From: a virus
IMG/VR virus record: IMGVR_UViG_3300027782_000054
Location: 1 to 64,000 of that record
DNA length: 64,000 nucleotides
Reading direction: 5' to 3' (one strand)
The notes beneath the pieces are model-generated. The model ran no database searches. It saw nothing but the letters and a program-made list of their open reading frames with translations, and had not been told where the DNA came from. The position numbers were made by a program, and so were the translations under genes. Numbering within the stretch: position 1 is the first letter of the stretch; the number at the start of each line of letters is the position of its first letter. Below are positions 1 to 64,000 of the stretch, one piece after another.

Positions 1-1
1 A

Positions 2-739
2 CACTGGGAAGATGTCATCATTGATCTATCAGAAGAAGATCGTAAACTTTATGACTATGTACTCGACACTATCTTAAATGATGTTGACGATGACAAAGTT
101 TTGTCTAGCATTCTTATGTTGCAATTAATATGTGACAACCCAGATCTTATCAACTTCTCTAATGGAGATTTTGCAGCAGAACTGAGAAGTAAGAAAGTCT
201 TCACAGATAACAACAGCGCAAAACTTCAAAAGCTAAAAGATCTTCTATCAGAGATAGACGGCAAAGTTGTTGTTTTTAATATGTATAACGAGCTAGGTTC
301 TGAACGTCTCTATCATTACATTTGCAACTGGGGATATAACGCAGTTCTCTATGATGGATCTGCAAGCGATAAGCAGAAGGCAGAAGATGCCTTCCGTAAC
401 GATCCCTCCGTCAAAGTCTTCGTATCTTCTGACAAAGGGTCAGACTCAATCAATCTAGAACAAGGGTCATCTGTTATTAATTATAATTTGCCATGGAAAC
501 ATACAACGCTCATTCAAAGAGTAAACAGAATAAATCGCCTAACTTCAAATCATGACAATATCTATTATTATAACTTACTAATCGCAGATTCTATTGAAGA
601 TAGAAAGTTAGAGATCCTAGAGCAGAAGAAACAGCTTCAAGAGTCAATCTTCACTGGAACAATATCTGATCATGCAGATGCCCTTGAAGAGCTTTCCAGG
701 AAGAACTTACACTACATCCTTACTGGCAGCAACTCTTAG
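2..739 (+). CDS. SNF2/SF2 helicase C-terminal part (5'-truncated by window)
   Basis: Frame is open from base 2. HELICc motifs: KVVVF, FVSSDKGSDSINL, YNLPW, QRVNRINR. Confidence 0.8.
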   Translation, partial: HWEDVIIDLSEEDRKLYDYVLDTILNDVDDDKVLSSILMLQLICDNPDLINFSNGDFAAELRSKKVFTDNNSAKLQKLKDLLSEIDGKVVVFNMYNELGSERLYHYICNWGYNAVLYDGSASDKQKAEDAFRNDPSVKVFVSSDKGSDSINLEQGSSVINYNLPWKHTTLIQRVNRINRLTSNHDNIYYYNLLIADSIEDRKLEILEQKKQLQESIFTGTISDHADALEELSRKNLHYILTGSNS

Positions 740-1417
740 ACCCTTAAAGACTGCAGAGAAGCTGGGCTTCTGCTTGTACGTTGCAGAATTCGTAGAAGAA
801 GCTACCTGAGCATTTGGATTAATTACTACAGGAGCAGCATACTCTGAGTCTTCTTCAATGTATTCATTGCGAATGGCATCATAAAGACGATCAATCTCTT
901 TATTAGGAAGAATGAATCCCTTATTACCATACCTCATAACACGCTGAAGAGTTTTCTTGCCACTGTCAATGTTATGTACGCTTAGTGTTTTAGTAGCAAG
1001 ATCAATAAAATAATTATAAGTACAGTAGAGTACTTCGCCATCCGTCGCACACATACAGATATTAAGGTCAAAAGAGAAGATAGTATGCTCAGGATTAGAA
1101 AAGGTTCTGAGTGGAAGATCATATGAGACTCCTTCTAGGACATAGATCTGAGAGATTGGTGAACTATCTAGCAGGGTCGCTCCCTTAGCTACCAGACAAG
1201 CAATGACTCTATCACGGACCTGTGAATCTACACAGTAGATATCAATATCTCTAGGAGTCTCATCTAGGAAGTAAGAGCGCATAGCACCACCAGCAATCCA
1301 GAACTTGCCCTTAAGCCAAGCTGGAAATAGGCGGAAGAAGTTCTCTTCAAAAAGACGAATACAGTCTTTAATAGACTCAGGGCAATCATCGTCTAAGTAG
1401 TATGCGTTAGCGAACAT
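707..1417 (-). CDS. tRNA nucleotidyltransferase/poly(A) polymerase-like protein (head domain only)
   Basis: IAGGAMR...RDIDIY (GGxVR...DxD) and FDLNIC (DFTIN-like). Adjacent to CCA-less tRNA cluster. Confidence 0.75.
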   Translation of the reverse strand: MFANAYYLDDDCPESIKDCIRLFEENFFRLFPAWLKGKFWIAGGAMRSYFLDETPRDIDIYCVDSQVRDRVIACLVAKGATLLDSSPISQIYVLEGVSYDLPLRTFSNPEHTIFSFDLNICMCATDGEVLYCTYNYFIDLATKTLSVHNIDSGKKTLQRVMRYGNKGFILPNKEIDRLYDAIRNEYIEEDSEYAAPVVINPNAQVASSTNSATYKQKPSFSAVFKGLRVAASKDVV

Positions 1418-1477
1418 AGAAGAAGCGTATCATCGATACTCAACCCCGTCAACAACGCCTTACAATGCATTTCCAAT

Positions 1478-1503
1478 AAAAAAGGCAATACCACCGTATT
1501 GCC
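1478..1503 (-). terminator. Rho-independent terminator of tRNA transcript
   Basis: Minus strand GGCAATAC-GGTG-GTATTGCC followed by T6. Confidence 0.8.
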
Positions 1504-1519
1504 CTTTCGATCTTATTTA

Positions 1520-1546
1520 TAGCGGGGGCGGGATTTGAACCCGCGA
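1520..1546 (-). pseudogene. Orphan 3' half of an initiator-like tRNA-Met
   Basis: Minus strand TCGCGGGTTCAAATCCCGCCCCCGCTA = T-arm plus 3' acceptor strand typical of tRNA-fMet. No 5' half upstream. Confidence 0.7.
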
Positions 1547-1557
1547 TAGTTCTTTAA

Positions 1558-1628
1558 TAGCGAAACTCAGAGTCGAACTGAGAACTAAGCCTTATGAGGG
1601 CTTCGTGTTACCCTTACACCATTTCGCG
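1558..1628 (-). tRNA. tRNA-Met(CAT)
   Basis: Cloverleaf with AAGCC-CTCATAA-GGCTT anticodon arm, C1.U72 mismatch, no CCA. Confidence 0.85.
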
Positions 1629-1638
1629 ACGTAAAAAC

Positions 1639-1666
1639 ATTATAACATACAATTTAACAAAGTCAA
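1639..1666 (-). promoter_or_regulatory. sigma70-type promoter for tRNA-Met
   Basis: TTGACT-16 bp-TATAAT with extended -10 TG. Confidence 0.65.
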
Positions 1667-1739
1667 GCGGGCAGTGGGGTACGATCCCACAACCTCCTGC
1701 TTGGAAGGCAGGCGTTCTAGCCAATTGAACTATGCCCGC
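1666..1739 (-). tRNA. tRNA-Gly(TCC)
   Basis: GCGGGCA/TGCCCGC acceptor stem, CCTGC-CTTCCAA-GCAGG anticodon arm, atypical T-loop ATCGTAC, no CCA. Confidence 0.9.
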
Positions 1740-2127
1740 GAATATACGTTCTTTGTCTATGGCAATTTGCACAGACTAACTCACATTTTTTGAGTTCCTC
1801 GTATATTTTTTTTCTATTGCATCTTTCTATAAGTTTCCCTATGTCTGATTGTTTATCATAAAGATGATCCCAATCCATTTGCCAAGTATTGAATGTATTT
1901 TTGCAATCCGTACAAGGTTTTCTTTTTAATTCTCTTATCTCTTGCTTAATATTATCTTTATATTCTTTAGATTTATCTTTATATTTTTCTTTATTATTTA
2001 AATAATGTTCTCTGTGTATTAATTTTCTACACTCTTTACAATGAGAGCCACATCCATCTTTCTTAGTCTTACTTTTATGAAATTCATCAAATGTTTTTTC
2101 TTGCTTGCATTTTGGACATGTTTTCAT
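1717..2127 (-). CDS. HNH homing endonuclease with N-terminal Zn ribbon
   Basis: MKTCPKC..CKEC, CTDC..DWDH..CELVCANCHRQRT. AT-rich. Stop lies inside tRNA-Gly. Start moved to ATG 2127. Confidence 0.85.
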   Translation of the reverse strand: MKTCPKCKQEKTFDEFHKSKTKKDGCGSHCKECRKLIHREHYLNNKEKYKDKSKEYKDNIKQEIRELKRKPCTDCKNTFNTWQMDWDHLYDKQSDIGKLIERCNRKKIYEELKKCELVCANCHRQRTYIRGHSSIG

Positions 2128-2161
2128 ATATATTATATAGAGATATTCCAACTTTTAAGGT

Positions 2162-2202
2162 AGGTTGGAAACCTGAGGTAATAGCCAGTATACGAAGCCC
2201 GC
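2162..2202 (-). pseudogene. Orphan 5' half of a second tRNA-Gly(TCC)
   Basis: Minus strand GCGGGCTTCGTATACTGGCTATTACCTCAGGTTTCCAACCT: acceptor 5' strand, D-arm and TCC loop, truncated in the 3' anticodon stem. Confidence 0.75.
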
Positions 2203-2217
2203 AAAAAATTAATAAGA

Positions 2218-2289
2218 AGCTCTATCAAGGACTTGAACCTTGCACTTATCCTTACAAGGGATATGTTTTGCCTGATAAACTAATAGAGC
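2218..2289 (-). tRNA. tRNA-Thr(TGT)
   Basis: GCTCTAT/ATAGAGC acceptor stem, TATCC-CTTGTAA-GGATA anticodon arm, GGTTCAAGTCC T-arm. Confidence 0.9.
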
Positions 2290-2292
2290 AAG

Positions 2293-2368
2293 CTCCGGGG
2301 GTATGAATCGAACATACGAATTTTGGGTTCAAAGCCCAACGATTAATACCAACATAATCTACCCCGGA
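2293..2368 (-). tRNA. tRNA-Gln(TTG)
   Basis: TCCGGGG/CCCCGGA acceptor stem, TTGGG-CTTTGAA-CCCAA anticodon arm. Confidence 0.9.
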
Positions 2369-2371
2369 ATG

Positions 2372-2581
2372 TTATTTATTTTTTGTTGTATGTGCGTAAA
2401 CTGTGTCCATCATTTTAAATACGGGAACAAAAGCTTTCTTAGATCCATCTCCATTGCATTCTGGGCAGTAATCATTATCTAGTTTCTCTTTGGAATAGAA
2501 ACAATGATTCTTTGGACAAAACCAAATACCCCTGAAGACTTCTGACTGATAAAACTTTTGCCATTTTTCATCATCTGTCAT
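2372..2581 (-). CDS. Small Cys-containing hypothetical protein
   Basis: 69 aa, CPKNHC and CPEC motifs, coupled to the upstream ORF. Confidence 0.65.
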   Translation of the reverse strand: MTDDEKWQKFYQSEVFRGIWFCPKNHCFYSKEKLDNDYCPECNGDGSKKAFVPVFKMMDTVYAHTTKNK

Positions 2582-2775
2582 ATATCTATCCAGATTTCTT
2601 CAGATTGATTTTTCTTATTGTTTACTCTTCCCCATTCTTTTGCTGCAGCAATAGCCTGCTTCTCTGTATTGAAGGTTCCTATTGGACGCTTTGGAATGAT
2701 TGTAGCAGAAGCTTGTATATAATAGGCATCTGCTTTCCATTGCCCTTCTCCTGTTTTATATATTCTAGCTTTCAT
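2578..2775 (-). CDS. Hypothetical protein
   Basis: 65 aa. ATG lies 2 nt after tRNA-Pro 3' end. ATGA overlap with next gene. Confidence 0.65.
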   Translation of the reverse strand: MKARIYKTGEGQWKADAYYIQASATIIPKRPIGTFNTEKQAIAAAKEWGRVNNKKNQSEEIWIDI

Positions 2776-2777
2776 AA

Positions 2778-2852
2778 TCGGGATGACAGGATTCGAACCT
2801 GCGATTTTCGCGACCCAAACGCGACGGATTAGCCAAACTTTCCCACATCCCG
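2778..2852 (-). tRNA. tRNA-Pro(TGG)
   Basis: CGGGATG/CATCCCG acceptor stem, TCGCG-TTTGGGT-CGCGA anticodon arm. Confidence 0.9.
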
Positions 2853-2858
2853 ATAAAC

Positions 2859-3011
2859 TTATCTTACTGACTCTAGACTACATTCCTCTTCGCACTTATC
2901 ACAACAATTACATTTCTGATCATCAGTATCGTCCATATCTTGCTTGGGGCAATAGTGGCGATAACCGTCTACTGGATAGCCACAGCTTTCACAAGGCTCT
3001 GTGTTAGACAC
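2859..3011 (-). CDS. 50-aa Cys-rich protein (not in ORF track)
   Basis: Hand translation from GTG: MSNTEPCESCGYPVDGYRHYCPKQDMDDTDDQKCNCCDKCEEECSLESVR. Confidence 0.55.
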   Translation of the reverse strand: MSNTEPCESCGYPVDGYRHYCPKQDMDDTDDQKCNCCDKCEEECSLESVR

Positions 3012-3153
3012 TCTTGCTCTTCCTGAAGGAATTCCAATCGTTGCTATTTGCGGGCTTGTGTTCCTGGCTCCATGAGCGAATACGATCCCACTCCTTCACT
3101 CTATCACGTTGTCCCGAAGGTTGCAAGTCTTGACGAGACTTGTTTTTGTGCAT
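3004..3153 (-). CDS. 49-aa hypothetical protein (not in ORF track)
   Basis: MHKNKSRQDLQPSGQRDRVKEWDRIRSW...; fills the gap in the operon. Confidence 0.4.
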   Translation of the reverse strand: MHKNKSRQDLQPSGQRDRVKEWDRIRSWSQEHKPANSNDWNSFRKSKSV

Positions 3154-3169
3154 TTGTTGAAAAGATGAT

Positions 3170-3559
3170 TCAGTTGTCATTCATTAAGCCTTTCTTGCGT
3201 TCTTTTCCCTTGTGAGTAAGGGAGAAAGTAGGATTATCTCCCTCTACATCATTTTCATCAAAATAGACATGAACATCGCCTGATAAGATAAGATTGATAA
3301 GATCGACACCAATCTTCATCCTGTTGTGCCAGTTTAGCAGCTTCCAGATCTCATTGACGGTTGGAGATCCTGCCTCACGCATATTCATACTATCTATAAA
3401 CCTTACAATAAGAAGCTCCTCTTCTTCAAGCTCTTTCTCAAGAGTACCTCTACGAAGAGCATTAATCGCTTCGGCAGATAAATCTATCTGAGAGTCTTCC
3501 TGAAACTCATCATCAGAAGCATATAGTTCAGAATCTTCATCTTCTTCAAAATAGGTCAC
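3170..3559 (-). CDS. Acidic hypothetical protein
   Basis: 129-aa ORF coupled to the MazG stop. Confidence 0.7.
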   Translation of the reverse strand: MTYFEEDEDSELYASDDEFQEDSQIDLSAEAINALRRGTLEKELEEEELLIVRFIDSMNMREAGSPTVNEIWKLLNWHNRMKIGVDLINLILSGDVHVYFDENDVEGDNPTFSLTHKGKERKKGLMNDN

Positions 3560-3864
3560 TTACTATGCCTCTCTTTTAGTTTATCGATATTGAATTTTGC
3601 AACGTCTTCTAGACGGAAGTCTAGCTCACTGCATAGATTGGCTACATACCATAGCACATCCCCTAGATCTTCGTATAAGTTCTTGAGGCGATCATCAGGG
3701 AAGTCTGACCCATCTGATAGGTAACCCCTACGCAGACACTTCTTGACCTCTTCTGCGACCTCTCCGGCCTCTCCAGCGACTCCCAGAGCAAGGTAGGATG
3801 CAGCTACATCCTTGGGGTAGATTGCTGTTTCTTTTGCTTGTTGTTGATATTCATTTAGATTCAT
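3556..3864 (-). CDS. MazG-like NTP pyrophosphohydrolase
   Basis: LGVAGEAGEVAEEVKK...EDLGDVLWY...NIDKLKER. True start MNLNEYQ, since the longer ORF overlaps tRNA-Leu. Confidence 0.9.
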   Translation of the reverse strand: MNLNEYQQQAKETAIYPKDVAASYLALGVAGEAGEVAEEVKKCLRRGYLSDGSDFPDDRLKNLYEDLGDVLWYVANLCSELDFRLEDVAKFNIDKLKERHSK

Positions 3865-3866
3865 AA

Positions 3867-3950
3867 TGGGAACGGTGGGAGTCGAACCCACATGGGCTTG
3901 CGCCCGACGCATTTTGAGTGCGTTCCGTAAACCAGTTCCGGCACGTTCCC
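3867..3950 (-). tRNA. tRNA-Leu(CAA)
   Basis: GGGAACG/CGTTCCC acceptor stem, ACGCA-CTCAAAA-TGCGT anticodon arm, long variable arm. Confidence 0.92.
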
Positions 3951-3978
3951 AGGTGTGGGGTTGCCCCCACATCATACA

Positions 3979-4740
3979 CTACTGCCAGTTGACGAAGGCT
4001 GCGATGTTCTTCACATAACGAAGACGCTGTGCAACCTGACCACCGTTACTCTGACTACCCTTTTCGCTTGAGGAAGTATTTCCCTCGACAGCATAGAAGG
4101 AAGTCTTCTCCTTATCGGCCCACTTGATGAAGAGTCCAATATGATCCGGTACCCCATCCTTCTGCCAATCGAACAGTACAACACTGCCCTTGACAGGAGT
4201 GGTCGTGATAGAAAGACCATTGCTCTTGGTCTGGGCATCACGAAGTACATTCGGGCAGTAAGAATATGTCTTACCCTTTACGAATGACTTTGATCCAGCC
4301 TGAACAGCACACCAAGTTACGAACATGGCACACCACGGACCATTGACTCCATACCATTTTGAGAACTCAACAATATTGCTCTCGGGCGGATCTTCAGCAA
4401 CATTCAGCTTAGATAGACCGACATCTACAGCCTTTGCATACTTAGCACCTACATCGCCCTGAGCCTTCTTGTAGGCTTCAGCCCTCTTGAGCATATCCGG
4501 ACCCTGCTGAGTATTGCAAAGAAGATAATCCTCAAATACCTGATCGTATAGTGAAGTTGCAGAAGCTTCGGTATAACCTAGCTCACGCTTTGCATTAACG
4601 ATGGCTCCGGCAGTACGCTCACCGAACTCACCATCGATATCTCCACCATAGAACTTGGCCTTCTTTAAATTTTGCTGCGCCTTCTTTACTGCATCGCCCT
4701 TCATATTTGGCGACGTTAGCTTGAGGGGTGTTGTTGGCAT
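3979..4740 (-). CDS. Endolysin: peptidoglycan-binding domain + CHAP amidase
   Basis: N-terminal GDAVKKAQ..DGEFGERTAGAI. CHAP motifs PWCAMFV, DHIG, VEGNT. SD AGGAG. Confidence 0.88.
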   Translation of the reverse strand: MPTTPLKLTSPNMKGDAVKKAQQNLKKAKFYGGDIDGEFGERTAGAIVNAKRELGYTEASATSLYDQVFEDYLLCNTQQGPDMLKRAEAYKKAQGDVGAKYAKAVDVGLSKLNVAEDPPESNIVEFSKWYGVNGPWCAMFVTWCAVQAGSKSFVKGKTYSYCPNVLRDAQTKSNGLSITTTPVKGSVVLFDWQKDGVPDHIGLFIKWADKEKTSFYAVEGNTSSSEKGSQSNGGQVAQRLRYVKNIAAFVNWQ

Positions 4741-4771
4741 TCATTCTCCTTTTGTTATTTACTAGATTAAG

Positions 4772-4846
4772 TAGACAGGGTGGGACTCGAACCCACATTT
4801 GACACTGCTTATAAGACAGCCGCCTCCACCATTGGGCTACCTGTCC
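4772..4846 (-). tRNA. tRNA-Ile(TAT)
   Basis: GGACAGG/CCTGTCT acceptor stem, GCTGT-CTTATAA-GCAGT anticodon arm, GGTTCGAGTCC T-arm. Confidence 0.85.
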
Positions 4847-4857
4847 AAGCATAGCTT

Positions 4858-5037
4858 TTACAATCCTATAAGCTTTGTCAATTCTTTAAATACCGGCACT
4901 TTTTCCCAGAGCAAGTGTTCAAAAGGAAAACCTAAGGTTGTTCCGATCCAGAACTGCCAAGTTAGAGTTAGGTTCCGGCACTTATGGTAGCACTTATGAA
5001 GGATCCCATCTGTATCTGAGTGGAAGTGCGATGACAT
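4858..5037 (-). CDS. Small hypothetical protein, probably leaderless
   Basis: ATG lies 6 nt after the -10 box. 59 aa with a hydrophobic/aromatic core. Confidence 0.6.
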   Translation of the reverse strand: MSSHFHSDTDGILHKCYHKCRNLTLTWQFWIGTTLGFPFEHLLWEKVPVFKELTKLIGL

Positions 5038-5043
5038 GACTTC

Positions 5044-5071
5044 AGTATAGCAAAGACACATGTCCTGTCAA
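5044..5071 (-). promoter_or_regulatory. sigma70-type promoter
   Basis: TTGACA-16 bp-TATACT with extended -10 TG. Confidence 0.7.
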
Positions 5072-5095
5072 GAGGAAAGGGGGCTTTCGCCCCCT
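5072..5095 (-). terminator. Rho-independent terminator
   Basis: AGGGGGC-GAAA-GCCCCCT followed by pyrimidines on the minus strand. Confidence 0.75.
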
Positions 5096-5124
5096 AACCT
5101 TGAAACTTTACTGAATGTTTACAT

Positions 5125-5391
5125 TCAGGATGTTTGACGCAGAACATCGCCATAGGCTCTTGAAAGATCAAAGCCATCGGCAGGAGCAAGAGCGCCATTG
5201 TTAAGTTGACCCTTTTGATTAAATTCTGTAACAACAATCTTGCCAGCCGTATTGTCGATACCTTCATCTACAAGGGCATCGCTTAAGCCAAGATAAGCAG
5301 GTGTAGGATTATTGGGGTTTACGCCAATACCATCTGTATGAAAAACACCAGAGGCAGCAGTCTTTTTGTAGTTTTTCTGATCGTTAGTCAT
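5125..5391 (-). CDS. Hypothetical protein (possibly virion)
   Basis: 88 aa, SD GAGG. Confidence 0.7.
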   Translation of the reverse strand: MTNDQKNYKKTAASGVFHTDGIGVNPNNPTPAYLGLSDALVDEGIDNTAGKIVVTEFNQKGQLNNGALAPADGFDLSRAYGDVLRQTS

Positions 5392-5400
5392 GATTCCTCT

Positions 5401-5649
5401 TTATATCTTAGATTTATTTACGGTTGTATAAGAAGCCTGGAAATCTGTAGCGCCATTGTCTGAGTCTGTTCTGAAGACTTTGGTCTGAACCTGGACATTG
5501 CGATCCTCCGCTGCGTAAGCAGCGCGAGCTACTTCATTATAGGTATTAACAGGTCTTGTCTCTGTATCAGTGTAGACAGTTCCGGTCTGCGCCGCAAAAG
5601 CGTAAGCACCTGGAATGTTTAGAACAAAAGATGATGAAGATGTAGCCAT
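5401..5649 (-). CDS. Hypothetical protein (possibly virion)
   Basis: 82 aa, Ala/Thr-rich, SD AGGAGG. Confidence 0.7.
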   Translation of the reverse strand: MATSSSSFVLNIPGAYAFAAQTGTVYTDTETRPVNTYNEVARAAYAAEDRNVQVQTKVFRTDSDNGATDFQASYTTVNKSKI

Positions 5650-5702
5650 TAAGTATTCCTCCTATATTTTAAGCATAGGAAGATAGAAAGATAAAGGTAC
5701 TA

Positions 5703-5775
5703 AGGCCCCTCCAAGGATCGAACTTGGGCTTGGGAGGTAGAAACTCCCCGTGATAATCCACTTCACTAAGGGGCC
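5703..5775 (-). tRNA. tRNA-Arg(TCT)
   Basis: GGCCCCT/AGGGGCC acceptor stem, GGGAG-TTTCTAC-CTCCC anticodon arm. Confidence 0.85.
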
Positions 5776-5800
5776 ATGTTGGGGAGCTAGGCTCCCCGTA

Positions 5801-7075
5801 TTACTTGATGTACTCTTTAAGTGTCTTAATTTTACCAAAAAGATGGCTTGAGCGTAGGTAATAACCGTCAAGAAGCCAGAACCAGTTGTCTTTGTGCTTA
5901 TCTTCTGGCTTTGCTCCATAGAATGATGCATCACCATCAGTAATAACAACAACAGACGAAGGGTACTTGTTCTTGTACTTAGGCATAACAGTACTGCGGA
6001 TATAGCTTTCAATGGGGCTAAATGAAGTACCCCCACTTTGGAACCTTGGATTGTCAAGATCCAGAGGCATAACTGAATCTGTAAACGTAATTACTTCTAG
6101 ATGAATATTATCACGCGGGATTGAGCGAGCCAGGGTGATGAACTTTCTTGCCGTATCATCACCGATAGAACCCGATGTGTCAAGTGCCATAAAGATGACA
6201 GGCTTCTCACCGAACTTGTTCTGCTTGCTTACCTCCTTGACAGGCAGGATGACCTCTGGGAAGCCACCAAGCTTGCGAGGACGGCGATGATACGAAGGGC
6301 GAGGCTTCTTGCCACCCTTCATGTTAAAAATGTCTGGATCAAGCTCCTTGAGTAGATTGACCCAATTCATAGATACACCATTCACTTCAATGAACTTCTG
6401 GGCATCCATAGAACCAGTACCAGCGCCACTACCATGAATAGTTACATTACTCTTAGCATTGATATCATCTTTGATATCTTGAAGCTCAGAAGGAAGAATT
6501 GCATTACCAGCAATTTGTTCTAGAATCTTCTTTGCAAGTGAGTCCGGAACATGAATCCAGTCATGGCTATCAATATTCATGCCTGCACCCATCTGATCCA
6601 CAATGTCCTGGGGGAGATCGTCATAGACTTGACCTACTGTCACATGGGCGCAGTTATACCCCACATTCTTCTGACCAGACATAAGTTGATCCATGATGTT
6701 CTGTGATGCATCAAATCCAGCTGAGATAAGGTAATCATTGATAACACAATCTGCTGCGATGTTAAATCTAACCTTATCAGAGAAGCGTGGAGCTAGATTA
6801 AGGTGATCTAGAATAATATGCATAGTCTCATGTGCAAGAACAAATGCGTAGTCCTCTACATCAAGCTGATCAGCGAAGTCAGGATTGAAAGCAAAGTAAA
6901 AATCATCACCTGCCTTTCCTGACTTCGCTGTTTCTATATCAGTCATAACACATGCAGTTGGAACAATATTGGTATCTACAGGCTTACCAATATTAAGAAC
7001 ATGGGTTACAAAGAATGCGAACTGAGAATCAAGAAGCCGAATTGCTTCGCTATATTTAGAACGGGACATTGGCAT
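5801..7075 (-). CDS. HExxH metallopeptidase-VWA domain protein (DUF2201-like)
   Basis: LAHETMH, NIAADCVIND, MIDAS DTSGS, GGTSF, VITDG. Confidence 0.88.
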   Translation of the reverse strand: MPMSRSKYSEAIRLLDSQFAFFVTHVLNIGKPVDTNIVPTACVMTDIETAKSGKAGDDFYFAFNPDFADQLDVEDYAFVLAHETMHIILDHLNLAPRFSDKVRFNIAADCVINDYLISAGFDASQNIMDQLMSGQKNVGYNCAHVTVGQVYDDLPQDIVDQMGAGMNIDSHDWIHVPDSLAKKILEQIAGNAILPSELQDIKDDINAKSNVTIHGSGAGTGSMDAQKFIEVNGVSMNWVNLLKELDPDIFNMKGGKKPRPSYHRRPRKLGGFPEVILPVKEVSKQNKFGEKPVIFMALDTSGSIGDDTARKFITLARSIPRDNIHLEVITFTDSVMPLDLDNPRFQSGGTSFSPIESYIRSTVMPKYKNKYPSSVVVITDGDASFYGAKPEDKHKDNWFWLLDGYYLRSSHLFGKIKTLKEYIK

Positions 7076-8183
7076 CCTTTACCAGATCTGTGTCCCAGTT
7101 ACCAGAACGCGCACCCTTAGCAAGCACCTTCTCTAGAGAGATATACGCCTTGGTTCCCTTGGTGTTCTGATAGGCATTGCGGATCTGACTGCGCTTGCTG
7201 GACGAGAGTGAGTTGAAGTAACCCTCAAGGAGAGCAGGACTGAGGTTATCAAGGATCGGGCCGTAGGTCTTGATAAGAGTATCAGAACCGACAGCAGCAC
7301 TCTTGAACACATCAATCACACTCTTATGAGTTTCAAGCTCATTTGGATTGGCATTGAGATATGAAGCAATTTCAGTTCTCTGACGAACAAGACCACCAGT
7401 AGTATACTGGAAATCCGCATTAGCGTTTGAACCGATTGTATCCTTGATAGTTTCAATACGCTTACCAGTAGCAACCTCAAGGTTATAAATAAGCTTCTGT
7501 ACATCCAGATTGCTACCCGGAGGAAGAGCATACTTAACGGCCTGCTGATTCTTGGTAGCCATGTAGACAAGACCAATCTTCTCAAGGCGGCGAGGAGAAA
7601 CATAATCCTTGAAGTCACGCTTCTTACGATTCTGCTCATCCCACCAATCCTTAAGAGCCTTCGCTACTTCCTTCGGCATCTTCTGACTCATGTACTGGAC
7701 AGAGGGCTTCGGCTTCATTTCAATGAATGCATCGAAACGATCCATCAGAGCAGGATCAAGCTCCTCGACATTATAATCCTTGTCAGGAGGATTCATAGCT
7801 GCCCAGCAGCAACGTAGATTGGGGAGAGGCTCACCATTGATGGATCTGAACTGAATAATCTCAAAGACAGCATTGATAGTCTTTGAATCAGCACGATTGA
7901 ACTCATCGAAGAAGATAAGCTCTGCCTCGTCTACTTCACGGGGACGAATCATCTTAAGGAAGTCAACACCATTCTCATCTTTCTGAGGAACAGGTACTCC
8001 AACAAGATCGGTATACGGATCAAGAGTCGCGCAAGAGTAGTACTTCACCTTGATGCCGCGTGATTTGGCTAGATCAAAGATAGATTGAGTTTTGCCTGTA
8101 CCATGAAGACCGATGAGCATGATGTTCATGTTATTATCTAGGTACGTATCTGCCATTGGGATGAGATTTGAGTCCTGTGCCAT
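7056..8183 (-). CDS. MoxR-like AAA+ ATPase
   Basis: GLHGTGKT, FFDEFNRA, AAMNP, LDPALMDRF, SPRRL. Start at MAQDSN with a purine-rich SD. Confidence 0.9.
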   Translation of the reverse strand: MAQDSNLIPMADTYLDNNMNIMLIGLHGTGKTQSIFDLAKSRGIKVKYYSCATLDPYTDLVGVPVPQKDENGVDFLKMIRPREVDEAELIFFDEFNRADSKTINAVFEIIQFRSINGEPLPNLRCCWAAMNPPDKDYNVEELDPALMDRFDAFIEMKPKPSVQYMSQKMPKEVAKALKDWWDEQNRKKRDFKDYVSPRRLEKIGLVYMATKNQQAVKYALPPGSNLDVQKLIYNLEVATGKRIETIKDTIGSNANADFQYTTGGLVRQRTEIASYLNANPNELETHKSVIDVFKSAAVGSDTLIKTYGPILDNLSPALLEGYFNSLSSSKRSQIRNAYQNTKGTKAYISLEKVLAKGARSGNWDTDLVKDANVPF

Positions 8184-8324
8184 TTGGCTACTTCCTTCCT
8201 TCAGTGATTGACATAGAGATACTGTAGCACGACCTGTTGCACCAATTGTAAAGACTTTGTAAACTCTAAACACGTTCAACAGTATGGGATGTTTCAGATG
8301 CCACTCTAGCATAGATACAAGGGG

Positions 8325-8353
8325 TTGACCAATGGCTTTCCCCATGCTATACT
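8325..8353 (+). promoter_or_regulatory. sigma70-type promoter at strand switch
   Basis: TTGACC-17 bp-TATACT with extended -10 TG. Confidence 0.65.
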
Positions 8354-8417
8354 TATTTTTATAATATTTATATTTTTTTATCTGTTTATAATTAAATCTA
8401 ATATATAATATATACAT

Positions 8418-8726
8418 ATGAATAATAATAATAACTGGAATCCATTAAATGATCTATGGGATTCTTATAATGAAAAATTAAAAGAAAATGAATTAAAAAA
8501 TATATTTTCTTTAAAAGAAACAGATATTGATGCAATTTTTTGGCCTGAAGACCTTTTCATGGGAGAAGGTGAGCTTGAAGATGCCAAGCAGTTCATTGCA
8601 GAGCGCACACAAGAAATGATCCAAGTCATTCGTTATTACAAAGCTGTGCCTCCCGAGATGCTGTCATCGTATGTATTACGATCACTTATAGCTGGGATGT
8701 TGTGGCAACAAGACCGTATAGGTTAG
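8418..8726 (+). CDS. Hypothetical protein
   Basis: 102-aa ORF; AT-rich 5' end makes the start uncertain. Confidence 0.6.
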   Translation: MNNNNNWNPLNDLWDSYNEKLKENELKNIFSLKETDIDAIFWPEDLFMGEGELEDAKQFIAERTQEMIQVIRYYKAVPPEMLSSYVLRSLIAGMLWQQDRIG

Positions 8727-8900
8727 CACTAACCAAGGCGTCTTGACGGTCATAGCGCATGGATGCTATGATTGCCGTCACATAGATTTTCTAGTAGCCA
8801 GAAAATATTTTTTTGGCTTTAGATAATGTCGCTAAGAAATCAAAACCGTCTTGATTATAAATAATGATAACTAAAAAAAGCAGAGAAGAAAAAGGATGGA

Positions 8901-10721
8901 TTGTCGAAAATGAGTGACTGGGAGCCGTCGGGTCTAGGAAAGACTATCTTCACAGATAGATACGCGAGAAGCGAAGAAGAAACATGGCAAGAAGCCTGCA
9001 GAAGAGTTGCTGACCATGTTGCAAGTGCGGAACACAATGGCAAGTTTAGAAAGTATGCAGATAGATTTTATGATCAGCTAGTTAGCAACAAATTTAACCC
9101 AGGTGGTCGTATCTGGTACGGATGTGGTCGTCCTATGGCTCAGTTGCTTAATTGCTTCGTTCTTCCTACTACTGATTCAGCAGAAGGCTGGGGTCAGACT
9201 CTTAAGGAAGTTATTGTCGTTTCTAGCTCAATGGGTGGCATTGGTATCAATGTTTCTCCCATTCGTGGCAGAGGAACTCCTCTTAAGCGCAAGGGTGGAG
9301 TAGCCACTGGCGCTGTCAGTCTCATGCAGATGATCAATGGTGCAGGAGATGTTCTTGTTGGTGGAGGTGGGCGTCGTATGGCTCTCATGCTCTGTCTTGA
9401 TATTAATCACCCAGACCTAGAAGAATTCCTGAATGTTAAGCTAGATCTCAATCAGCTTAATAATGCAAATGTCTCAGTTGTTCTTCCTTCAAATATTTCT
9501 ACTGAAGATTTCCAACGTATGGTTGAGAATGGCGAAGAAATCGAAGTAAAATTCAATGGTATGCCAACTGGCAAGACCATCAATGCAAAGACTCTTTGGA
9601 ATAAGCTTGTAGAGAATGCATGGAAATCAGGAGAACCTGGATTCCTAAATGGCTATGTTGCTAACAAGATGAACAATATTGCCTACTATGCTCCGCTTAT
9701 TTCTACCAATCCTTGTGGAGAAATTTGGCTTGAGGCTTATGGTTGTTGCGACCTTGGCGCTCTTGTCCTTCCTCGTTTTGTTTCTAATGGAAAATTCAAC
9801 TGGGATGAGTTTGATGAGAGCATCCGTCTAGGTGTTCGTTTCCTTGATGACGTTCTTACAGTCAATCATTACCCTCTACCTGAGATTGAGGAAAACTGTC
9901 AGAAGACTCGTCGTATCGGTCTAGGCGTTATGGGTCTTCATTCAATGCTTCTTGAGCTTGGTCTTAAGTACTCATCGAAAGAAGCTCATGAATTTGTAGA
10001 CAAGCTGTTCTCGTTCATCAAGAATACTTCTTACGATGAAAGCACTATTCTCGCGGTAGAGAAGGGTCCGTTCCCTGCTTATAAGCCAGAATTCCTTGAT
10101 GGTGGATTTGCAAAGACCCTTAAGCGCGGTCTTCGCAATAAAATTAAAGAGCATGGTATTCGTAACTGCGCTCTACTCACCATTGCTCCAACTGGTACAA
10201 CAAGCATGGTTTCTGATGTTTCTTCAGGAATTGAACCTCTACCTGCGCCTGTCTACTGGAGAACCTATCTCAAGGCAACAGCAGATGGTCGCAAAGAGAA
10301 GCATCGTGACCTAGTGGTCCGCAAGGAATACCATGATTTCCCCGATATCATTGAAGGTGCTGCTGACCTTAGTCCACGCTCTCATTTTGAGATGCAGAAG
10401 ATCGTTCAGTCTCACATTGACAATGCCGTAAGCAAGACTATTAATCTTCCCACAGATTACCCGATGGAAGAGCTTGCTGACATCTGGCTTGAGTACCTAC
10501 CTCACATGAAGGGATCTACCTTCTATCGCTGGGGTACGAGAGAGGACGAGCCGATTAAGCCTGTAAAGATCGAAGATGCTCAGGCTGTCATTGCGGAGAA
10601 CCAAGCTAATGTAGTCTACGACTTCGATGTTGATACTCAGGCTATGCTTGATCTCGCTTGTGTCGGTGGAGTTTGTGATGTTCCTGTAAAATGGGCAGAA
10701 GAAGCCGCTTCAATTTCTTGA
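8901..10721 (+). CDS. nrdJ: Class II (B12-dependent) ribonucleotide reductase
   Basis: PGGRI, LLNCFV, TNPCGE, RRIGLGVMG, TIAPTGT, SKTINLP, C-terminal CVGGVC. No NrdB partner nearby. Confidence 0.9.
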   Translation: MSKMSDWEPSGLGKTIFTDRYARSEEETWQEACRRVADHVASAEHNGKFRKYADRFYDQLVSNKFNPGGRIWYGCGRPMAQLLNCFVLPTTDSAEGWGQTLKEVIVVSSSMGGIGINVSPIRGRGTPLKRKGGVATGAVSLMQMINGAGDVLVGGGGRRMALMLCLDINHPDLEEFLNVKLDLNQLNNANVSVVLPSNISTEDFQRMVENGEEIEVKFNGMPTGKTINAKTLWNKLVENAWKSGEPGFLNGYVANKMNNIAYYAPLISTNPCGEIWLEAYGCCDLGALVLPRFVSNGKFNWDEFDESIRLGVRFLDDVLTVNHYPLPEIEENCQKTRRIGLGVMGLHSMLLELGLKYSSKEAHEFVDKLFSFIKNTSYDESTILAVEKGPFPAYKPEFLDGGFAKTLKRGLRNKIKEHGIRNCALLTIAPTGTTSMVSDVSSGIEPLPAPVYWRTYLKATADGRKEKHRDLVVRKEYHDFPDIIEGAADLSPRSHFEMQKIVQSHIDNAVSKTINLPTDYPMEELADIWLEYLPHMKGSTFYRWGTREDEPIKPVKIEDAQAVIAENQANVVYDFDVDTQAMLDLACVGGVCDVPVKWAEEAASIS

Positions 10722-10746
10722 CACGCTGGCTAAATGATGGTAGAGT
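10718..10746 (+). promoter_or_regulatory. sigma70-type promoter (leaderless gene)
   Basis: TTGACA-17 bp-TAGAGT, GTG 7 nt downstream. Confidence 0.7.
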
Positions 10747-10753
10747 GGAGACT

Positions 10754-11029
10754 GTGGAATATACTCTCTGCTCTACCATCACTAAGCCTAAGAATATTGC
10801 CTATGCATCTACCAAGGGTACAGAGGTATATTCTGTTGCCCTGTCTACGCCAGTAAATGGATCCTCTTGCACCTGCAGGGGGTTTGTTTTTGGCGATGTC
10901 TGCAAACACATCAAAGATGCAGAGAATACTAGATGCAGGTTCATTCATAAGGGCGATACAGATCTAACGGCTTGTCCGTTGTGTGGTGCAGAATTGGACT
11001 ATTGGGAAGAGGATGTTAAATTTATATGA
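10754..11029 (+). CDS. SWIM zinc-finger protein
   Basis: CTCRGF...CKHI, plus CPLCG. Confidence 0.75.
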   Translation: MEYTLCSTITKPKNIAYASTKGTEVYSVALSTPVNGSSCTCRGFVFGDVCKHIKDAENTRCRFIHKGDTDLTACPLCGAELDYWEEDVKFI

Positions 11030-11589
11030 GCGATATGAGTAAAGTTATTAGTGAGTATTTTGAAATAGATTCAGATATCAAGCGTCTTACTGTCATTAAA
11101 GAATCTCTAAGACAAGATATTAATAATATCGCTAAACAAGAATGGGAAAAGAGTGACTCAGACAAAAGCATTAAGCATGTCCATATTCCCAATTCATTCT
11201 TAGACACACAAGAAAAAGTTATTAAGCATATTGAAGATAACTTTATTACCTGGAATGTAATGGATTGTATTCAAGAAGACGATGGATATTCTGTTTTCTT
11301 AGAAAAGAAGCCTGAATACTGTGCCTATAAGTTTGAAGATGAAAACTTTACAGTTCGTAAAGACATTACTCATGGGACTCCCAAAATTAACTGGGACTCA
11401 TTATCTCTTGAATACCCGGAAGTTGCAAAGCAAATTAGTAGAGTAAATACAGTAGAGACTCTTTCAGTAGATGAAGAAGAGTTTAAAAAGTTTATAGATG
11501 AGAGTCAAGATGCCATCTCTATAATTGAAAGGCATCTTATTGAGGTAAGCCCTACTTCAAGGGTCATTGTAAGGAAGGTTAAGAAATGA
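11026..11589 (+). CDS. Hypothetical protein
   Basis: 187 aa, translationally coupled on both sides. Confidence 0.75.
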   Translation: MSDMSKVISEYFEIDSDIKRLTVIKESLRQDINNIAKQEWEKSDSDKSIKHVHIPNSFLDTQEKVIKHIEDNFITWNVMDCIQEDDGYSVFLEKKPEYCAYKFEDENFTVRKDITHGTPKINWDSLSLEYPEVAKQISRVNTVETLSVDEEEFKKFIDESQDAISIIERHLIEVSPTSRVIVRKVKK

Positions 11590-12158
11590 GAATTGTCTTA
11601 CTTGGTCCAGAGGACTGTGGCAAGAAGGCATTTGCAAAATCCCTCAAGAGAAGGTATCCTTCTCTGTCTATCGCTCCAGGGCCAGAAGACTTCTATAACA
11701 GGATCTTCCCTAGCAAAGAGAAGATGCCTGCATTAGGATTCTTATCTGATTATAGATCAGAAATACTTCTTGCGTCATATCGTGCTTGTCATATGGTTAA
11801 AAATGACAATATGATCTACACACACAGTGTTTTAGATAATCTCGCATACGCTCTATCTATCGTGTCATTGAAGATCCAGAATGATACAATAGACGAACAA
11901 TGGACAGAAGCTTTCAAATGGATGCCATATTTAGTAAGAGACTCGCTTATGGCAGATCTTGTTATCACTTTTAATAAAAAAGAAGATGATGAGCTTTTGA
12001 GTTTGTTTAATCAGAACCTTAAATTTATTGTTGACAATTATTCTTTATATGCAATAGATAATACAGATATCAAAACTATACATAGAATATTAGACTCTAA
12101 GTTTGGAAGGACAAATGAAAGCACTAACTCAGGAACAGGTAAAAAGAAATCTAGTTGA
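11586..12158 (+). CDS. P-loop nucleotide kinase-like protein
   Basis: IVLLGPEDCGKK degenerate Walker A; HSVLDNLAY resembles the DRSxLDxxAY motif of NadR/dNK kinases. Confidence 0.6.
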   Translation: MRIVLLGPEDCGKKAFAKSLKRRYPSLSIAPGPEDFYNRIFPSKEKMPALGFLSDYRSEILLASYRACHMVKNDNMIYTHSVLDNLAYALSIVSLKIQNDTIDEQWTEAFKWMPYLVRDSLMADLVITFNKKEDDELLSLFNQNLKFIVDNYSLYAIDNTDIKTIHRILDSKFGRTNESTNSGTGKKKSS

Positions 12159-12912
12159 CAAGATCGACAATGAGACTCTTCGTCGCATAAAATCTATCCA
12201 CCCAGACATTGATAAATGTCCTACGTGTGAAGGTCGCGGTAAATACGTTTTTGAGTCAAAGACTCGTACATGTAATTGTGATTATCAGAAGCTCCTGCAG
12301 AAGCATTACTATGCTGCTAATATCGGCAGAGCTTACCATACTCTATGTATTGATCATTTTATCTCTGATGAGTCTGAATTACTAAAGTCTTCTGTAAATA
12401 AGTATACTGAGGACTGGAAGAATAATCGTCATTTTGGTCATGGCATCACCTTCAATGGTAATGTTGGCACAGGTAAAACTTTTGCTATGTCGCTAATCCT
12501 CAAGGAACTTGTCAAGCGTGGATATCGTGTCCATTTTATGACATTCGATGACATTATCAATACATTCGGTGCAGCATGGAATAATGACGAAGCAAAGCAT
12601 TTAAATATGAAGTTACGTTCTGTTGATATTCTTGGTATTGATGAGCTAAAAACGGATGCCCGTAATTCATCTGGATTCCTTTCTACAGTCGCAGAATCTA
12701 TTATTCGCCATCGTGCAGTCAATCTACTACCAACTTTGATTACAACGAACTTGACACCGACAGAAGAAGCAGCTACATTCACTAAGGCGTTTTCCCTATT
12801 GTCTGCGCTCAATGTTAGAGTAGAGACTGAGGGCTATGATATCCGTGGTAAAGAAGTTCGTGAAAGAGAACACGACATGAAAAGGAAAAATGAGCGTAGA
12901 GCCGTTTGTTAG
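12115..12912 (+). CDS. DnaC/IstB-like helicase loader
   Basis: CPTC..CNC Zn site, GNVGTGKT, LGIDEL, LITTN. SD GGAAGG. Confidence 0.85.
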   Translation: MKALTQEQVKRNLVDKIDNETLRRIKSIHPDIDKCPTCEGRGKYVFESKTRTCNCDYQKLLQKHYYAANIGRAYHTLCIDHFISDESELLKSSVNKYTEDWKNNRHFGHGITFNGNVGTGKTFAMSLILKELVKRGYRVHFMTFDDIINTFGAAWNNDEAKHLNMKLRSVDILGIDELKTDARNSSGFLSTVAESIIRHRAVNLLPTLITTNLTPTEEAATFTKAFSLLSALNVRVETEGYDIRGKEVREREHDMKRKNERRAVC

Positions 12913-12916
12913 CGTT

Positions 12917-14176
12917 ATGAATCTTGAAGAAGAGCTAGTCAAGCATCTTCTTATTAAAGATAGCCTTGAGAAGGTTGTTAAGGATGGTCTTAGTGACCAC
13001 ATTCTTATTCTTCCAAAGGTAAAGAGTGCTGTTGCTTTTGCAAAGCATTATTACAATGAGTCAACAACTGCTCCAACAGCTGAAGTTTTTAATACAGAGT
13101 TTCCTGATCATGCTTTTGATCTTGTCGATCCAGAGTCATCTATCGACTGGGTTATTGAAAAACTTCGTAATCGTTATAGAAAATCTGAGATTTGGGATCT
13201 TACTCTAAAGCTTGCTGATCATTGGAAGGCTGATCAAGTCGATGAGGCTATTGGTCTTCTACGAAATACAACTGTAGAGATTGAGAAGAACACTCTTTCT
13301 CATACTAATACATGGAGTACCGGTGACCATAAGATGTTCATCGGGATGATTCAGGATGAGATCATTCACAATAAGTATAAGGGGTACTCAGTAGGTTTTT
13401 CTCAAATCGACAAGTACACTGGTGGACTTAAGCCTGGATATCTTGCTTTCCTTGCTGCACGACCAAAGAGGATGAAGTCATTCTTTCTTATTCAGTCTTT
13501 TATTGAACAAATCAAGCAGGGTCATACTCCAGTATTCTTCACTCTAGAGCTTACTCACAAAGAAATCATGAGTAGATTCATGTGCATGGTTAGTGGTTAT
13601 CCTTGGGATAAGGCGCAGCGTGGAGAGTTTAGTTCTTCCAAAGATTGGGATATGATTGAAAAGACTTGGCTTAATTTCACCGAGGAGTATGGTAAAGCTT
13701 TTGTAATTCAGCCGAAGGCAGATGAGAGATCAGTTTCTCAGCTTATGCTTCTAGCAGAAAAGAATGACTGTGACTCTATCTTCATCTCACAGCTTAAGTA
13801 TATTACTCCTGTTAAAAATTACTACAACAGTCATGAACAATATGCAGAGATTGTTATTGATCTAAAGAATCAAGCAGTTAAGACTGGAAGCGAAAGACCT
13901 ATCTATGTCGAGGCTCAATTCAATCGTGAGGCTCAGAGCGTTAAGGAACTCCAAGACCTTGACTTAGCACAGCTTGGCCTTACAGACGCCATTGGTCAGA
14001 CCGCAGACGTTGTCTACAGTATTGTTCAGAGTCAGGATATGTATAACTCAGGAGTCGCAGAGATGGGTATTGTTGAAGCTCGTAACCATGGCAAAACTTC
14101 ATGGATGTTTCAAAGCGAATTCAAAAAGAACACTTATCTCAAATGCCTGGGCCTAAAAGAACTATATGGCGCTTAA
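12917..14176 (+). CDS. dnaB: DnaB-like replicative helicase
   Basis: IDKYTGGLKPG, AARPKRMKS, FFTLE, AQFNRE, DAIGQTADVV. Start could be 12890. Confidence 0.85.
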   Translation: MNLEEELVKHLLIKDSLEKVVKDGLSDHILILPKVKSAVAFAKHYYNESTTAPTAEVFNTEFPDHAFDLVDPESSIDWVIEKLRNRYRKSEIWDLTLKLADHWKADQVDEAIGLLRNTTVEIEKNTLSHTNTWSTGDHKMFIGMIQDEIIHNKYKGYSVGFSQIDKYTGGLKPGYLAFLAARPKRMKSFFLIQSFIEQIKQGHTPVFFTLELTHKEIMSRFMCMVSGYPWDKAQRGEFSSSKDWDMIEKTWLNFTEEYGKAFVIQPKADERSVSQLMLLAEKNDCDSIFISQLKYITPVKNYYNSHEQYAEIVIDLKNQAVKTGSERPIYVEAQFNREAQSVKELQDLDLAQLGLTDAIGQTADVVYSIVQSQDMYNSGVAEMGIVEARNHGKTSWMFQSEFKKNTYLKCLGLKELYGA

Positions 14177-15395
14177 TACAGAAAAGCTTAGTAGAATATC
14201 TAGTTTTGATCTAGCAGCCCTAAAAGCTGCTAGTGTCGATGCAAAGGAGATTCTTGAGACACTAGGCATGAGTATTGTTCAGGTTGGAAGTGACGAAATC
14301 ATTTGTCATTGTCCTTTTGCTGAAAATCACAAGAATGGAGACAAAACTCCAAGCTTTAGTTTTAACACAGAGAAGATGGTGTATAACTGTTTCACTTGTG
14401 GTGGCGGTACCTTAATCTCTCTGATTAAGTATCTACAGGGTTGGGATGATTCTCAGGTAGAGAAGTGGGTTCTTGAACATGCAAGCAGCGTCAGTGAAGA
14501 TAGAGATCTCAGAGATGAGGTTAATAAACGTCTTATCAAGGAAGAAGATGTTGCTACAAGTTTCCCACAATCTATTCTTACATCATTCAATGGATTCCAT
14601 CCATACTTAGATCAAAGAGGGCTTTCTAAAGAAGTGTGTTCTAAAATGAGGATTGGGTATGATGAAGCTCATAGTGGAATTACCATCCCTCACTTCTTCA
14701 ATAACAAACTTGTCGGATGGCAAACTCGTCATTTAATCCAAGATTCTAATGGCAAATTTCTTTGTCAGAAATGCCCTGATAGCAGAGTTCCCAAGTACAC
14801 AAATACGCATGGATTCCCTAAGAAGAATACTCTGTATAATTACTCTAACGCTCTCGACAACTGTCGAGTAACAGGCGAAGAGATTATAGTAGTTGAATCA
14901 CCTATGACTGCTCTTAAGCTAATGACTCTTGGATACAACTCAGTCGTTGCTACATTTGGATCATGGTCAAAAGAGCAAATGTTCTCTCTGATAGGCTGTC
15001 TACAAGGAGTCATCCTTTGGCCCGATTCAGACAAGGCAGGAGATGCAAACGTAAGAAGAGTCATTCCAATCTTGACTCAATTTGTACCAGTAAAGGTCGC
15101 TCCAATTCTAGATAAAGAAAAGGGTGATCCTGGTGATCTTGATAAAGAAGAAGTTGCGGAATACTTAAAATACTGCTATAGTCCATTCACAGTTATAGTA
15201 GAAAAGAATTTATTAAATTTAAAGGAGGCTAAGATGAGTTTTCAAAAGTTTGGAGATAAAGAAAAGATTGTTCCCCTTGACAACGAGGAGCAGCTTGTGG
15301 TACAATCACATGTAGTGAAGACGGGTAAAGCGGTTCAAGACTTTACCGATGAAGAGAGAGATTCTCTACATGTCGATCTTGACAACACGGAATAA
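14166..15395 (+). CDS. dnaG: DNA primase (CHC2 Zn finger + TOPRIM)
   Basis: CPFAENH..CFTCG, IVVESPM, WPDSDKAG, KGDPGD. Confidence 0.88.
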   Translation: MALNTEKLSRISSFDLAALKAASVDAKEILETLGMSIVQVGSDEIICHCPFAENHKNGDKTPSFSFNTEKMVYNCFTCGGGTLISLIKYLQGWDDSQVEKWVLEHASSVSEDRDLRDEVNKRLIKEEDVATSFPQSILTSFNGFHPYLDQRGLSKEVCSKMRIGYDEAHSGITIPHFFNNKLVGWQTRHLIQDSNGKFLCQKCPDSRVPKYTNTHGFPKKNTLYNYSNALDNCRVTGEEIIVVESPMTALKLMTLGYNSVVATFGSWSKEQMFSLIGCLQGVILWPDSDKAGDANVRRVIPILTQFVPVKVAPILDKEKGDPGDLDKEEVAEYLKYCYSPFTVIVEKNLLNLKEAKMSFQKFGDKEKIVPLDNEEQLVVQSHVVKTGKAVQDFTDEERDSLHVDLDNTE

Positions 15396-15429
15396 AACAA
15401 ATACAAAACGGACATAAAGGAGCAATACT

Positions 15430-16248
15430 ATGGCAATGGGTGAACTTAGAGCAGGCAAGGATCTAATCAAGAAGTCTGCTGAACCGGGTTCTCGCAAGGG
15501 AAACAACGGAGGCTATACTCCGTTCATTGGATGGAAGCCGGATGAAGTAAAGTCGCTATTTTTCATTACACCCATTGATGAGGTACCGAAAGTCCTCATG
15601 CATGAGTTTGTTCGTAAGACTGTCGTTGACAGTAACGGTGTTCGTAAAGAGCGCTGGCTTACGTTCATGTGCCGCAAGGATCCGGCATGGCGTACAGAGA
15701 GTAACAATTCTTGCTCGCTCTGTGACGATATTGGTCACAAGGCAACAGAGAAGTTCGTTGCTCTTGCCGCAGAAGTAGATTCTACTTACGATGGAAAGCG
15801 TCTTCAGGGTGTAAAGATTAAGTTTAACCCTGGGGTCGATAAGGACGGAAACGAAGTGGACTATCCCGCTTTTGGTCTAGTCGTTAAGGGTCCCAAGTTC
15901 TTCGGTACTCTTGTCGCCCATGATGCAAAGCGTGATGTTAGTGAACTCTGTTGGGAGATCACTAGAGAAGGTGCTGACCTTAAGACTCAGTATATCTTCT
16001 ATCCGCTAGATGAAAAGCCAGATCTTAGTGAAGTCGAGGAAGCTATCCCCAACCTCAATGACATTCTCGCTTATCTTGGTTCGCAAGAAAAGTACGACAA
16101 TGATCTAGAAGGCGTAACTGCCGAAGATCAGCCTGCAAGGTTCGGAGAAAAGGCGGCAGCGAAGAAAACTGTTCCTGCTGATTCCCCAGATCTCGCATTC
16201 GATCAGTTGAAGAAGCAACTTGATTCTAAAGTAGAATCATATAGTTAG
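15430..16248 (+). CDS. Single-stranded DNA-binding protein (gp32-like)
   Basis: H..C..CSLC Zn motif, ITREG..KTQY, acidic C-region, replisome context. Confidence 0.7.
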   Translation: MAMGELRAGKDLIKKSAEPGSRKGNNGGYTPFIGWKPDEVKSLFFITPIDEVPKVLMHEFVRKTVVDSNGVRKERWLTFMCRKDPAWRTESNNSCSLCDDIGHKATEKFVALAAEVDSTYDGKRLQGVKIKFNPGVDKDGNEVDYPAFGLVVKGPKFFGTLVAHDAKRDVSELCWEITREGADLKTQYIFYPLDEKPDLSEVEEAIPNLNDILAYLGSQEKYDNDLEGVTAEDQPARFGEKAAAKKTVPADSPDLAFDQLKKQLDSKVESYS

Positions 16249-16254
16249 AGAAAG

Positions 16255-16290
16255 TGGGGCGGCGAAAGCCGCCCCATCTTCTTCTTGCTT
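16255..16290 (+). terminator. Rho-independent terminator
   Basis: TGGGGCGGC-GAAA-GCCGCCCCA followed by a T-rich tail. Confidence 0.8.
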
Positions 16291-16313
16291 TGCAAACTTC
16301 TATCTGATAGGCT
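16285..16313 (+). promoter_or_regulatory. Promoter for leaderless dnaE
   Basis: TTGCTT-17 bp-TAGGCT, ATG 6 nt later, no SD. Confidence 0.55.
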
Positions 16314-16319
16314 GGTACC

Positions 16320-19300
16320 ATGATCGTACCACTACATAATCATTCAATGTACTCTCGACTTGACGGTTTATCTACTGTCAAAGAGATTGCTCAGAGAGCG
16401 CAAGATCTTAATATTTCTGCTATTGGTTTAACTGACCATGATGTAGTTAGCGGTCATATTGATTTCTATAGAGCGATGCGTAATGCTGACATCAAGCCTC
16501 TTCTTGGTGTCGAAACGTATCAGGCTTCTGCGTCTCGTCTTGTTAATGCTGGTTCTCTGAATGAGAAAGGCACGAAGAATAAGATTGAGAACTTCCATCT
16601 CATCCTTCTTGCTCAAAGTAATACTGGCCTAAAGAATCTTTGGCGCATGAATACAGAGGCACATCGTTCTGGCTTCTACTACAATGGCCGCGTAGATTGG
16701 GATCTACTCAGTAAATTTAATGAAGGAATTATCTGCACATCTGCATGTGCATCAGGACTACTATCATCATACATTCGTCAGGAGAAAGATTATGAAGAGA
16801 TCCTTAAGAAGTACATTAGCATCTTTGGTGATCGGTTTTACATTGAGCTATCTACTTATTCGGGTGATTTCCAAAAAGACATTAACAAAGAGCTAGTCTC
16901 ACTTTCAAAGAGATGGGGCATCCCTACTGTATATGGCAACGACGCTCACTATGCCTTCCCTGAGCAGTATGACCTACATGAGGCAATTCTTGCCGTACAG
17001 TATAACCAGAAGCTCTCAGAACTAAAAGAGCCTCATCATGAGCCATGTCTTTACATCATGGATGAAGATGATGTTCGTAAGCATCTTAGTTATCTAGACG
17101 ATAGTATCGTTAATGATGCTATTGCTAATACTGTATTAATTGCAGATAGTTGCAATGTAGAACTTCCTGCTATCAAGGATCGTACCCCTGCGTTTATTCC
17201 AGACAAGAAATGGCAGAACAGTTGGGATATGTTCTTTGATCTAGTCAAGGATGGATACCAGGAAAAAGTCGTGGATAAGGGCAAGCATTCTGAGATTTAC
17301 TTTGAGCGCCTTCAAAAGGAGCTTTCTGTTATTAAGAATGCAAATCTTTATGACTACTTCCTCATTGTCCGCGACTACATTGAGAATGCTCGTAAGCAAG
17401 GGATCGTTACTGGTCCTGGCCGTGGATCAATCGGTGGATCACTCGTTGCCTATCTTGTAGGAATTACTTCAATTGACTCAGTCCAGTATGGATTGATCTT
17501 TGAGCGTTTCTATAACAAGGGCCGTGTAAAGTCTAAGCCAGATATTGATACAGACTTCTCTACTAAGGGTAGAGACAAAGTTAAGAGCTACGTATCAAAT
17601 AAATATGGAGCTAAGTACGTATCTGATCTTGGTACTACTATCGGTCTAAAGAGTAAGGGTGCTATCAACGACGTAGGTCGTGTGCTTGGTATTCCCATTC
17701 CTGAAGTCCGTGCTATCGCCTCAATCATTGATCGTACTATTGTTGCAGGCATCCAGGCAGACTGGGATACGATCAATGATGAAGTCGGAAAAGATCTTGC
17801 TCCCTACCGTCAGAAGTACCCTCAGATGTTTGAGTGGGCTGAACGTCTCTTTGATCACATCCGTGGGTACGGTGTACACGCTTCTGGCGTCATCATCGGT
17901 GACGATGAGCTAGATGGCATCTTCCCAATGCGTTGGGTCACCAAAGATAAAAAGCTTGTGACTCAGTGGCCCATGGAGATTGCTGAAGAGTTTGGATATA
18001 TGAAGATGGATTTCCTTGGTCTTCGTACTCTCGACACTCTAGAAGAAGTAAATAGCATTCTCAAAGAGAGTGGCAAGGAGGTTATTGATTATGACTCCTT
18101 GCATGATATGGAATTTCCTGAAGAAATGTGGACTCTTCTTGATAAGGGTCTTTCTGTAGGCTTGTTCCAGATTGAAGACGGAATCGCCAAGGGTCTTGTC
18201 AAGAAGATGAAGTGTCGCAATATTGAAGACCTCATTGACTTCCTTGCTCTTAACCGCCCAGGCCCGGATGTAGAGGCTTACATGAATGGTCGCAATGGCG
18301 GTATGGTGACCTACGCAAACCCACTCATTGAGAATGTAACCCGTAGCACATATGGAATGTTCCTATTTCAGGAGCAGATTATTGAGTTCATGCAGCAGCT
18401 TGGGTACTCACTTGATCAGGCGGATAACTTCCGCTCTGTCATGGGAAAGAAGAAGGTCAGTGAGATCAACAAAGAGAAGGATCTATTCTTTTCCAAGTCT
18501 AAGGACTTTATGTCTGATGATCAGGCATATAAGATCTGGAACATGATCGAGAACTTCTCCAAGTATGGATTCAATAAAAGCCATGCTGTAGGTTACGCCA
18601 TCATTCTTCTTTGCACACTCTATGCTAAGTGGGCATATCCAGCAGAATTTATTCTCGCTGGCATTAGAACCGTAGACAAGCCGCAGATTAAACGCTTCCT
18701 AGGAGAAGCCCGTCGTATGGGCATCAATGTCTATCCTCCAGATATTAATGAATCAGAAAATAAAACTATCATCAAGAATGACGCGATTAGATTCGGATTC
18801 TCTGATATCAAGTACTTCAGTGATACTTCTGCAAGATGGATTCTTCAGAATCGTCCGTTTACCAGCATGAGTGATCTTTTAGAGAAGATTCAGGAAAAGA
18901 AGATCACTCTTCCTAACGGTGTTCGTCGTGTTGTCCTTACAAGCAAGCATATTGATATCCTCACAAAAATCGGTGCTTTGAATAGTGTTGAGGGTGTTGA
19001 GATTACGGTTGATGAAGATGAAAGAATTTTGGCAGAAGAAGAGTATATAGGTATTGCTTTTTCTGATAAAACTGCTAGAATTTTAGAACAGTATGGAGAT
19101 GAGATCACCGACCATTGCACAGCAATTTCTGCAATCGAAGATCCAGGTATGTATCTCATTGCTGGCGCTATTTTTAAGATTGAAGAAAAGATCACAAAGA
19201 CAGGTAAAGAATATATCAAGATCTATATTAGAGACATTGAAGATCAAGAAATTGAAATTTTTGTTTGGAACAATGAAAGAGAACGATTCCAGTTTATGTG

Positions 19301-19397
19301 GAGAAGAAATGTCGTTGGCATCTTCTCAATTAAAAAGACTGAGATGGGTTTTACATTGAAAGATGCGAAGACGCTATTTGACAAGGAGAGTAGATGA
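16320..19397 (+). CDS. dnaE: DNA polymerase III alpha subunit
   Basis: PHP motifs LHNHS, LTDH, NDAHY; GPGRGS, PDIDTDF, HASGV, KMDFLGL, YGFNKSHA. Confidence 0.95.
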   Translation: MIVPLHNHSMYSRLDGLSTVKEIAQRAQDLNISAIGLTDHDVVSGHIDFYRAMRNADIKPLLGVETYQASASRLVNAGSLNEKGTKNKIENFHLILLAQSNTGLKNLWRMNTEAHRSGFYYNGRVDWDLLSKFNEGIICTSACASGLLSSYIRQEKDYEEILKKYISIFGDRFYIELSTYSGDFQKDINKELVSLSKRWGIPTVYGNDAHYAFPEQYDLHEAILAVQYNQKLSELKEPHHEPCLYIMDEDDVRKHLSYLDDSIVNDAIANTVLIADSCNVELPAIKDRTPAFIPDKKWQNSWDMFFDLVKDGYQEKVVDKGKHSEIYFERLQKELSVIKNANLYDYFLIVRDYIENARKQGIVTGPGRGSIGGSLVAYLVGITSIDSVQYGLIFERFYNKGRVKSKPDIDTDFSTKGRDKVKSYVSNKYGAKYVSDLGTTIGLKSKGAINDVGRVLGIPIPEVRAIASIIDRTIVAGIQADWDTINDEVGKDLAPYRQKYPQMFEWAERLFDHIRGYGVHASGVIIGDDELDGIFPMRWVTKDKKLVTQWPMEIAEEFGYMKMDFLGLRTLDTLEEVNSILKESGKEVIDYDSLHDMEFPEEMWTLLDKGLSVGLFQIEDGIAKGLVKKMKCRNIEDLIDFLALNRPGPDVEAYMNGRNGGMVTYANPLIENVTRSTYGMFLFQEQIIEFMQQLGYSLDQADNFRSVMGKKKVSEINKEKDLFFSKSKDFMSDDQAYKIWNMIENFSKYGFNKSHAVGYAIILLCTLYAKWAYPAEFILAGIRTVDKPQIKRFLGEARRMGINVYPPDINESENKTIIKNDAIRFGFSDIKYFSDTSARWILQNRPFTSMSDLLEKIQEKKITLPNGVRRVVLTSKHIDILTKIGALNSVEGVEITVDEDERILAEEEYIGIAFSDKTARILEQYGDEITDHCTAISAIEDPGMYLIAGAIFKIEEKITKTGKEYIKIYIRDIEDQEIEIFVWNNERERFQFMWRRNVVGIFSIKKTEMGFTLKDAKTLFDKESR

Positions 19398-20371
19398 GTA
19401 AGAGCTTTAGATCAGCAACGGAGATACCCCCAATGAATGTACTACCAACAGGAATTGCAAATTTAGATTTTGCTACAAGAGTAGGTGGAATTCCCACTGG
19501 TACACAAGTGGAGATTTTTGGTCGTGAGGCTGTAGGTAAATCTCTCATGGCCTACTACATGATTGCCGAAGCACAACGCAGAGGCCACAAGGTCGCTTAC
19601 ATCGATCTAGAAGGCACCTTTGAGCCTAAGTGGGCAAAGTATACATCAAAGCTTTCATTAAAAGATTTAGATATGGCAGATCCGCTTCCTGGTCAGGAAG
19701 CTGTTGCCACATTAGATGAAGCTGTGAAGAGCAATGAGTACCGTTTAATTATCTTTGATTCACTTGGTTGCATGGTTGATGATACTGAGAAAGATATTAC
19801 AAAGATGCGTGTAGGTGGCACTTCTCTTCTCATCTCTCATATGGTGAATAATGTAAATCCCTATGTGCGTCAGAACAATTGCATCGTGGTCTACATTAAT
19901 CAAGCGCGTGAGTCATTCAACTCGTATGGTGTCTCTGGCTCTCAGGAAGAGGCTCCAGGCGGTCGCGCCAAGCGCCACATGTGTTCCATTAGAATCCATC
20001 TAAGACCCGGTGAGCCTTTAAATCATAAGGGTGAAAAGATTGGCTTCCGTGTTAAGGCGAAGATTATCAAGAACAAGGTTGGTACTCCGAATCAGACTGC
20101 AAGCTGGAATGTGTGGAATCAACCAGATCCAGTTAATGGTGTTTTGGGCATTGATCTTATCCAAGATATTATTGACACCTCATTGAATGAGGGGATCATT
20201 AAGAGAAGTGGAGCTTGGTACTCACACGGCCTATTTGGTGAGAAGCCTCTACAAGGCACTGAGGCAGTATTCAATTTCCTCTCTAGCCATCCTGAAGGGA
20301 TAGTCACTCTTAAGCAGGAGGTCCTTGATCTTGCGAAAGAAGTCTACTCAGAGGAAGTTAATGGAGAATAA
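19394..20371 (+). CDS. recA: RecA/UvsX recombinase
   Basis: EIFGREAVGKS, YIDLEG, IFDSL, INQAR, PGGRA, KNKV. Confidence 0.93.
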   Translation: MSKSFRSATEIPPMNVLPTGIANLDFATRVGGIPTGTQVEIFGREAVGKSLMAYYMIAEAQRRGHKVAYIDLEGTFEPKWAKYTSKLSLKDLDMADPLPGQEAVATLDEAVKSNEYRLIIFDSLGCMVDDTEKDITKMRVGGTSLLISHMVNNVNPYVRQNNCIVVYINQARESFNSYGVSGSQEEAPGGRAKRHMCSIRIHLRPGEPLNHKGEKIGFRVKAKIIKNKVGTPNQTASWNVWNQPDPVNGVLGIDLIQDIIDTSLNEGIIKRSGAWYSHGLFGEKPLQGTEAVFNFLSSHPEGIVTLKQEVLDLAKEVYSEEVNGE

Positions 20372-20516
20372 CTGCGATCATACCTGGATGCATTTCAAAT
20401 CTGCAGAACCGTCAACTAAAAAGATCTACTTGACCTTCTACTGTCAGAAATGCCTTCTCCTTCGTTTTGAATCATATACGGATGGGATAAGGGATGGAAG
20501 CAAAGAGTACAACTGA
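20361..20516 (+). CDS. Small Cys/His protein
   Basis: MENNCDHTW...FYCQKC, SD GAGG. Confidence 0.55.
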   Translation: MENNCDHTWMHFKSAEPSTKKIYLTFYCQKCLLLRFESYTDGIRDGSKEYN

Positions 20517-20844
20517 TATGGGGAGGGAGTTTGAGCTTGAATTAGTCAGAGTCCTTTCTTTTGACAAAGCAAGAAGATCTCCATCTAGTGGAGCATCATT
20601 CCATGACAATATTGATGTAACTTCAGAACATTTTGTCATTGAAGCGGAAGCTACTGAGAAAAAAAGTTATTCAGTCAAATTGTCATTTTGGGATGAAGTC
20701 AGACATAAAGCTTACAATAATAAAAAACCCCTGATTGCATTTAGATTTCGTGACACTAAAAACCCAAGAAAGTCTGTAGACCTTATTGCAATGGATAAGA
20801 ATGACTTCGTAGAATTAATGGAGAAGATATATGGAAGACCTTGA
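20494..20844 (+). CDS. Hjc-like PD-(D/E)XK resolvase/nuclease
   Basis: GREFE..RSPSSGA..DV..VIEAE..S pattern. Confidence 0.7.
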   Translation: MEAKSTTDMGREFELELVRVLSFDKARRSPSSGASFHDNIDVTSEHFVIEAEATEKKSYSVKLSFWDEVRHKAYNNKKPLIAFRFRDTKNPRKSVDLIAMDKNDFVELMEKIYGRP

Positions 20845-21079
20845 AGAGTTTTTTAATGCAGTAACGGAGGATGACCAGTCATTCAGAGATGTCTCCATGT
20901 TCTTTTTAACTATGTTTGTTAATAGAAATTTACTAAAAATGCATTGGGATATGAGTACCCAATCTTTTGCTTTTACTGTAAATGAATTACAAGAGCAAGA
21001 AGATGAAGAAGAAGATCTTATGGAAGTTGATCCAGACGATATTCTCAGAAGAATGCTAAACAGAAAGAAAAGGAAATAA
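20831..21079 (+). CDS. Acidic hypothetical protein
   Basis: 82-aa coupled ORF. Confidence 0.65.
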   Translation: MEDLEEFFNAVTEDDQSFRDVSMFFLTMFVNRNLLKMHWDMSTQSFAFTVNELQEQEDEEEDLMEVDPDDILRRMLNRKKRK

Positions 21080-21804
21080 TGGACTCAACTAAACTAATTA
21101 AATCTTTATCTAGTAAGAATCAAATTCTTGTTCCTCACATTCATCGTTTCCTTGCAGAAGCAGACCTCCCTGCTCAATGGATAATCAAGATTGCAAATCA
21201 AAAAGAGAAGCGTGAGTATGGTGAAGCAGATATTCGCTTTAGTCCAAGCTCAGATACCCTCACTTCAGTAGAGGATCTTGTTAGTAAATATACTGATGGG
21301 AAGCCTTATGATCCAATCAGTCCTAACATGAGAATGACCTTTGACATTGGAACCATGTGGCATGAGTACCTTCAGAATATTATTAAGGCCATGAACTTTG
21401 TTCCAGATGAAGGTGTTGAGAAATATTTCATTAAGAAGATTGAGAGGCCAGCAGGCATTGCTTATACTTCAGGACTAGGTGACTTAGTCGGAGTAAATAT
21501 TCCAGGTCATGGATCTTGGCTTGTAGATATCAAGACAATGAATAAAAGAAGTTTTGATAATCCTCCTACAGACCTAATGCAGAAATATACTGCTCAGATT
21601 AATTTGTATGGAGATTGGTTTGGATATGATAAGCTAATGATCCTTGCTGTCTCAAAAGATTCTCCACATGATTTTAAAGAGCTTATTACTCCATCTAATC
21701 CATACTTAGTAAATGAAATCTATGATAGATGGGTTGAAGCATATGGTAAGATCAAAGAATGGCAGAATGGCAATTGCAGGAGCAATGATTTTACATTTAA
21801 TTAA
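21079..21804 (+). CDS. Cas4/RecB-like PD-(D/E)XK exonuclease
   Basis: FSPS, GTMWHE, GLGD, VDIKT, QINLY. Confidence 0.8.
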   Translation: MDSTKLIKSLSSKNQILVPHIHRFLAEADLPAQWIIKIANQKEKREYGEADIRFSPSSDTLTSVEDLVSKYTDGKPYDPISPNMRMTFDIGTMWHEYLQNIIKAMNFVPDEGVEKYFIKKIERPAGIAYTSGLGDLVGVNIPGHGSWLVDIKTMNKRSFDNPPTDLMQKYTAQINLYGDWFGYDKLMILAVSKDSPHDFKELITPSNPYLVNEIYDRWVEAYGKIKEWQNGNCRSNDFTFN

Positions 21805-21818
21805 TATTATGTTATAAT
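21790..21818 (+). promoter_or_regulatory. sigma70-type promoter (leaderless gene)
   Basis: TTTACA-17 bp-TATAAT with extended -10, ATG 7 nt later. Confidence 0.65.
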
Positions 21819-21825
21819 ATGTTTT

Positions 21826-22389
21826 ATGAAAGTATTATCAATAGATCCAGGCAATCAACGCATGGGTCTTGCTTCTTTGAATCAAGACAAAGATGGAGTC
21901 ATACACTTAGGACCATGTAGTTTAATTTTAAATCCTAAAGACGAAAGTATTCCATTTAATAAGTATTTAAATAGGGGGATAGCTCAGATTTGTGAGCTAT
22001 TCCCCCTTATGCTTCATAAGGTCCAACCCGACTTTATAACTAGCGAGACTGTTCCCGTAGGTAGATTAGGCTCCAATACAGAGCTTGTCGTTGCTTCAAT
22101 CACCGTATGCAAGGTGATCGCTTGGCAATGGGGAGTAGATTGGTATGACATTGCTGCCAATACTGTGAAGAAGCAAGTTACCGATGACGGTAGAGCCACA
22201 AAGTCTAAAGTAAAGCACGCAGTTATAAAACAATTTCCTTCTGTTTTAAAGCAGAATGATGAATACAAGGAACAGCAGAAAAAGGAAGGGTTAAAGCCAG
22301 AGGGTTTTCCTCAGGATCTTTACGATGCAATTGCCATCGGATGGGCAGGCTTAATTAAATATGGAAACCAAGAACAGAAAGGGAACTGA
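21826..22389 (+). CDS. ruvC: RuvC-like Holliday junction resolvase
   Basis: LSIDPG, E in ITSE, VKKQVTDDGRATK, DLYDAIAIG. Confidence 0.85.
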   Translation: MKVLSIDPGNQRMGLASLNQDKDGVIHLGPCSLILNPKDESIPFNKYLNRGIAQICELFPLMLHKVQPDFITSETVPVGRLGSNTELVVASITVCKVIAWQWGVDWYDIAANTVKKQVTDDGRATKSKVKHAVIKQFPSVLKQNDEYKEQQKKEGLKPEGFPQDLYDAIAIGWAGLIKYGNQEQKGN

Positions 22390-22759
22390 TTCTAGATTTA
22401 TCCCTCATCGTGTTTTGAGGGAAGTGTATAGACACTATATAGATTTTCAGGATTATTATCAACGCACAGGCAATGATATTATTGAATACAAAGGATATGT
22501 TATTTCCTTTGTTGATCTTAAGGGAAGCTTGTCTCAACTCTCTAAGAGAAAAAGAGAAGCGTTCTTCTATAATGTCATATTAGATAAGAAACAAGAAGAT
22601 GTCGCAAAGATCATGAATGTCACCACTGTTACTGTGGGGCAGTATGTTGAAGCTGCTTGTATTATTCTTGCAAAGAAGTATTTTCCAGAGCTAGAAGAAC
22701 AATCTCCAAAGGGCAGAAAGCCCAAGCAGCACTATAAAAATGATGATTTGGACACTTAA
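22361..22759 (+). CDS. sigma70 region-4-like HTH protein
   Basis: LSKRKREAF...QEDVAKIMNVTTVTVGQY. Confidence 0.7.
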   Translation: METKNRKGTDSRFIPHRVLREVYRHYIDFQDYYQRTGNDIIEYKGYVISFVDLKGSLSQLSKRKREAFFYNVILDKKQEDVAKIMNVTTVTVGQYVEAACIILAKKYFPELEEQSPKGRKPKQHYKNDDLDT

Positions 22760-22765
22760 TTAATA

Positions 22766-23125
22766 ATGTGGTATAGAAGACAACAAAAACCTGCAGATTA
22801 TGCTGACTTTTCAGAAAAAGAAACATATACCTCTACTGAGCTAGAAGCATTTGCAAGCGCTCTCCTAAAGAAAGACAGAAGAGATAGCGGACACGACCAT
22901 GATATTCTTTTTGAAGAACAGCTTTACAATAAGTCAAAAAGAGAAATCATGGTAGATGCTTTTGATATTGATGGGACATTAACAAATATCATGCAGGATA
23001 AAGATAAGCCCGGTATTTACAAAGGTGATGGACAGAAGATGTATAACCGTTCACACCCACAAGGAAGAAAAGTAAATACCGAAGACTCCCGTAAAAATCG
23101 CGGGAGTAGCTACTACAAGAACTAA
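22766..23125 (+). CDS. Hypothetical protein
   Basis: 119-aa ORF. Confidence 0.7.
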   Translation: MWYRRQQKPADYADFSEKETYTSTELEAFASALLKKDRRDSGHDHDILFEEQLYNKSKREIMVDAFDIDGTLTNIMQDKDKPGIYKGDGQKMYNRSHPQGRKVNTEDSRKNRGSSYYKN

Positions 23126-23129
23126 AATT

Positions 23130-23804
23130 ATGACTAATCAACCAGCTAAAAGAGGCAGACCTAAAAAGTCAGTAGATCCAAGTGCAGATCTAGCCGCAAT
23201 CAAAGATACTCTTCCTGTAAGAGAACCTCGTTGTAAAATATGTCAGAGTCCTGTCCGTGATCGTATTGAAAGACTTGCTGCTGCTGGCTATGGGGCGACC
23301 TCAATAGCAGAAGAGATTATGGGCATAGACCCAAAGCTTTCCACAAATCTTGATACTCTTAGAAAAAATATTGATAGACATGTTAATTCTCACTTACGTA
23401 TTAGAGAAAAAGCAATCCGTCGTATATTAGAGAATCGTGCAAAGCAGCAAGGAATCTTGATGGAGAATGTTGAGACAGCTTTTATTGATGATAAGAGCTT
23501 ACTTGATATTCTCGTAAGACAAGCTACTGAGCAAGCTGGTGACTCTAATTTCCGTGTTCATATGAAGGATGCTCTTGAGGCAATTAAGATCAAGAAGGAC
23601 ATTGAGTCATCTGAATTCTCAGAACAAATTAAGGTTATGGAAAAACAGCTATGGGCTATCTCCCAGGCTGTTAAAGATGTTATTCCAGAAGAGCTTTATG
23701 CAAAGCTAACATCAAGAGCAAGACAACTATTTGAAGGTGACCTTATTGATCTTCCGTATAAAGAAGAGGCCACTGCTATATCATTTAAGGAGATTGAAGA
23801 ATGA
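23130..23804 (+). CDS. Putative terminase small subunit / DNA-binding protein
   Basis: KRGRP AT-hook, CKIC...H..H motif, helical; upstream of TerL. Confidence 0.55.
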   Translation: MTNQPAKRGRPKKSVDPSADLAAIKDTLPVREPRCKICQSPVRDRIERLAAAGYGATSIAEEIMGIDPKLSTNLDTLRKNIDRHVNSHLRIREKAIRRILENRAKQQGILMENVETAFIDDKSLLDILVRQATEQAGDSNFRVHMKDALEAIKIKKDIESSEFSEQIKVMEKQLWAISQAVKDVIPEELYAKLTSRARQLFEGDLIDLPYKEEATAISFKEIEE

Positions 23805-24103
23805 AAGATTTAATTGAAGTAACAAAAGAAGAAAAAGTTGCAATCTACAAGCTAACTGAATACCTTAGTTATAAGTGGTCGCACAAGACAGCCAATAGAG
23901 CAAATCTACAAGAGTTCGCCTATGAAGCATCAAGCCGTTATGCAGAGCTAGGTTATATCGTAAATGTTGATATTACTCCAGCACTAGTCGGTGTTGGTCG
24001 TCCAGATATTTCTATCGTGGGTAAGATCAATAACTTAGAAACAGACCATGACCGTATTCGTTATGATGTTAAAAAAGAATATAAGGAAAAAGGTAAGTTG
24101 TAA
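23801..24103 (+). CDS. Hypothetical protein
   Basis: 100-aa coupled ORF. Confidence 0.7.
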   Translation: MKDLIEVTKEEKVAIYKLTEYLSYKWSHKTANRANLQEFAYEASSRYAELGYIVNVDITPALVGVGRPDISIVGKINNLETDHDRIRYDVKKEYKEKGKL

Positions 24104-24106
24104 TCA

Positions 24107-26146
24107 ATGGCGTCTAAGCAATCCTCTGCAGATAAAATTAAGGTTCCAGACCTGCTCAGTATGTTTGAGTCCCAACTTGTCAAGCGCAAGGTGGGTATTG
24201 TGGAGTTTGCTCATTCACCAGAATTCTGTGGTAAGCCTCTCTACCCTCGACAAAGAACTCTTTTAAAGCTTATCTTTCTAGAAGATCTAGACAGTTATGA
24301 TAAAAAAGTTATTGATGAATGGATTAAATCATCAAAAGAGGGTGGAGAGGTTACCATTTCTCCTGGCATATATGACAGATATGATTATCTAAGGGATCTT
24401 AACTTTCCTCATTTCCGTCAGATCCAATTAGTTGGTGGACGCCGTTCTAGCAAGGGCCATATAACTGGCCTAGCTACAGCAAAGAAAATCTATGACCTTA
24501 CTCTCATTGATAATGTTGGCGAACACTATGGTATCGACGTAGATAAGGATGTTTATATTCAAGTAGTAGCCAACTCTAAAGAGCAGGCTAAGGCCATGCA
24601 ATTTGCAGACTCTACGAACTGGCTCCTTGCTTGCAAGTCAATTGCAGATCAAGGTCTTATTTCAAAGCTATTGGCAGAAACTACATCTATTTTCACACCA
24701 TACGATAAACAGAGAGTATTAAAGATTGAGTCTCAGCAAGGTAAGATTGATAAAGATCTTGCAAAGATTCGCCTACAGGCTCAGGGGACTAACTCTCGTA
24801 CCCTTCGTGGTCAGGCAGCTATTGCCTATATCTTTGATGAGTTTGCTCACTTTCTTTCAGGAGAGTCTAATATGTCTGCTGAAGAGGTATATAAAGCCGC
24901 TACGCCATCATTAGCTCAGTTTGGTAAAGATGCTATGATTTTCACCAATTCATCTCCATATACAGAAATTGGGATGTTCTTTACTTTATATAATCATTCA
25001 TTGCAACTGGACCCACCAGTGATTGGTAAGCCAGTTTATCCCGATATGTTAATGTTGCAATATCCTTCATGGGAGCTTTACAAAGACTGGGATAATGATC
25101 CATTGTATAAATGGAAGGGTGCCATCATGGTATCCCCAGATGTCTCCGATGAATTACTCGCTAACTCAGATGAACGAATTAAATCACAACAAGCTCGTTT
25201 TGAGGAAATGGCTAACCCAGAATCATTCGCTGTAGAATATAGAGCCAGATTCGCCAAGGTAATCGATGCCTTCTTAAATCCGGAAATGGTAGATAGGGCA
25301 TTTGATCCTGAATTTACTAAGTCAAAGGTTGGCCGTTATATTGATACAGAGTATGGCGCAAAGATGTTTTCTATGTATAAGGCACATGGAGATCCTTCCT
25401 CAGTTGTAGCTAACTTCGGTATAGCTGTTGCACATATTGAAGAAGTAGAGGAAGAGATGCCAGATCGTAATGGTGGAATGTTCCTTATGAAGGTTCCTCA
25501 TGTTGTATTTGATCTCGTAGATGCCTTCTATCCAGAAGATTTCGAAGAGAAGACTATTGACTGGATGCAAGTTGTCCCCCAAATTGGTAAGCTTATTAAC
25601 GCTTTCCGTCCTATTGAATGGACATTCGATCAATTCGATTCTAATTTTGCTATTCAACAACTAAATTCTGATATTGGTAATATGGGAATCACAGAGACTC
25701 AGGTATACATGAAGACCGCCAATGCTGCAAATAACAAGAGACGCGCTATGAATTTCAAAGCTGCCCTTAATCTTGGTCGTATCCATATCCCCCATCCTAC
25801 CTATCCAAGCGATAAATCTAACAAAAAGTCACTTGAGCTTGTCAGACAGGAGCTTAAGTTCCTTCAAGATAAGAATGGTCGTATTGATAAACAGGAAATT
25901 GGCCCAGTGAGGACCAAAGATATTGCAGACTGTTTAATGGAATGCGTAGACTTCTTAATTGGAGACAGCTTAACAATCAATATGTTCACTCAGTCTAGAC
26001 CAGAATTTGGTAGTGCTAGTGGATATGGTATTGGTAAGCATCAAGACAGCCCATTCTCTTCATTCTATGAAGCGTCTAGGCTAAATCAGAAGCATGATCT
26101 GGCCCGTGGAGGAAGATTTTTCAATAAAAGAGAAAGACCACGTTAA
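24107..26146 (+). CDS. terL: Terminase large subunit
   Basis: LYPRQ, GGRRSSKG Walker A, FDEFAH Walker B, NSSP, nuclease HGDPS, FDQF, KDIAD. Confidence 0.9.
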   Translation: MASKQSSADKIKVPDLLSMFESQLVKRKVGIVEFAHSPEFCGKPLYPRQRTLLKLIFLEDLDSYDKKVIDEWIKSSKEGGEVTISPGIYDRYDYLRDLNFPHFRQIQLVGGRRSSKGHITGLATAKKIYDLTLIDNVGEHYGIDVDKDVYIQVVANSKEQAKAMQFADSTNWLLACKSIADQGLISKLLAETTSIFTPYDKQRVLKIESQQGKIDKDLAKIRLQAQGTNSRTLRGQAAIAYIFDEFAHFLSGESNMSAEEVYKAATPSLAQFGKDAMIFTNSSPYTEIGMFFTLYNHSLQLDPPVIGKPVYPDMLMLQYPSWELYKDWDNDPLYKWKGAIMVSPDVSDELLANSDERIKSQQARFEEMANPESFAVEYRARFAKVIDAFLNPEMVDRAFDPEFTKSKVGRYIDTEYGAKMFSMYKAHGDPSSVVANFGIAVAHIEEVEEEMPDRNGGMFLMKVPHVVFDLVDAFYPEDFEEKTIDWMQVVPQIGKLINAFRPIEWTFDQFDSNFAIQQLNSDIGNMGITETQVYMKTANAANNKRRAMNFKAALNLGRIHIPHPTYPSDKSNKKSLELVRQELKFLQDKNGRIDKQEIGPVRTKDIADCLMECVDFLIGDSLTINMFTQSRPEFGSASGYGIGKHQDSPFSSFYEASRLNQKHDLARGGRFFNKRERPR

Positions 26147-26207
26147 AAATACATATATTTGCACGTTTGCCGTTATAAATAAATGATATATATCAAAGGA
26201 AACTTTC

Positions 26208-27659
26208 ATGTTTGTAGAAGAGACTAATAAAATTTTCGTTGTGGAGGACAACAGAGTAGTGGAGTCTTTTGTAAAACAAGCCTATTATGGCAGCTGCCCG
26301 CATCCTGATTGTGAGGAGCATGGCGCTACAAAGTACGACATTAAGAAGAACGAAAATTGCAAGTCTTGTAATACAAGTATGAAGGTAGAGTTCCCTAAAG
26401 GCAAAACTCCAAAGAAAGATTCTGAGGACAAAGAAACATCCTCTGATAAAGACGAACCTATGACAACTTCTTCTAAAACAGCAGCTGGTTTCCTTGGTGA
26501 AGTCCCTGAATGGGAAGACACTCCTGGCCTAAGTCAAGAAGCTCCCATCCCAGGTAGCGTTCCACAACCTAGACAACCTAATGAAGAAGACAATGTCCAT
26601 GATTGGCGCGTACAAAGATTGACTCAAATGGGATTTGACCCACAGAAAGCATTAGGGCTTGCTTCTAATCCAAATATAGACTTACATCAGGCGGAAAATA
26701 TGATAAACAATGGAGCTACTCCAGATCAAATTGAGAGAGTCCTTTCAAGGGTCGCTGCAGAAGAAGCCCCGGCCATGTCTTCAGACGAAGAAGAAGAAGA
26801 GTGGAAGGAAGACGAGGAAGCAGAGACTTCTTCAGAAGATACTTCTTCTGAAAAGAAGGGTCTTGGCAAGGGATCTAGAGTTTCTCATCGTGAAAAAGAA
26901 GGAACTGTTATTAGCATGGTCCCTGGTATTTATGGTGACACCTTTGGAGTTAAGTTCGATGATGGAAAGGTTGCCGAGTTCCTAAGTGAACAATTAACTG
27001 CTGTTGAGAGCGAAAAGACAATTTACCTTTCTTCTATTGAAGAAATTGTTTCTGATCATATTGAATACGATCTAGCTCCTGCCAATACTCTAGACGAACT
27101 AGAGGGCAAGACAAGAGTTGCTCGCTCATTAAATCTTCGCGCCAAGGGTCTTATTGTTGGAAGCAAGATCTCAATGAATGAAAGAGTCCAGCTTGATAAT
27201 ATCATCACTTCTACATCAGCCGATATTCGTGACTTCAATGAAGGCACAAGTCATCTGCAAGAGATTGAAGCTGAAGCATACCTTGCTCGTTCACCCAAGT
27301 ATAAGATTAATGATGAGTTCATTGGATGGGGTTCACAAGCTCGTACAAAGACTGATGAAGATGTCTCATGGCTCAATGATGTTGATACAGAATTTGATAT
27401 TACTTCTGATCCTAAGTTGATCGCCATCGCTTCTAATTCTGTTGGTAGCCTAACAAGAGAACAGCTTGAAAATGCTGATTTCATGAAGGAAGTCCATTAC
27501 TACTCTGCTCTTAATCTTCCTGCCGAAGCTTCTCCTCGCCTTGCCTCCTTCATGAAGGAAGCTGCTAAGATGAGACTAGAAGAACCAATTCAATCAATCG
27601 CCAAACAAGCCAGTGTCGAGTCATTTGATGATGTAGACGATGCTGCACTCTACATGTAA
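26208..27659 (+). CDS. Acidic multi-domain head-associated protein
   Basis: 483 aa between TerL and portal. Zn ribbon, UBA-like LTQMGFD segment, SH3-like segment. Confidence 0.65.
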   Translation: MFVEETNKIFVVEDNRVVESFVKQAYYGSCPHPDCEEHGATKYDIKKNENCKSCNTSMKVEFPKGKTPKKDSEDKETSSDKDEPMTTSSKTAAGFLGEVPEWEDTPGLSQEAPIPGSVPQPRQPNEEDNVHDWRVQRLTQMGFDPQKALGLASNPNIDLHQAENMINNGATPDQIERVLSRVAAEEAPAMSSDEEEEEWKEDEEAETSSEDTSSEKKGLGKGSRVSHREKEGTVISMVPGIYGDTFGVKFDDGKVAEFLSEQLTAVESEKTIYLSSIEEIVSDHIEYDLAPANTLDELEGKTRVARSLNLRAKGLIVGSKISMNERVQLDNIITSTSADIRDFNEGTSHLQEIEAEAYLARSPKYKINDEFIGWGSQARTKTDEDVSWLNDVDTEFDITSDPKLIAIASNSVGSLTREQLENADFMKEVHYYSALNLPAEASPRLASFMKEAAKMRLEEPIQSIAKQASVESFDDVDDAALYM

Positions 27660-27667
27660 GGATTAAA

Positions 27668-28438
27668 ATGGATATCTATACTTCAGACGAATTCCAAAAG
27701 AAAGCTAATAAGCAAGCTCTAATCCTTGCTCGTACACGCTACAATGAATTGATTGCTCCATTTGTCAAGAACTCAAGTTCAAGATTTGAGTACGCCAAGA
27801 ATGATATTGAAAAGATCGTTCTAGCTGCCGTTGAACAATTTGATGCAGATGCTAACTATGTTCGTTCTAATCTTCGTGCAGTAATTGCAGAAGAATCAGA
27901 TAATAAGCGCACAATGGAAAAGGGTCTTGGCGTTGACGGAGAAGCCGTCAAGGAAGACCTAACAAATGCCGGGAAGTCATACACTGGCTTTGGTGATGGC
28001 AAGGGCGATGCAAAAGACAAGGGTCTTGGTGTTGAAGGTGAGAAGGGTGGCGAAGAAGCCACTTCTGAACCTAAGTCAGAGAGCGTTAATTTTGACAAGA
28101 ATGATGCCGAGAACGAGGATGCTGTCGAAGGTTTCGGTGGAGGTCCTGAAAGCCCATCATCTGAAGTCAAAGATCCAAGCGAAAGACCTGACGAATCCAT
28201 TGAAGAGACAGATATTTCTTACCACAATGGCCCAGTCCTTGAAAAGGAAATTCGTGGCCCATCTGCTGGTGGCCCTGGCAAAAAGCATGAGCTAAAAGAA
28301 GATACTTTCAAGTGGACAAAGGTTGAAGATCGCCTAATTGTTAGCACGAAGGAGTCGTCTTGCTGCGATAGTGATTGCTCCAGTTGTAGCTGTGGCGGTA
28401 GTTGCGGTAGCGATTGCCCTTGTAAAAAAAAAGTCTAG
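27668..28438 (+). CDS. Acidic head-associated protein with metallothionein-like tail (short product of a possible frameshift)
   Basis: 256 aa, ends CCDSDCSSCSCGGSCGSDCPCKKKV. Confidence 0.7.
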   Translation: MDIYTSDEFQKKANKQALILARTRYNELIAPFVKNSSSRFEYAKNDIEKIVLAAVEQFDADANYVRSNLRAVIAEESDNKRTMEKGLGVDGEAVKEDLTNAGKSYTGFGDGKGDAKDKGLGVEGEKGGEEATSEPKSESVNFDKNDAENEDAVEGFGGGPESPSSEVKDPSERPDESIEETDISYHNGPVLEKEIRGPSAGGPGKKHELKEDTFKWTKVEDRLIVSTKESSCCDSDCSSCSCGGSCGSDCPCKKKV

Positions 28439-29694
28439 CAAAAAAAACTGATTCTCAATATAAAACCTACCTCTCTTCTGAAGAAGGAAATAAACCTACC
28501 TCTGGAATGAAATCTGCTGCTGCCCGTGCTTTGAAATGGCATGAAGAAGGCAATAAGGGTGGCACAAGCATTGGACTAGGCCGCGCTCATCAAATTGTAA
28601 ATGGCGAGAATTTGAGTAATAGTACGGTAAAAAGAATGCATTCATTCTTTGCTCGCCATGCAGTAGATAAAAAAGCTCCTGGCTTTAATTCTGGGCCAGA
28701 GTTTCCTTCCCCAGGCCGTGTTGCATGGGATCTATGGGGTGGAAATTCAGGAGCTTCCTGGTCAAAAGCTAAAGCTGCACAAATGGATAAAAGTTCTTCG
28801 TTAGAAAAACAAACATTTGCTCAAATAGGCCAGCCCATAACTGGTTATGGACCAAGCAATGGAGATAATCCAAATGATGAAGCTAATCCACTTGTTGGAA
28901 CTAAAATCTGTCCTTCTTGCAATACAGTGAATGAATCAGAGGCAACGCAGTGTGCAAACATTTCCTGTGGAAAGTCATTGACAAATCAAACACTGGCTGC
29001 TACAAAAACCGCTGAACTTCCTGGTGAACCACAGGGATCAGTTCCCAATGGTGCAGAAATGCCCATGAACAATGCTCCCAATCCTGCTATGATGGGCGAG
29101 AACGTCAGTGATGAGAACAAATCACTACAAGACCCAAAGGCTTTAGCTCGTATCACAGTAGCCAATGAAAGTGCTGCTAAAGAATTCTCTCAAGTAGATA
29201 AACTTGAGAATGCTCCGGAAGTTAAAAAACTTATCTCACAGAAATATCATCTTCCAGAAGAATATCTTGATCATCATCTAGTTGTAGAAGCTACGTTTGG
29301 AGACAGCATCGCCATCAATGGTCAGATGAAGGTAGAAGGAATAGATACTGAAACTCTATCTGAAGTTCATGTTGATCAACAATTCATTGAAGAGGGCGAT
29401 TCTTTAACTGAGGTCAAAAAGGGAGCATCTGTTCCTCTTAAGCTCATTATTAAAAAAATAATGAAAGAAGAGAATATGGATGAAATTACTGCGATGAATT
29501 CCCTAAAAGATTCATGGGCAGGAGAAAGTCCTCCTCTTGAGATGAAAGTTCTTGTTCAAGGATCATTAAGGTATTTCCTCCCAATAGAAGCTGTTGGGCA
29601 ACAACAAACAGAGTCTCCATTCCAGCAACAACAAAGACCAGAAGATGTAATGGATCAGGAATACAATCAAGTCCCTGAACAACCTGCTCACTAA
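28426..29694 (+). CDS. Head-associated protein; probable -1 frame extension of 27668 ORF
   Basis: Frame is open from 28426, well upstream of ATG 28507. KPTSGMKSAAARALKW...RMHSFFARH...AWDLWGG domain seen in phage head-morphogenesis proteins. Zn ribbon CPSC..CANISC. Confidence 0.7.
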   Translation, partial: KKSLAKKTDSQYKTYLSSEEGNKPTSGMKSAAARALKWHEEGNKGGTSIGLGRAHQIVNGENLSNSTVKRMHSFFARHAVDKKAPGFNSGPEFPSPGRVAWDLWGGNSGASWSKAKAAQMDKSSSLEKQTFAQIGQPITGYGPSNGDNPNDEANPLVGTKICPSCNTVNESEATQCANISCGKSLTNQTLAATKTAELPGEPQGSVPNGAEMPMNNAPNPAMMGENVSDENKSLQDPKALARITVANESAAKEFSQVDKLENAPEVKKLISQKYHLPEEYLDHHLVVEATFGDSIAINGQMKVEGIDTETLSEVHVDQQFIEEGDSLTEVKKGASVPLKLIIKKIMKEENMDEITAMNSLKDSWAGESPPLEMKVLVQGSLRYFLPIEAVGQQQTESPFQQQQRPEDVMDQEYNQVPEQPAH

Positions 29695-29696
29695 AA

Positions 29697-29963
29697 GTGT
29701 TACATAAAATTAATCTACATAAAAAAGAATTAAATTTTATCTGTTGTGAAATATGCGGGTATGATAAGTATGTTACCCGTCATAGAATAAGGCCCGGTAA
29801 AAAGGGTGGAAGGTATGCTCCAGAAAATGTAATAGGATTATGCCCTAACTGTCACATAGAGGCAGAGCTTAAATTAATTTCTCCATTAACACTATTAAGC
29901 ATAATTTATGATAGAATAAAGAAAGAAAGAGAAAATATTTTAAGCTGTAGAGGTCGTAGTTGA
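29697..29963 (+). CDS. Small HNH endonuclease
   Basis: CEICG..HRI..GG..N..LCPNCH, AT-rich. Confidence 0.8.
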   Translation: MLHKINLHKKELNFICCEICGYDKYVTRHRIRPGKKGGRYAPENVIGLCPNCHIEAELKLISPLTLLSIIYDRIKKERENILSCRGRS

Positions 29964-29987
29964 CATTAGAATAATCTAGTGTATAAT
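29960..29987 (+). promoter_or_regulatory. sigma70-type promoter for portal
   Basis: TTGACA-16 bp-TATAAT. Confidence 0.65.
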
Positions 29988-30004
29988 ATGAAAACAAGGT
30001 AAAG

Positions 30005-32077
30005 ATGGCGGATTTTTTAAACGGAGGAGAGTTACACAAGTATCGCTCAAGTGCGCTACATACTCCTCGTATACCTAGAAATGTTCTTACATCCCAAAAG
30101 GATGATAAGCTTTTTGAACAGGTTGATGATCATAATCGTAAATTAGCCGGTGAATTCGCTAATAAGCGCAATAATCGTAAGACAGCCTCTGCTATGAGAA
30201 AACTGTCTGGGTACTCATCTACTGCTGTAGGTGGCGATGTATTTGCAGCTATTCCTCGTTTCTATTCACCACTTGAATACTTTGAACAGACACAGATCCC
30301 TTATGACATTAACAATAAGAAGCATCGTTTTGAACTTTATAAGTGGCTTGATCTTTTCTATAGGACTCATTATCTTATTCCTATTCTTGTTGATATTTTC
30401 ACTCGCTTCCCTCTTGTCGGAGTTGATTTCTTTGGCCCCGATGAGGAATTAAATAATTTCTACCATGAGCTATTCTTTGATCGCCTAGACTATGAACAGT
30501 TCATGGTGGATATGGGTCGTGAATACTGGACTCTAGGTCAGTCATTCCCAATGGGTACCTTTAATGAAACCCTTGGTATCTGGGAATCAGAAGAACTTAT
30601 TGACCCAACTCTTGTCGATGTAAAGCGTTTCCCCATTATTGGTGGAGAGCAATTCTTTATCGTTCCTCCTAAGGAACTTGTAGACCTTGTTAAGAACCGT
30701 AGACCTGCTCCTCAGTTCGCTCTTCTTGAGAAGAACTATCCGGAGCTTATTCCGTTCTTAATGAATGGTCGCAACATTCCGATCTCTAATGTTCTAATGA
30801 AGCAAGTTGCTTTCAAGGCTTCACCAAGAGATCTTTATGGAACTCCCATCCTTCTTCGCGCATTAAGAACACTTATGCATGAAGAGAAGCTACTCGCATC
30901 ACAGGATGCTATTGCTGAACGTCTCTATTCACCACTTATTCTTGCCAAGCTTGGTGTTCAGGAGATGGGCGCAAATAGAATGCCATGGATTCCTGGTCCT
31001 CAGGAAATCTCTTCATTCCGTAACGATCTTGATATTGCTCTCTCATCAGACTTCCGTTTGATCGTCCACCATTTTGGCATTGATATTCAGAACGTCTTTG
31101 GTCGTGAACAGATGCCTCGTCTTGATAACGACTTTGATCGTATTGAGAAGCGCATCATGCAATCATTCGGAGTCAATCCAAATCTCTTGAGTGGTGGTAA
31201 CGCATCTACGCCTTACGCATCATCTGCTCTACAGGCTGAATTCTTGAATCAGATGCTTCGCACCTATCAGAATTTCCTCAAGAAGCATTACAAAGAACGC
31301 GCACTTATTGTTGCTGAAGCTCAAGGTCATTATGCATATGAGAAGCGTGGAGATACTCGCGTACCGATCATGGAAGAAGTTCTTATCTATGATGAGGAAG
31401 GTAATCAGCGCATTGAAAGACGCAAGAAGCTTATGATCCCTGAGATGAGAATGAAAACTCTTGACCTTCGTGACGAAGCAACTCAACGTCAGTTCCTCAC
31501 ATCACTTAGACAACAGGGTGTTCCGATCCCAGATCAAGATATTACAATGGGTATGCATTACGACTTCACAGAGTCTCTCAATAAATTCAGCGATGAGACA
31601 GTTAAGAAGACTATCGCAACTCAACAGGCTAAGGTTCGTGCCTACAATATCCTTGTCGCTATGAATCTACCTGTCCCACCAGACCTCCTTGCAGAAATGC
31701 AGGTTGCTGGACTTGCCCCTGCCGGTCAGCAAGGCGTCCCAGGAAGTCCTCCACAAGGACCACCAGCAGGACAGCAACCCGGTGGTGCCGGAGGTGCCGC
31801 AGGTGGGCCAGGAGGTCCTCCTGCAGGTGGAGGCGGTGGAGGCATCCCTATGCCCCCAGTTCCTACAGACCTAGGTGGATACAATCCTGAACGTGGCAAC
31901 GTGCCTGAGCAGTCTACTGAGAGGCTCCCAGGGCCAGGAGGAACTAATGCTCCTGCTGCACCGAAGGCTGCTTCCTACAAAACATCTAACTTTGACCTAC
32001 CAAGAGCTAAGTCTATTCCTAAAATTGAGTTCCTCCATACGTGGCAACTTGATGATGAAGAAGACTTGACAGACTAG
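30005..32077 (+). CDS. Portal protein
   Basis: YGTPILLRALRTL, PLILAKLG, FGVNPNLLSG, G/P-rich C-tail, packaging context. Confidence 0.85.
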   Translation: MADFLNGGELHKYRSSALHTPRIPRNVLTSQKDDKLFEQVDDHNRKLAGEFANKRNNRKTASAMRKLSGYSSTAVGGDVFAAIPRFYSPLEYFEQTQIPYDINNKKHRFELYKWLDLFYRTHYLIPILVDIFTRFPLVGVDFFGPDEELNNFYHELFFDRLDYEQFMVDMGREYWTLGQSFPMGTFNETLGIWESEELIDPTLVDVKRFPIIGGEQFFIVPPKELVDLVKNRRPAPQFALLEKNYPELIPFLMNGRNIPISNVLMKQVAFKASPRDLYGTPILLRALRTLMHEEKLLASQDAIAERLYSPLILAKLGVQEMGANRMPWIPGPQEISSFRNDLDIALSSDFRLIVHHFGIDIQNVFGREQMPRLDNDFDRIEKRIMQSFGVNPNLLSGGNASTPYASSALQAEFLNQMLRTYQNFLKKHYKERALIVAEAQGHYAYEKRGDTRVPIMEEVLIYDEEGNQRIERRKKLMIPEMRMKTLDLRDEATQRQFLTSLRQQGVPIPDQDITMGMHYDFTESLNKFSDETVKKTIATQQAKVRAYNILVAMNLPVPPDLLAEMQVAGLAPAGQQGVPGSPPQGPPAGQQPGGAGGAAGGPGGPPAGGGGGGIPMPPVPTDLGGYNPERGNVPEQSTERLPGPGGTNAPAAPKAASYKTSNFDLPRAKSIPKIEFLHTWQLDDEEDLTD

Positions 32078-32094
32078 CTAATCTACGCTAGTAT
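32066..32094 (+). promoter_or_regulatory. sigma70-type promoter (leaderless gene)
   Basis: TTGACA-17 bp-TAGTAT, GTG 7 nt later. Confidence 0.65.
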
Positions 32095-32101
32095 TCCTGT
32101 T

Positions 32102-32533
32102 GTGTTAGAACAGAAGCAGCTATCTCTATTTGGTGATAAGCCAAAGTATAGAATCGTATCCACTGCTGAAAAACGCAGTCTACTTGAAGAGGCAGGAGAG
32201 TCTTGGCCTGTCTGCGATTGTTGCGGAATAGAAAAGCAATGGAACGCACAAGCTTATAAAAAAGCTGGAGGTTCTTGGGCATTACGTTGCTCAGTATTAG
32301 CCTTGGTTCATAGAAATGCAAAAACCCCTGGCACTTATCGTTATAATACAGGTCATGGTATAGGTGAACCTGGGGCGAAGGCAAGGGCAAAAAAAAGAAG
32401 ACTGTCCAATACTCCTGGCACTTATGCGTACAATCAAAGAATAAAGGTTATAGATCAAAGAATGCAGAAATACATAGATGGTACTCCTGAAAATATTGAA
32501 TATCTAGAAAGGGTTAAATCAACATGGATCTAA
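32102..32533 (+). CDS. Basic hypothetical protein
   Basis: CDCCG motif and duplicated TPGTYxYN. Confidence 0.65.
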   Translation: MLEQKQLSLFGDKPKYRIVSTAEKRSLLEEAGESWPVCDCCGIEKQWNAQAYKKAGGSWALRCSVLALVHRNAKTPGTYRYNTGHGIGEPGAKARAKKRRLSNTPGTYAYNQRIKVIDQRMQKYIDGTPENIEYLERVKSTWI

Positions 32534-32745
32534 AAAGTAAAATTACTATTGATGATGATCTTCACAGAGCAAAGCTAAAGCAGAGTCATGCTTTACGCGC
32601 AATCTTCAACTACAATGTTGGTATGCAGCGCATTGACCATCATTTTGATGTAATTAGACCTGCTCTTGCACAAATTGATAAGAATGCTATTAAGGGTGAA
32701 GTTCCTGTGTTTGAGTTACTGGAAATCAATGCAAATCAAGGCTAG
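32524..32745 (+). CDS. Hypothetical protein
   Basis: 73-aa coupled ORF. Confidence 0.6.
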   Translation: MDLKSKITIDDDLHRAKLKQSHALRAIFNYNVGMQRIDHHFDVIRPALAQIDKNAIKGEVPVFELLEINANQG

Positions 32746-33322
32746 TAATAAAAAGCTCAAGATCCTAGACTTTGATCTAGAAAATAGACCAATCAGTTAT
32801 GCAGGTAATGACTTCACATTTTCTGATGTTACTGCTATAGCTGCATCATTTGTTGGCTCTAGAGAAGTCAAGGTATGGGCTATCCCAGAAGTATCTTATG
32901 AAGAGATGCTTGCTGAGTTTAAGATCATGTATGATAAGGCTGACATGGTTACTGGTCATAACATTCGCAAGCATGACCTTCCTATCCTTAGAGGAGCAAT
33001 GCTTGAGTTTGGTATTGGCATTCTTTCGCCCAAGCTCACCTCAGATACTTATCTTGATCTAATTAGCTTCAGTGGAGTTTCCAAGTCTCAGGAAAACCTA
33101 TCTGATATGTATGGGCTTCCTGCTTCTAAGTTTCACATGAATCAGAATAGTTGGAGACAGGCTAATAGACTAACTGCTGAAGGCATCGCTCTCACTAAGA
33201 AGCGTGTCATCTCTGATGTTAAGCAGCACAAGCAACTGCGTAATCGTTTGATCGAAGCTAACGCGCTTCGTGGTCCTAAGATGTGGACTGGCAAAAGTAC
33301 ATTCACTGTTGGAAATCACTAA
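32729..33322 (+). CDS. DEDD/RNase H-like 3'-5' exonuclease
   Basis: LDFDLE, TGHNIRKHDL, SDV motifs. Confidence 0.8.
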   Translation: MQIKASNKKLKILDFDLENRPISYAGNDFTFSDVTAIAASFVGSREVKVWAIPEVSYEEMLAEFKIMYDKADMVTGHNIRKHDLPILRGAMLEFGIGILSPKLTSDTYLDLISFSGVSKSQENLSDMYGLPASKFHMNQNSWRQANRLTAEGIALTKKRVISDVKQHKQLRNRLIEANALRGPKMWTGKSTFTVGNH

Positions 33323-33330
33323 GGAGAACT

Positions 33331-33507
33331 ATGGCTAAGACAGACTTTAAACCGGAATATGCTCTCAATCGTTGCTGGTATCTAGCAGTTTACGATGTTC
33401 AAGGTGGACCCGTTCCGCCTCAGGCAATTGAAGATCTTGAGTCCTTTGCAGAACAGATTGCAGAGCAGTACAATCTTGTCGTTTCATCTGAAATCGCAAC
33501 GAGATAG
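33331..33507 (+). CDS. Hypothetical protein
   Basis: SD AAGGAG before MAKTDF. Confidence 0.65.
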   Translation: MAKTDFKPEYALNRCWYLAVYDVQGGPVPPQAIEDLESFAEQIAEQYNLVVSSEIATR

Positions 33508-33510
33508 ATT

Positions 33511-34074
33511 ATGCTAATCGGAATGACAGGAGGGCTTAGGGTTGGTAAGGATACAGCCTTTAAGCTTATTCAGGAAGAGCATCCGAGTGTAAAAAGAATT
33601 GCCTTTGCTGATAAAATGAAAGAGTCTGCTGCAGCGATACTAGATATCTCTGTGGCAGAACTCAATCATCTTAAGTCACATCCTAAGGTTAAGCTGTCTC
33701 TATATGATCCTCTCAGCACAGTCTCTGTGTCTCTCTCTATGAGACAGTTTCTTCAGAGATATGGAACAGAGGCTCATCGTGACATCTTTGGTAATAATTT
33801 CTGGGTAGACATTAGTCTACCCAGAGACTTTAGTCATGACAATAATATCGTCATCGTCACAGATGTTCGTTTCGAAGAAGAAATCAAAAGGATCCATGAA
33901 CTTGATGGATATATCATAAAGATCTCAAGAGATAATAGGCATAGCGTAGATAGTCATATCTCAGAACAGCAGATAGATGATTATGATTTTGCCATCGAAA
34001 ACAATTCATCTCTTCTTGAATACAAGAAGGGTCTTTTAGATATTATGGGGTTAATTAATGATAATCCAAGTTGA
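33511..34074 (+). CDS. Deoxynucleotide monophosphate kinase
   Basis: GMTGGLRVGKDT, FADKMK, RQFLQRYGTE, TDVRF, HISE. Confidence 0.9.
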   Translation: MLIGMTGGLRVGKDTAFKLIQEEHPSVKRIAFADKMKESAAAILDISVAELNHLKSHPKVKLSLYDPLSTVSVSLSMRQFLQRYGTEAHRDIFGNNFWVDISLPRDFSHDNNIVIVTDVRFEEEIKRIHELDGYIIKISRDNRHSVDSHISEQQIDDYDFAIENNSSLLEYKKGLLDIMGLINDNPS

Positions 34075-34663
34075 TATTGACTCTACACTCTATGATGCCG
34101 ACCCTCTCTTTACAGAACTAGCAAGAGAGGCTGGCATTGATTATCCAGAACATGCATATAGATGGATGTCATATAGTGATATTAAAAAGCTAGATGGATC
34201 TCCTGTAACACTACAGGAGATGAAGTCTGTTTTTAGGAAGGCTCATTCTGCTGAGTATATTAATAAGCAAGTTCCTTATGAAAATGCAGCGGCAGTTCTT
34301 AATTACATTAAGCGTGTACATGATAATGTAGATATTATCTATGTGTCAGATAGACATCAACAATCTAATGGCTCTCTTCGTCAATGGCTCATTGAGCATA
34401 ATTTTATCAAGTTCAATGATGAGAATGTAGCTACTACAAAAGATAAACGTCATTGGATGAGGACAAACAAGCCAGAGGTTGTCATTGATGATCGTGTACG
34501 CACGATCCTTGTGGCAAGATATGAGTTAAATTCAAAGGTAATCGTTCCAAAGCATAATCATAATGTAAATCTCTTTGGAGAAGCTGAAGGTATTTATGTA
34601 GAAGATGATTGGAACCATATTGGCACCAGACTTGACAAACTAGTAAGTTTGTATCTAAAATAA
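34058..34663 (+). CDS. HAD-family 5'(3')-deoxyribonucleotidase-like
   Basis: VDIDSTL, YVSDR, K, VIDD. Confidence 0.8.
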   Translation: MIIQVDIDSTLYDADPLFTELAREAGIDYPEHAYRWMSYSDIKKLDGSPVTLQEMKSVFRKAHSAEYINKQVPYENAAAVLNYIKRVHDNVDIIYVSDRHQQSNGSLRQWLIEHNFIKFNDENVATTKDKRHWMRTNKPEVVIDDRVRTILVARYELNSKVIVPKHNHNVNLFGEAEGIYVEDDWNHIGTRLDKLVSLYLK

Positions 34664-34679
34664 TTATAAGGAGAATAGA

Positions 34680-34973
34680 ATGACTGAAAACGAACAAACA
34701 ACTCAAGATGATCCTCACGGTCCATCAATAGGGATTTACCCATCTATGCATGGTATTGTCCTAGATGTGTCTGATGGCACAGAGACTAAGCAGCAAATTC
34801 TTCTTAGCCCGGATGATGCGTCTAAGATTGCTATCAATCTTATTACCAACATCGTATTATTCCAGATGAATACTGCAATGAGAGCAGCCTCAGAGAACAT
34901 AGAGGTCGAGAGAATGCGTCAGCTTATTACTCAGGGCGTACAAGGAGTACCCAGTGTTCCAAATATTTCGTAA
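34680..34973 (+). CDS. Hypothetical protein
   Basis: SD AAGGAG, 97 aa. Confidence 0.7.
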   Translation: MTENEQTTQDDPHGPSIGIYPSMHGIVLDVSDGTETKQQILLSPDDASKIAINLITNIVLFQMNTAMRAASENIEVERMRQLITQGVQGVPSVPNIS

Positions 34974-35196
34974 AAATAAACCGACTGTCACTGAGATCAT
35001 CGCACTTCAAAACATTGGCATCATCGGGACTATCGAAACTCGTTCATGGCTAGCTCATGAATTCAAAGGTTTCCGCAATGCCCGTAGAGAAGATGTAGAT
35101 GGTATGATTGAAAATTATGCTTCTGCTGCAACTCAAGAGCCAGAAGGTAAGTTCAACGATTTTGGCTTTAAGGATGATGAGGACTACGATGATTAA
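34954..35196 (+). CDS. Hypothetical protein
   Basis: SD AAGGAG before GTG. Confidence 0.65.
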   Translation: MFQIFRKNKPTVTEIIALQNIGIIGTIETRSWLAHEFKGFRNARREDVDGMIENYASAATQEPEGKFNDFGFKDDEDYDD

Positions 35197-35198
35197 CA

Positions 35199-35372
35199 AT
35201 GACAAAGGCTAAGAAACCAATTAAAATTTATTTTAAATACTCTTTCTCTCCATGGTCACTATATGATCAGACTAGAGATGAGTCCTGGGCGGATGTTCAA
35301 TTTGAGAGAATGAAGCAAGATCACCCAGGTGCAGAATATAAAAGAGAACCGGAGGCAAAAGAAAAGAAATGA
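35199..35372 (+). CDS. 57-aa hypothetical protein (not in ORF track)
   Basis: MTKAKKPIKIYFKYSFSPWSLYD...; ATGA coupling to the next ORF. Confidence 0.55.
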   Translation: MTKAKKPIKIYFKYSFSPWSLYDQTRDESWADVQFERMKQDHPGAEYKREPEAKEKK

Positions 35373-35539
35373 CATATGGAAGTAATATACTGCCATCCAA
35401 GTTTGGTCGTGGAAAAGATGATCCCCAGGAATGGACTTGCATCTGCGATAAACATAATAGAAGATGGCACAAGAAGTGTCAGGTCTGTGGTATTGACAAG
35501 GATCTAGCTAAGAAAGCGATTCATGAATCTAAGCAGTAA
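35369..35539 (+). CDS. RanBP2-like zinc-finger mini-protein (not in ORF track)
   Basis: EWTCICDKHNRRWHKKCQVCG. Confidence 0.6.
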   Translation: MTYGSNILPSKFGRGKDDPQEWTCICDKHNRRWHKKCQVCGIDKDLAKKAIHESKQ

Positions 35540-36527
35540 ACTTGGGTTAGGTCTGACCTATGGAGATGTTCTTCTTGTCCCTAAATTAGGGATTGTCTCA
35601 TCTAGAACAGAAGTTAATACAGATACTTTCCTAACAGAGAGTATTAAGATGACGGTTCCAATCGTTGCAGCGCCAATGTCTTCTGTTACTAATGCTAAAG
35701 TAGCTAGGTCAATTTCTATGATGGGCGGTAGCGCTTTCATCCATAGAAATCAGGCAGTAATGTATCAGGTAAACGAATGGAGTGATTCAAGAGCTAATAA
35801 CACCAATTCAGGTAATGTAGGATGCGCTGTAGGTATCACTGAAATGGTGGGAGATAGGCTCATCCATCTTTATAAATATGGCTGTAGATTATTCTGTTTA
35901 GATATTGCCCATGCTCATTCAGTTTATGCTGAAAAATGGCTTAGTAGTATCCCCGGCTACATCATGGATGAGTCTGAGTTTATTTTTGGGTCAATTGCTA
36001 CAGGAGAGGCTGTAGACTGGTATAAGCAAAGGTTTAACCCTGCTGGCTTCCGTGTTGGTATCGGGCCGGGAGCGGCCTGTACAACGCGGGAGAAGACTGG
36101 TCATGGAGTACCCCAGCTAACCGCTGTCTCTGAATGTGTTCATGCTGCTGATGGTATTCCAGTTATTGCTGATGGTGGAATTAACACATCAGGAGATATC
36201 GTCAAAGCACTTGCGGTTGGCGCATCTTCTGTTATGCTTGGTAGGCTCCTAGCAGGAGCAGAAGAATCACCTCATCCAGGTCATTATTATGGGATGGCAA
36301 GTGATAGAGCTAAGAAAGAATTGGGCTACACTTCTGAATTTACAGAAGGTGTAGAAGCAGAGGTTCCAGTACATGGAACTATTGAGAGTATTGTTAATTC
36401 ACTTATGTCTGGAATAAAATCTGGCATTAGTTATTCTGGTGGTAAAGATATTCGTGGTCTTCAAAAAAACTATGAATTTATTAAGGTATCTCCTGCCACT
36501 GAAAAAGAGAGTAATGTTAGAGTATGA
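35523..36527 (+). CDS. IMP dehydrogenase / GMP reductase family (no CBS domain)
   Basis: [46 protein letters not shown]. Confidence 0.9.
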
Positions 36528-36560
36528 ATCTATTCGTAACTAAATATATAATGGAGAACT

Positions 36561-36779
36561 ATGGCTGATGTATATGAAATTTGTTTAAATTGTCGTGAAG
36601 ATGATTGCGATTTATGTGAAGACTCCTGGGTAAGCCCAAATGGTGATGAGTATTTTTGCATTTGTGATTGCAATAAATCAGATGACGATGGTATTCTAAT
36701 CGATGTTCAATCAGATACTTGGAATAAATATCGTGATGCATATGAAGATCTAGATGACGATAAATATTACGATTCATGA
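36561..36779 (+). CDS. Acidic Cys-rich small protein
   Basis: CLNC..C..C..CICDC, SD GGAG. Confidence 0.65.
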   Translation: MADVYEICLNCREDDCDLCEDSWVSPNGDEYFCICDCNKSDDDGILIDVQSDTWNKYRDAYEDLDDDKYYDS

Positions 36780-37393
36780 TTAATACAGTAGAACTCATCG
36801 GAACATATGGTGATGACTTTACGATTGCTCAGTCAGCATGGACTAGTACTAGCCGTGACTTGTCTGAGGAACGTAAGAACAGGGTGGGTGGCCTTCTCAG
36901 TATGCTTGCTAGGGAGGGCCACCATACTCCCTTTGAGAAGAGTATGCTTCATTTCTATGTTGTGTGCGATACAGCAAGTCATATTCACTTCCTTAAGCAT
37001 CGCGTTGGTGTCAGTATTAATGCTGAGTCAGCACGTTACAAGGAATTGAATGATGATAAATTCTACGTTCCTGAGGATTGGCCCGATCATCTCAAAGCCT
37101 TCATGAAGAGAAAGGCTAATTATCTATATGATGACTATCACTATCTCATCAATGAGCTAGAGGAATTGGGGTACGATAGGAAGAGAGCTAAAGAGTCTGC
37201 TCGTTTTATTCTTCCCTATGCAAATCAGCTAGGTCTTGATGTTAGTTTTAACATGAGGTCATTCATGCATTTTCAGGGTCTTCGCAATAAACCTGATGCA
37301 CAAGTTGAAATCCGTGAGATTGCGGATCAAATGCTTCAGCTAGTCAAAGACACAGGAAAGTTTGATCTTACCTTAAAAGCTTTTGAATATTAG
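36776..37393 (+). CDS. thyX: Flavin-dependent thymidylate synthase
   Basis: GHHTPFE, KHRVGVSINAESARY, ARFILP, AQVEIRE. Confidence 0.93.
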   Translation: MINTVELIGTYGDDFTIAQSAWTSTSRDLSEERKNRVGGLLSMLAREGHHTPFEKSMLHFYVVCDTASHIHFLKHRVGVSINAESARYKELNDDKFYVPEDWPDHLKAFMKRKANYLYDDYHYLINELEELGYDRKRAKESARFILPYANQLGLDVSFNMRSFMHFQGLRNKPDAQVEIREIADQMLQLVKDTGKFDLTLKAFEY

Positions 37394-37416
37394 CTTTCTA
37401 TGGTATAATATATACC

Positions 37417-37611
37417 ATGGGACGTAGAGTACAATTTGCTTATCCACCTTGCCAAGTGGATCCGTCTACGGAAAAACCATATCCAAGGCATGATTGGGAG
37501 ATAATTAAGGACACTCTCATTAAGAAAACTTTTAATGATGAGTCTATTTATTACTACAAGGTTCGTTGTAGGCGTTGTGGTATCAATGATCCTAATCCAC
37601 CTCTACACTAG
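37417..37611 (+). CDS. Small Zn-binding protein, leaderless
   Basis: HDW...CRRCG; ATG 7 nt after TGGTATAAT. Confidence 0.6.
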   Translation: MGRRVQFAYPPCQVDPSTEKPYPRHDWEIIKDTLIKKTFNDESIYYYKVRCRRCGINDPNPPLH

Positions 37612-37613
37612 AC

Positions 37614-37641
37614 TTGACAATCACTTCAAGAAGGGTACAAT
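37614..37641 (+). promoter_or_regulatory. sigma70-type promoter (leaderless gene)
   Basis: TTGACA-16 bp-TACAAT, ATG 6 nt later. Confidence 0.7.
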
Positions 37642-37647
37642 GTAGGT

Positions 37648-37848
37648 ATGTCAAAGATATTCTCTAGCGGAATTATGGTCCGCTGCTCAGATAGCCCGTG
37701 TCATCACACGATGATGTACTACGATCCGCTCAAGAAGAGTACGAACACTGATCCTCCGTGGCAGTGTGATCTTTGTAATAGTGGCCGTGGTCCGTTTATT
37801 CCTAAGGATGCCCGTGTAGGTCAGCAGAAACAGAGTAAGGGTAAGTAG
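37648..37848 (+). CDS. Small Zn-ribbon protein
   Basis: CSDSPC...CDLC. Confidence 0.65.
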   Translation: MSKIFSSGIMVRCSDSPCHHTMMYYDPLKKSTNTDPPWQCDLCNSGRGPFIPKDARVGQQKQSKGK

Positions 37849-38009
37849 TGATAATCGTTATCCTGATTGCCTTATTTAACTTTATTGCTTATATATTAAG
37901 TCTATCAGGTAAAAATATTGAGGCCGCTGGTATTAATGGCTCTTTGATATTATTTTATACATTTTTACTATGGAGCCACTACAAAGAGAAATTCGCTAAG
38001 AAAAAGTAA
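37848..38009 (+). CDS. 53-aa two-helix membrane protein (not in ORF track)
   Basis: MIIVILIALFNFIAYILSLSG..GSLILFYTFLLWSHYKEKFAKKK. Confidence 0.5.
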   Translation: MIIVILIALFNFIAYILSLSGKNIEAAGINGSLILFYTFLLWSHYKEKFAKKK

Positions 38010-38083
38010 TGATAATGTGTCTACGTCCCCTTTATTCTTTGGAAGAACTGTTTTAGAATTATAGAGAATTGGAGTTATAAAAT

Positions 38084-38470
38084 ATGATTCGTAGACATGG
38101 ACAGCCCGACGGATTTTGGGGCGTAGGTACAACTCAGGAAGTGACTGGCGCTAGTGGTGCTTCACGCGCCGTCCAGCTTGGTCAAGCTGTTAGCCAGTTT
38201 ATTGTCTATTTAGACGTTTCTGGTGCTACAGTGATTACCATTCAAGCTGCTCATTCAGGAGAACCTGATGTAGATGGTACAGGTCAACAGCCGCCGGATC
38301 TTTCTACTTATAAAGATCTTTATTGGATAGCTGATCCAATGACTATTACCTTCGTTGGCAGTGGTTCCAGGGCAGTAATTGTCCCTGACTTTACTCCAGG
38401 TTGGGTAAGACTCACAAGTTCAAACAGCGTTAGCTGTCTCGCCGGTTGGGAAGTCTCAGCGGGAGACTGA
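38084..38470 (+). CDS. Putative virion beta-sandwich protein
   Basis: 128 aa, beta-rich, GWVRL motif, start of structural block. Confidence 0.6.
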   Translation: MIRRHGQPDGFWGVGTTQEVTGASGASRAVQLGQAVSQFIVYLDVSGATVITIQAAHSGEPDVDGTGQQPPDLSTYKDLYWIADPMTITFVGSGSRAVIVPDFTPGWVRLTSSNSVSCLAGWEVSAGD

Positions 38471-38482
38471 AAGGGATAAATT

Positions 38483-39034
38483 ATGGCAACATGGGCAGTT
38501 TACGGAGCTTTACAAAGCAGTGGTACTTTACAGTTAAATGCGACAGATCATATCTGGCTTACTGGCACATCATTTAGTAATAATGTTGTTGCTGGTACGT
38601 ATCAGGATGGTACGCATATTTCAGATTCAAATGATGTTCAAAGAGACACAGCTTCGCCTATAAATAATGTGAAGTATGTTACATCAAGCACGGCATCACT
38701 TAATGGTGCATCTGCTGTTGCTCTTAGCTCTATATCACAAACGTACGTTTCATTTAAGTTTGTTTTTTCAGACGTAGGTTCTGTTGCAACCTCTGCTGCT
38801 AAATTCTATGCTTATGATGGAGTAACAGATACCACCGCCCTTATTGGAATTGATTTCCAGGCAGCAGAACAAGGAAACTCAACTTGGACTGCTGCAAATG
38901 GTTCTGGTTCTGCGTTAAGCCTTGCTAATCAAGGCGCAAGTACAACACACAACTTCTATGTTATTCTATCTGCTTCACCAACATCTCCTGGTGCTAAATC
39001 AGGATCTGTTAAATTAACAATTACCTATTCGTGA
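38483..39034 (+). CDS. Putative virion structural protein
   Basis: 183 aa, S/T/A/G-rich, ends GSVKLTITYS. Confidence 0.65.
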   Translation: MATWAVYGALQSSGTLQLNATDHIWLTGTSFSNNVVAGTYQDGTHISDSNDVQRDTASPINNVKYVTSSTASLNGASAVALSSISQTYVSFKFVFSDVGSVATSAAKFYAYDGVTDTTALIGIDFQAAEQGNSTWTAANGSGSALSLANQGASTTHNFYVILSASPTSPGAKSGSVKLTITYS

Positions 39035-39071
39035 TAGGTATGCAGTAAAAACTGAATGTTGTCTTCATAGG

Positions 39072-39104
39072 GAAAACCGTCAATTTTGACGGTTTTTCTC
39101 TTTT
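39072..39104 (+). terminator. Terminator hairpin overlapping next -35 box
   Basis: AAAACCGTCAA-TT-TTGACGGTTTT followed by a T-rich tail. Confidence 0.65.
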
Positions 39105-39114
39105 ATGCTATAAT
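39086..39114 (+). promoter_or_regulatory. sigma70-type promoter (leaderless gene)
   Basis: TTGACG-17 bp-TATAAT with extended -10, ATG 6 nt later. Confidence 0.7.
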
Positions 39115-39120
39115 TTTTCT

Positions 39121-39537
39121 ATGATTAAATGGGTAGCTACACTAAGTAATGGAGAAATTGCTACTGAGGGTGAAGAACCCTGGTCAGTAATTCCCGAAGA
39201 AAGACTTCCTTGGCCTCGTCTTTGCAAGTATCTACAAGAAAATAATCTACATATAGATGATGTAAAGATTTTAGATGAAGATAACAATGTAATCTTGACA
39301 CAAGTTGAAGATGAGTGGAATAGCAAAGGAGAACAACCTCTATATTACTCTATTCAATATGATGTAGAATTAGACAACATTTTGGGCGGTGGAGTATCAA
39401 AGACATTCCTCCATCTCGCCAGTCATTATGATGACCATATTGAGCATTTCTATATAGACTTTGATACTAAAGAAGTCAGATCAGAAATCACAGAGAAATA
39501 CAGCCCAATAGTTCCAAGTCCTTCTAGAAAAGAATAA
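39121..39537 (+). CDS. Hypothetical protein
   Basis: 138-aa acidic ORF. Confidence 0.7.
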   Translation: MIKWVATLSNGEIATEGEEPWSVIPEERLPWPRLCKYLQENNLHIDDVKILDEDNNVILTQVEDEWNSKGEQPLYYSIQYDVELDNILGGGVSKTFLHLASHYDDHIEHFYIDFDTKEVRSEITEKYSPIVPSPSRKE

Positions 39538-39559
39538 GGGAGAGGTTTCCCTCTCCCTT
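39536..39559. terminator. Bidirectional terminator between convergent genes
   Basis: AAGGGAGAGG-TTTC-CCTCTCCCTT. Confidence 0.75.
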
Positions 39560-39590
39560 ATCACTTCTTAATTTACGGTAAAACTTAATC

Positions 39591-39974
39591 TCACGTAAAT
39601 TCTACGCGCCAAGTGAACTGAATTGAGTCTCCGTCATTGAGGTTGACCTCAAGGAAGTCGGAGTACGCAAACATGTCACCTGTAGCATTAGCAGAATCAA
39701 GGAATAAACCTGACTCTGTAATGGCATACGAAGCATTAGCAGTAAGAGTAGCAATAACTTGGTACGTGTCACCAGTAACCGTAGTCGTCTCAATGCTTTC
39801 CGTACCGCTAGCCTTGTTCTGAACTTGGTCGTCTAGATCATTACCGCTCTGTAGAACACCGTTACCTATACCGTAGGCGACATACTTCGGGCCGTTGGTG
39901 TAGGTGGCAGGCGTTGTTTGGAGACGGTCAGTAATTACGTTCTTACCTTTATCGGTAGTGTATGGACCAGCCAT
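39591..39974 (-). CDS. Tail-collar/fibre-type beta-sandwich protein (DUF3751-like)
   Basis: TDKGKNVI, YVAYGIG, ITESGLF, MFAYSDF..VNL..GDSIQFTW. Confidence 0.7.
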   Translation of the reverse strand: MAGPYTTDKGKNVITDRLQTTPATYTNGPKYVAYGIGNGVLQSGNDLDDQVQNKASGTESIETTTVTGDTYQVIATLTANASYAITESGLFLDSANATGDMFAYSDFLEVNLNDGDSIQFTWRVEFT

Positions 39975-40127
39975 TTATTTCATTCTCCTTACGATTTTTT
40001 TTAGAAACGATTCTTTCTTTTCCCAATGAGCAATCATGCCCAGGTTTTCCTTGTCACCATTAGCTCTTGTGATAACAGCCTCTAGTTCAAGCTTTTTTAC
40101 AGGTGCGTTTATTTGTACATTTCCCAT
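39975..40127 (-). CDS. 50-aa hypothetical protein (not in ORF track)
   Basis: MGNVQINAPVKKLELEAVITRANGDKENLGMIAHW...; abuts next start and carries its SD. Confidence 0.65.
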   Translation of the reverse strand: MGNVQINAPVKKLELEAVITRANGDKENLGMIAHWEKKESFLKKIVRRMK

Positions 40128-40211
40128 ATCAGCTATTAATTCATAGAATATAATAAAAAGATAGGTACAGTACCTTCTTAAAAGTAAAAATCTGTTGCAT
40201 TAATAAATGAT

Positions 40212-46118
<5,907 letters not shown>

Positions 46119-46140
46119 AACAATATGAGGATATTCAATT

Positions 46141-46938
46141 ATGGCTAATACCGCCGCACAAACATACGTAGGAGCTACTGGTGTAACTGGTCCAGCTGGC
46201 GCTGCTGGTGCATCCGGTTCTACAACTTATGCAGGCAGTCTTGCCTCTTCATCTTCAGTTGCAGTTTCATCTGGAAATCAGACATATCTTCTGACTGGCA
46301 CAACTGGAGTAACTACCGTTACAGGTGGCACAAGTGGTTCAATATTAACTCTCATCGCTTCAGGGCAAGCCACGGGCGTCTGTGTCGTTCTCAACCATGC
46401 GGCATCTACCAACAACCTGTCGCTGCGTGACTCCGCAAACCTAGGGATTTACGCTGGTGAGTCCGTCACGTTCGTGTACGACGGAACAAAGTGGGTTGAG
46501 ATTGCCCGCGACCTTCGCAAAGTGCTGTCGTACAACTTTGCTGAAGCTTCCGGCAGTATTTCGTCAACGACCGTGGCTGGCGGAAACACGTTGGCTACAG
46601 CATCTTCGATTACGTTTGATGGTGCAACGCCCATTGTAATCACCCTCTACCTCTACTACTGGGCGACCGGTTCAACAGCCGGTAGCGCGGTCTTTGCAAA
46701 CCTGTGGGATGGCGCTACCGCAAAAAACCGAGTCGCGTACCTAAGTAACAGTGCGGTCGCTTCCGCGCAGTCCTTGACTCTGTTCACGCAGGTTCGGTTG
46801 ACGCCTACGGCTGCGGCTCGCGCCTACTCAATTCGTGCTTTTCGCGCAACCTCAAACGGAGAATGGGGAACAACCGATAATCCGAGCGCCACCGGCGATA
46901 ACGGGCAGGGTTTCATTCGCATTGAGCGGGACATCTAA
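46141..46938 (+). CDS. Cassette protein 1 (class A; putative fibre tip/adhesin)
   Basis: Shared core LSLRDSANLGIYAGESVTFxYDGTKWVE; GC-rich 3' part. Confidence 0.75.
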   Translation: MANTAAQTYVGATGVTGPAGAAGASGSTTYAGSLASSSSVAVSSGNQTYLLTGTTGVTTVTGGTSGSILTLIASGQATGVCVVLNHAASTNNLSLRDSANLGIYAGESVTFVYDGTKWVEIARDLRKVLSYNFAEASGSISSTTVAGGNTLATASSITFDGATPIVITLYLYYWATGSTAGSAVFANLWDGATAKNRVAYLSNSAVASAQSLTLFTQVRLTPTAAARAYSIRAFRATSNGEWGTTDNPSATGDNGQGFIRIERDI

Positions 46939-47010
46939 TGTCTCCGAACTTTTTCACTAGGTGTTTTTTTTGATGCGTACGAGAAGTTTCCCGGCATTGG
47001 TATAGGCTAA
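46938..47010 (+). pseudogene. Degenerate copy of 50638 small protein
   Basis: MSPNFFTRCFF* then, one base out of frame across a T8 run, DAYEKFPGIGIG*, matching CFPDAYDKYPGLGIG of 50638. Confidence 0.65.
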
Positions 47011-47087
47011 TTAATATTAATTTTGCCCAAAACCTTTATTTTTACTCTACAACCAAGAATAATATATAGAATGAATGGATTAACACA

Positions 47088-47414
47088 ATGACTGATGTTG
47101 TCACTAAATTTTATCAGGGGTATCTAGCTCCTTCTGGAACCAATATTACAGGAGTAGCTCCTGCTGCCACAAACTTTACTATTAAGCATATTGTATTTAG
47201 TAATGTAGGTACAGGAAGTGCTTCAATTGCTTGTGGATATAACAATATTGCCGTTTCTTCTAATTATATTATGCCAAGCGGCATTGTCATTGGTGCTGGA
47301 GAATGGGCAGAATCCACAGACATCTATGTTCTTAATGCTGGAGACTCATTATTTGCCGCAGCATCAGTCAGCGGTACAATTACCGCCACTGTCCATGGAA
47401 TCACTAGTACCTAA
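47088..47414 (+). CDS. Small jelly-roll-type virion adaptor protein
   Basis: 108 aa; IKHIVFSN, VLNAGDSL, ITATVHG pattern common next to phage fibres. Confidence 0.65.
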   Translation: MTDVVTKFYQGYLAPSGTNITGVAPAATNFTIKHIVFSNVGTGSASIACGYNNIAVSSNYIMPSGIVIGAGEWAESTDIYVLNAGDSLFAAASVSGTITATVHGITST

Positions 47415-47431
47415 ACTAGGGCAGGAATCGT

Positions 47432-48229
47432 ATGGCCTGGAAATTCTTTAATAATAGTGGACAGCAGAAGATTAATAGTCCTACATATGATTTTGCTACC
47501 GTTTCTTCAGCATCTTCTATTGCCATAGCAAACAATACCGTGAATTCAGTTACGGGGACAACAACTATCTCTTCTATGACTAATGGAGTGCCTGGAAGCA
47601 TCGTTACTCTTCAAGCTTCGGGTCAGGCTAATGGTACATGTCTTATCTTAGCAAATGGAACTGGATCAAATAATCTTTCATTAAGAGATAATCAAAATTT
47701 TGGTATTTACGCCGGTGAATCAGTTACTTTTCAATATAATGGTTTTAAGTGGGTTGAAGTTAATCGTAATATAAGAACTATTCTCCAAACAGTTAGAGTT
47801 ACTACTGCAACAACAATTACTGCAACTACTTCAACTTCAGGAAACTCTGGTGGAACATTAATAGCTGACTTGGGCGCAATGTCATTTGATGGAACTACTC
47901 CAATGTCTCTTGAATATCATATTCCATATATATATTCAAGTTTAAATGTAAATGGAATTAGTCGTGTTTTATTTTGGCAAACTTCTCCTTCTAGCATCCA
48001 GATAAGTAGTTACTTTTTATATTACCAACCCGACAATGCAGGACAAGAGTATTTTTCAATGAAAAACTCTTATCGTTTTACTCCTTCAGCTGGATCTGCT
48101 ACATATAGATTAACAGCTAATCGTGACAGCTCTGGAGTCAGTTCATCTGCTGCAGTGGCTGGAACTAATAATTCAGGAGGCCAATGCACAGGATACTTCA
48201 GAATTGCAAGATCTCTATCTTATGCTTAA
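47432..48229 (+). CDS. Cassette protein 2 (class B)
   Basis: MAWKFFNNSG start plus shared core. Confidence 0.75.
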   Translation: MAWKFFNNSGQQKINSPTYDFATVSSASSIAIANNTVNSVTGTTTISSMTNGVPGSIVTLQASGQANGTCLILANGTGSNNLSLRDNQNFGIYAGESVTFQYNGFKWVEVNRNIRTILQTVRVTTATTITATTSTSGNSGGTLIADLGAMSFDGTTPMSLEYHIPYIYSSLNVNGISRVLFWQTSPSSIQISSYFLYYQPDNAGQEYFSMKNSYRFTPSAGSATYRLTANRDSSGVSSSAAVAGTNNSGGQCTGYFRIARSLSYA

Positions 48230-48247
48230 ATATTAAGGATTATCAAT

Positions 48248-49027
48248 ATGGCATGGAATTTTTTTACAAATAATGGATCTACCAAATATAATTCAGGTGG
48301 GAATAGTCCTATTGTCGTAGCATCTGCTGCCTCTATTTCAATAACTAGCAATACTGTGAATTATATTACAGGGACAACATCTATAAGCTCTATGACTGGT
48401 GTAGCGCCAGGGGACACCGTAACTCTTTCTGCTTCCGGTCAAGCAACTGGTGGCTGTCTTATCCTAGTGCATGGAACCGGATCAAATAACCTTTCTCTTA
48501 GAGACTTGGCAAATTTCGGTATATATAATGGCGAATCGGTTACCTTCCAATACACAGGCTCATATTGGGTTGAAATCAATCGTAATGTAAAAGAGATTAT
48601 TAACTATAAATCTATTACAGCAGATACTTCTGTGACAACTTCATATAGCGAGACTTTTGCGGGTGTTTTCAATGTAGCCACAACGGACAATATAACATAC
48701 GATGGAGTCACTTATGTTGATATTGAAATGTATCTATCAGATCTTTATTCCCTTCTTATTAATGCAAATTTGTATCTTACCTTATGGGAAGTCAATAGCC
48801 AAACAGCAATTGGAAGAATAGCTAGGTATTCTGATCCTAGTAGCGCTGGTAATTTTCATAGACCTGGACATGGAAGAATTAGATTACAGCCTGGATCCGG
48901 AACATCTGGTGCATATCAGTATAAATTAGGCGCTAATTCCGTAACTGCCGCAACAACAATTGGAGGCGCTACTTATGCAGGTTCATACCTAAGAGTAGTA
49001 AGATCTCCCGCATCCATTTCTTCATAA
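48248..49027 (+). CDS. Cassette protein 3 (class B)
   Basis: MAWNFFTNNG start plus shared core. Confidence 0.75.
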   Translation: MAWNFFTNNGSTKYNSGGNSPIVVASAASISITSNTVNYITGTTSISSMTGVAPGDTVTLSASGQATGGCLILVHGTGSNNLSLRDLANFGIYNGESVTFQYTGSYWVEINRNVKEIINYKSITADTSVTTSYSETFAGVFNVATTDNITYDGVTYVDIEMYLSDLYSLLINANLYLTLWEVNSQTAIGRIARYSDPSSAGNFHRPGHGRIRLQPGSGTSGAYQYKLGANSVTAATTIGGATYAGSYLRVVRSPASISS

Positions 49028-49046
49028 AAAATTAGAAAGATACATT

Positions 49047-49826
49047 ATGTCTTGGAATTTATTTACAAACTACGGATCTATTAAGAAAAACACAACAAAA
49101 CAGACAACTGGAGTTGCCACAGTAGCTTCTGCGTCGTCTATTGCTGTAACCAATAACGCCATTAACTATATTACAGGTACAACAGGTATTACCAATATGA
49201 CCGGAGGAGTACTAGGAGGCATAGTTACCCTTATAGCATCCAATCAAGCCGCTGGAGCTTGTGTTGTTTTAAATCATGGTACATCAACAAACAATCTTTC
49301 TCTTAGAGATTCTATAAATCTAGGTATATATGCCGGTGAATCAGTGACTTTTCAATACAACGGTTCATATTGGGTTGAAATTAACCGTAATTTAAGAACT
49401 ATCATTGAGAATAAAGCTACTACATCTGCTATTACAACCATTACAACAACTGATACCTCATCATCTACATTGTTTGCTTCAACAAGCAGCATAACATATG
49501 ATGGTGCAACATATATTACTCTTGAAGTTTTTGCCCCAACTTGTGCGCCTCCAGCTATAGCCGGTAATTACGTTATTGCTACTGTTTATGATGGAAGTAC
49601 AAATACAGGCTATATGGTCGAACGAAAAACATGTGCCAGTGGTGCAGATTATGCTTCATTTACTGGAATTTCGACAATAAGACCTACAGCAGGCGCTCAT
49701 ACATACAATGTAAGACTGTGGCAAACAGTAAATGGTGGGAACGTAACCTCTGGTGTCGGTGGTGCAGGTGCTTATGTAAATGGAGGGATAAGAGTTAGTA
49801 GACTTTTATCTGGATATACAAATTAA
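49047..49826 (+). CDS. Cassette protein 4 (class B)
   Basis: MSWNLFTNYG start plus shared core. Confidence 0.75.
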   Translation: MSWNLFTNYGSIKKNTTKQTTGVATVASASSIAVTNNAINYITGTTGITNMTGGVLGGIVTLIASNQAAGACVVLNHGTSTNNLSLRDSINLGIYAGESVTFQYNGSYWVEINRNLRTIIENKATTSAITTITTTDTSSSTLFASTSSITYDGATYITLEVFAPTCAPPAIAGNYVIATVYDGSTNTGYMVERKTCASGADYASFTGISTIRPTAGAHTYNVRLWQTVNGGNVTSGVGGAGAYVNGGIRVSRLLSGYTN

Positions 49827-49882
49827 ACTTATATTTCAAGAACAACTGTCTTATAATAAGAGAAATGAGGATAGCATAAGCA

Positions 49883-50638
49883 ATGGCATGGAATTTATTC
49901 ACTAATACTGGTAGTCAAAAGACTAGTGGTACTGTTACTGCTGGTGTTTCTACAATAGCCTCTGCATCAAGCATTGCTATCACTAATAATTCCATTCATC
50001 TTATTACCGGTACAACTGGTATTAGTGCAATGACTGGTGGAGTTCTTGGTAGTTATGTAACACTTGTTGCAAGCGGACAGGCTACTGGTGTGTGTGTTGT
50101 TCTTAACAACGGAACTACGTCCAATGCTTTGAGTTTGCGTGACTCCGCTAATCTTGGCATTTATGCGGGTGAGAGCGTGACGTTCATGTATGACGGAACG
50201 AAATGGGTCGAGATCGGCCGCGACCTTCGCAGCGTCCTCGACTACGTGCAAGGCACCTCGAACACAAACATCACTGCCACAACGGCCGGTACCGCTAACA
50301 CCATTGTGACCGCCACAGCGTTTACATCAGACGGCGCAACACCAGTCGATATCACCTATTTTGCCGCAGCCATTGACACCCCTAACGTCGTAAACGGCAC
50401 CGTTAGTCTGATCCTGTACGAAGACGGCACGAACCGCGGACGCATCGGGGACTCCCCGGGCATTCAGAACACCCGTTTTGGCTTCGGCACATATGTGACT
50501 CGGCTTACACCGGCATCTGGTTCTCGCACTTATTCAATGCGCGGATATGTTAACGGTGGTACTGGCGTGATTCAGGCCGGTGCAGGCACAACGACGACCT
50601 ACACGCCGACGTACATCAAGATCAGCAGGGCGCTCTAA
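49883..50638 (+). CDS. Cassette protein 5 (class B)
   Basis: MAWNLFTNTG start plus shared core; GC-rich 3' part. Confidence 0.75.
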   Translation: MAWNLFTNTGSQKTSGTVTAGVSTIASASSIAITNNSIHLITGTTGISAMTGGVLGSYVTLVASGQATGVCVVLNNGTTSNALSLRDSANLGIYAGESVTFMYDGTKWVEIGRDLRSVLDYVQGTSNTNITATTAGTANTIVTATAFTSDGATPVDITYFAAAIDTPNVVNGTVSLILYEDGTNRGRIGDSPGIQNTRFGFGTYVTRLTPASGSRTYSMRGYVNGGTGVIQAGAGTTTTYTPTYIKISRAL

Positions 50639-50808
50639 TGCAACTAGTCATCAAAACAGACACAACGTATAACGAAGACAGGACTGTTAATACTCAAGGC
50701 AAGTGGTGGTATGAACATCCGGATGGTTTTGTATCGGATCAATTCGATAGCAGGGACGAATGCTTCCCTGATGCTTATGATAAGTATCCTGGTCTTGGTA
50801 TAGGGTAA
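50638..50808 (+). CDS. 56-aa protein, possible fibre assembly chaperone (not in ORF track)
   Basis: TAATG-coupled; MQLVIKTDTTYNEDRTVNTQGKWWYEHPDGFVSDQFDSRDECFPDAYDKYPGLGIG. Confidence 0.65.
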   Translation: MQLVIKTDTTYNEDRTVNTQGKWWYEHPDGFVSDQFDSRDECFPDAYDKYPGLGIG

Positions 50809-50864
50809 CTGGTCTTATATTGATAAAATAACTTCCTCATAATAAGAGGAATGGGAATAATATA

Positions 50865-51647
50865 ATGACTAGTAGCTCTGAACAGACTTATATGGGTCCT
50901 GCTGGTCCTAGTGGCGCAGCTGCTCCCTATGGAATATCCACAATAGCTTCTGCGTCTACAGTAGCCATTACGTCTGGATATACACATCTTATCACTGGCG
51001 TAGTCCCCATTACTAAAATGACTGGTGGTATCCAAGGGTATACAGTGACCTTGGTCGCTTCTGCTCAATCATCTGGAATTTGTATTATCATTACCAATGG
51101 TGATGGTTTTACACAAGACACACTTAGTTTAGTTGGATCAAGATCACTTGGTCTTTATGCTGGCGAGTCTATTACTTTTCAATATGATGGTGGATCATGG
51201 AATGAAGTCGGGAGAAATCTAAAAGATATATTAGATTTTCAATCAATATCTTCGACAGTGCCTTTCACTGGTGGACAGTTCTCTATAGCACAACTCGTAA
51301 TAGCACATAATGCTATCACGTTTGATGGTGCGACTCCTATTGAAATTAAGTTTCATTGTCCAGCAATTACCGCTCAAAAACCCTATGGTAGCGATGGTAT
51401 ATCAATACAGATATGGGCAGGAACGGTCTATACTGCGGATATTGGATACATGGGAAAAGGAAATATCCAAAGTTCTAGTTACATTGGATCATACTCTCGA
51501 TACTTTATTCCTCCTCACTCATCAGTACAATATACCATTAGAGTTTTGGGAACTGTTGAAAGTCCAGGTTCAAATTATATTCAAGCAGGAAATAGTAGTT
51601 CAGGTAATTATGGAAATGCTTACTCAGTAATAAGAAGAGCGATTTAG
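50865..51647 (+). CDS. Cassette protein 6 (class A)
   Basis: MTSSSEQTYMGPAGPSG start plus shared core. Confidence 0.75.
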   Translation: MTSSSEQTYMGPAGPSGAAAPYGISTIASASTVAITSGYTHLITGVVPITKMTGGIQGYTVTLVASAQSSGICIIITNGDGFTQDTLSLVGSRSLGLYAGESITFQYDGGSWNEVGRNLKDILDFQSISSTVPFTGGQFSIAQLVIAHNAITFDGATPIEIKFHCPAITAQKPYGSDGISIQIWAGTVYTADIGYMGKGNIQSSSYIGSYSRYFIPPHSSVQYTIRVLGTVESPGSNYIQAGNSSSGNYGNAYSVIRRAI

Positions 51648-51655
51648 GATATACA

Positions 51656-52438
51656 ATGACAAGTAGTATTTCACAAGTATATATAGGAACAATGGGACAA
51701 ACTGGACCCACTGGTCCTACTCATAATTCAGGATCTATTCATATATATTCAGATTCTTCTATTGCAATAACCCCCTACTCCACAAACTATATACAGCTTG
51801 GGGATAATCAGATTATCCAATCCATGACAGGGGGATCACCTGGGGATATTATAAATATAAAATCAGATGTATTCCCTCCTCCTGACATCCCCGGAAAAAC
51901 TTATCTTACTCTGCAGAATGGCGTTGGATCAAATAGCCTTTTATTGAGAGATTCTAAGGATGTTAGTCTTTATATTGATGATTCAGTAATGTTTCAGAAT
52001 GATGGAACTCAATGGATTGAAATAAGTCGCAATATTCAAAAAGTATTGTCTCATCAATCATCATCTTCTTCAAAAACTATCAATCATAATACTGAGGCCA
52101 CTGCTAGTCTAGCCCTTACTCATGATCAATTTGAGTTTGATGGATCTACTGCAATAGAAATTATGTACTTTATGCCTAAACTTGACTTAGCCGACACAAG
52201 CTTTTCTGTAATATTATTTGACAATGGTTCTTCTGTAGGCAAAATGGGATATTCAAATATTACGGCAACTTACCCATCTTCTGTTTCACAACTTTTAACA
52301 CCGACATCTGGAAGCCATGAATATAGTATTAGATTATTGAATTCAGGAAGCAATCCAACGACTATATCTGCAGGCGCTGGTACTTCATCAGGGTCTAATC
52401 CAGGCCCAATGTATTCAATAATGAGAAGGATATCGTAA
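51656..52438 (+). CDS. Cassette protein 7 (class A)
   Basis: MTSSISQVYIGTMGQTGPTG start plus diverged core. Confidence 0.75.
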   Translation: MTSSISQVYIGTMGQTGPTGPTHNSGSIHIYSDSSIAITPYSTNYIQLGDNQIIQSMTGGSPGDIINIKSDVFPPPDIPGKTYLTLQNGVGSNSLLLRDSKDVSLYIDDSVMFQNDGTQWIEISRNIQKVLSHQSSSSSKTINHNTEATASLALTHDQFEFDGSTAIEIMYFMPKLDLADTSFSVILFDNGSSVGKMGYSNITATYPSSVSQLLTPTSGSHEYSIRLLNSGSNPTTISAGAGTSSGSNPGPMYSIMRRIS

Positions 52439-53181
52439 TGGCTAGTAGCTCTCTACAAGTATATCCTGGCCCTACTGGTGCTACTGGAGCAGCTATACCC
52501 GCTAGTATTTCAACCATAGCCTCTAGTGGCTCTATTGCAATTACTCCAGACTATACTCATTTAATTACTGGAACAAATACAATAAGCACGATGACTGGTG
52601 GAACTACTGGATCAACCGTTATTCTCATTGCTTCTGAAAGTGACATACTTATACTAAGTCATGATACTGGGTCAGATAATTTAAAACTAAGAGACAGTAA
52701 GAATTTTGGCATCTATTCTGGTGAATCTGTGACTTTCCAATATGATGGCACAAAATGGATAGAAGTTGGTCGTAATACCAGATCAATCCTTAGCTACAAA
52801 TCTACTCAATCTGCTATTACTGTCAGTGGAACATCTGAAGCTACTGCTGTATCTCTCTTTAGCCATGACTCTATCCCTTGCGATGGAGTAACTCTAGTCC
52901 AAATTGAATTTAGTTGCAACGCATTGACATCCAGTACGTCTAGTGATACATATTTTGTACTTTTTGAAGACGGAGTATCAAAAGGATTCATAGGAGTAAG
53001 CACCATGGACTCAGTATCATACCCGATAACAACTTCTAGAATATTCACACCTTCATCTGGAAATCATCAATATTCTATAAAAGCCTATAGAACTACTGGG
53101 AACAATACTATCCAGGCTGGCAATGGAACATCGGGAAATTACAGCGCTGCATATTCTATAATTACAAGAGTTTTCAGGTAA
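52438..53181 (+). CDS. Cassette protein 8 (class A)
   Basis: MASSSLQVYPGPTGATG start plus shared core. Confidence 0.75.
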   Translation: MASSSLQVYPGPTGATGAAIPASISTIASSGSIAITPDYTHLITGTNTISTMTGGTTGSTVILIASESDILILSHDTGSDNLKLRDSKNFGIYSGESVTFQYDGTKWIEVGRNTRSILSYKSTQSAITVSGTSEATAVSLFSHDSIPCDGVTLVQIEFSCNALTSSTSSDTYFVLFEDGVSKGFIGVSTMDSVSYPITTSRIFTPSSGNHQYSIKAYRTTGNNTIQAGNGTSGNYSAAYSIITRVFR

Positions 53182-53223
53182 CAAGACTTACATTTAAGCA
53201 GTAACTTTGTATTAATATTAGAT

Positions 53224-55059
<1,836 letters not shown>

Positions 55060-55112
55060 CCTAATTAATTATTTTATGCTATAATATATTTAATTATTAT
55101 AGGATATCAAAT

Positions 55113-56165
55113 ATGAGACTACACCTTGTTGCAATGCCCCATACTAAAGTAACCGCAGAGTTTTGCGGTTGTGCATATACGGCGAAGGCATTGAAGTTCT
55201 GCAAAATGATGACTGCTATTGGTCATGAAGTTATTCTTTACGCGCCCGAAGGCAGCGATGAGACTTATGCCAAACTAGTAGTTTGTCTTACAAATGAAGA
55301 GCGCATTGGCATCTTTGGTGAAGATGATTCATCAAGACTTCCTGCGTGGCCTAATGATGATGAGTGGAGGCTCTTTAATCAAAGAGCCATTGAGGGTATC
55401 AAGGAAAACGCAGATCCTCACGATCTTGTTCTTCTAGCATCTGGTTGGTCACAAAAGGCTATCCAAGATGCTCTTCCTGATCTTCTTTATTGTGAGCCAG
55501 GAGTAGGATATGAAGGTATCTTAACCTCAAGATGTGCATTTGAATCATATGCCTGGATGCATCATATCTATGGCAAAGCCAATATCAATGATGGTAGATG
55601 GTATGACGCTGTAATTCCAAATTACTTTGATATGGCCGATTTCCCCACTATTGGAGAAGGAAAAGGCGGTTACCTAGCTTACCTAGGCAGACTTATTCAT
55701 CGTAAGGGTGTAGAAACTGCTGCTCAAATAGCCAAAGATATGGGTATGCCATTAAAGATTGCTGGTGCAGGTCATATGAATCTACCTGGAGATGTTGAAT
55801 TTATTGGTCCAGTAAATGTGCAACAAAGGGCCGAATTCCTTGGTGGAGCAGTCGCTCTACTTACTCCAACCTATTATATTGAGCCATTTGGCGGTGTAGC
55901 CATTGAAGGAATGATGTCTGGAACACCTGTAATCACCACAGATTGGGGTGCTTTTAGCGAAACAGTCAAGAATGACGTAAGCGGATACCGTTTCAGACTG
56001 CTCCGTGAGGCCATAGAAGGCGTTGAGAAGGCTGCAAGCCTTGATCGCAATGCTGTGCGTCAGTATGCAATAGATAACTATTCACTAGAAGCCGTAGGAC
56101 CCATGTTTGATAAATGGTTTAATAACCTTCAAACACTCTGGGGCGATGGCTGGTATGCTAAATAA
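55113..56165 (+). CDS. GT4 family glycosyltransferase
   Basis: YLGRLIHRKG, EPFGGVAIEGMMSGTPVITTDWGAFSE. Confidence 0.9.
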   Translation: MRLHLVAMPHTKVTAEFCGCAYTAKALKFCKMMTAIGHEVILYAPEGSDETYAKLVVCLTNEERIGIFGEDDSSRLPAWPNDDEWRLFNQRAIEGIKENADPHDLVLLASGWSQKAIQDALPDLLYCEPGVGYEGILTSRCAFESYAWMHHIYGKANINDGRWYDAVIPNYFDMADFPTIGEGKGGYLAYLGRLIHRKGVETAAQIAKDMGMPLKIAGAGHMNLPGDVEFIGPVNVQQRAEFLGGAVALLTPTYYIEPFGGVAIEGMMSGTPVITTDWGAFSETVKNDVSGYRFRLLREAIEGVEKAASLDRNAVRQYAIDNYSLEAVGPMFDKWFNNLQTLWGDGWYAK

Positions 56166-56234
56166 AAAAGTCAATGCACAAAATAAGGTAAAAACTCTAG
56201 CATAATCTGTAGATAGTTCATAGATAGGCAATAG

Positions 56235-59200
56235 ATGGAATTTTACCCACTAGGCGACGACTCTTTAGGTACAGACGGCAGTGTTCAGCATGATATCCCC
56301 CTTGAGACTTCTGTTTCTACTTCTGTTAGGGAAAATAAAAAAGCATATGTTCTATTGGTGTCTGCTACGCAGAATGTTCTTTCGTTCCTTTATATCCTAA
56401 AAGCTGTGATCCTTGCTGCATCTATTCTCACCTCTATTCCTAATGCGATAGGAAAAGCAATTGCCAAGCGCATTCCATTTATTCAGAGTCCCTCATTTGC
56501 ATTTAGTCATGCAATTCAATTATTTATCGGCAAGATCACTGCTCTTACTCAATCATCTCTTGCTACCACAATAGTCCATGAGCTTAAGACCATTGCTATC
56601 ATAGTAGCCGACTCTGCAAATCTTACAAAAAATATCCTCTTTAATCGCTTAGTAAGTCAATCTGCCAATATTGCTCGTACAAATGCCATAGCCAAGACAA
56701 TCTTGGCTACGCAAGGCTTGTTCATTGCTGTTATTAAGGCTATCGCACTAACTATTGCTTCAAGTGTGACAACTACAGTCAATGTTGCCAAAGATCATAT
56801 TCAGCATCTTAAGGCCATCGCTGCTTCTGTACTTGGAACAGCATCTCTACTTAAGAATATTGGGTTCAATAGATCTGCTTCACAAAGCTCAAATCTATCC
56901 CGCAATAACCTTATCTCTAGAACTATTTCAGCTGCACAAAGCGCGTCATTTGGACTTGGAAGAGGCATCCAGTTCTTTATCGGGAAGTTTGTAGTTGCAA
57001 CTCAATCTTCAGTCGTAACAAAAACGGTCAAAGATCTGAAAACTATTGCAGCTTCTGTGGTAGCATCAGCCTCAATCTCTAAGGCTATCTCATTCGCTAG
57101 ATCCATTACCCAGTCTTCAAATCTAAGTGCTGCAAAAGCCTTTAGTCAACTTATCTCTGTTGTTCAATCTACTAACTATGCCCTTGCCAAGGGTTTCCAA
57201 ATGCTTGTCGGCAAGTTTGTTATCTTCACTCAAGCTTCAGTTATTAGAAAAGCAGTTAAAGAGCTAAAGACAATCTCTGCCATAGTAGCTGATTCTGTCA
57301 ATATTGCTAAACTTATCTCATTCAAGAGATTAGCGGGTGCTGTTAATTCAGGTTTCCTAGCTAAAGAAACATCTCTCGTTCGTCGCGTAACACAGTCCTC
57401 TTCCTATGGATTCACCAGAGGGTTCCGCATGGCTATTGGCAAGTTTATTGTAAGTACAGTTGGCTCTGTCATTAGGAAAACAGTCCAAGAGCTTAAAACG
57501 ATCTCTGCCACTGTGTCAGACTCTGTCACTCTTTCTAAGGCTAAGTCACTTACTCTGGCGATTCTGCAGTCATCCAGTCTCTCTCCGACTAAGGCTATTG
57601 GTAAATTTGTATCTGCTTCTCAAGGAGCAGCTTATGGATTTACCAAGGGTTTCCAGATGGTGGTTGGAAAGATTATTATTGCCACGGATGCTTCTGTTGT
57701 CCGCAAAGCAGTACAAGAACTTAAGACCATTTCAGCTACAGCATTAAGTTCTGTCAGTGTACTTAAGAACATCCTATTTAATAGAACGGCTTCCCAGTCT
57801 GCTACATCTACATTAACAAAGTTTATATCAAAAACAATAATTGTCTCACAAAGCATTGTTGCTTATATAACCAAGGCTATCAATAAGCTCATTCAGGGTA
57901 TTAATGTTGCAACACAAGTATCAGTCAATTCAGACATTATTCTTCACCTGAAGGCCATCTCTGTTGCAGTTGCAAACTCAGCATCTCTAATGAAGGCAAT
58001 CTTATTCAATAGACTTGCTACTCAATCAGAAAGCCTCGCACAAAATAAATTCATTGCAAAGACAACCTCTTCCATTCAGTCTTTATCTTACGGCTTTGTA
58101 AAAGGATTCCAGATGGTGGTTGGAAAGATTATTGTCGATGCACAGGCTTCAGTTATTCGCAGAACAGTACAGGAACTTAAGTTTATCTCTGCAGCTGTAG
58201 CCAACTCAGCCACAATAGCCAAGAGCGTTCTATTTAATAGGATCGCCACTCAATCATCAACTGTCTTCATCGCCAAGGCTATAAGTAAAACTATTGCATT
58301 CGCTCAAAGCCTTATCTTTGTCTTTACTAGAGGAATGCAACTCTTTGTCAGCAAGACTATAGTTGATGTATCTGCCTCAGTCGTAAGAAGATCTATTAGT
58401 GAACTTAAGGCTATCTCAGCGACAGTATCTAACTCAGTCAATCTTATGAAGAGTGTTCTTTTCAATCGCATAATTGTACAGTCATCTACTTCTCGTCTAA
58501 CAAAGGCAATCTCTAGATTTGTTGATTTTGCTCAAGCAGCAACTGTTGCTCTAACAAACAATAGAGCTATATACCAAACTATATCTACACAAGTATCATC
58601 TTCAATAGCTCGCATTATTGATGTCTCTAAGGGTGTCGCCTCTAGCGTAGCCACCTACTCAATGCCATTCAAGGCGATAACTCTTGATATTGCCAAGATC
58701 ATCTCTGCTTCAGTCGTGACTGTTGCCAAGGACAACATAAGAGAATTTAAGATGATTGCAATATCTGTAGCTAACTCAGTTTCAATAGCGAAGGCAATTG
58801 TATTTAATCGGTTTGTAAATCAATCAAGCAGTTTAACGAGAAATGTTGCTATTAATAAAGCCGTATCAATTTCTCAGAGCATAGCGTTCACCTTCGCAAA
58901 GGGCGTTCAAATTGCTGTTGGTAAAATCATCGTTGCAATCCAGGCTTCTGTAGCAAGGATGACTGTTCAGGAGCTTAAAGCAATTGCCGCTTCAGTCTCT
59001 AACTCAGTAAGTGTTGCAAAGTCCACCGTGTATGCAATACAATTGTTGCAAAGCTCTAGTTTAAACCTCACAAAGTTTATCTCTAAAGCTGTTTCCGCCG
59101 GACAAGCAATATTCTTTGTCTTCGCCAAGGGCGTACAAATCCTCGTTGGAAAGACAATAGTCGCGTCTGTAGGCTCTGTAGCTAGGAAAACTGTTCAAGA

Positions 59201-62200
59201 ACTCAAAGCGATTACGGCCACTGTTGGAAACTCCGTTACTCTGTCTAAGGCCAAGTCGCTTACCTTAACCGTTCTACAGTCATCTACGCTTGGACCAGTA
59301 AAGGCCATCACAAAGTTTGTATCTGCGGCACAGGGAGCGTTATATGGCTTCACAAAGGGCTTCCAAATGGTCGTGGGCAAGGTTATTGTGTCTATCCAGG
59401 CATCAATGGTCAAAAAGTCTATAGCGGAACTTAAGGCGATTGCTGCTTCAGTTGCAAATTCAGTCAATATTACGAAAAATATCTTCTTCAATCGTGCATT
59501 CAATCAAGTTACGTCAGTTGCTCGCACTAATGCCATACACAAGAATATTAGTGCCATCCAAGGCTCACTTGTTGCAATAGCAAAATTAGTTGCATTAACA
59601 CTTAGTGCCTCTGTAAATACAATTGCGACTGTGACCAAAACTCACATTGCACATCTCAGAACCATCTCTGTCTCTGTCTTTAATGCAGCTACTTTAGTCA
59701 AGAATATCTCATTCAATAGAATCTCATCTCAGTCTGCCACTCTAATACGCGGTAAGGCTATCTCTAGAGCGGTATCTATTGCACAATCTACATTCTATGT
59801 CTTTAGCAAGGGCGTACAGATATTTGTCAGTAAGTTCATCGTAGATACTCAGGCATCTGTTGTCAGAAGAGCAGTTAAAGAGATTAAGACGATCTCTGCT
59901 ACTGTATCAAATTCAGTATCTATCGCCAAATCAATCTTATTCAATAGAAGCATCTCTCAAGCAAGTAATCTATCTTCACACAAGTCAACTAACAAATTTG
60001 TTAATGCTGTACAAAGCTCTTATTTCGTATTCTCTAGGGGAGTGCAGCTATTCATTAGCAAGTTCATCGTTGCCTCTGTTGTTTCTGTTGCCAAAGTCGC
60101 TGTTGCTGAGATCAAGGCTATCTCCGCATCTGTATCTAGCTCTGTCAATTTGACAAAGGCTATCTCATTCAGCAGATTTATTACACAATCTAATAACCTA
60201 CAGCACAACAAAACTATCTCTAAAGCAATAGATGTTGTTCAATCTTCATTCTTTGCTTTAGCCAAGGGTTTTGAAATGATCGTAGGAAAGATTGTAGTCG
60301 TAATCCAGTCTTCAGTAATAAGAAGAACAGTCAGCGAACTGAAGACTATCTCTGCTTCAGTCGCCAATTCAATCAACCTACTTAAACTTATATCATTCAG
60401 CAGAAACGTAAATCAATCTTCAGTTCCTGGGTTCACCAAGGGCTTCCAGATGTTCATCTCTAAATTCATTGTTGAAACACAAGCCACTGTAGTCAAGAGA
60501 GCAGCGGAAGAATTCAAGATAATCTCTGCCACTGTATCTAGCTCAGTATCATTAGCTAAGGAAATCTTATTTAATAGATCCCTAATCCAAGGTTCGTCAT
60601 CAACAATAGCCAAGGCGATTTCCAAATTCATATATGCATCACAAAGCACTTCAGTAAATATTGCAAAGAGAATCTCTCTAGTAATTAAGGCATCTGTTTC
60701 TACTATAGTAACTCTGATTAAGACACACGTTGCACATCTCAGGACAATTGCTGTAGCAGTCTCAAATCCAACATCGCTTATTAAAGCAGTGCAGCAACAC
60801 AAGCCTACCTTAGTAGCTTCTAATTTCGTATTCAATAAGTTTATTGGGACAGCCTTATCAGTAACACAGGGCGCTCTTTATGGATTTACCAAGGGCTTCC
60901 AAATGTTCATTAGTAAGATCATTGTCGATACTCAGTCTTCTCTGGTAAGAAGATCTATTCGTGAAATTAAGACAATTTCACTAGCAGTAATGAGTTCAGC
61001 GAATGTTGCCAAGAATATATTGTTTACTAGACTTACTACACAATCATCTATTGTATCTTTAAACAAGGTCGTATCTCTTACGATTGCCTTTGTACAAAAT
61101 ACAGCCTATACCTTCCTTAAGGGTTTCCAGATGCTCGTTGGCAAGTTTATCGTTGCAACACAGATTGCTGTAGCCAGAAAAGCAATTGCTGAAATCAAGG
61201 CTATCTCGGCTATCGTCTCAAACTCAGCTTCAATTGCAAAGGCCATCTTATTCAGTCGCAATGCTACTCAATCATCTAGTTCTGAAATCGCTAAAGCAAT
61301 CTCAAAGATTGTTCACTTCATACAGAGTGCTTCGTATTCAATTAGAAGAAATGTTTACCTAACAATATCTAGTGTTGTTAATGTATCTGTAACTCTTAGC
61401 AAGATGGGAGTAGCACATCTCAGGACTATCTCTGTATCTGTATCTAATTCAGCTACTCTAATCAAAGACCTTGTCTTTAATAGAAGTGCGTCACAAGCCT
61501 CTGTCTTGAATCCTGCTAAGTTTATCTCTAAGACTACATCTCTCGCTCAGAGCATGGCCTACGGCTTCACGAAGGGCTTCCAGATGGTTGTAGGCAAGAT
61601 CATATCTGCCACTCAAATAGCCGTAGCTAGAAAAACTGTTCAGGAACTTAAGGCAATCACGTTTGCTGCCGCTAGCAATGTAAATATTACAAAAGCTATA
61701 TTCTTAAGTACGCTTGTTACTCAGAATATATCTGCGACAATAACTAAGCTTATTGGTAAGACCTTGGAGGCTATCCAATCTGCGGTTGCTACTCTAGCTA
61801 AGAATATATCTCTAACCATACGCAGTATAGTTACCACAGTAGTAACTGTAACTAAGACTCATATTGCTCACCTCAGGACCATTTTAGCAACGGTAGGAAG
61901 TCCTGCATCCTTGGTGAAGGCAGTGCAGCAGCATAAGGTAGTCACAACCCCCCTGAGCTTTACTTTTGTTAAGCACATCAGAGAAACTCTCTACGCTTCT
62001 CAAGGCGCTGTTTACGGGTTTATCAAGGGTTTCCAGATGGTCGTCGGTAAGATCCTATCTTCTACTCAGATAACTCTTGCTAGAACAACAATTGCAGAGC
62101 TTAAGACTATCTCTCTTACTGTTGCAAATACAGCCAATCTCAATAAGGCTATCGCCTTTAGTAGAGTAGTAGCACAATCCTCAACAGTTGCTCTATTTAA

Positions 62201-64000
62201 AACTATCAATAAGTTTGTTATTGCGACCCAAGGAACATTTGCATCAATTGTTAAGAATGTCTCTCTAACAATTCTTGCATCAGTTAACACAGTCACCGAT
62301 ACTATTAGAGATATCGTCGCTCATCTCAAGACCATTGCCGTAAGCGTAGCTAATACAGCGAATCTTAGCAAGGAAATTCTATTCACTAGATTTGCGTCAC
62401 AAGTTAATACAATCAATTCTTCCAAGATTGTATCTAAGTACCTCCAGCTTTCACAGACAACAGTCTATGTCTTTACGAGAGGTTTCCAGTTATTCATTAG
62501 CAAGTTCATAGTGGCGATACAAGCTGTAGTTGTAAGAAGAGCCATTGCAGAGCTTAAAACAATCACGGCTTCAGTATTTAATACTGCTTCTATCATAAAA
62601 TCAATTGCATTTAATCGTAACGCAAGTCAATCCTCTACGATTGCTCCTCAAAAGTTTATTTCTAAAGCCACTTCATTTACTCAGGCTATGGCATATGGGT
62701 TCACTAGAGGATTCCAGATGTTCATTGGTAAGCTTGTAGTAGGGGTTCAACCAATTGTTGCTAAGCTAGCAATCTCTGAACTTAAAGCAATTACCGCAGC
62801 TGTAGCTAATTCAATTAATCTAACTAAGGATATCCTGTTCAGTAGATTCATTAGCCAATCCTCTAACCTAAAGAGATTCAATGCCATAGACAGAGCGATT
62901 GCTATTGCTCAAGGCGCAGCCTATGGGGTTACCAGGGGATTCCAGATGTTAGTTGGTAAGTTCGTTATCGCAACGCAGATGTCAGTTGCTAGAAAGACTA
63001 TCTCTGATATCAAGACCATTGCTCTTACGGTTAGCAGTAATACAAAGATTGCCAGGGATATCGTGTTCAATAGAGCAATTATCAATAACACACAAGTAAC
63101 TGTTACTAAGAGCATAAATAAGGCAATTAGCATCGCTCAAGGCATCTCTGCATCAATTGTTAAGTACATTTCACTAACCATTATTGGGTCTGTGAATACA
63201 GTCGTAACTGTGAATAGAGCAAGCATCGCACACATAAAGGCAGTATCTGCTTCTGTATCCAGCACAGTCAATCTTACAAAGAGTATTCTATTCAATAGGG
63301 CTATTGGACAATCAGTAATTGTTAACCTCACTAAGGTTGTATCTAAGACAATCACGTTTGCACAAACAGCTGCCTACAGCTTTACGAAGGGCTTCCAAAT
63401 GTTTGTTGCTAAGTTCGTAGTAGCAACTCAAATGACTGTTTCAAAGCTCACAGTAGCAGAACTAAAAACAATTTCAGCAACAGTTGCTAACTCTATATCT
63501 CTAAATAAACTTATTTCATTCAATAGAGAAATATCTCAAGCTTCTTCAGCAACCTTATCTAAGGCTATTTCCAAGCTCATCGTATTAGTCCAAACAATGT
63601 CATATGGCACAGTTAAGGCTGTAGGAATACTCGTTGGTCGTATACTTACTGTCACACAATCATCTGTTGTCAGGAAGACAATTGCAGATCTTAAGACAAT
63701 AAGTACAACAGTCGCAAGCTCTGTATCACTAGCCAAGGTCGTTGAGCTTAGACGCCTTGTGGCTCAGTTGTCAAGTCTATCTCTATCAAGAACTATAGCT
63801 CAATTCATCTCTGTATCACAACAGACTGCCTATTCACTTGCCAAGGGCTTCCAAATGTTCGTAGGTAAGATCATAATTGAAATACAAGCATCTATGGTCA
63901 GGCTCACAGGTCAAGAGCTAAAGACAATTGCTACTACCGTTGCTAACTCTGTGAGACTTTCTAAGCGTATCTCATTCAAGAGATTCGCAGTTGTTATCGA
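56235..64000 (+). CDS. Giant repeat protein, >2,588 aa, 3'-truncated by window (absent from ORF track)
   Basis: Starts MEFYPLGDDSLG. The same frame reads SKRISFKRFAVVI at the window end. The ORF track lists no closed ORF in this frame, consistent with no stop. Hierarchical repeats. Confidence 0.88.
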   Translation, partial: MEFYPLGDDSLGTDGSVQHDIPLETSVSTSVRENKKAYVLLVSATQNVLSFLYILKAVILAASILTSIPNAIGKAIAKRIPFIQSPSFAFSHAIQLFIGKITALTQSSLATTIVHELKTIAIIVADSANLTKNILFNRLVSQSANIARTNAIAKTILATQGLFIAVIKAIALTIASSVTTTVNVAKDHIQHLKAIAASVLGTASLLKNIGFNRSASQSSNLSRNNLISRTISAAQSASFGLGRGIQFFIGKFVVATQSSVVTKTVKDLKTIAASVVASASISKAISFARSITQSSNLSAAKAFSQLISVVQSTNYALAKGFQMLVGKFVIFTQASVIRKAVKELKTISAIVADSVNIAKLISFKRLAGAVNSGFLAKETSLVRRVTQSSSYGFTRGFRMAIGKFIVSTVGSVIRKTVQELKTISATVSDSVTLSKAKSLTLAILQSSSLSPTKAIGKFVSASQGAAYGFTKGFQMVVGKIIIATDASVVRKAVQELKTISATALSSVSVLKNILFNRTASQSATSTLTKFISKTIIVSQSIVAYITKAINKLIQGINVATQVSVNSDIILHLKAISVAVANSASLMKAILFNRLATQSESLAQNKFIAKTTSSIQSLSYGFVKGFQMVVGKIIVDAQASVIRRTVQELKFISAAVANSATIAKSVLFNRIATQSSTVFIAKAISKTIAFAQSLIFVFTRGMQLFVSKTIVDVSASVVRRSISELKAISATVSNSVNLMKSVLFNRIIVQSSTSRLTKAISRFVDFAQAATVALTNNRAIYQTISTQVSSSIARIIDVSKGVASSVATYSMPFKAITLDIAKIISASVVTVAKDNIREFKMIAISVANSVSIAKAIVFNRFVNQSSSLTRNVAINKAVSISQSIAFTFAKGVQIAVGKIIVAIQASVARMTVQELKAIAASVSNSVSVAKSTVYAIQLLQSSSLNLTKFISKAVSAGQAIFFVFAKGVQILVGKTIVASVGSVARKTVQELKAITATVGNSVTLSKAKSLTLTVLQSSTLGPVKAITKFVSAAQGALYGFTKGFQMVVGKVIVSIQASMVKKSIAELKAIAASVANSVNITKNIFFNRAFNQVTSVARTNAIHKNISAIQGSLVAIAKLVALTLSASVNTIATVTKTHIAHLRTISVSVFNAATLVKNISFNRISSQSATLIRGKAISRAVSIAQSTFYVFSKGVQIFVSKFIVDTQASVVRRAVKEIKTISATVSNSVSIAKSILFNRSISQASNLSSHKSTNKFVNAVQSSYFVFSRGVQLFISKFIVASVVSVAKVAVAEIKAISASVSSSVNLTKAISFSRFITQSNNLQHNKTISKAIDVVQSSFFALAKGFEMIVGKIVVVIQSSVIRRTVSELKTISASVANSINLLKLISFSRNVNQSSVPGFTKGFQMFISKFIVETQATVVKRAAEEFKIISATVSSSVSLAKEILFNRSLIQGSSSTIAKAISKFIYASQSTSVNIAKRISLVIKASVSTIVTLIKTHVAHLRTIAVAVSNPTSLIKAVQQHKPTLVASNFVFNKFIGTALSVTQGALYGFTKGFQMFISKIIVDTQSSLVRRSIREIKTISLAVMSSANVAKNILFTRLTTQSSIVSLNKVVSLTIAFVQNTAYTFLKGFQMLVGKFIVATQIAVARKAIAEIKAISAIVSNSASIAKAILFSRNATQSSSSEIAKAISKIVHFIQSASYSIRRNVYLTISSVVNVSVTLSKMGVAHLRTISVSVSNSATLIKDLVFNRSASQASVLNPAKFISKTTSLAQSMAYGFTKGFQMVVGKIISATQIAVARKTVQELKAITFAAASNVNITKAIFLSTLVTQNISATITKLIGKTLEAIQSAVATLAKNISLTIRSIVTTVVTVTKTHIAHLRTILATVGSPASLVKAVQQHKVVTTPLSFTFVKHIRETLYASQGAVYGFIKGFQMVVGKILSSTQITLARTTIAELKTISLTVANTANLNKAIAFSRVVAQSSTVALFKTINKFVIATQGTFASIVKNVSLTILASVNTVTDTIRDIVAHLKTIAVSVANTANLSKEILFTRFASQVNTINSSKIVSKYLQLSQTTVYVFTRGFQLFISKFIVAIQAVVVRRAIAELKTITASVFNTASIIKSIAFNRNASQSSTIAPQKFISKATSFTQAMAYGFTRGFQMFIGKLVVGVQPIVAKLAISELKAITAAVANSINLTKDILFSRFISQSSNLKRFNAIDRAIAIAQGAAYGVTRGFQMLVGKFVIATQMSVARKTISDIKTIALTVSSNTKIARDIVFNRAIINNTQVTVTKSINKAISIAQGISASIVKYISLTIIGSVNTVVTVNRASIAHIKAVSASVSSTVNLTKSILFNRAIGQSVIVNLTKVVSKTITFAQTAAYSFTKGFQMFVAKFVVATQMTVSKLTVAELKTISATVANSISLNKLISFNREISQASSATLSKAISKLIVLVQTMSYGTVKAVGILVGRILTVTQSSVVRKTIADLKTISTTVASSVSLAKVVELRRLVAQLSSLSLSRTIAQFISVSQQTAYSLAKGFQMFVGKIIIEIQASMVRLTGQELKTIATTVANSVRLSKRISFKRFAVVI
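56480..64000 (+). repeat. Degenerate coding tandem repeat: 18-20 aa subunits, ~76 aa (228 nt) and ~151 aa (453 nt) super-repeats
   Basis: (K/R)G(F/M/V)(Q/R) anchors at 57189, 57417, 57645, 58101, 58329, 58899, 59127, 59355, 59808 etc. Confidence 0.85.

Follow-up and report, generated by a model that had tools for sequence, protein, structure and literature searches.

The tyrU-tufB operon is one of the mixed tRNA-mRNA operons of bacteria. Two others, secG-leuU and metT, are split by RNase P or RNase E (PMC2241853), and in animal mitochondria the tRNAs punctuate the transcript through RNase P and RNase Z/ELAC2 (PMC3790967, PMC8601606). On CCA-less tRNAs, RNase Z cuts directly past the discriminator, the trailer left behind beginning with U (PMC8549757). 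Leaderless translation is widespread among Actinobacteria (PMC3848588, PMC4681348), and in E. coli leaderless mRNAs are made by MazF, according to Vesper et al. 2011 as cited in those two papers (PMC3848588, PMC4681348).

The window analysed here is a stretch of 64,000 nucleotides of the 95-kb record of an uncultured freshwater phage (IMG/VR IMGVR_UViG_3300027782_000054). It holds two genes that start two bases past a tRNA, a real feature that our analysis confirmed. Judged from the sequence, excision of the tRNA may yield the translatable end of the message at both, a plausible mechanism to which we give somewhat better than even chances. The features of the locus are as follows.

5801-7075, minus strand: DUF2201-type metallopeptidase/vWA-like gene, 424 aa (Pfam PF13203, PHROG 1314), the last gene before tRNA-Arg
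5781-5797, minus strand: GC hairpin from folding, 7-bp stem, CUA loop, no U tract, 5 nt before tRNA-Arg
5703-5775, minus strand: tRNA-Arg(UCU), no CCA (Infernal, 57.2 bits), with an SD-led gene 53 nt downstream
5125-5649, minus strand: two small SD-led genes, 82 aa and 88 aa, with AGGAGG and AGAGGA ahead of their ATGs
5078-5095, minus strand: intrinsic terminator-like hairpin with T-rich tail (terminator scan)
5044-5071, minus strand: promoter TTGACA-N16-TATACT, 11/12 matches (promoter scan)
4858-5037, minus strand: 59-aa ORF, ATG 6 nt past the -10 box, a promoter-made leaderless-type start
4772-4846, minus strand: tRNA-Ile(UAU), no CCA (Infernal), with the SD-led endolysin gene 31 nt on
3979-4740, minus strand: endolysin, PG_binding_1 and CHAP (profile matches), SD-led
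3954-3972, minus strand: GC hairpin from folding, GCAA tetraloop, no U tract, 3 nt before tRNA-Leu
3867-3950, minus strand: tRNA-Leu(CAA), A73 at 3867, no CCA (Infernal, 54.8 bits)
3865-3866, minus strand: TT spacer from A73 to the ATG of MazG (sequence)
3556-3864, minus strand: MazG-like pyrophosphohydrolase, 102 aa (PHROG 229, Pfam MazG), first cistron past tRNA-Leu
2859-3559, minus strand: three small ORFs of 129, 58 and 50 aa, each overlapping the previous stop (GTGA; 11 nt; 8 nt)
2778-2852, minus strand: tRNA-Pro(UGG), C1-G72, A73 at 2778, no CCA (Infernal, 59.4 bits)
2776-2777, minus strand: TT spacer from A73 to the 65-aa gene's ATG (sequence)
2578-2775, minus strand: 65-aa gene with weak DUF2188 likeness (protein variants), first cistron past tRNA-Pro
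2372-2581, minus strand: Cys-rich 69-aa ORF, coupled by an ATGA overlap, stop 3 nt before tRNA-Gln, deleted in the relative L082
2218-2368, minus strand: tRNA-Gln(UUG) and tRNA-Thr(UGU), 3 nt apart (Infernal)

The promoter at 5044-5071 is likely the start of the transcription unit that contains both junctions; between it and 2200 the scans returned only weak promoter-like sites (9/12) and nothing terminator-like that has a T tail. The three ORFs at 2859-3559 are presumably translationally coupled through their overlaps. Lake metatranscriptome contigs match 5212-5362 and 5386-5653 with zero differences, their coverage being confined to the region of the two small SD-led genes.

The junctions were found where the original prediction had placed them. 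Infernal with Rfam models puts the 3' end of tRNA-Leu at 3867 and that of tRNA-Pro at 2778, and A73-TT-ATG is read at both, the ATGs lying at 3864 (MazG) and 2775 (the 65-aa gene). ARAGORN puts both ends one base off those of Infernal, and the Infernal register was preferred because U8 and A73 appear in it alone. The stop codons said to lie just before tRNA 5' ends were likewise located, TAA 2374-2372 being 3 nt from tRNA-Gln (5' end 2368) and TAA 2861-2859 being 6 nt from tRNA-Pro (5' end 2852), and the tRNAs are CCA-less as proposed, an encoded CCA being absent after all 12 tRNAs of the record. This CCA-less state is needed by the processing model, yet it is non-discriminating alone. Starts abut two of the eight tRNAs of this block, and the chance computation gave P = 7e-4 for at least 2 of 12 tRNA positions with an ATG at a 2-nt gap that opens at least 60 codons. 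The claim that the gap leaves no room for an SD also held, since the 15 nt upstream of either ATG contain neither an SD nor a GGAG-like motif; at both genes these 15 nt are the acceptor and T stems of the tRNA. No -10-like hexamer was seen 6-8 nt upstream of ATG 3864 or 2775, and the promoter scan returned no promoter-like site that would place a transcription start at either ATG. Without space for a ribosome-binding site or a promoter, it is therefore probably the removal of the tRNA that creates the translatable end. In folding, the predicted processed RNAs are unpaired over their first 39 nt for MazG and about 8 nt for the 65-aa gene.

In the mechanism that we propose, a single polycistronic unit would be transcribed on the minus strand between about 5071 and 2200, with short gene blocks alternating with CCA-less tRNAs. 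To be functional, each tRNA would have to be cut at its 5' end by host RNase P and directly past the discriminator by RNase Z or an equivalent endonuclease, after which CCA would be added. At tRNA-Leu and tRNA-Pro this 3' cut would leave a downstream RNA starting 5'-p-UUAUG, which could be translated by the leaderless route, as for the promoter-made leaderless genes of the phage, and the later cistrons of a block would be reached via translational coupling over overlapping stop and start codons. On the uncut precursor 2 nt would separate the AUG from the acceptor helix, which should make initiation there poor, and expression of MazG and the 65-aa gene would therefore be tied to tRNA maturation. 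After the RNase P cut, the GC hairpins would become 3'-terminal stem-loops, which should slow the attack of 3' exonucleases on the mRNAs upstream. We infer co-transcription, the positions of cleavage, leaderless initiation with a 2-nt leader, protection by the hairpins and the identity of the host.

The rest of the genome gives indirect evidence that leaderless initiation is used. Five ATGs (21826, 37648, 39121, 68515 and 83761) lie 6-7 nt past consensus -10 boxes, each closely preceded by an in-frame stop, with canonical N-termini and an alternative start absent; the gene at 21826 is RuvC-like (MKVLSIDPG) and that at 68515 is GT2-like. At 5037 the ATG is 6 nt past its -10 box, and the in-frame ATG 24 nt upstream of it falls inside the promoter. 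About 0.3 such -10-proximal ATGs are expected by chance (P ~1e-6), an expectation that we estimated ourselves from composition and the frequency of ORFs, and in a stricter count limited to at least 60 codons, five of the eight promoter-proximal genes have a -10-proximal ATG. At least five ordinary genes of this genome are thus predicted to have promoter-made leaderless mRNAs, and therefore the host should be able to translate leaderless messages. The best cellular matches of the endolysin are actinobacterial (Nocardioidaceae and Gaiellaceae), and its best phage matches are Actinomyces and Bifidobacterium phages. An obvious RNase Z is absent from some actinobacteria (PMC3848588), and a search for RNase Z (Lactamase_B_2) in the 95-kb phage record, which is about 60% complete, gave no match.

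The 2-nt gap, whose conservation had been put forward as a check, was kept in all relatives seen. The TT before MazG is shared by L081, L082 and four other variants, and that before the 65-aa gene is kept in L081 and also in L082, where it stands next to a different tRNA-Pro allele. At both junctions the window and L081 have an ATG start codon, as do all protein variants; the exception is the 65-aa gene of L082, a single contig, which has ATA in its place and no other in-frame start, and the protein variant closest to the L082 form (P0127) retains M1. Since the relatives with the junctions are very close (89-98% identity for the 65-aa protein and 98-99% for MazG), the conservation of the gap weighs little. 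L081 has a third junction, tRNA-Gly-TT-ATG, ahead of a 159-aa gene with a PHROG match from residue 1.

The layout is not unique to this phage and clusters in certain phages. In Streptomyces Karimacvirus phages, annotated CDSs stand at A73-C-GTG past two tRNA-Lys genes, and we found no paper that treats the tRNA-CDS junctions of Streptomyces phages as a mechanism. Our scan of IMG/VR gave 66 tRNA-TTATG junctions, 53% of which open at least 50 codons in comparison to 23% for random TTATG. Phages with a junction have the layout at 6% of their other tRNAs in comparison to 0.5% in the general sample, where it is rare (2/369 tRNAs), and the start gaps after those other tRNAs are bimodal, with modes at 0-3 nt and 14-22 nt and a trough at 4-13 nt.

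Several other explanations were weighed against tRNA excision. That the starts were mis-called, with the genes beginning elsewhere or the small ORF being no gene, is scarcely credible. Gene callers on related contigs do stretch MazG upstream into the tRNA, but what the longer calls (111-138 aa) add is translated tRNA (VGSTPTVPI-MNLNEYQ) and hairpin, and homologues and profiles begin at M1 of the 102-aa protein, with PHROG 229 matching residues 1-99, Pfam MazG also matching and the majority of 80 homologues aligning from residue 1. For the 65-aa gene, the ATG at 2740, which opens a 41-aa ORF in a different frame, is preceded at 6 nt by AGGAGA, but that motif is weakened to AGAAGA in L082, and no start codon lies within the 65-aa frame. 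Its 10 variants are all of 65 aa, all have M1 and start MKARIYK, with 56 of 65 positions invariant, and the differences from L082 (7 synonymous and 6 non-synonymous) are mostly at third positions, the sequence comparison showing that purifying selection acts on this predicted frame. The prospect raised with the original prediction, that other starts are used, was examined by homologue, profile and variant alignment, and both ATGs came out as true starts. Initiation within unprocessed or only 5'-processed RNA, independent of an SD, would make the 3' processing of the tRNA irrelevant; ribosomes, helped for instance by protein S1, would bind where the ORF begins, a stretch rich in A/U and unstructured, and would either melt the adjacent tRNA or tolerate it. 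By a crude count, about 45% of the genes in this genome are without a strong SD, so SD-less initiation should be common in it, and in both ORFs the initial 30-40 nt are rich in A and, by folding, predicted to be unpaired. The 30S subunit covers roughly 15 nt upstream of the AUG, however, and here the fold buries about 15 nt in the tRNA, with the AUG 2 nt from a stable acceptor helix. In addition, the SD-less first cistrons elsewhere in the genome have their ATG at the 5' end of the transcript, and each functional tRNA molecule necessarily yields a trailer beginning at the ATG region. We therefore regard initiation of this kind as very unlikely.

The junctions could also be by-products of cassette shuffling, in which recombination and HNH-type homing swap tRNA genes exactly at their borders and butt a gene onto a tRNA with no designed coupling. 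The two RNA fates would then be mutually exclusive, a transcript giving either a mature tRNA with its trailer degraded or an mRNA, and the abutted genes would perhaps be weakly expressed accessories. Several observations speak for shuffling: relatives carry other alleles of tRNA-Arg, tRNA-Ile and tRNA-Pro swapped at or near tRNA borders (joints 5702/5778 and 4773/4976), an HNH gene sits inside a split tRNA-Gly and is absent from relatives (joint 1672/2162), the tRNA-Gly-TT-ATG gene of L081 is inserted, with a duplicated 3' end of tRNA-Gly at its flank, and L082 tolerates the ATA start and has lost the next ORF. Shuffling accounts for the origin of the junctions but not for the translation of the genes, and as a full explanation we consider it quite unlikely, given the T-rich 2-nt gap at three different tRNAs ahead of unrelated genes, including the conserved housekeeping-type MazG, the bimodal gaps, which resemble two selected solutions rather than random butting, and the selection on the 65-aa gene. 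The last alternative concerns the GC hairpins only. Both are real and without a U tract, as had been described: UGUGGGG-GCAA-CCCCACA at about 3972-3954 (-13.6 kcal/mol for a 35-nt stretch) and GGGGAGC-CUA-GCUCCCC at 5797-5781 (-13.9 kcal/mol, z -4.0), the energies referring to the short stretches folded. They are identical in L081 and L082, and there is therefore no covariation. They might act as terminators or attenuators of the U-less (I-shaped) kind, fixing the ratio of transcript from the large upstream genes to that from the tRNA blocks, instead of as protectors made by RNase P. U-less terminators have been proposed in actinobacteria, and both hairpins are stable GC stems, each right past the stop of one of the two longest genes. 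Full termination, however, would leave tRNA-Leu, MazG and the later genes without a strong promoter, the remaining candidate being a 9/12 promoter-like site at 4168-4141 within the endolysin gene, and the hairpins end 3 nt (tRNA-Leu) and 5 nt (tRNA-Arg) before the predicted RNase P sites, the geometry expected of a protective stem after that cut. The terminator role thus appears unlikely, and the two roles are mutually compatible.

Some points count against the excision mechanism itself. Cleavage a few nt further downstream with exonuclease trimming would destroy the AUG, and the predicted 5' end bears two extra U rather than a terminal AUG; in E. coli, extra 5' nucleotides reduce leaderless initiation. 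The ATA of L082 at the 65-aa start, the rarity of the layout among general phage tRNAs and the lack of an obvious RNase Z in some actinobacteria and of a match in the phage record also stand against it. A further reading, possible but leaning to the doubtful, is that excision is an obligatory step for translation in a subset of phages, a lineage-restricted strategy that would comprise this phage, the Streptomyces Karimacvirus phages and many IMG/VR contigs. First cistrons would there be deliberately placed 0-3 nt past CCA-less tRNAs, and the 3' endonuclease of the host would produce 5'-monophosphate leaderless mRNAs. If so, auxiliary genes (MazG, nucleases, methylases) would be tied to tRNA-processing capacity, and promoters and SDs within tRNA islands would become unnecessary. 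If the excision mechanism is true, phage tRNA genes would double as mRNA-processing signals, a bacterial-virus counterpart of mitochondrial punctuation, tying the expression of phage genes to the RNase P and RNase Z activity of the host and accounting for dozens of small ORFs in tRNA islands expressed without promoters or ribosome-binding sites. Start-codon calling, which now extends genes such as MazG into the tRNA, would be improved, and a natural template for compact synthetic operons would be at hand. Streptomyces phages bearing such junctions are culturable, which makes the mechanism directly testable.

In comparison to known systems, the locus would resemble the bacterial mixed operons secG-leuU and metT (PMC2241853) in its proposed shared transcript, the parts of which would be separated by tRNA-processing enzymes; in those operons, however, the mRNA has a normal SD leader or precedes the tRNA, and the cut is not considered necessary for translation. 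With the MazF system, as the citing papers present it, it would share a post-transcriptional endonuclease cut just upstream of the AUG, but MazF is a stress toxin that cuts at ACA and leaves 5'-OH, in a role that is debated, whereas the phage cuts would be constitutive tRNA maturation. Like the leaderless mRNAs of Actinobacteria and lambda cI (PMC3848588, PMC4681348), the phage messages would have no SD and an AUG at or near the 5' end, but this end would arise by processing, with a 5'-monophosphate and a UU leader, and not by transcription initiation. As in the T4 segB region and the Karimacvirus islands, tRNAs are set among small ORFs and HNH/GIY-YIG genes, with stop codons a few nt before tRNA 5' ends. 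In Karimacvirus a CDS likewise starts 1 nt past the tRNA-Lys discriminator, while T4 segB begins 41 nt past tRNA-Ile and the T4 region examined has no tRNA-abutting start. From mitochondria the phage differs in that only two of the eight block tRNAs abut starts, other genes keeping SD leaders of 31-53 nt; in that its blocks are multi-cistronic with coupled ORFs, its host is bacterial and its processing is predicted; and in that the 3' ends of upstream mRNAs would be protected by encoded hairpins and not by polyadenylation. It is like mitochondria in having start codons 0-3 nt past a tRNA with no SD, in its tRNAs lying within what is probably a polycistronic unit, and in the proposal that tRNA excision would make both ends of the mRNA.

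The source record is 95,174 bp long and about 60% complete (CheckV), the window being its first 64 kb, and nearly identical DNA is found in many freshwater and lake metagenomes. The whole record carries 12 tRNA genes, eight of which lie on the minus strand from 5775 to 1558 with small genes interspersed, and CCA follows none of the 12, so that the description of these tRNAs as CCA-less is correct. The Infernal/Rfam tRNA model placed tRNA-Leu(CAA) at 3950..3867 and tRNA-Pro(UGG) at 2852..2778, exactly the 3' ends of the original prediction; the ARAGORN ends of both tRNAs were off by one base in comparison to Infernal, and U8, the discriminator base A73 and, for tRNA-Pro, the pair C1-G72 were obtained only in the Infernal register. 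Both tRNAs end with A73, which is followed by TT and then by ATG, at 3864 for MazG (a 102-aa pyrophosphohydrolase-like gene) and at 2775 for a 65-aa gene. The chance of at least two of 12 positions having an ATG at exactly a 2-nt gap with at least 60 codons open is about 7e-4. The short gaps between stop codons and tRNAs were also found as predicted (3 nt before tRNA-Gln and 6 nt before tRNA-Pro), and so were the GC hairpins on the minus strand (3972-3954 and 5797-5781), which fold with about -13.6 to -13.9 kcal/mol and stop short of tRNA-Leu by 3 nt and of tRNA-Arg by 5 nt, respectively.

The possibility that these genes initiate at other starts is answered by the homologue N-termini and by the invariance of the 65-aa variants, which indicate that both ATGs are real starts. 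The PHROG 229 match of MazG covers residues 1-99, and most of 80 IMG/VR MazG homologues align from residue 1. The MazG frame is open upstream through tRNA-Leu and the hairpin to an ATG at 3975 (window 3865-3975, minus strand), and gene callers on related contigs thus give a 'MazG' of 111-138 aa with translated tRNA; these longer calls are an annotation artefact, the extra residues (…VGSTPTVPI-MNLNEYQ) being the translated T arm and acceptor of the tRNA, with the same junction in those contigs. All ten variants of the 65-aa protein are 65 aa long with the N-terminus MKARIYK, 56 of the 65 positions are invariant, and seven of the 13 codon changes relative to the relative's contig L082 are synonymous, third-position changes. 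A competing 41-aa frame behind AGGAGA was considered as the gene and rejected, being without comparable conservation.

Initiation from internal promoters was likewise not supported, in that no scanned promoter could place a transcription start at 3864 or 2775. A -10-like hexamer 6-8 nt upstream of the ATG is absent at both sites, the sole promoter-like match nearby (2789-2762, 9/12) would start transcription downstream of 2775, and the nearest strong upstream promoter is TTGACA-N16-TATACT (5071-5044), immediately preceded by a terminator-like hairpin (5095-5078). Acceptor-stem and T-stem sequence with no Shine-Dalgarno (SD) motif makes up the 15 nt in front of each ATG, bearing out the claim that there is no room for one; the genome-wide count of SD frequency is crude and biased by start-codon choice, and was used only qualitatively. 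The gene order after the 5071 promoter is as follows.

Gene order after the 5071 promoter
1. Minus strand, after the 5071 promoter: leaderless-type 59-aa ORF
2. Minus strand: tRNA-Ile
3. Minus strand: endolysin, SD-led
4. Minus strand: hairpin
5. Minus strand: tRNA-Leu
6. Minus strand: TT-ATG MazG and three ORFs, each overlapping the preceding stop
7. Minus strand: tRNA-Pro
8. Minus strand: TT-ATG 65-aa gene and a 69-aa ORF, coupled by ATGA
9. Minus strand: tRNA-Gln and tRNA-Thr

By this order, each block behind an abutting tRNA opens with a single SD-less cistron, and the ORFs after it are coupled, an anatomy that fits a model in which excision of the tRNA by RNase P and RNase Z would leave an mRNA beginning with 5'-UUAUG, read by the leaderless route. 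RNase Z favours U after the discriminator. On CCA-less precursors its cut falls immediately after the discriminator, with the trailer beginning with U (PMC8549757). Folding of the proposed processed RNAs predicts no base pairs in about the first 39 nt for MazG and about the first 8 nt for the 65-aa gene. A search of the 95-kb phage record, which is about 60% complete, found no metallo-beta-lactamase or RNase Z-like protein. In some actinobacteria tRNA 3' maturation may occur by downstream cleavage and trimming (PMC3848588); if the host uses this route, each transcript would yield either the tRNA or the mRNA.

The metatranscriptome run X24 covered a small share of the region, with contigs only on 5212-5362 and 5386-5653, and its matches are assembled contigs, which cannot show RNA ends. 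The only matched part is a pair of SD-led small genes of 82 and 88 aa without family match (5125-5649, minus strand), which are 100% identical in the X24 contigs and may be highly expressed.

The genome was also scanned for consensus sigma-70-type promoters with an ATG 6-7 nt after the -10 box, and six sites were obtained.

ATGs with a -10 box 6-7 nt upstream
Window 21790-21826: ATG 21826, RuvC-type N-terminus MKVLSIDPG
Window 37614-37648: ATG 37648
Window 39086-39121: ATG 39121
Genome 68479-68515: ATG 68515, GT2-type N-terminus
Genome 83727-83761: ATG 83761
Window 5071-5037, minus strand: ATG 5037

Five of the six (21826, 37648, 39121, 68515 and 83761) lack an alternative start and are closely preceded by an in-frame stop; at 5037 an in-frame ATG lies 24 nt upstream, within the promoter. 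From composition and the frequency of ORFs we estimate that chance would give about 0.3 such sites (P about 1e-6), and when only ORFs of 60 codons or more are counted, an abutted ATG is found in five of eight promoter-proximal genes. Promoter-driven leaderless mRNAs are thus predicted to be the rule rather than the exception in this phage, and with ATGs abutting consensus promoters the host should translate 5'-terminal AUGs efficiently. Leaderless translation is typical of Actinobacteria (PMC3848588, PMC4681348). Promoter-abutted ATGs numbered 10 against 19 in phages with tRNA-TTATG junctions in comparison to 8 against 37 in generic phages, which is not significant (P = 0.16).

Evidence on the host itself weakly suggests Actinomycetota, based on endolysin and MazG affinities. 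The nearest cellular proteins of the endolysin (PG_binding_1 and CHAP) are from Nocardioidaceae and Gaiellaceae, its nearest phage lysins are from Actinomyces and Bifidobacterium phages, and Streptomyces phages have a MazG and a tRNA-Pro similar to those of the window; the search for host hints found no WhiB. Adjoining the tRNA block, a 236-aa protein (707-1417, minus strand) carries the nucleotidyltransferase-type head motif GG..R…D.D and matches PHROG 1614 (E 1.5e-12). Its assignment as a CCA-adding enzyme was dropped, as ESM Atlas groups it with Gad2 (Gabija anti-defence, score 0.98), and it is probably an anti-defence protein; a PDB sequence search gave no match.

Similar junctions were found in other phages. 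In the Streptomyces phage StarPlatinum (L118 38327-38809, record 94326-94808), two annotated small CDSs start one base past the discriminators of tRNA-Lys(CUU) and tRNA-Lys(UUU), as A73-C-GTG (junctions at 94401 and 94656 of NC_048721), and encode proteins of 56 and 50 aa; Spelly and Starbow share the second junction despite different N-terminal residues, and in Starbow the first tRNA-CDS pair is split by a 141-nt insert, the old start being ATG. An IMG/VR scan for the pattern T-loop, N11, TTATG matched at least 119 stretches; in the 80 loci taken from these, ARAGORN confirmed at least 66 tRNA-TTATG junctions. Among the matches listed, at least 50 codons are open at 53% of junctions, the figure for random TTATG of these loci being 23% (P = 2e-7), and at 24 of 47 junctions after dereplication (P = 4e-5); several of the genes have canonical N-termini. 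The gap from tRNA to the first long ORF, for 277 other tRNAs of the listed loci, shows a bimodal distribution whose maxima, 0-3 nt and 14-22 nt, are separated by a trough. An ATG at a gap of 0-3 nt follows 2 of 369 tRNAs in an unbiased phage sample and 16 of 277 in the junction-phage loci (P = 9e-5), and in the classical tRNA island of T4 no start abuts a tRNA in the region examined. The tRNA-abutted layout is uncommon overall and recurrent in certain phages, as a host-dependent mechanism predicts. Four IMG/VR loci, namely the 373-kb contig L169, L167, L172 and L166, have three to five tRNA-abutted gene starts apiece, and in L167 a Dcm-like methylase (MKVGSLFAGIGGFDLGF) lies directly 3' of tRNA-Glu.

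Conservation of the 2-nt gap was observed in close relatives only, with tRNA-Leu-TT-ATG in the contigs L081 and L082 and tRNA-Pro-TT-ATG in L081. In these two contigs the neighbouring 424-aa DUF2201 protein is 100% and 96% identical to that of the window, respectively, and the tRNA order is kept. The L081 tRNA-Pro has a compensated acceptor-stem change, and L082 has a different tRNA-Pro allele with the TT gap retained; in the relatives' contigs from three DNA runs no insertion or deletion fell at either junction. In L081 a 159-aa gene, with a PHROG match from residue 1 onwards, follows a third such junction, tRNA-Gly(U73)-TT-ATG; this gene is an insertion with a duplicated tRNA-Gly 3' end at its flank. 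In L082 (4138-4345, corresponding to window 2775) the 65-aa gene starts with ATA and has no other canonical in-frame start, being otherwise intact, and the following 69-aa ORF is deleted; the nearest protein variant, P0127, retains M1, and the ATA, seen in one contig, may be an error, a mutation of recent date or a weak start. No tRNA was found in the 1.2 kb downstream in the contig L083 (68% identical), nor directly upstream of MazG in any of the 80 loci of the MazG-based IMG/VR scan, so junction conservation is shown only among very close relatives and is shallow. No IMG/VR match was obtained for the DUF2201 protein or, outside the window's own record, for the exact pattern of either junction.

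These relatives also swap single tRNA genes (Arg, Ile, Pro, Thr) for unrelated same-anticodon alleles, with breakpoints at or within tRNA borders (window 5703-5777, 4773-4976 and 2778-2852; swapped alleles at L081 3755-3830 and L082 1991-2063 and 4067-4137). An HNH-like ORF has its C-terminus (…CANCH…) just before the L082 tRNA-Pro allele, and the replacement looks like cassette exchange by homing. Within 1520-2202 of the window, a gene for an HNH endonuclease (1717-2127, PHROG 2255) stands between a tRNA-Gly 5' fragment and a complete, different tRNA-Gly, which overlaps the HNH stop; the insert of about 490 bp is absent from relatives (joint 1672/2162). At 1528-1545 there is a 3' remnant of another tRNA-Met, called by Rfam as a tmRNA 3' end (17 bits). 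Recombination and homing at tRNA borders, evident from these comparisons, can be the origin of the junctions, and give no account of translation.

In general, we regard expression of MazG and the 65-aa gene through tRNA excision as slightly better than an even prospect. The interpretation in the original prediction is strengthened by the genome's own leaderless-type promoters, while we infer co-transcription, the exact positions of cleavage, initiation on a UU leader of 2 nt and protection by the hairpins. No description of tRNA-generated leaderless mRNAs in phages or bacteria came up in our literature search, and the known kinds nearest to these phage junctions are mitochondrial tRNA punctuation, leaderless translation and mixed tRNA-mRNA operons.

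Follow-up and report, generated by a model that had tools for sequence, protein, structure and literature searches.

The analysed window, a stretch of 64,000 nucleotides (positions 1 to 64,000 of virus record IMGVR_UViG_3300027782_000054), contains eight paralogous ORFs of 247-265 aa on the plus strand, which we call tip genes and which lie between two genes for collagen-like fibres (Table 1). The two fibre genes and the eight paralogs are clustered within 15 kb. The array genes are co-oriented and tightly packed, with most gaps between -1 and 56 nt; the 1968-aa fibre gene is followed by the class-A gene 1 after 22 nt. The N- and C-terminal domains of this fibre recur in fibres of the relatives L017 and L009. 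The 611-aa fibre, a homologue of which is present in L009, shares its N-terminal domain with the 1968-aa fibre and has an internal fibC-like domain. Collagen was the only Pfam match of the fibres. The product of the adjoining glycosyltransferase gene is ~100% identical (rounded) to its L009 counterpart; its possible substrates are the Thr-rich collagen and the tips. No recognizable baseplate or tail genes were found beside the fibre cluster on the 95-kb contig, which is ~60% complete.

Table 1. Features of the fibre and tip gene cluster
Feature	Coordinates	Strand	Description
Collagen-like (G-X-T) fibre, 1968 aa	40212..46118	+	N-terminal domain, several globular nodes, C-terminal domain 'fibC'
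Tip gene 1	46141..46938	+	Class A, MANTAAQTYVG followed by 5 G-X-Y triplets; mosaic
a108, 108-aa jelly-roll protein	47088..47414	+	Candidate class-B adaptor/connector (AF2, synteny)
Tip gene 2	47432..48229	+	Class B, MAWKFFNNSG (MAWKFF sub-type, always directly 3' of a108)
Tip gene 3	48248..49027	+	Class B, MAWNFFTNNG
Tip gene 4	49047..49826	+	Class B, MSWNLFTNYG
Tip gene 5	49883..50638	+	Class B, MAWNLFTNTG; mosaic; protein used for the AF2 model
Tip gene 6	50865..51647	+	Class A, sub-type MTSSSEQTYMG
Tip gene 7	51656..52438	+	Class A, sub-type MTSSISQVYIG; D1 most divergent
Tip gene 8	52438..53181	+	Class A, sub-type MASSSLQVYPG; start overlaps the gene 7 stop
Collagen-like (G-X-T) fibre, 611 aa	53224..55059	+	Pfam Collagen E 2.3e-20; tail-fibre PHROGs
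GT1-family glycosyltransferase	55113..56165	+	Pfam Glycos_transf_1 E 3.5e-14; adjoins the fibres

Whole-length alignment of the eight tip proteins revealed 30-42% identity to gene 1 and 19 invariant columns. The consensus (ASASSIAIT..ITGTT.IS.MTGG..GSIVTL.ASGQ...NLSLRDS.NLGIYAGESVTFQYDGTKWVEI.RNLR) is the core motif of the original prediction, which had described eight paralogous genes with a common core, placed between two collagen fibres; ORFs, alignment, consensus and the flanking fibre genes all agree with that description. With a profile of the family, exactly these eight copies were found across the 95-kb contig.

The AF2 model of the gene 5 protein, built as a monomer (pLDDT 90.6, pTM 0.82), has three parts: a disordered N-terminal peptide (residues 1-18 are of low confidence), a beta-sandwich (D1, residues 20-116) and a TNF/C1q-like jelly-roll head (D2, about residues 117-251, with alignments starting from 113). 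As modelled, D2 is a compact two-sheet jelly roll superposing on members of the TNF/C1q family. Matches were obtained with the TNF-like lectin PLTL (9ib6; Z 12.8, rmsd 2.3, 122 aligned), the C-domain of Pgp3 (4jdn; Z 12.4), the Bdellovibrio fibre tip Bd2734 (8okw; Z 11.5), EDA-A1 (Z 10.6), C1q-type domains (Z 9.8-10.4), BclA (1wck; Z 9.9) and the binding domain of the cyanophage A-1(L) short tail fibre (8ke9; Z 9.8). By analogy with TNF/C1q domains the tips are probably homotrimeric.

D1 matched the C-terminal sandwich of the depolymerase tailspike Solidus gp83 (24qj; Z 9.4) and the capsid spike 9ny6 (Z 7.5). All eight proteins match the Pfam family PF25692 (Phage_depo_C; 17.0-21.9 bits, E 2.5e-4 to 9e-3), none of them reaching the curated cut-off of 25 bits. 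The likeness of the modelled D1 to a depolymerase C-terminal sandwich suggests a distant kinship to Phage_depo_C. The beta-helix body of a depolymerase is absent from the model, which has two beta-sandwich domains. The best Foldseek match of the whole tip model was the N-terminal region of CBA120 TSP4 (E 7e-6), with a TM of just 0.28. In homologues, D1+D2 or D2 alone terminate pectate-lyase tailspike-like proteins, collagen fibres and Collar-domain proteins, and the BFVD matches include C1q-domain and pectate-lyase proteins and one actinophage minor tail protein. On contig L022 a head-to-tail structural module ends with a member of the family. From such gene neighbourhoods we infer that the tips are virion-associated. 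Fold and homologue architectures agree with the predicted role of these proteins as distal ends of fibres or tailspikes.

The start peptides fall into the two classes that had been noted: mean identity over residues 1-33 is 41-62% within a class versus 5-24% between classes. Class A subdivides further, into MANTAAQTYVG and M(T/A)SS..Q.Y.G. The G-X-Y triplets that had been described as a collagen stub do follow the class-A peptide, but there are only 2-5 of them and the term is generous; class B has none. Among the tips Pfam Collagen matched gene 1 only, with an E of 0.18 at best. Across 25 class-B proteins the residues M1, W3, F6, G10 and K13 are invariant, and the peptide is 65% identical versus 37% for the linker that follows. 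MANTAAQTYVG is near-invariant. In five of seven orthologue comparisons the N-terminal peptide and linker were 100% conserved, synonymous changes notwithstanding.

Both peptides precede several kinds of body. Class-B peptides were found on the tip cassette, on Collar+cassette fusions, on an unrelated 200-aa body and on a 174-aa Collar protein; class-A peptides on the cassette, on an unrelated 249-aa body and on a 235-aa Collar protein. A contig from sequencing run X4 departs from gene 1 at codon 20 and enters the 249-aa body type. Judged by these architectures, the short N-terminal peptide is independent of the body, as in the secondary receptor-binding proteins (RBPs) of KP32/CBA120 type. Genes of MAN(T/S)AA type lie directly 3' of a fibre gene at three loci. 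In this phage genes 6-8 have no fibre gene before them, and the 611-aa fibre gene has no class-A gene after it, so the rule that class A follows a fibre is limited to the MANTAAQTYVG sub-type. The data support the view that the two N-terminal peptides are separate conserved modules, which are reused on other bodies and track gene position.

Alignment and per-domain analysis of conservation and dN/dS, the checks proposed with the original prediction, showed that divergence is not uniform along the proteins and is concentrated in the second domain. Between paralogs, D1 is 54% identical versus 25% for D2; gene 7 stands apart, its D1 being just 30-44% identical to the other D1s. Between orthologs, omega is 0.15-0.25 for D1 versus 0.58-0.78 for D2 (0.23 and 0.78 for gene 2 and 0.20 and 0.58 for gene 3, both compared with L015; 0.15 and 0.67 for gene 4 compared with L011). 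The partial L010 orthologue of gene 6 is 99% identical in D2 and 100% identical in D1 and the N-terminal peptide. The mean omega of D2 is below 1, therefore positive selection is not demonstrated.

Base composition set two of the heads apart. GC3 is 0.57-0.61 in the heads of genes 1 and 5 versus 0.12-0.29 elsewhere: in gene 1 it is 0.20 over codons 1-60 and then 0.57-0.59, in gene 5 it rises from 0.17 to 0.57-0.61. The first part of gene 1 (nt 1-363) is 85% identical to a class-A gene of L014, and its second part (nt 313-798) is 90.7% identical to a class-B gene of L017. In gene 5, nt 1-331 share 90-94% identity with the L009 and L010 orthologues, which carry different heads, and nt 307-754 share 84% identity with a gene on L022, a contig with a GC content of 0.65. 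In other phages, heads with 88-94% identity to those of genes 1 and 5 are attached to four or five other N-terminal modules; the modules observed are class B, MAVPFPF, GFPP, MAITGxK and that of fibre N-termini. The DNA breakpoints fall at codons 103-121, and the joint is the GESVTFxYDGxxWxExxR motif, a conserved D1/D2 boundary. Contigs from independent sequencing runs span the junctions with zero differences; a run X3 contig bridges the gene 1 junction, and both ends of the imported part of gene 5 are bridged by X3 and X6 contigs. By identity and composition, genes 1 and 5 are mosaics of a resident 5' part and an imported GC-rich head, and the comparison with other phages indicates that whole heads are exchanged horizontally at one fixed joint.

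Two other sources of diversity were considered and rejected. A diversity-generating retroelement (DGR) was rejected because the 95-kb contig (~60% complete) has no RVT_1 match and the array has no near-identical (template/variable) repeat pair. An invertible segment or shufflon was rejected because there is no Resolvase match in the 95-kb contig and there are no inverted repeats in the array, where all genes are on one strand and have their own starts. The reported absence of invertase and reverse transcriptase from the window thus extends to the whole contig. The conclusion drawn from it, that diversity comes from gene copies, stands in part: the copies exist and neither a DGR nor a shufflon was found, but copies are not the sole source, since whole heads are also replaced horizontally.

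The a108 gene ends 17 nt upstream of gene 2, the first class-B gene, in accordance with the predicted order. An a108 homologue lies immediately 5' of a class-B-type gene at six of six loci, which include a 29%-identical homologue (on a contig with a GC content of 0.59) and a second copy 20 kb downstream in the same phage. A mini-module consisting of a fibre-N-terminal-domain protein, a110 and a Collar protein, in this order, was also seen. Relatives of a108 are present in at least 137 metagenome clusters, and a108 matched no Pfam or PHROG family. The AF2 model (pLDDT 89.6) is an 8-strand beta-sandwich with matches to generic jelly rolls (Z <= 8.4), among them the phage cement trimer, Ena subunits and ExsFA/BxpB; the Foldseek match to the ExsFA/BxpB-like jelly roll (E 5e-4 to 9e-4, TM ~0.45) is generic as well. 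Residues 1-125 of the gene 2 protein were co-folded with a108, each in three copies. This 3:3 design, unlike those used to calibrate the tool, gave a score of 0.38 (runs 0.35-0.43), which is graded as weak support, with no interface reported. At least 91% of the contacts agreed between runs, the partner pLDDT was at least 81, and the three controls all scored 0.00. In the calibration 58 of 80 solved complexes and 2 of 110 mismatched pairs reached the mark; at scores <=0.60 it was reached by 7 of the 80 solved complexes and by both passing mismatches.

We consider it moderately probable that the eight proteins are tips whose mounting is determined by the peptide and whose binding is determined by the head, and that their repertoire is renewed by duplication, change in D2 and head replacement. 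The eight receptor-binding tips encoded by the array would then be part of the apparatus by which a large uncultured freshwater phage recognizes its host. Each would consist of an attachment peptide of ~11-13 residues, of two or three types and disordered on its own, a conserved beta-sandwich neck (D1) and a D2 head most likely binding a glycan or protein of the host surface. The peptide would set the mounting site and the head the binding target: class-B tips would be mounted via a108, encoded just upstream, and class-A tips on a collagen-like fibre, both being putative partners. Three processes would renew the repertoire: genes duplicate, the amino acid sequence of D2 changes fast, and whole heads are replaced horizontally when recombination occurs at the conserved D1/D2 joint. 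Neither a DGR nor a shufflon would be involved.

A more specific version of this model, which we put forward only tentatively and judge on the doubtful side, is that composite fibres are assembled from separate gene products by a peptide code, class A docking on glycosylated collagen nodes or ends and class B on an a108 connector. If so, class-B tags would also plug Collar-domain tips onto the a108 connector, a single virion could present up to eight or more distinct TNF/C1q-like lectin heads, and a head acquired from an unrelated phage would work immediately because the tag and the neck stay resident. The array would then correspond, in a phage, to the BclA-ExsFA spore nap and would amount to a natural plug-and-play RBP platform, with a108 representing a new, widespread and unannotated adaptor family.

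Alternatively, the tips could be independent short fibres or spikes inserted directly into two types of socket, one per peptide class, on the baseplate or elsewhere on the virion and not on the collagen fibres or a108, with a108 acting as an assembly chaperone or as an unrelated small structural protein of the cement or decoration type. The folds nearest to a108, which include the trimeric capsid cement protein (7dou; Z 7.9) besides generic jelly rolls, are compatible with such a role, as are the weak co-fold with class B and the position of genes 6-8 away from a preceding fibre, and small genes inside fibre clusters often encode phage fibre chaperones (Pam3 gp25; PMC9608196). However, fibre chaperone genes are usually 3' of their fibre gene, and chaperones bind the distal end of the fibre, whereas the order of a108 followed by class B is strict even at deeply diverged loci and recurs in the Collar mini-module; such an order reads like assembly from proximal to distal. 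Together with the null co-fold controls, this makes independent spikes rather unlikely. We hold it improbable that fibres and tips decorate the capsid or make up a glycosylated 'hairy' coat, comparable to the BclA nap of Bacillus spores or the fibrils of giant viruses, serving general adhesion or protection and not specific receptor recognition by the tail. BclA-like parts (Thr-rich collagen, C1q-like head, ExsFA/BxpB-like jelly roll), glycosyltransferases and sugar-modifying genes in the neighbourhood, the capsid-spike match of D1 and the lack of baseplate genes nearby would fit a coat. The family, however, terminates tailspike-like and tail-fibre-like proteins, and one member lies on the tail side of a structural module. 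Collar, to which class-B peptides are fused, is a domain of tail fibres, and fast head turnover with exchange between phages is the signature of a host-range determinant. A non-virion function, as secreted or intracellular lectin-like decoys, superinfection-exclusion proteins or modifiers of the host surface, is very improbable: free TNF-like lectins exist (PLTL, Pgp3) and the virion location of the tips is deduced, but no signal peptide is visible at the tip N-termini, the genes form a compact block in one orientation with a fibre gene on either side, and relatives fuse the family to fibre, Collar and tailspike modules.

As a set of peptide-mounted tips with exchangeable heads, the array can be compared with several known systems. 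Multiple RBPs with an N-terminal docking peptide occur in the Klebsiella phages KP32, K11 and KP34 and in Ackermannviridae (CBA120 TSP1-4), the Alcyoneusvirus phages RaK2/phiK64-1 carry ~10 RBPs, and the peptide of the secondary RBPs (the first 29 aa in KP32 gp38) is required for their mounting and accepts foreign bodies (PMC13352976, PMC6872550, PMC10253068, PMC11721090). The common features are RBP genes in a row, a short conserved N-terminal peptide and distal specificity domains exchanged between phages. Unlike those beta-helix depolymerases, the tips described here are 250 aa long, have TNF/C1q-like heads and come with two or three kinds of peptide. As candidate platforms we propose a108, which is a free-standing jelly roll, and the collagen-like fibres. 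The KP32/CBA120-type platform is a T4gp10-like branching domain in the primary RBP; no such domain was identified here, the Pfam search of the fibres matching only Collagen.

The MAT fibres of Bdellovibrio, encoded by many fibre genes, have interchangeable tips, among them sugar-binding TNF-like ones (PMC10769870; Bd2734, 8okw). They share with the array a repertoire of swappable TNF-like tips, but they are single polypeptides of ~600-1000 aa in a predatory bacterium, whereas the tips of the array have genes of their own and would be attached non-covalently. In the exosporium nap of the Bacillus cereus group, BclA with ExsFA/BxpB (1wck, 7r1m, 8d02) combines a targeting peptide, collagen, a trimeric C1q/TNF-like head and a jelly-roll anchor. 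Thr-rich collagen and nearby glycosylation genes are common to both systems, but there is no sequence relationship, and the tips lack a long collagen region; the resemblance is a functional analogy only. Cyanophage fibres likewise carry a TNF-like distal receptor-binding jelly roll (Pam3 gp24; A-1(L), 8ke9; A4 tail, 9k09; Z 9.8-10.3), in Pam3 as the tail-fibre tip gp24 with its chaperone gp25 (PMC9608196). Each of these fibres is encoded by one gene and has its own helical or sandwich chaperone, in contrast to an array of separate, peptide-tagged tips.

Tail-fibre mosaicism is a classical phenomenon: in the T-even gp37/gp38 and the P2, Mu and P1 fibres, recombination at short conserved motifs swaps distal parts between unrelated phages, and fibre switching in P1 and Mu uses an invertase. 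What differs here is that the joint is a specific D1/D2 motif in an unannotated domain pair, with no match to an invertase in the 95-kb contig. The array is a variant within the known branched, modular RBP and multi-tip phage systems.

The eight tandem genes had been predicted to be paralogs, and the ORF listing returned all eight on the + strand with exactly matching coordinates and products of 247-265 aa. A profile of the eight proteins found exactly eight copies in the whole 95,174-b record. The common core motif of the original prediction was reproduced in the consensus of an end-to-end alignment, which has 19 invariant columns and in which the proteins are 30-42% identical to gene 1. As proposed, the array lies between two G-X-T collagen-like ORFs of 1968 and 611 aa, the latter matching Pfam Collagen (E 2.3e-20). 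The two proposed N-terminal classes are also evident: over the first 33 alignment columns, members of one class share 41-62% identity and members of different classes 5-24%. The class-A tag (genes 1, 6, 7 and 8) is M(A/T)xxxxQ(T/V)YxG, and no more than 2-5 G-X-Y triplets come after it; the class-B tag (genes 2-5) is M(A/S)W(N/K)(F/L)FxNxG. Intergenic gaps are mostly -1 to 56 nt, the exceptions being 149 nt 5′ of the 108-aa ORF (a108, a candidate adaptor) and 226 nt 3′ of gene 5. Promoter and terminator scans of the array did not reveal an array-dividing signal above shuffled background.

Location of the array, its neighbours and related modules (window coordinates unless a contig is named; L018 and L025 are metagenome contigs)
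Feature	Position	Strand	Remarks
tRNA cluster, eight genes	1557-5775	-	Met, Gly, Thr, Gln, Pro, Leu, Ile-tat, Arg
Portal	30005-32077		about 38-42% identity to portals of Rhodococcus phage Finch, Gordonia phages and cluster-C Mycobacterium myophages
Long collagen-like fibre	40212-46118		1968 aa
Tip genes 1-8	46141-46938 (gene 1) to 52438-53181 (gene 8)	+	tandem
a108	47088-47414	+	108 aa
Long spacers	46939-47087; 50639-50864		directly 3′ of the two imported heads
Stretch common to the spacers	46971-47010; 50769-50808		40 nt, 80% identity
Short collagen-like fibre	53224-55059		611 aa
Sugar-modification cluster	55113-56165; L025:4515-9726		adjoins the Thr-rich collagen fibres
3631-aa ORF	56235-64000, on to contig 67130		no Pfam family; directly downstream of the fibre cluster
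Minimal fibre module	L025:3176-4475 (contig 67176-68475)		same phage, beyond the window; order: 140-aa fibre-N-terminal-domain-only protein, a110, 174-aa Collar protein (MPFFNSTL)
Three tandem genes with another common N-module (M..YNIVN...)	L018:4148-7545		podovirus-like contig, GC 0.58

The product of gene 5 was modelled with AlphaFold2 as a single protein from a 47-sequence alignment (pLDDT 90.6, pTM 0.82). Confidence is low for residues 1-18; a beta-sandwich (D1, the neck) spans residues ~20-116 and a jelly roll (D2, the head) residues ~117-251. In VIA-align comparisons D1 matched the C-terminal sandwich of the Acinetobacter phage Solidus tailspike (Z 9.4). D2 matched the TNF-like lectin PLTL (Z 12.8, rmsd 2.3, 122 residues), the C-domain of Chlamydia Pgp3 (Z 12.4), the Bdellovibrio fibre tip Bd2734 (Z 11.5), EDA-A1, C1q-type domains and BclA (Z 9.8-10.6) and cyanophage tail proteins (Z 9.8-10.3). 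The top Foldseek match of the whole model was the N-terminal region of CBA120 TSP4 (E 7e-6, low TM). All eight tips match Pfam Phage_depo_C in D1, under the curated cut-off. The D2 head has no Pfam or PHROG family, and a profile search of PDB sequences with the tips gave no match.

An exhaustive profile search of proteins clustered at 50% identity gave 3,776 cluster representatives with D2 at E <= 1e-3 and 2,460 at E <= 1e-10, most of the 3,776 matching D2 alone. The domain occurs in stand-alone proteins of 150-200 aa, at the C-termini of pectate-lyase tailspike-like proteins, in collagen fibres, in a PKD protein and, in two to five copies each, in giant proteins. The BFVD matches carry the names of C1q-domain, pectate-lyase and minor tail proteins. 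In a small, high-GC contig (L022) a family member closes the structural module, after the major head gene, an 819-aa ORF and a 418-aa ORF. Because of the folds, the architectures of the homologues, the BFVD names and the position in L022, the best reading of the eight proteins is that they are fibre or spike tips, and the TNF/C1q fold of the model suggests that they may be trimeric. In L018 the cassette domain closes two of the three tandem genes, so arrays that combine one shared N-tag with varied tips are found again in unrelated phages.

Judged from the sequences, heads are exchanged between phages at a fixed joint. The 3′ parts of genes 1 and 5 (46300-46940 and 50100-50640) have a GC content of 0.53-0.585 versus 0.33-0.43 elsewhere, and a GC3 of 0.57-0.61 versus 0.12-0.29. 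Nucleotides 1-363 of gene 1 are 85% identical in DNA to a class-A gene of one related contig (L014), and nucleotides 313-798 are 90.7% identical to a class-B gene of another (L017). Gene 5 has a similar structure: nucleotides 1-331 are 94% and 90% identical to orthologues with different heads (L010 and L009, respectively), and nucleotides 307-754 are 84% identical to a gene of L022 (contig GC 0.65). The breakpoints map to codons 103-121, where the GESVTFxYDGxxWxExxR motif marks the D1/D2 border. As proteins, the two heads have counterparts of 88-94% identity behind class B, MAVPFPF, GFPP and MAITGxK modules; one further counterpart, behind a fibre-N-terminal module, is about 77% identical. After transfer the imported heads were under purifying selection (omega 0.06-0.19).

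An assembly artefact as the source of the mosaics was ruled out by contigs from separate metagenome sequencing runs. Contigs of run X3 span 46387-46541 and 50022-50304 with zero differences, a contig of run X6 spans 50393-50713, and a related contig in run X2 departs from gene 1 exactly at 46501 (codon 120). Apparent joints from 51100 to 47700 and loose ends at 47743 are cross-matches between paralogous D1 regions rather than a rearrangement. The two long spacers are probably donor flank that came in with the imported heads; nothing resembling an a108 remnant lies 3′ of gene 5. The second spacer, which follows gene 5, has 18 nt in run X2 in place of 117 nt (50640-50758).

Divergence along the tips is not uniform, mean paralog identity being 54% in D1 and 25% in D2. 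The proposed dN/dS comparison failed with the paralogs and succeeded with orthologues from related metagenome contigs, which were used because synonymous sites of the paralogs are saturated. In the orthologue pairs of genes 2, 3 and 4 omega is 0.58-0.78 in D2 versus 0.15-0.23 in D1, with similar dS. Array content, a comparison suggested by the original prediction, differs between close relatives: L009 has the gene-5 orthologue followed directly by the fibre and lacks genes 6-8, and L017 differs in its class-A body and in having an 804-aa fibre. Neither a reverse transcriptase nor a resolvase-type invertase was found on the ~60%-complete contig, in agreement with what had been claimed for the window, and neither inverted repeats nor near-identical repeat pairs occur in the array.

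The N-terminal peptides, as far as their distribution tells, are separate modules. They were surveyed in 84 metagenome relatives and the fetched loci. The class-B peptide heads cassette (D1+D2) bodies, Collar+cassette fusions of 385-417 aa and an unrelated 200-aa body (L016); the class-B-type peptide MPFFNSTL heads a 174-aa Collar protein 20 kb downstream in the same phage. The class-A peptide MAN(T/S)AA.TY.G heads cassette bodies, an unrelated 249-aa body (L017) and a 235-aa Collar protein (L009). A contig of the independent run X4 tracks gene 1 to codon 20, then enters the 249-aa body type. Distant relatives carry other N-modules of 70-100 residues (MAVPFPF..., MAITGxK..., GFPP... or the collagen-fibre N-terminal domain), and in one relative (P0081) the fibre C-terminal domain is fused straight onto the cassette.

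The peptides are also conserved. The first 24 residues are identical in 5/7 orthologue pairs, synonymous changes notwithstanding. Among 25 class-B proteins, elsewhere 33-43% identical to gene 2, residues M1, W3, F6, G10 and K13 are invariant, and the 13-residue peptide is 65% identical versus 37% for the linker after it. N-terminal codons of the paralogs differ synonymously; the constraint is therefore on the protein.

The candidate adaptor a108 is one of a group of proteins about 105 aa long, which comprises at least 137 clusters and is covered by neither Pfam nor PHROG. It is modelled (pLDDT 89.6) as a jelly roll of eight strands, and its fold matches are all generic: a phage cement trimer, Ena subunits and nucleoplasmin at Z <= 8.4, and ExsFA/BxpB by Foldseek (E 5e-4 to 9e-4). 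A profile search of PDB sequences gave a chance-level match only (E 0.006). A class-B-type gene lies directly 3′ of the a108 homologue in 6/6 loci: the window, the a110 copy in the same phage, L014, L015, L017 and L016. The gene next after a108 is in every case of the WKFF sub-type. The L016 homologue is only 29% identical, on a contig with a GC content of 0.59; a110 (110 aa) is 42% identical to a108 (E 5e-24). The MANTAAQTYVG sub-type of class A stands directly 3′ of a fibre in three loci, and genes 6-8, the second class-A sub-type, lie ahead of the 611-aa fibre instead.

Co-folding of three copies of gene 2 (residues 1-125) with three of a108 gave weak support for the pairing, scoring 0.38 (runs 0.35-0.43; best control 0.00), in one job whose 3:3 design is unlike the tool calibration. 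Contacts agreed by >= 91% across runs and partner pLDDT was >= 81; the output came without an interface. In the calibration the mark was reached by 58/80 solved complexes and 2/110 mismatched pairs; at scores of 0.60 or under it was reached by 7 of the 80 solved complexes and by both passing mismatches. We infer, mainly from the comparative data, that class-B tips dock on a108.

Both fibres are built like beads on a string: the long one has two copies of a globular insert (YSAGILG.Y..D...GG.P..G.IRWSN...) and the short one a single copy, and carbohydrate-binding-like motifs (W..G..Y..GD.V.Y.G..Y) are also present. These inserts and motifs could be branching nodes. The adjoining sugar cluster, which comprises GT1 and GT2 glycosyltransferases, a GDP-mannose 4,6-dehydratase (E 8e-98) and a C-methyltransferase, suggests that the fibres are glycosylated, as in BclA or giant-virus fibrils. 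The 3631-aa ORF is kept in L009 (5930 to contig end). Recognisable tail or baseplate genes adjoining the fibre cluster were not found on this contig.

The window is the first 64 kb of a 95-kb IMG/VR viral contig with a GC content of about 0.41. The contig encodes ribonucleotide reductase, DnaB, primase, a large DNA polymerase and UvsX, and further the large terminase subunit (TerL), the portal, ThyX and a dNMP kinase. In INPHARED, DNA and tblastn searches gave no match for the array, the polymerase gene, tip gene 5 or an a108-family member; the sole match was the portal, ~40% identical to cluster-C-type actinophage portals despite the phage GC of 0.41 and the lake-water origin. This kinship hints at a low-GC freshwater actinobacterial host. 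A search for WhiB, an actinophage/host clue, found no gene on the contig. A first scan of viral contigs with the tip alignment found no relatives, and that with the a108-family alignment likewise none. The tip alignment also found no relatives in 185,579 species genomes, so these gave no prophage copy or host clue. Sampled words of the window were found in freshwater and lake metagenome runs, of which X1 may represent the sample of origin, and contigs of X2, X3, X4 and X6 contain parts of it.

Of all parts of an uncultured phage genome, host recognition is the hardest to predict. In this locus mounting tag, neck and binding head can be distinguished from sequence alone, and the capture of heads from other phages can be seen in progress, at a defined joint and with confirmation in independent samples. 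The analysis also brings to light two large protein families missing from curated libraries: the ~105-aa jelly roll, and the D2 head, which forms about 3,800 clusters at 50% identity and is carried by fibres and tailspikes of many types. With both annotated, receptor-binding proteins would be called better in metagenomes. Should the tags prove to be docking elements, they would offer a compact non-enzymatic toolkit to study, or with labelled heads to fish out, the hosts of freshwater phages.

The principle is already established, and natural head capture and a candidate adaptor family with putative docking are worthwhile additions to it. The likeness of the locus to BclA with ExsFA is striking, as a functional analogy only. 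Bdellovibrio MAT fibres have the repertoire idea and TNF-like tips in common with the array, but are single chains (PMC10769870). The branched RBP systems of Klebsiella phages and Ackermannviridae work by the same logic: each phage has several RBPs, in which the specificity part can be exchanged while the anchor or tag stays resident. In KP32 RBP2 the first 29 residues were shown to be a docking element able to carry foreign bodies (PMC13352976; PMC6872550; PMC10253068). Unlike in those systems, the bodies here are 250-aa TNF/C1q-like heads, not depolymerases; eight tips are present, carrying tags of two or three types; a free-standing jelly-roll protein and collagen fibres would serve as platforms, with no gp10-like branching domain identified; and the joint motif is well defined.

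Follow-up and report, generated by a model that had tools for sequence, protein, structure and literature searches.

A giant basic protein of 76-residue repeats encoded among the fibre genes of a lake phage: a candidate helical shaft of variable length

The window analysed here, a stretch of 64,000 nucleotides of DNA from an uncultured lake phage, ends inside the longest gene of its contig, which encodes a giant, basic protein built of tandem 76-residue units that are gained and lost as whole units in natural populations. We tentatively favour, with a little less than even confidence, the explanation that this protein is a virion-associated, extended alpha-helical rod that acts as shaft or spacer in a very long fibre of variable length. 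Few parts of environmental phage genomes are as poorly understood as their giant orphan genes, and this one brings together 390 kDa, a near-perfect 76-residue period, predicted helix, a pI of 11, positive hydropathy and whole-unit polymorphism, a combination without parallel among known phage structural proteins.

The reading frame and its repeats

The frame begins with the ATG at 56235, directly preceded by an in-frame TAG at 56232, and stays open on the + strand up to the end of the window (56235..64000), i.e. for 2588 codons with 0 stops. It continues on the 95,174-bp contig up to the stop codon TAG at 67128-67130, and the full gene (contig 56235-67130, +) is an open frame of 10.9 kb encoding 3631 amino acids. 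The original prediction had started from one frame open for more than 7.7 kb, and both the lack of any in-frame stop in the region and the extension on the contig agree with it. As about 6% of random codons are expected to be stops at the GC content of the contig, this open frame is not due to chance. It is a real, conserved gene under selection: its dN/dS is 0.385 as against 1.13 and 1.14 in two control frames, its differences fall on the three codon positions as 60/39/103, and the frame is kept in three independent assemblies and in contigs from four lake metagenome studies, with indels only of the compensating +1/-1 kind. The protein has a mass of 389 kDa, a pI of 11.06 and a GRAVY of +0.50, with 0 Cys and 0 Trp, and is made up largely of S (13.1%), A (11.8%), I (11.6%), V (10.7%), T (9.0%) and K (7.4%). 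Lys and Arg number 412 vs 94 for Asp and Glu, giving a net charge of about +318 per chain; V, I, T, F and Y make up 38% of the residues, Gly 3.3%, and Gly and Pro together 4.0%.

About 46 tandem units, identified by iterated hmmsearch, fill residues 25-3591 (56307..64000, +, and on to contig 67007), each of 76 residues or, in the 'KTHIAHLRTIS' variant units, of 75. The residue autocorrelation reaches 0.30 for a lag of 76 and 0.19-0.21 for lags of 151/152, 227 and 303, over a composition background estimated at about 0.09. GFQM anchors lie 76, 151 or 152 residues apart, i.e. 228, 453 or 456 nt, exactly the spacings that had been predicted, and the unit given there as typical corresponds to residues 319-394. 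Thus a giant basic protein with hierarchical periodicity and without a known family was rightly recognised, while the proposed division of the unit into 20+20+18+18 residues gains modest support: five of the six pairs of quarter profiles exceed 498 or more out of 500 column shuffles (z 2.9-4.4), the 18+18 pair being the strongest, and under circular shifting the unit profile correlates best with itself at a shift of 18. The column-shuffle test was used in place of hhalign, a method of low power on quarter profiles of 18-20 columns, where it gave a best P of 0.0045. Lys or Arg is conserved at unit columns 1, 9, 20, 27, 41, 47, 59 and 63, and the unit also holds conserved Ser/Thr positions.

Outside the array, residues 1-24 form an acidic, non-repeat N-terminus (MEFYPLGDDSLGTDGSVQHDIPLE; 56235..56306, +), nearly identical in P0003, a relative described below. 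The most hydrophobic stretch, at residues 40-70 (56352..56444, +; 19-residue Kyte-Doolittle mean up to 2.04), is a possible anchor or docking segment. The first of two non-repeat islands starts at the very end of the window with 'VIDPDLL' (residues 2583-2592; 63981..64000, ending at contig 64010, +); it is conserved in the divergent relative P0004, which keeps both islands and the C-terminus.

Natural variation and relatives

P0003, from an independent assembly, shares 95% protein identity with the giant protein, and L011, also independently assembled, shares 96% DNA identity with the gene. Differences in length between such sequences are in register with the repeat, amounting to 361 (5 units), 529 (7), 605 (8), 151 (2) and 76 (1) residues, and these deletions of 5, 7, 8, 2 and 1 units in other assemblies and lake metagenomes lie in a hot zone at about residues 1291-2495 (60105..63719, +). 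As the longest exact DNA repeat inside the gene is 35 nt and the deletion junctions share 9-14 nt, the differences in unit number are not assembler collapse. Alleles of 3631, 3271 and about 3100 residues are known from different strains. In natural populations the termini and the two islands are retained while whole units come and go. Such whole-unit variation is typical of spacer or stalk repeats; a strict form of the ruler that had been proposed fits poorly with copy-number polymorphism among near-identical strains.

The gene occurs in lake metagenomes of many separate studies. Only three relatives of the protein were found among 1.8 billion representatives. Megablast and tblastn against 50,697 phage records gave no match, and an IMG/VR scan with the single giant protein as query found no relative. 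No family matched in Pfam (E<=0.01) or PHROG (E<=0.001), and the sole NCBIfam match at E<=1, the serine-rich NF033849 (48.3 bits vs a cut-off of 650), is driven by composition. A PDB profile search with the repeat alignment (E<=10) gave no match, and ESM Atlas, queried with 608 residues, yielded a best score of 0.87 at low recognition, without a lead. On these searches, the protein would be an orphan of this virus lineage, relatives outside this lake phage lineage not having been found, and its 76-residue repeat defines a new protein family.

Predicted fold and gene neighbourhood

We modelled a single unit with AF2 in one job, with a 41-row alignment whose rows were the protein's own paralogous repeats, and obtained a helix over residues 2-75 with pLDDT 85.4 (77.7-85.4 over five models); each unit is thus predicted to be one continuous alpha-helix. 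Four units with a 10-row alignment were again all-helix, but at pLDDT 32.8, uninformative alone, and a homotrimer prediction (3 x 228 residues, run without controls) scored 0.00, its partner fold uncertain, and counts neither for nor against an oligomer. The local hydrophobic power in the alpha-band was 25.2 vs 16.4 in shuffled sequences, and in the beta-band 12.8 vs 18.8; the hydrophobicity spectrum peaked at 6.32 (strongest), 5.42 and 3.79 residues, with no signal at 2-2.4 residues. Crude propensities lean towards beta (mean Pb 1.11 vs Pa 1.03). Within the unit, columns 18-45 carry the sole clean amphipathic, heptad-like stripe, and over columns 43-79 hydrophobic residues come back every ~6 positions, a spacing that would wind round a helix. 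The beta-prone units donating strands to small partner subunits, as originally proposed, are not supported, given the predicted helix and a beta-band power below that of the shuffles. On the other hand, the composition was correctly seen as unlike that of tape measure proteins (TMPs) or collagen, two verified TMPs being opposite to it and Gly being scarce, and no confident fold of a known solenoid or tape-measure type emerged.

Upstream, all on the + strand, lie a collagen-repeat tail-fibre protein of 1968 residues with a CBM5/12 module (40212..46118; pI 4.4), a cassette of eight paralogous genes (247-265 aa) with a further gene of 108 aa (46141..53181), a second collagen-repeat fibre protein of 611 residues (53224..55059; pI 4.4) and, 69 nt ahead of the giant gene, a GT1-family glycosyltransferase (55113..56165), which is syntenic in L011 with a dN/dS of 0.02. 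The paralogues, which match the Phage_depo_C beta-sandwich weakly, are probably interchangeable fibre tips. The order of cassette, collagen gene, GT1 and giant gene is conserved in L011. Downstream follow a 140-aa protein matching tail-fibre PHROGs, a 110-aa gene and a 174-aa Collar-domain protein (PF07484), and beyond the latter a glycan-synthesis operon of GT2, two more glycosyltransferases, an epimerase and a sugar C-methyltransferase. From GT1 through the giant gene to the collar gene we noticed no promoter-like or terminator-like site on the + strand, and a perfect 12/12 sigma-70 consensus stands after the collar gene; GT1, the giant gene and the three small fibre/collar-like genes apparently form one run without promoter or terminator. 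A motif, ATAGATAG, upstream of the giant gene and of the next gene was discarded as a signal, as it occurs genome-wide 2 times forward and 4 times reverse vs ~3 expected per strand. With a collagen-like fibre, fibre/collar genes and glycosyltransferases on its flanks, a long appendage, as predicted, remains the most plausible setting.

The small neighbours at 38084, 38483 and 39591 are indeed acidic, as had been claimed (pI 4.0-5.0); they belong to no known family and sit 17 kb upstream. Since the product of 38483 is similar to protein clusters that are widespread in viruses (73-233 members) and the giant protein has so few relatives, an obligate pairing of the two is unlikely. The source contig is 60% complete and lacks the head-tail module wholly: no recognisable tail gene, tube and sheath included, and no other recognisable TMP was found on it, and the giant gene does not adjoin tube, chaperone or baseplate genes. 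The portal and terminase of the phage are related to those of actinobacteriophages, the nearest relatives being phages of 135-155 kb, and the annotated record of one of these actinobacteriophages, Finch, shows a canonical module that comprises tail sheath, tube-like protein and a 798-aa TMP of its own. The relatives found by portal (L013-L016) stop short of the position syntenic to the giant gene. The head-tail module with its own TMP presumably lies in the missing part of the genome.

Candidate roles and comparison with known systems

We argued that if the giant protein were itself the TMP of a tail of ~0.5 micrometre, it would be a helical rod in the tube lumen, turning a basic surface to an acidic wall, and its unit number would set the tail length; whole-unit indels would then just alter that length. 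We consider this rather unlikely, even though the protein is repetitive, predicted all-helical and encoded by the longest gene of a 95-kb contig on which no other TMP is recognisable and the head-tail module is missing. Tandem repeats occur in about half of catalogued TMPs (PMC13585406), giant TMPs exist, as with P74-26 gp95 and its tail of nearly 1 micrometre, and the acidic small proteins upstream could be counted on the same side. However, the flanking genes are of the glycosyltransferase and fibre/collar kind, and not tube or chaperone, whereas in Finch and P74-26 the TMP follows directly after tube and chaperone and precedes the distal-tail/baseplate genes. No TMP model matched in Pfam, PHROGs or NCBIfam, and blastp against the two verified TMPs gave nothing better than E=0.05. 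These two have pI 5.1 and 6.2, GRAVY -0.75 and -0.29, and 18-20% beta-branched/aromatic residues, as against 11.1, +0.50 and 38% in the giant protein. The example of Finch, with sheath and TMP of its own, and the presumed place of the absent module elsewhere, together with a TMP of its own, also speak against it. If the protein is nevertheless a tape measure, it would define a new class of aberrant composition that is encoded away from the canonical tail module.

The strongest hydrophobic harmonic, 6.32 residues, equals 19/3, and this would suit a beta-solenoid or triple beta-helix fibre in which each 18-20-residue quarter makes one triangular coil (~19 residues, ~6 on each of the three sides) and the rod measures ~90 nm as a single chain or ~275 nm as an intertwined trimer. 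Many i/i+2 hydrophobic pairs, the six-residue spacing over columns 43-79, the 38% of V, I, T, F and Y and the propensities favouring beta fit such a fibre, as do the weakly similar proteins P0005-P0007, whose 18-residue repeats carry Gly and Pro and would suit a continuous helix poorly. Nevertheless, we hold it to be the least probable of the readings weighed here, as AF2 gave a continuous helix, turn formers are few, the 2-2.4-residue periodicity is missing, the beta-band falls below the shuffles, and the tie to the Gly/Pro 18-mers stays ambiguous, at an hhalign probability of 55%. Only slightly less improbable, in our judgement, is a polycationic, amphipathic binder of a polyanion or membrane (for instance polymers of the host envelope or its membrane during infection, or DNA within the capsid) rather than a shaft, each ~19-residue, Lys-rich hydrophobic segment acting as one cationic amphipathic peptide. 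The high pI, charge and hydropathy, the near lack of acidic residues, the conserved Lys/Arg columns and the hydrophobic, transmembrane-like stretch near the N-terminus would be accounted for; but the gene stands inside a run of fibre genes, and strict periodicity, length polymorphism and conserved ends suggest an elongated structural element over a dispersed binder. To our knowledge, such a binder has no precedent.

In the helical fibre shaft that we favour, helices would associate laterally, either among themselves or with acidic fibre proteins from neighbouring genes, to build a rod of up to ~0.5 micrometre (~3570 residues x 1.5 Angstrom). The unique N-terminus and hydrophobic segment would dock this rod to the virion, and the C-terminal tail and islands may carry the small fibre/collar proteins. 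Conserved Ser/Thr could serve as helix-packing residues or as targets of the adjacent glycosyltransferases; with glycosylation genes adjoining it, the protein is a candidate substrate for phage-encoded protein glycosylation. Unit number would tune the length of the rod and its reach to sparse, negatively charged hosts in lake water. Counting against the shaft, a homo-oligomer with such a charge per chain and few acidic residues would need neutralising partners, the hydropathy is unusual for an exposed fibre, the crude propensities lean towards beta, and the clean stripe is limited to columns 18-45. The helix itself comes from a single AF2 job on the protein's own repeats, next to a four-unit model of low confidence, and the missing tail genes of the contig keep the tape measure in play as a rival. 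We know of no phage fibre that shares this composition. A bolder form, which we regard as decidedly unlikely, is a new type of virion appendage: a cationic alpha-helical 'tether' of at most ~0.5 micrometre made from a lineage-restricted repeat, neutralised or sheathed by acidic collagen-like and small fibre proteins and by glycans from the enzymes encoded around it, its unit number tuning length and extending the distance over which small hosts, sparse in fresh water, are captured. If it is a fibre shaft, the protein would be among the longest phage appendage proteins known and would offer a natural experiment on reach vs host encounter in dilute waters.

Among known systems, TMPs such as P74-26 gp95 (5006 aa) and Rhodococcus phage Finch gp48 (798 aa) are, like the giant protein, very long, predicted helical and often tandemly repeated, their gene length can shift in-frame and theirs is typically the longest gene of the phage; the giant protein differs from them in its lack of a family match, its fibre/glycosyltransferase neighbours and its opposite composition and charge. 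It has no Collagen match in Pfam, unlike its neighbours at 40212 and 53224. The metagenomic proteins P0005-P0011, which combine LamG (PF13385) with tandem 18-residue 'ATQGTTPTLTKGxGKxLS' repeats, share with it the 18-residue period, a conserved Gln and Lys, and an occasional 20-residue 'KTHLLTLS' variant that resembles its variant units, but they have only ~600 residues, an N-terminal lectin-like domain and Gly/Pro in most repeats. The similarity of its repeat to the P0005 group is marginal (hmmsearch E 3e-5 to 5e-4; hhalign E 1.2e-4 over 45 columns), and such proteins are absent from annotated phages, save one match to the LamG region.

Glycosylated actinophages resemble the lake phage in having glycosyltransferase genes among the structural genes and a related portal and terminase; in their virions, the subject of work by Freeman and colleagues in 2023, the glycosylated substrates are reportedly capsid and tail-tube subunits and no giant repeat protein. 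T4 fibritin is a trimeric coiled-coil phage fibre, a helical whisker shaft with unique docking and folding ends, and the giant protein is likewise a (predicted) helical rod with unique end pieces, though ~7x longer, with a strict 76-residue period, nearly without acidic residues and with most of its unit lacking a clean heptad stripe. The stalks of trimeric autotransporter adhesins are helical with non-heptad periods of 15 or 19 residues per 4 or 5 turns, and in repeat-number-variable bacterial surface stalks the repeat count differs by strain and sets the reach. The giant protein shares no homology, membrane anchor or head domains with autotransporter stalks, is phage-encoded and is far more basic and hydrophobic; yet its 3.79-residue harmonic equals 19/5 and, as in such stalks, its unit number varies between strains.

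Open frame, repeat array and length variation

The giant frame is opened by an ATG at 56235, immediately preceded by an in-frame TAG (56232), and stays open up to the window edge; on the IMG/VR viral contig of 95,174 bp (CheckV completeness ~60%), whose first 64 kb make up the window, it ends at a TAG at contig 67128-67130, giving a product of 3631 aa (389 kDa, pI 11.06, GRAVY +0.50) with K+R = 412 against D+E = 94, 22% Ser+Thr and neither Cys nor Trp. Residue autocorrelation was highest at lag 76 (0.30) and reached ~0.19-0.21 at lags 151/152, 227 and 303, over an estimated composition background of ~0.09. An iterated profile search placed ~46 units over residues 25-3591, most of them 76 aa long, along with a recurrent 75-aa variant carrying 'KTHIAHLRTIS' in place of the canonical 'KGFQM.VGK'. 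The GFQM anchor spacing of 76, 151 or 152 aa agreed with the original prediction, and the hierarchical periodicity proposed there proved genuine, though weak at levels finer than 76 aa, because the unit quarters (20+20+18+18) were mutually more alike than column-shuffled controls (z 1.9-4.4; five of the six pairings outscored at least 498 of 500 shuffles) and circular self-correlation of the unit was highest at shift 18.

In a related JGI metagenome contig, L011, 4914 bases are collinear with the giant gene at 96% identity, and the differences fall 60/39/103 over the three codon positions. This comparison gave a dN/dS of 0.385, whereas the two shifted control frames gave 1.13 and 1.14; the value for the GT1-family glycosyltransferase gene (GT1) directly upstream was 0.02. 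The frame is kept in contigs of four separate lake studies, the sole indels being compensating +1/-1, and the giant sequence is present in freshwater/lake metagenomes of ~14 studies dated 2017-2025. Length differences come in whole units. P0003, an ENA protein of 3271 aa with 95% identity, has a single 361-aa deletion that takes out exactly five units, in register; 529 aa (seven units) are missing in L011; and further in-frame skips of 228, 453, 1587 and 1815 nt in lake contigs amount to 1, 2, 7 and 8 units. Assembler collapse is an unlikely source of these differences, since the DNA sequences of the units have drifted apart: no exact internal repeat exceeds 35 nt, only 9-14 nt are common to the deletion junctions, and Tandem Repeats Finder did not report the array.

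GC skew is negative (~-0.10) over the giant gene (window 56001-64000) and positive over most other plus-strand contig genes, probably because the repeat is biased towards Ser/Thr/Ala/Val/Ile codons. Two copies of 'TAGATAG' lie just 5' of the giant ATG (window 56210-56228) and one 5' of the next gene (contig 67166-67173); as no genome-wide enrichment of this motif was found, they may reflect chance or local duplication.

Relatives and phage affiliation

Among 5.8 billion proteins, a word-indexed search returned just the giant gene itself and P0003; when the unit profile was run exhaustively as an HMM against 1.84 billion representatives, five proteins came back, P0003 among them. P0004 (E 1e-48) is a 499-aa divergent C-terminal form which retains, in order, a 'VIDPDLL' island, a 'GRFATGLHxIGYGEYxY' island and the C-terminal tail, separated by far fewer units; the non-repeat landmarks are conserved and the unit number is free to vary. 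The three marginal matches (P0005, P0006 and P0007; E 3e-5 to 5e-4) all carry tandem repeats, which in P0005 and P0006 are 18-aa 'ATQGTTPTLTKGxGKxLS' repeats following an N-terminal LamG-type region. Profile-profile comparison with the 18-aa-repeat proteins was equivocal (probability 55%), and hence we treat this possible kinship as a lead only. Pfam and PHROG gave no match to the giant protein, NCBIfam only a sub-threshold, composition-driven match to a serine-rich model, the PDB no sequence match to the repeat profile and annotated phage records none either. The protein thus appears confined to one phage lineage.

The terminase (24107) and portal (30005) share 36-42% identity with their counterparts in Rhodococcus phage Finch, and the portal shares 38-41% with those of Gordonia phages and cluster-C-like mycobacteriophages (genomes of 135-155 kb). 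Finch has a canonical module of sheath, tube-like protein, frameshifted chaperone, tape measure protein (TMP, 798 aa) and baseplate. Because the Finch capsid, sheath, tube, chaperone, TMP and baseplate proteins gave no tblastn match on the contig, the core morphogenesis module probably lies in the ~40% of the genome that the contig lacks.

Gene neighbourhood

The gene order around the giant gene runs from a 1968-aa collagen-repeat fibre carrying a CBM5/12 module through eight tandem paralogous genes of ~260 aa (247-265 aa) and a 108-aa gene at 47088 (window 46141-53181; weak Phage_depo_C beta-sandwich match), a 611-aa collagen protein (window 53224-55059), GT1 and the giant gene to a 140-aa protein that matches tail-fibre PHROGs and has a 'PTAPTA...TQIATTEFV' motif, a 110-aa protein, a 174-aa Collar-domain protein and a run comprising two glycosyltransferases, a GT2 glycosyltransferase, an NDP-sugar epimerase, a sugar C-methyltransferase and further methyltransferases. 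Neighbours with a computed pI are all acidic (4.0-6.6) except the 110-aa protein (pI 8.05). No plus-strand promoter-like or terminator-like site was found between GT1, the giant gene and the collar gene. Between the collar gene and the start of the glycan-synthesis run lies a perfect 12/12 sigma-70 consensus (TTGACA, 17 nt, TATAAT; contig 68479-68507) with an extended -10 (TG), which suggests that these genes form a separately transcribed operon.

The order cassette, collagen, GT1, giant is preserved in L011. Fewer copies of the ~260-aa paralogues appear there, so that cassette number may vary too, and the collagen gene measures 825 aa (L011 1525-4002), followed by an extra 235-aa ORF; the fibre genes around the giant gene are therefore length-variable as well. 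Further downstream, two large ORFs without assigned function (contig 77495-83258) encode a product of 1165 aa whose N-terminus weakly matches ParB and one of 735 aa that weakly matches PA14. Between portal and fibre cluster, a full-length IMPDH/GMP-reductase-family gene (window 35523-36527; Pfam E 1.7e-78) lies amid genes for thymidylate synthase, dNMP kinase and exonuclease, an auxiliary nucleotide-metabolism island interrupting the structural genes.

Fold of the unit and role of the giant protein

The original prediction described beta-prone segments that could donate strands to, or template, small acidic subunits. Crude residue propensities do lean to beta. However, the hydrophobicity power spectrum has no 2-2.4-residue signal, its peaks being unit harmonics (6.32 [19/3], 5.42 and 3.79 [19/5] residues), and in 18-residue windows beta-band power lay below shuffles (12.8 vs 18.8) and alpha-band power above (25.2 vs 16.4). 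From a shallow alignment of four units AF2 produced uninformative helices (pLDDT 33); on one unit, with a 41-row alignment consisting of the protein's own paralogous repeats, it gave one continuous helix over residues 2-75 at mean pLDDT 85.4 (77.7-85.4 across all five models). A clean amphipathic stripe is limited to unit columns 18-45, hydrophobics elsewhere recurring every ~6 positions. We consider a helical unit rather likely, and the continuous predicted helix and absent beta periodicity leave strand donation unsupported. The proposed pairing with the small acidic proteins looks non-obligatory, since the 183-aa acidic product of 38483-39034 resembles several large viral hypothetical-protein clusters (73-233 members, feature score 0.93-0.94), being a widespread phage protein without assigned function, and the giant protein seems lineage-confined.

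Our tentative preference, which falls a little short of an even chance, is that the giant protein, as part of a fibre-plus-glycosylation module, provides a long virion fibre with an extended helical shaft or spacer; if the helix were continuous, ~3570 residues at 1.5 Angstrom would make a rod of up to ~0.5 micrometre. A non-fibre polycationic binder is improbable in our estimation, and a beta-solenoid fibre slightly more so. A tape measure, though unlikely, ranks ahead of these two and deserves weight because giant TMPs exist (P74-26 gp95, 5006 aa, tail nearly 1 micrometre) and tandem repeats occur in about half of catalogued TMPs (PMC13585406). Against it, no TMP family matched the giant protein, its neighbourhood is wrong in comparison with both Finch and P74-26, and Finch, the closest annotated portal/terminase relative, has an ordinary TMP in the very module missing from the contig. 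Composition is also opposite to that of both verified TMPs measured, which have pI 5.1 and 6.2, GRAVY -0.75 and -0.29 and 18-20% beta-branched/aromatic residues, against pI 11.1, GRAVY +0.50 and 38% here. Moreover, strains that are 95-96% identical differ by whole units, a polymorphism that a conserved ruler could show but that is more usual in stalk or spacer repeats.
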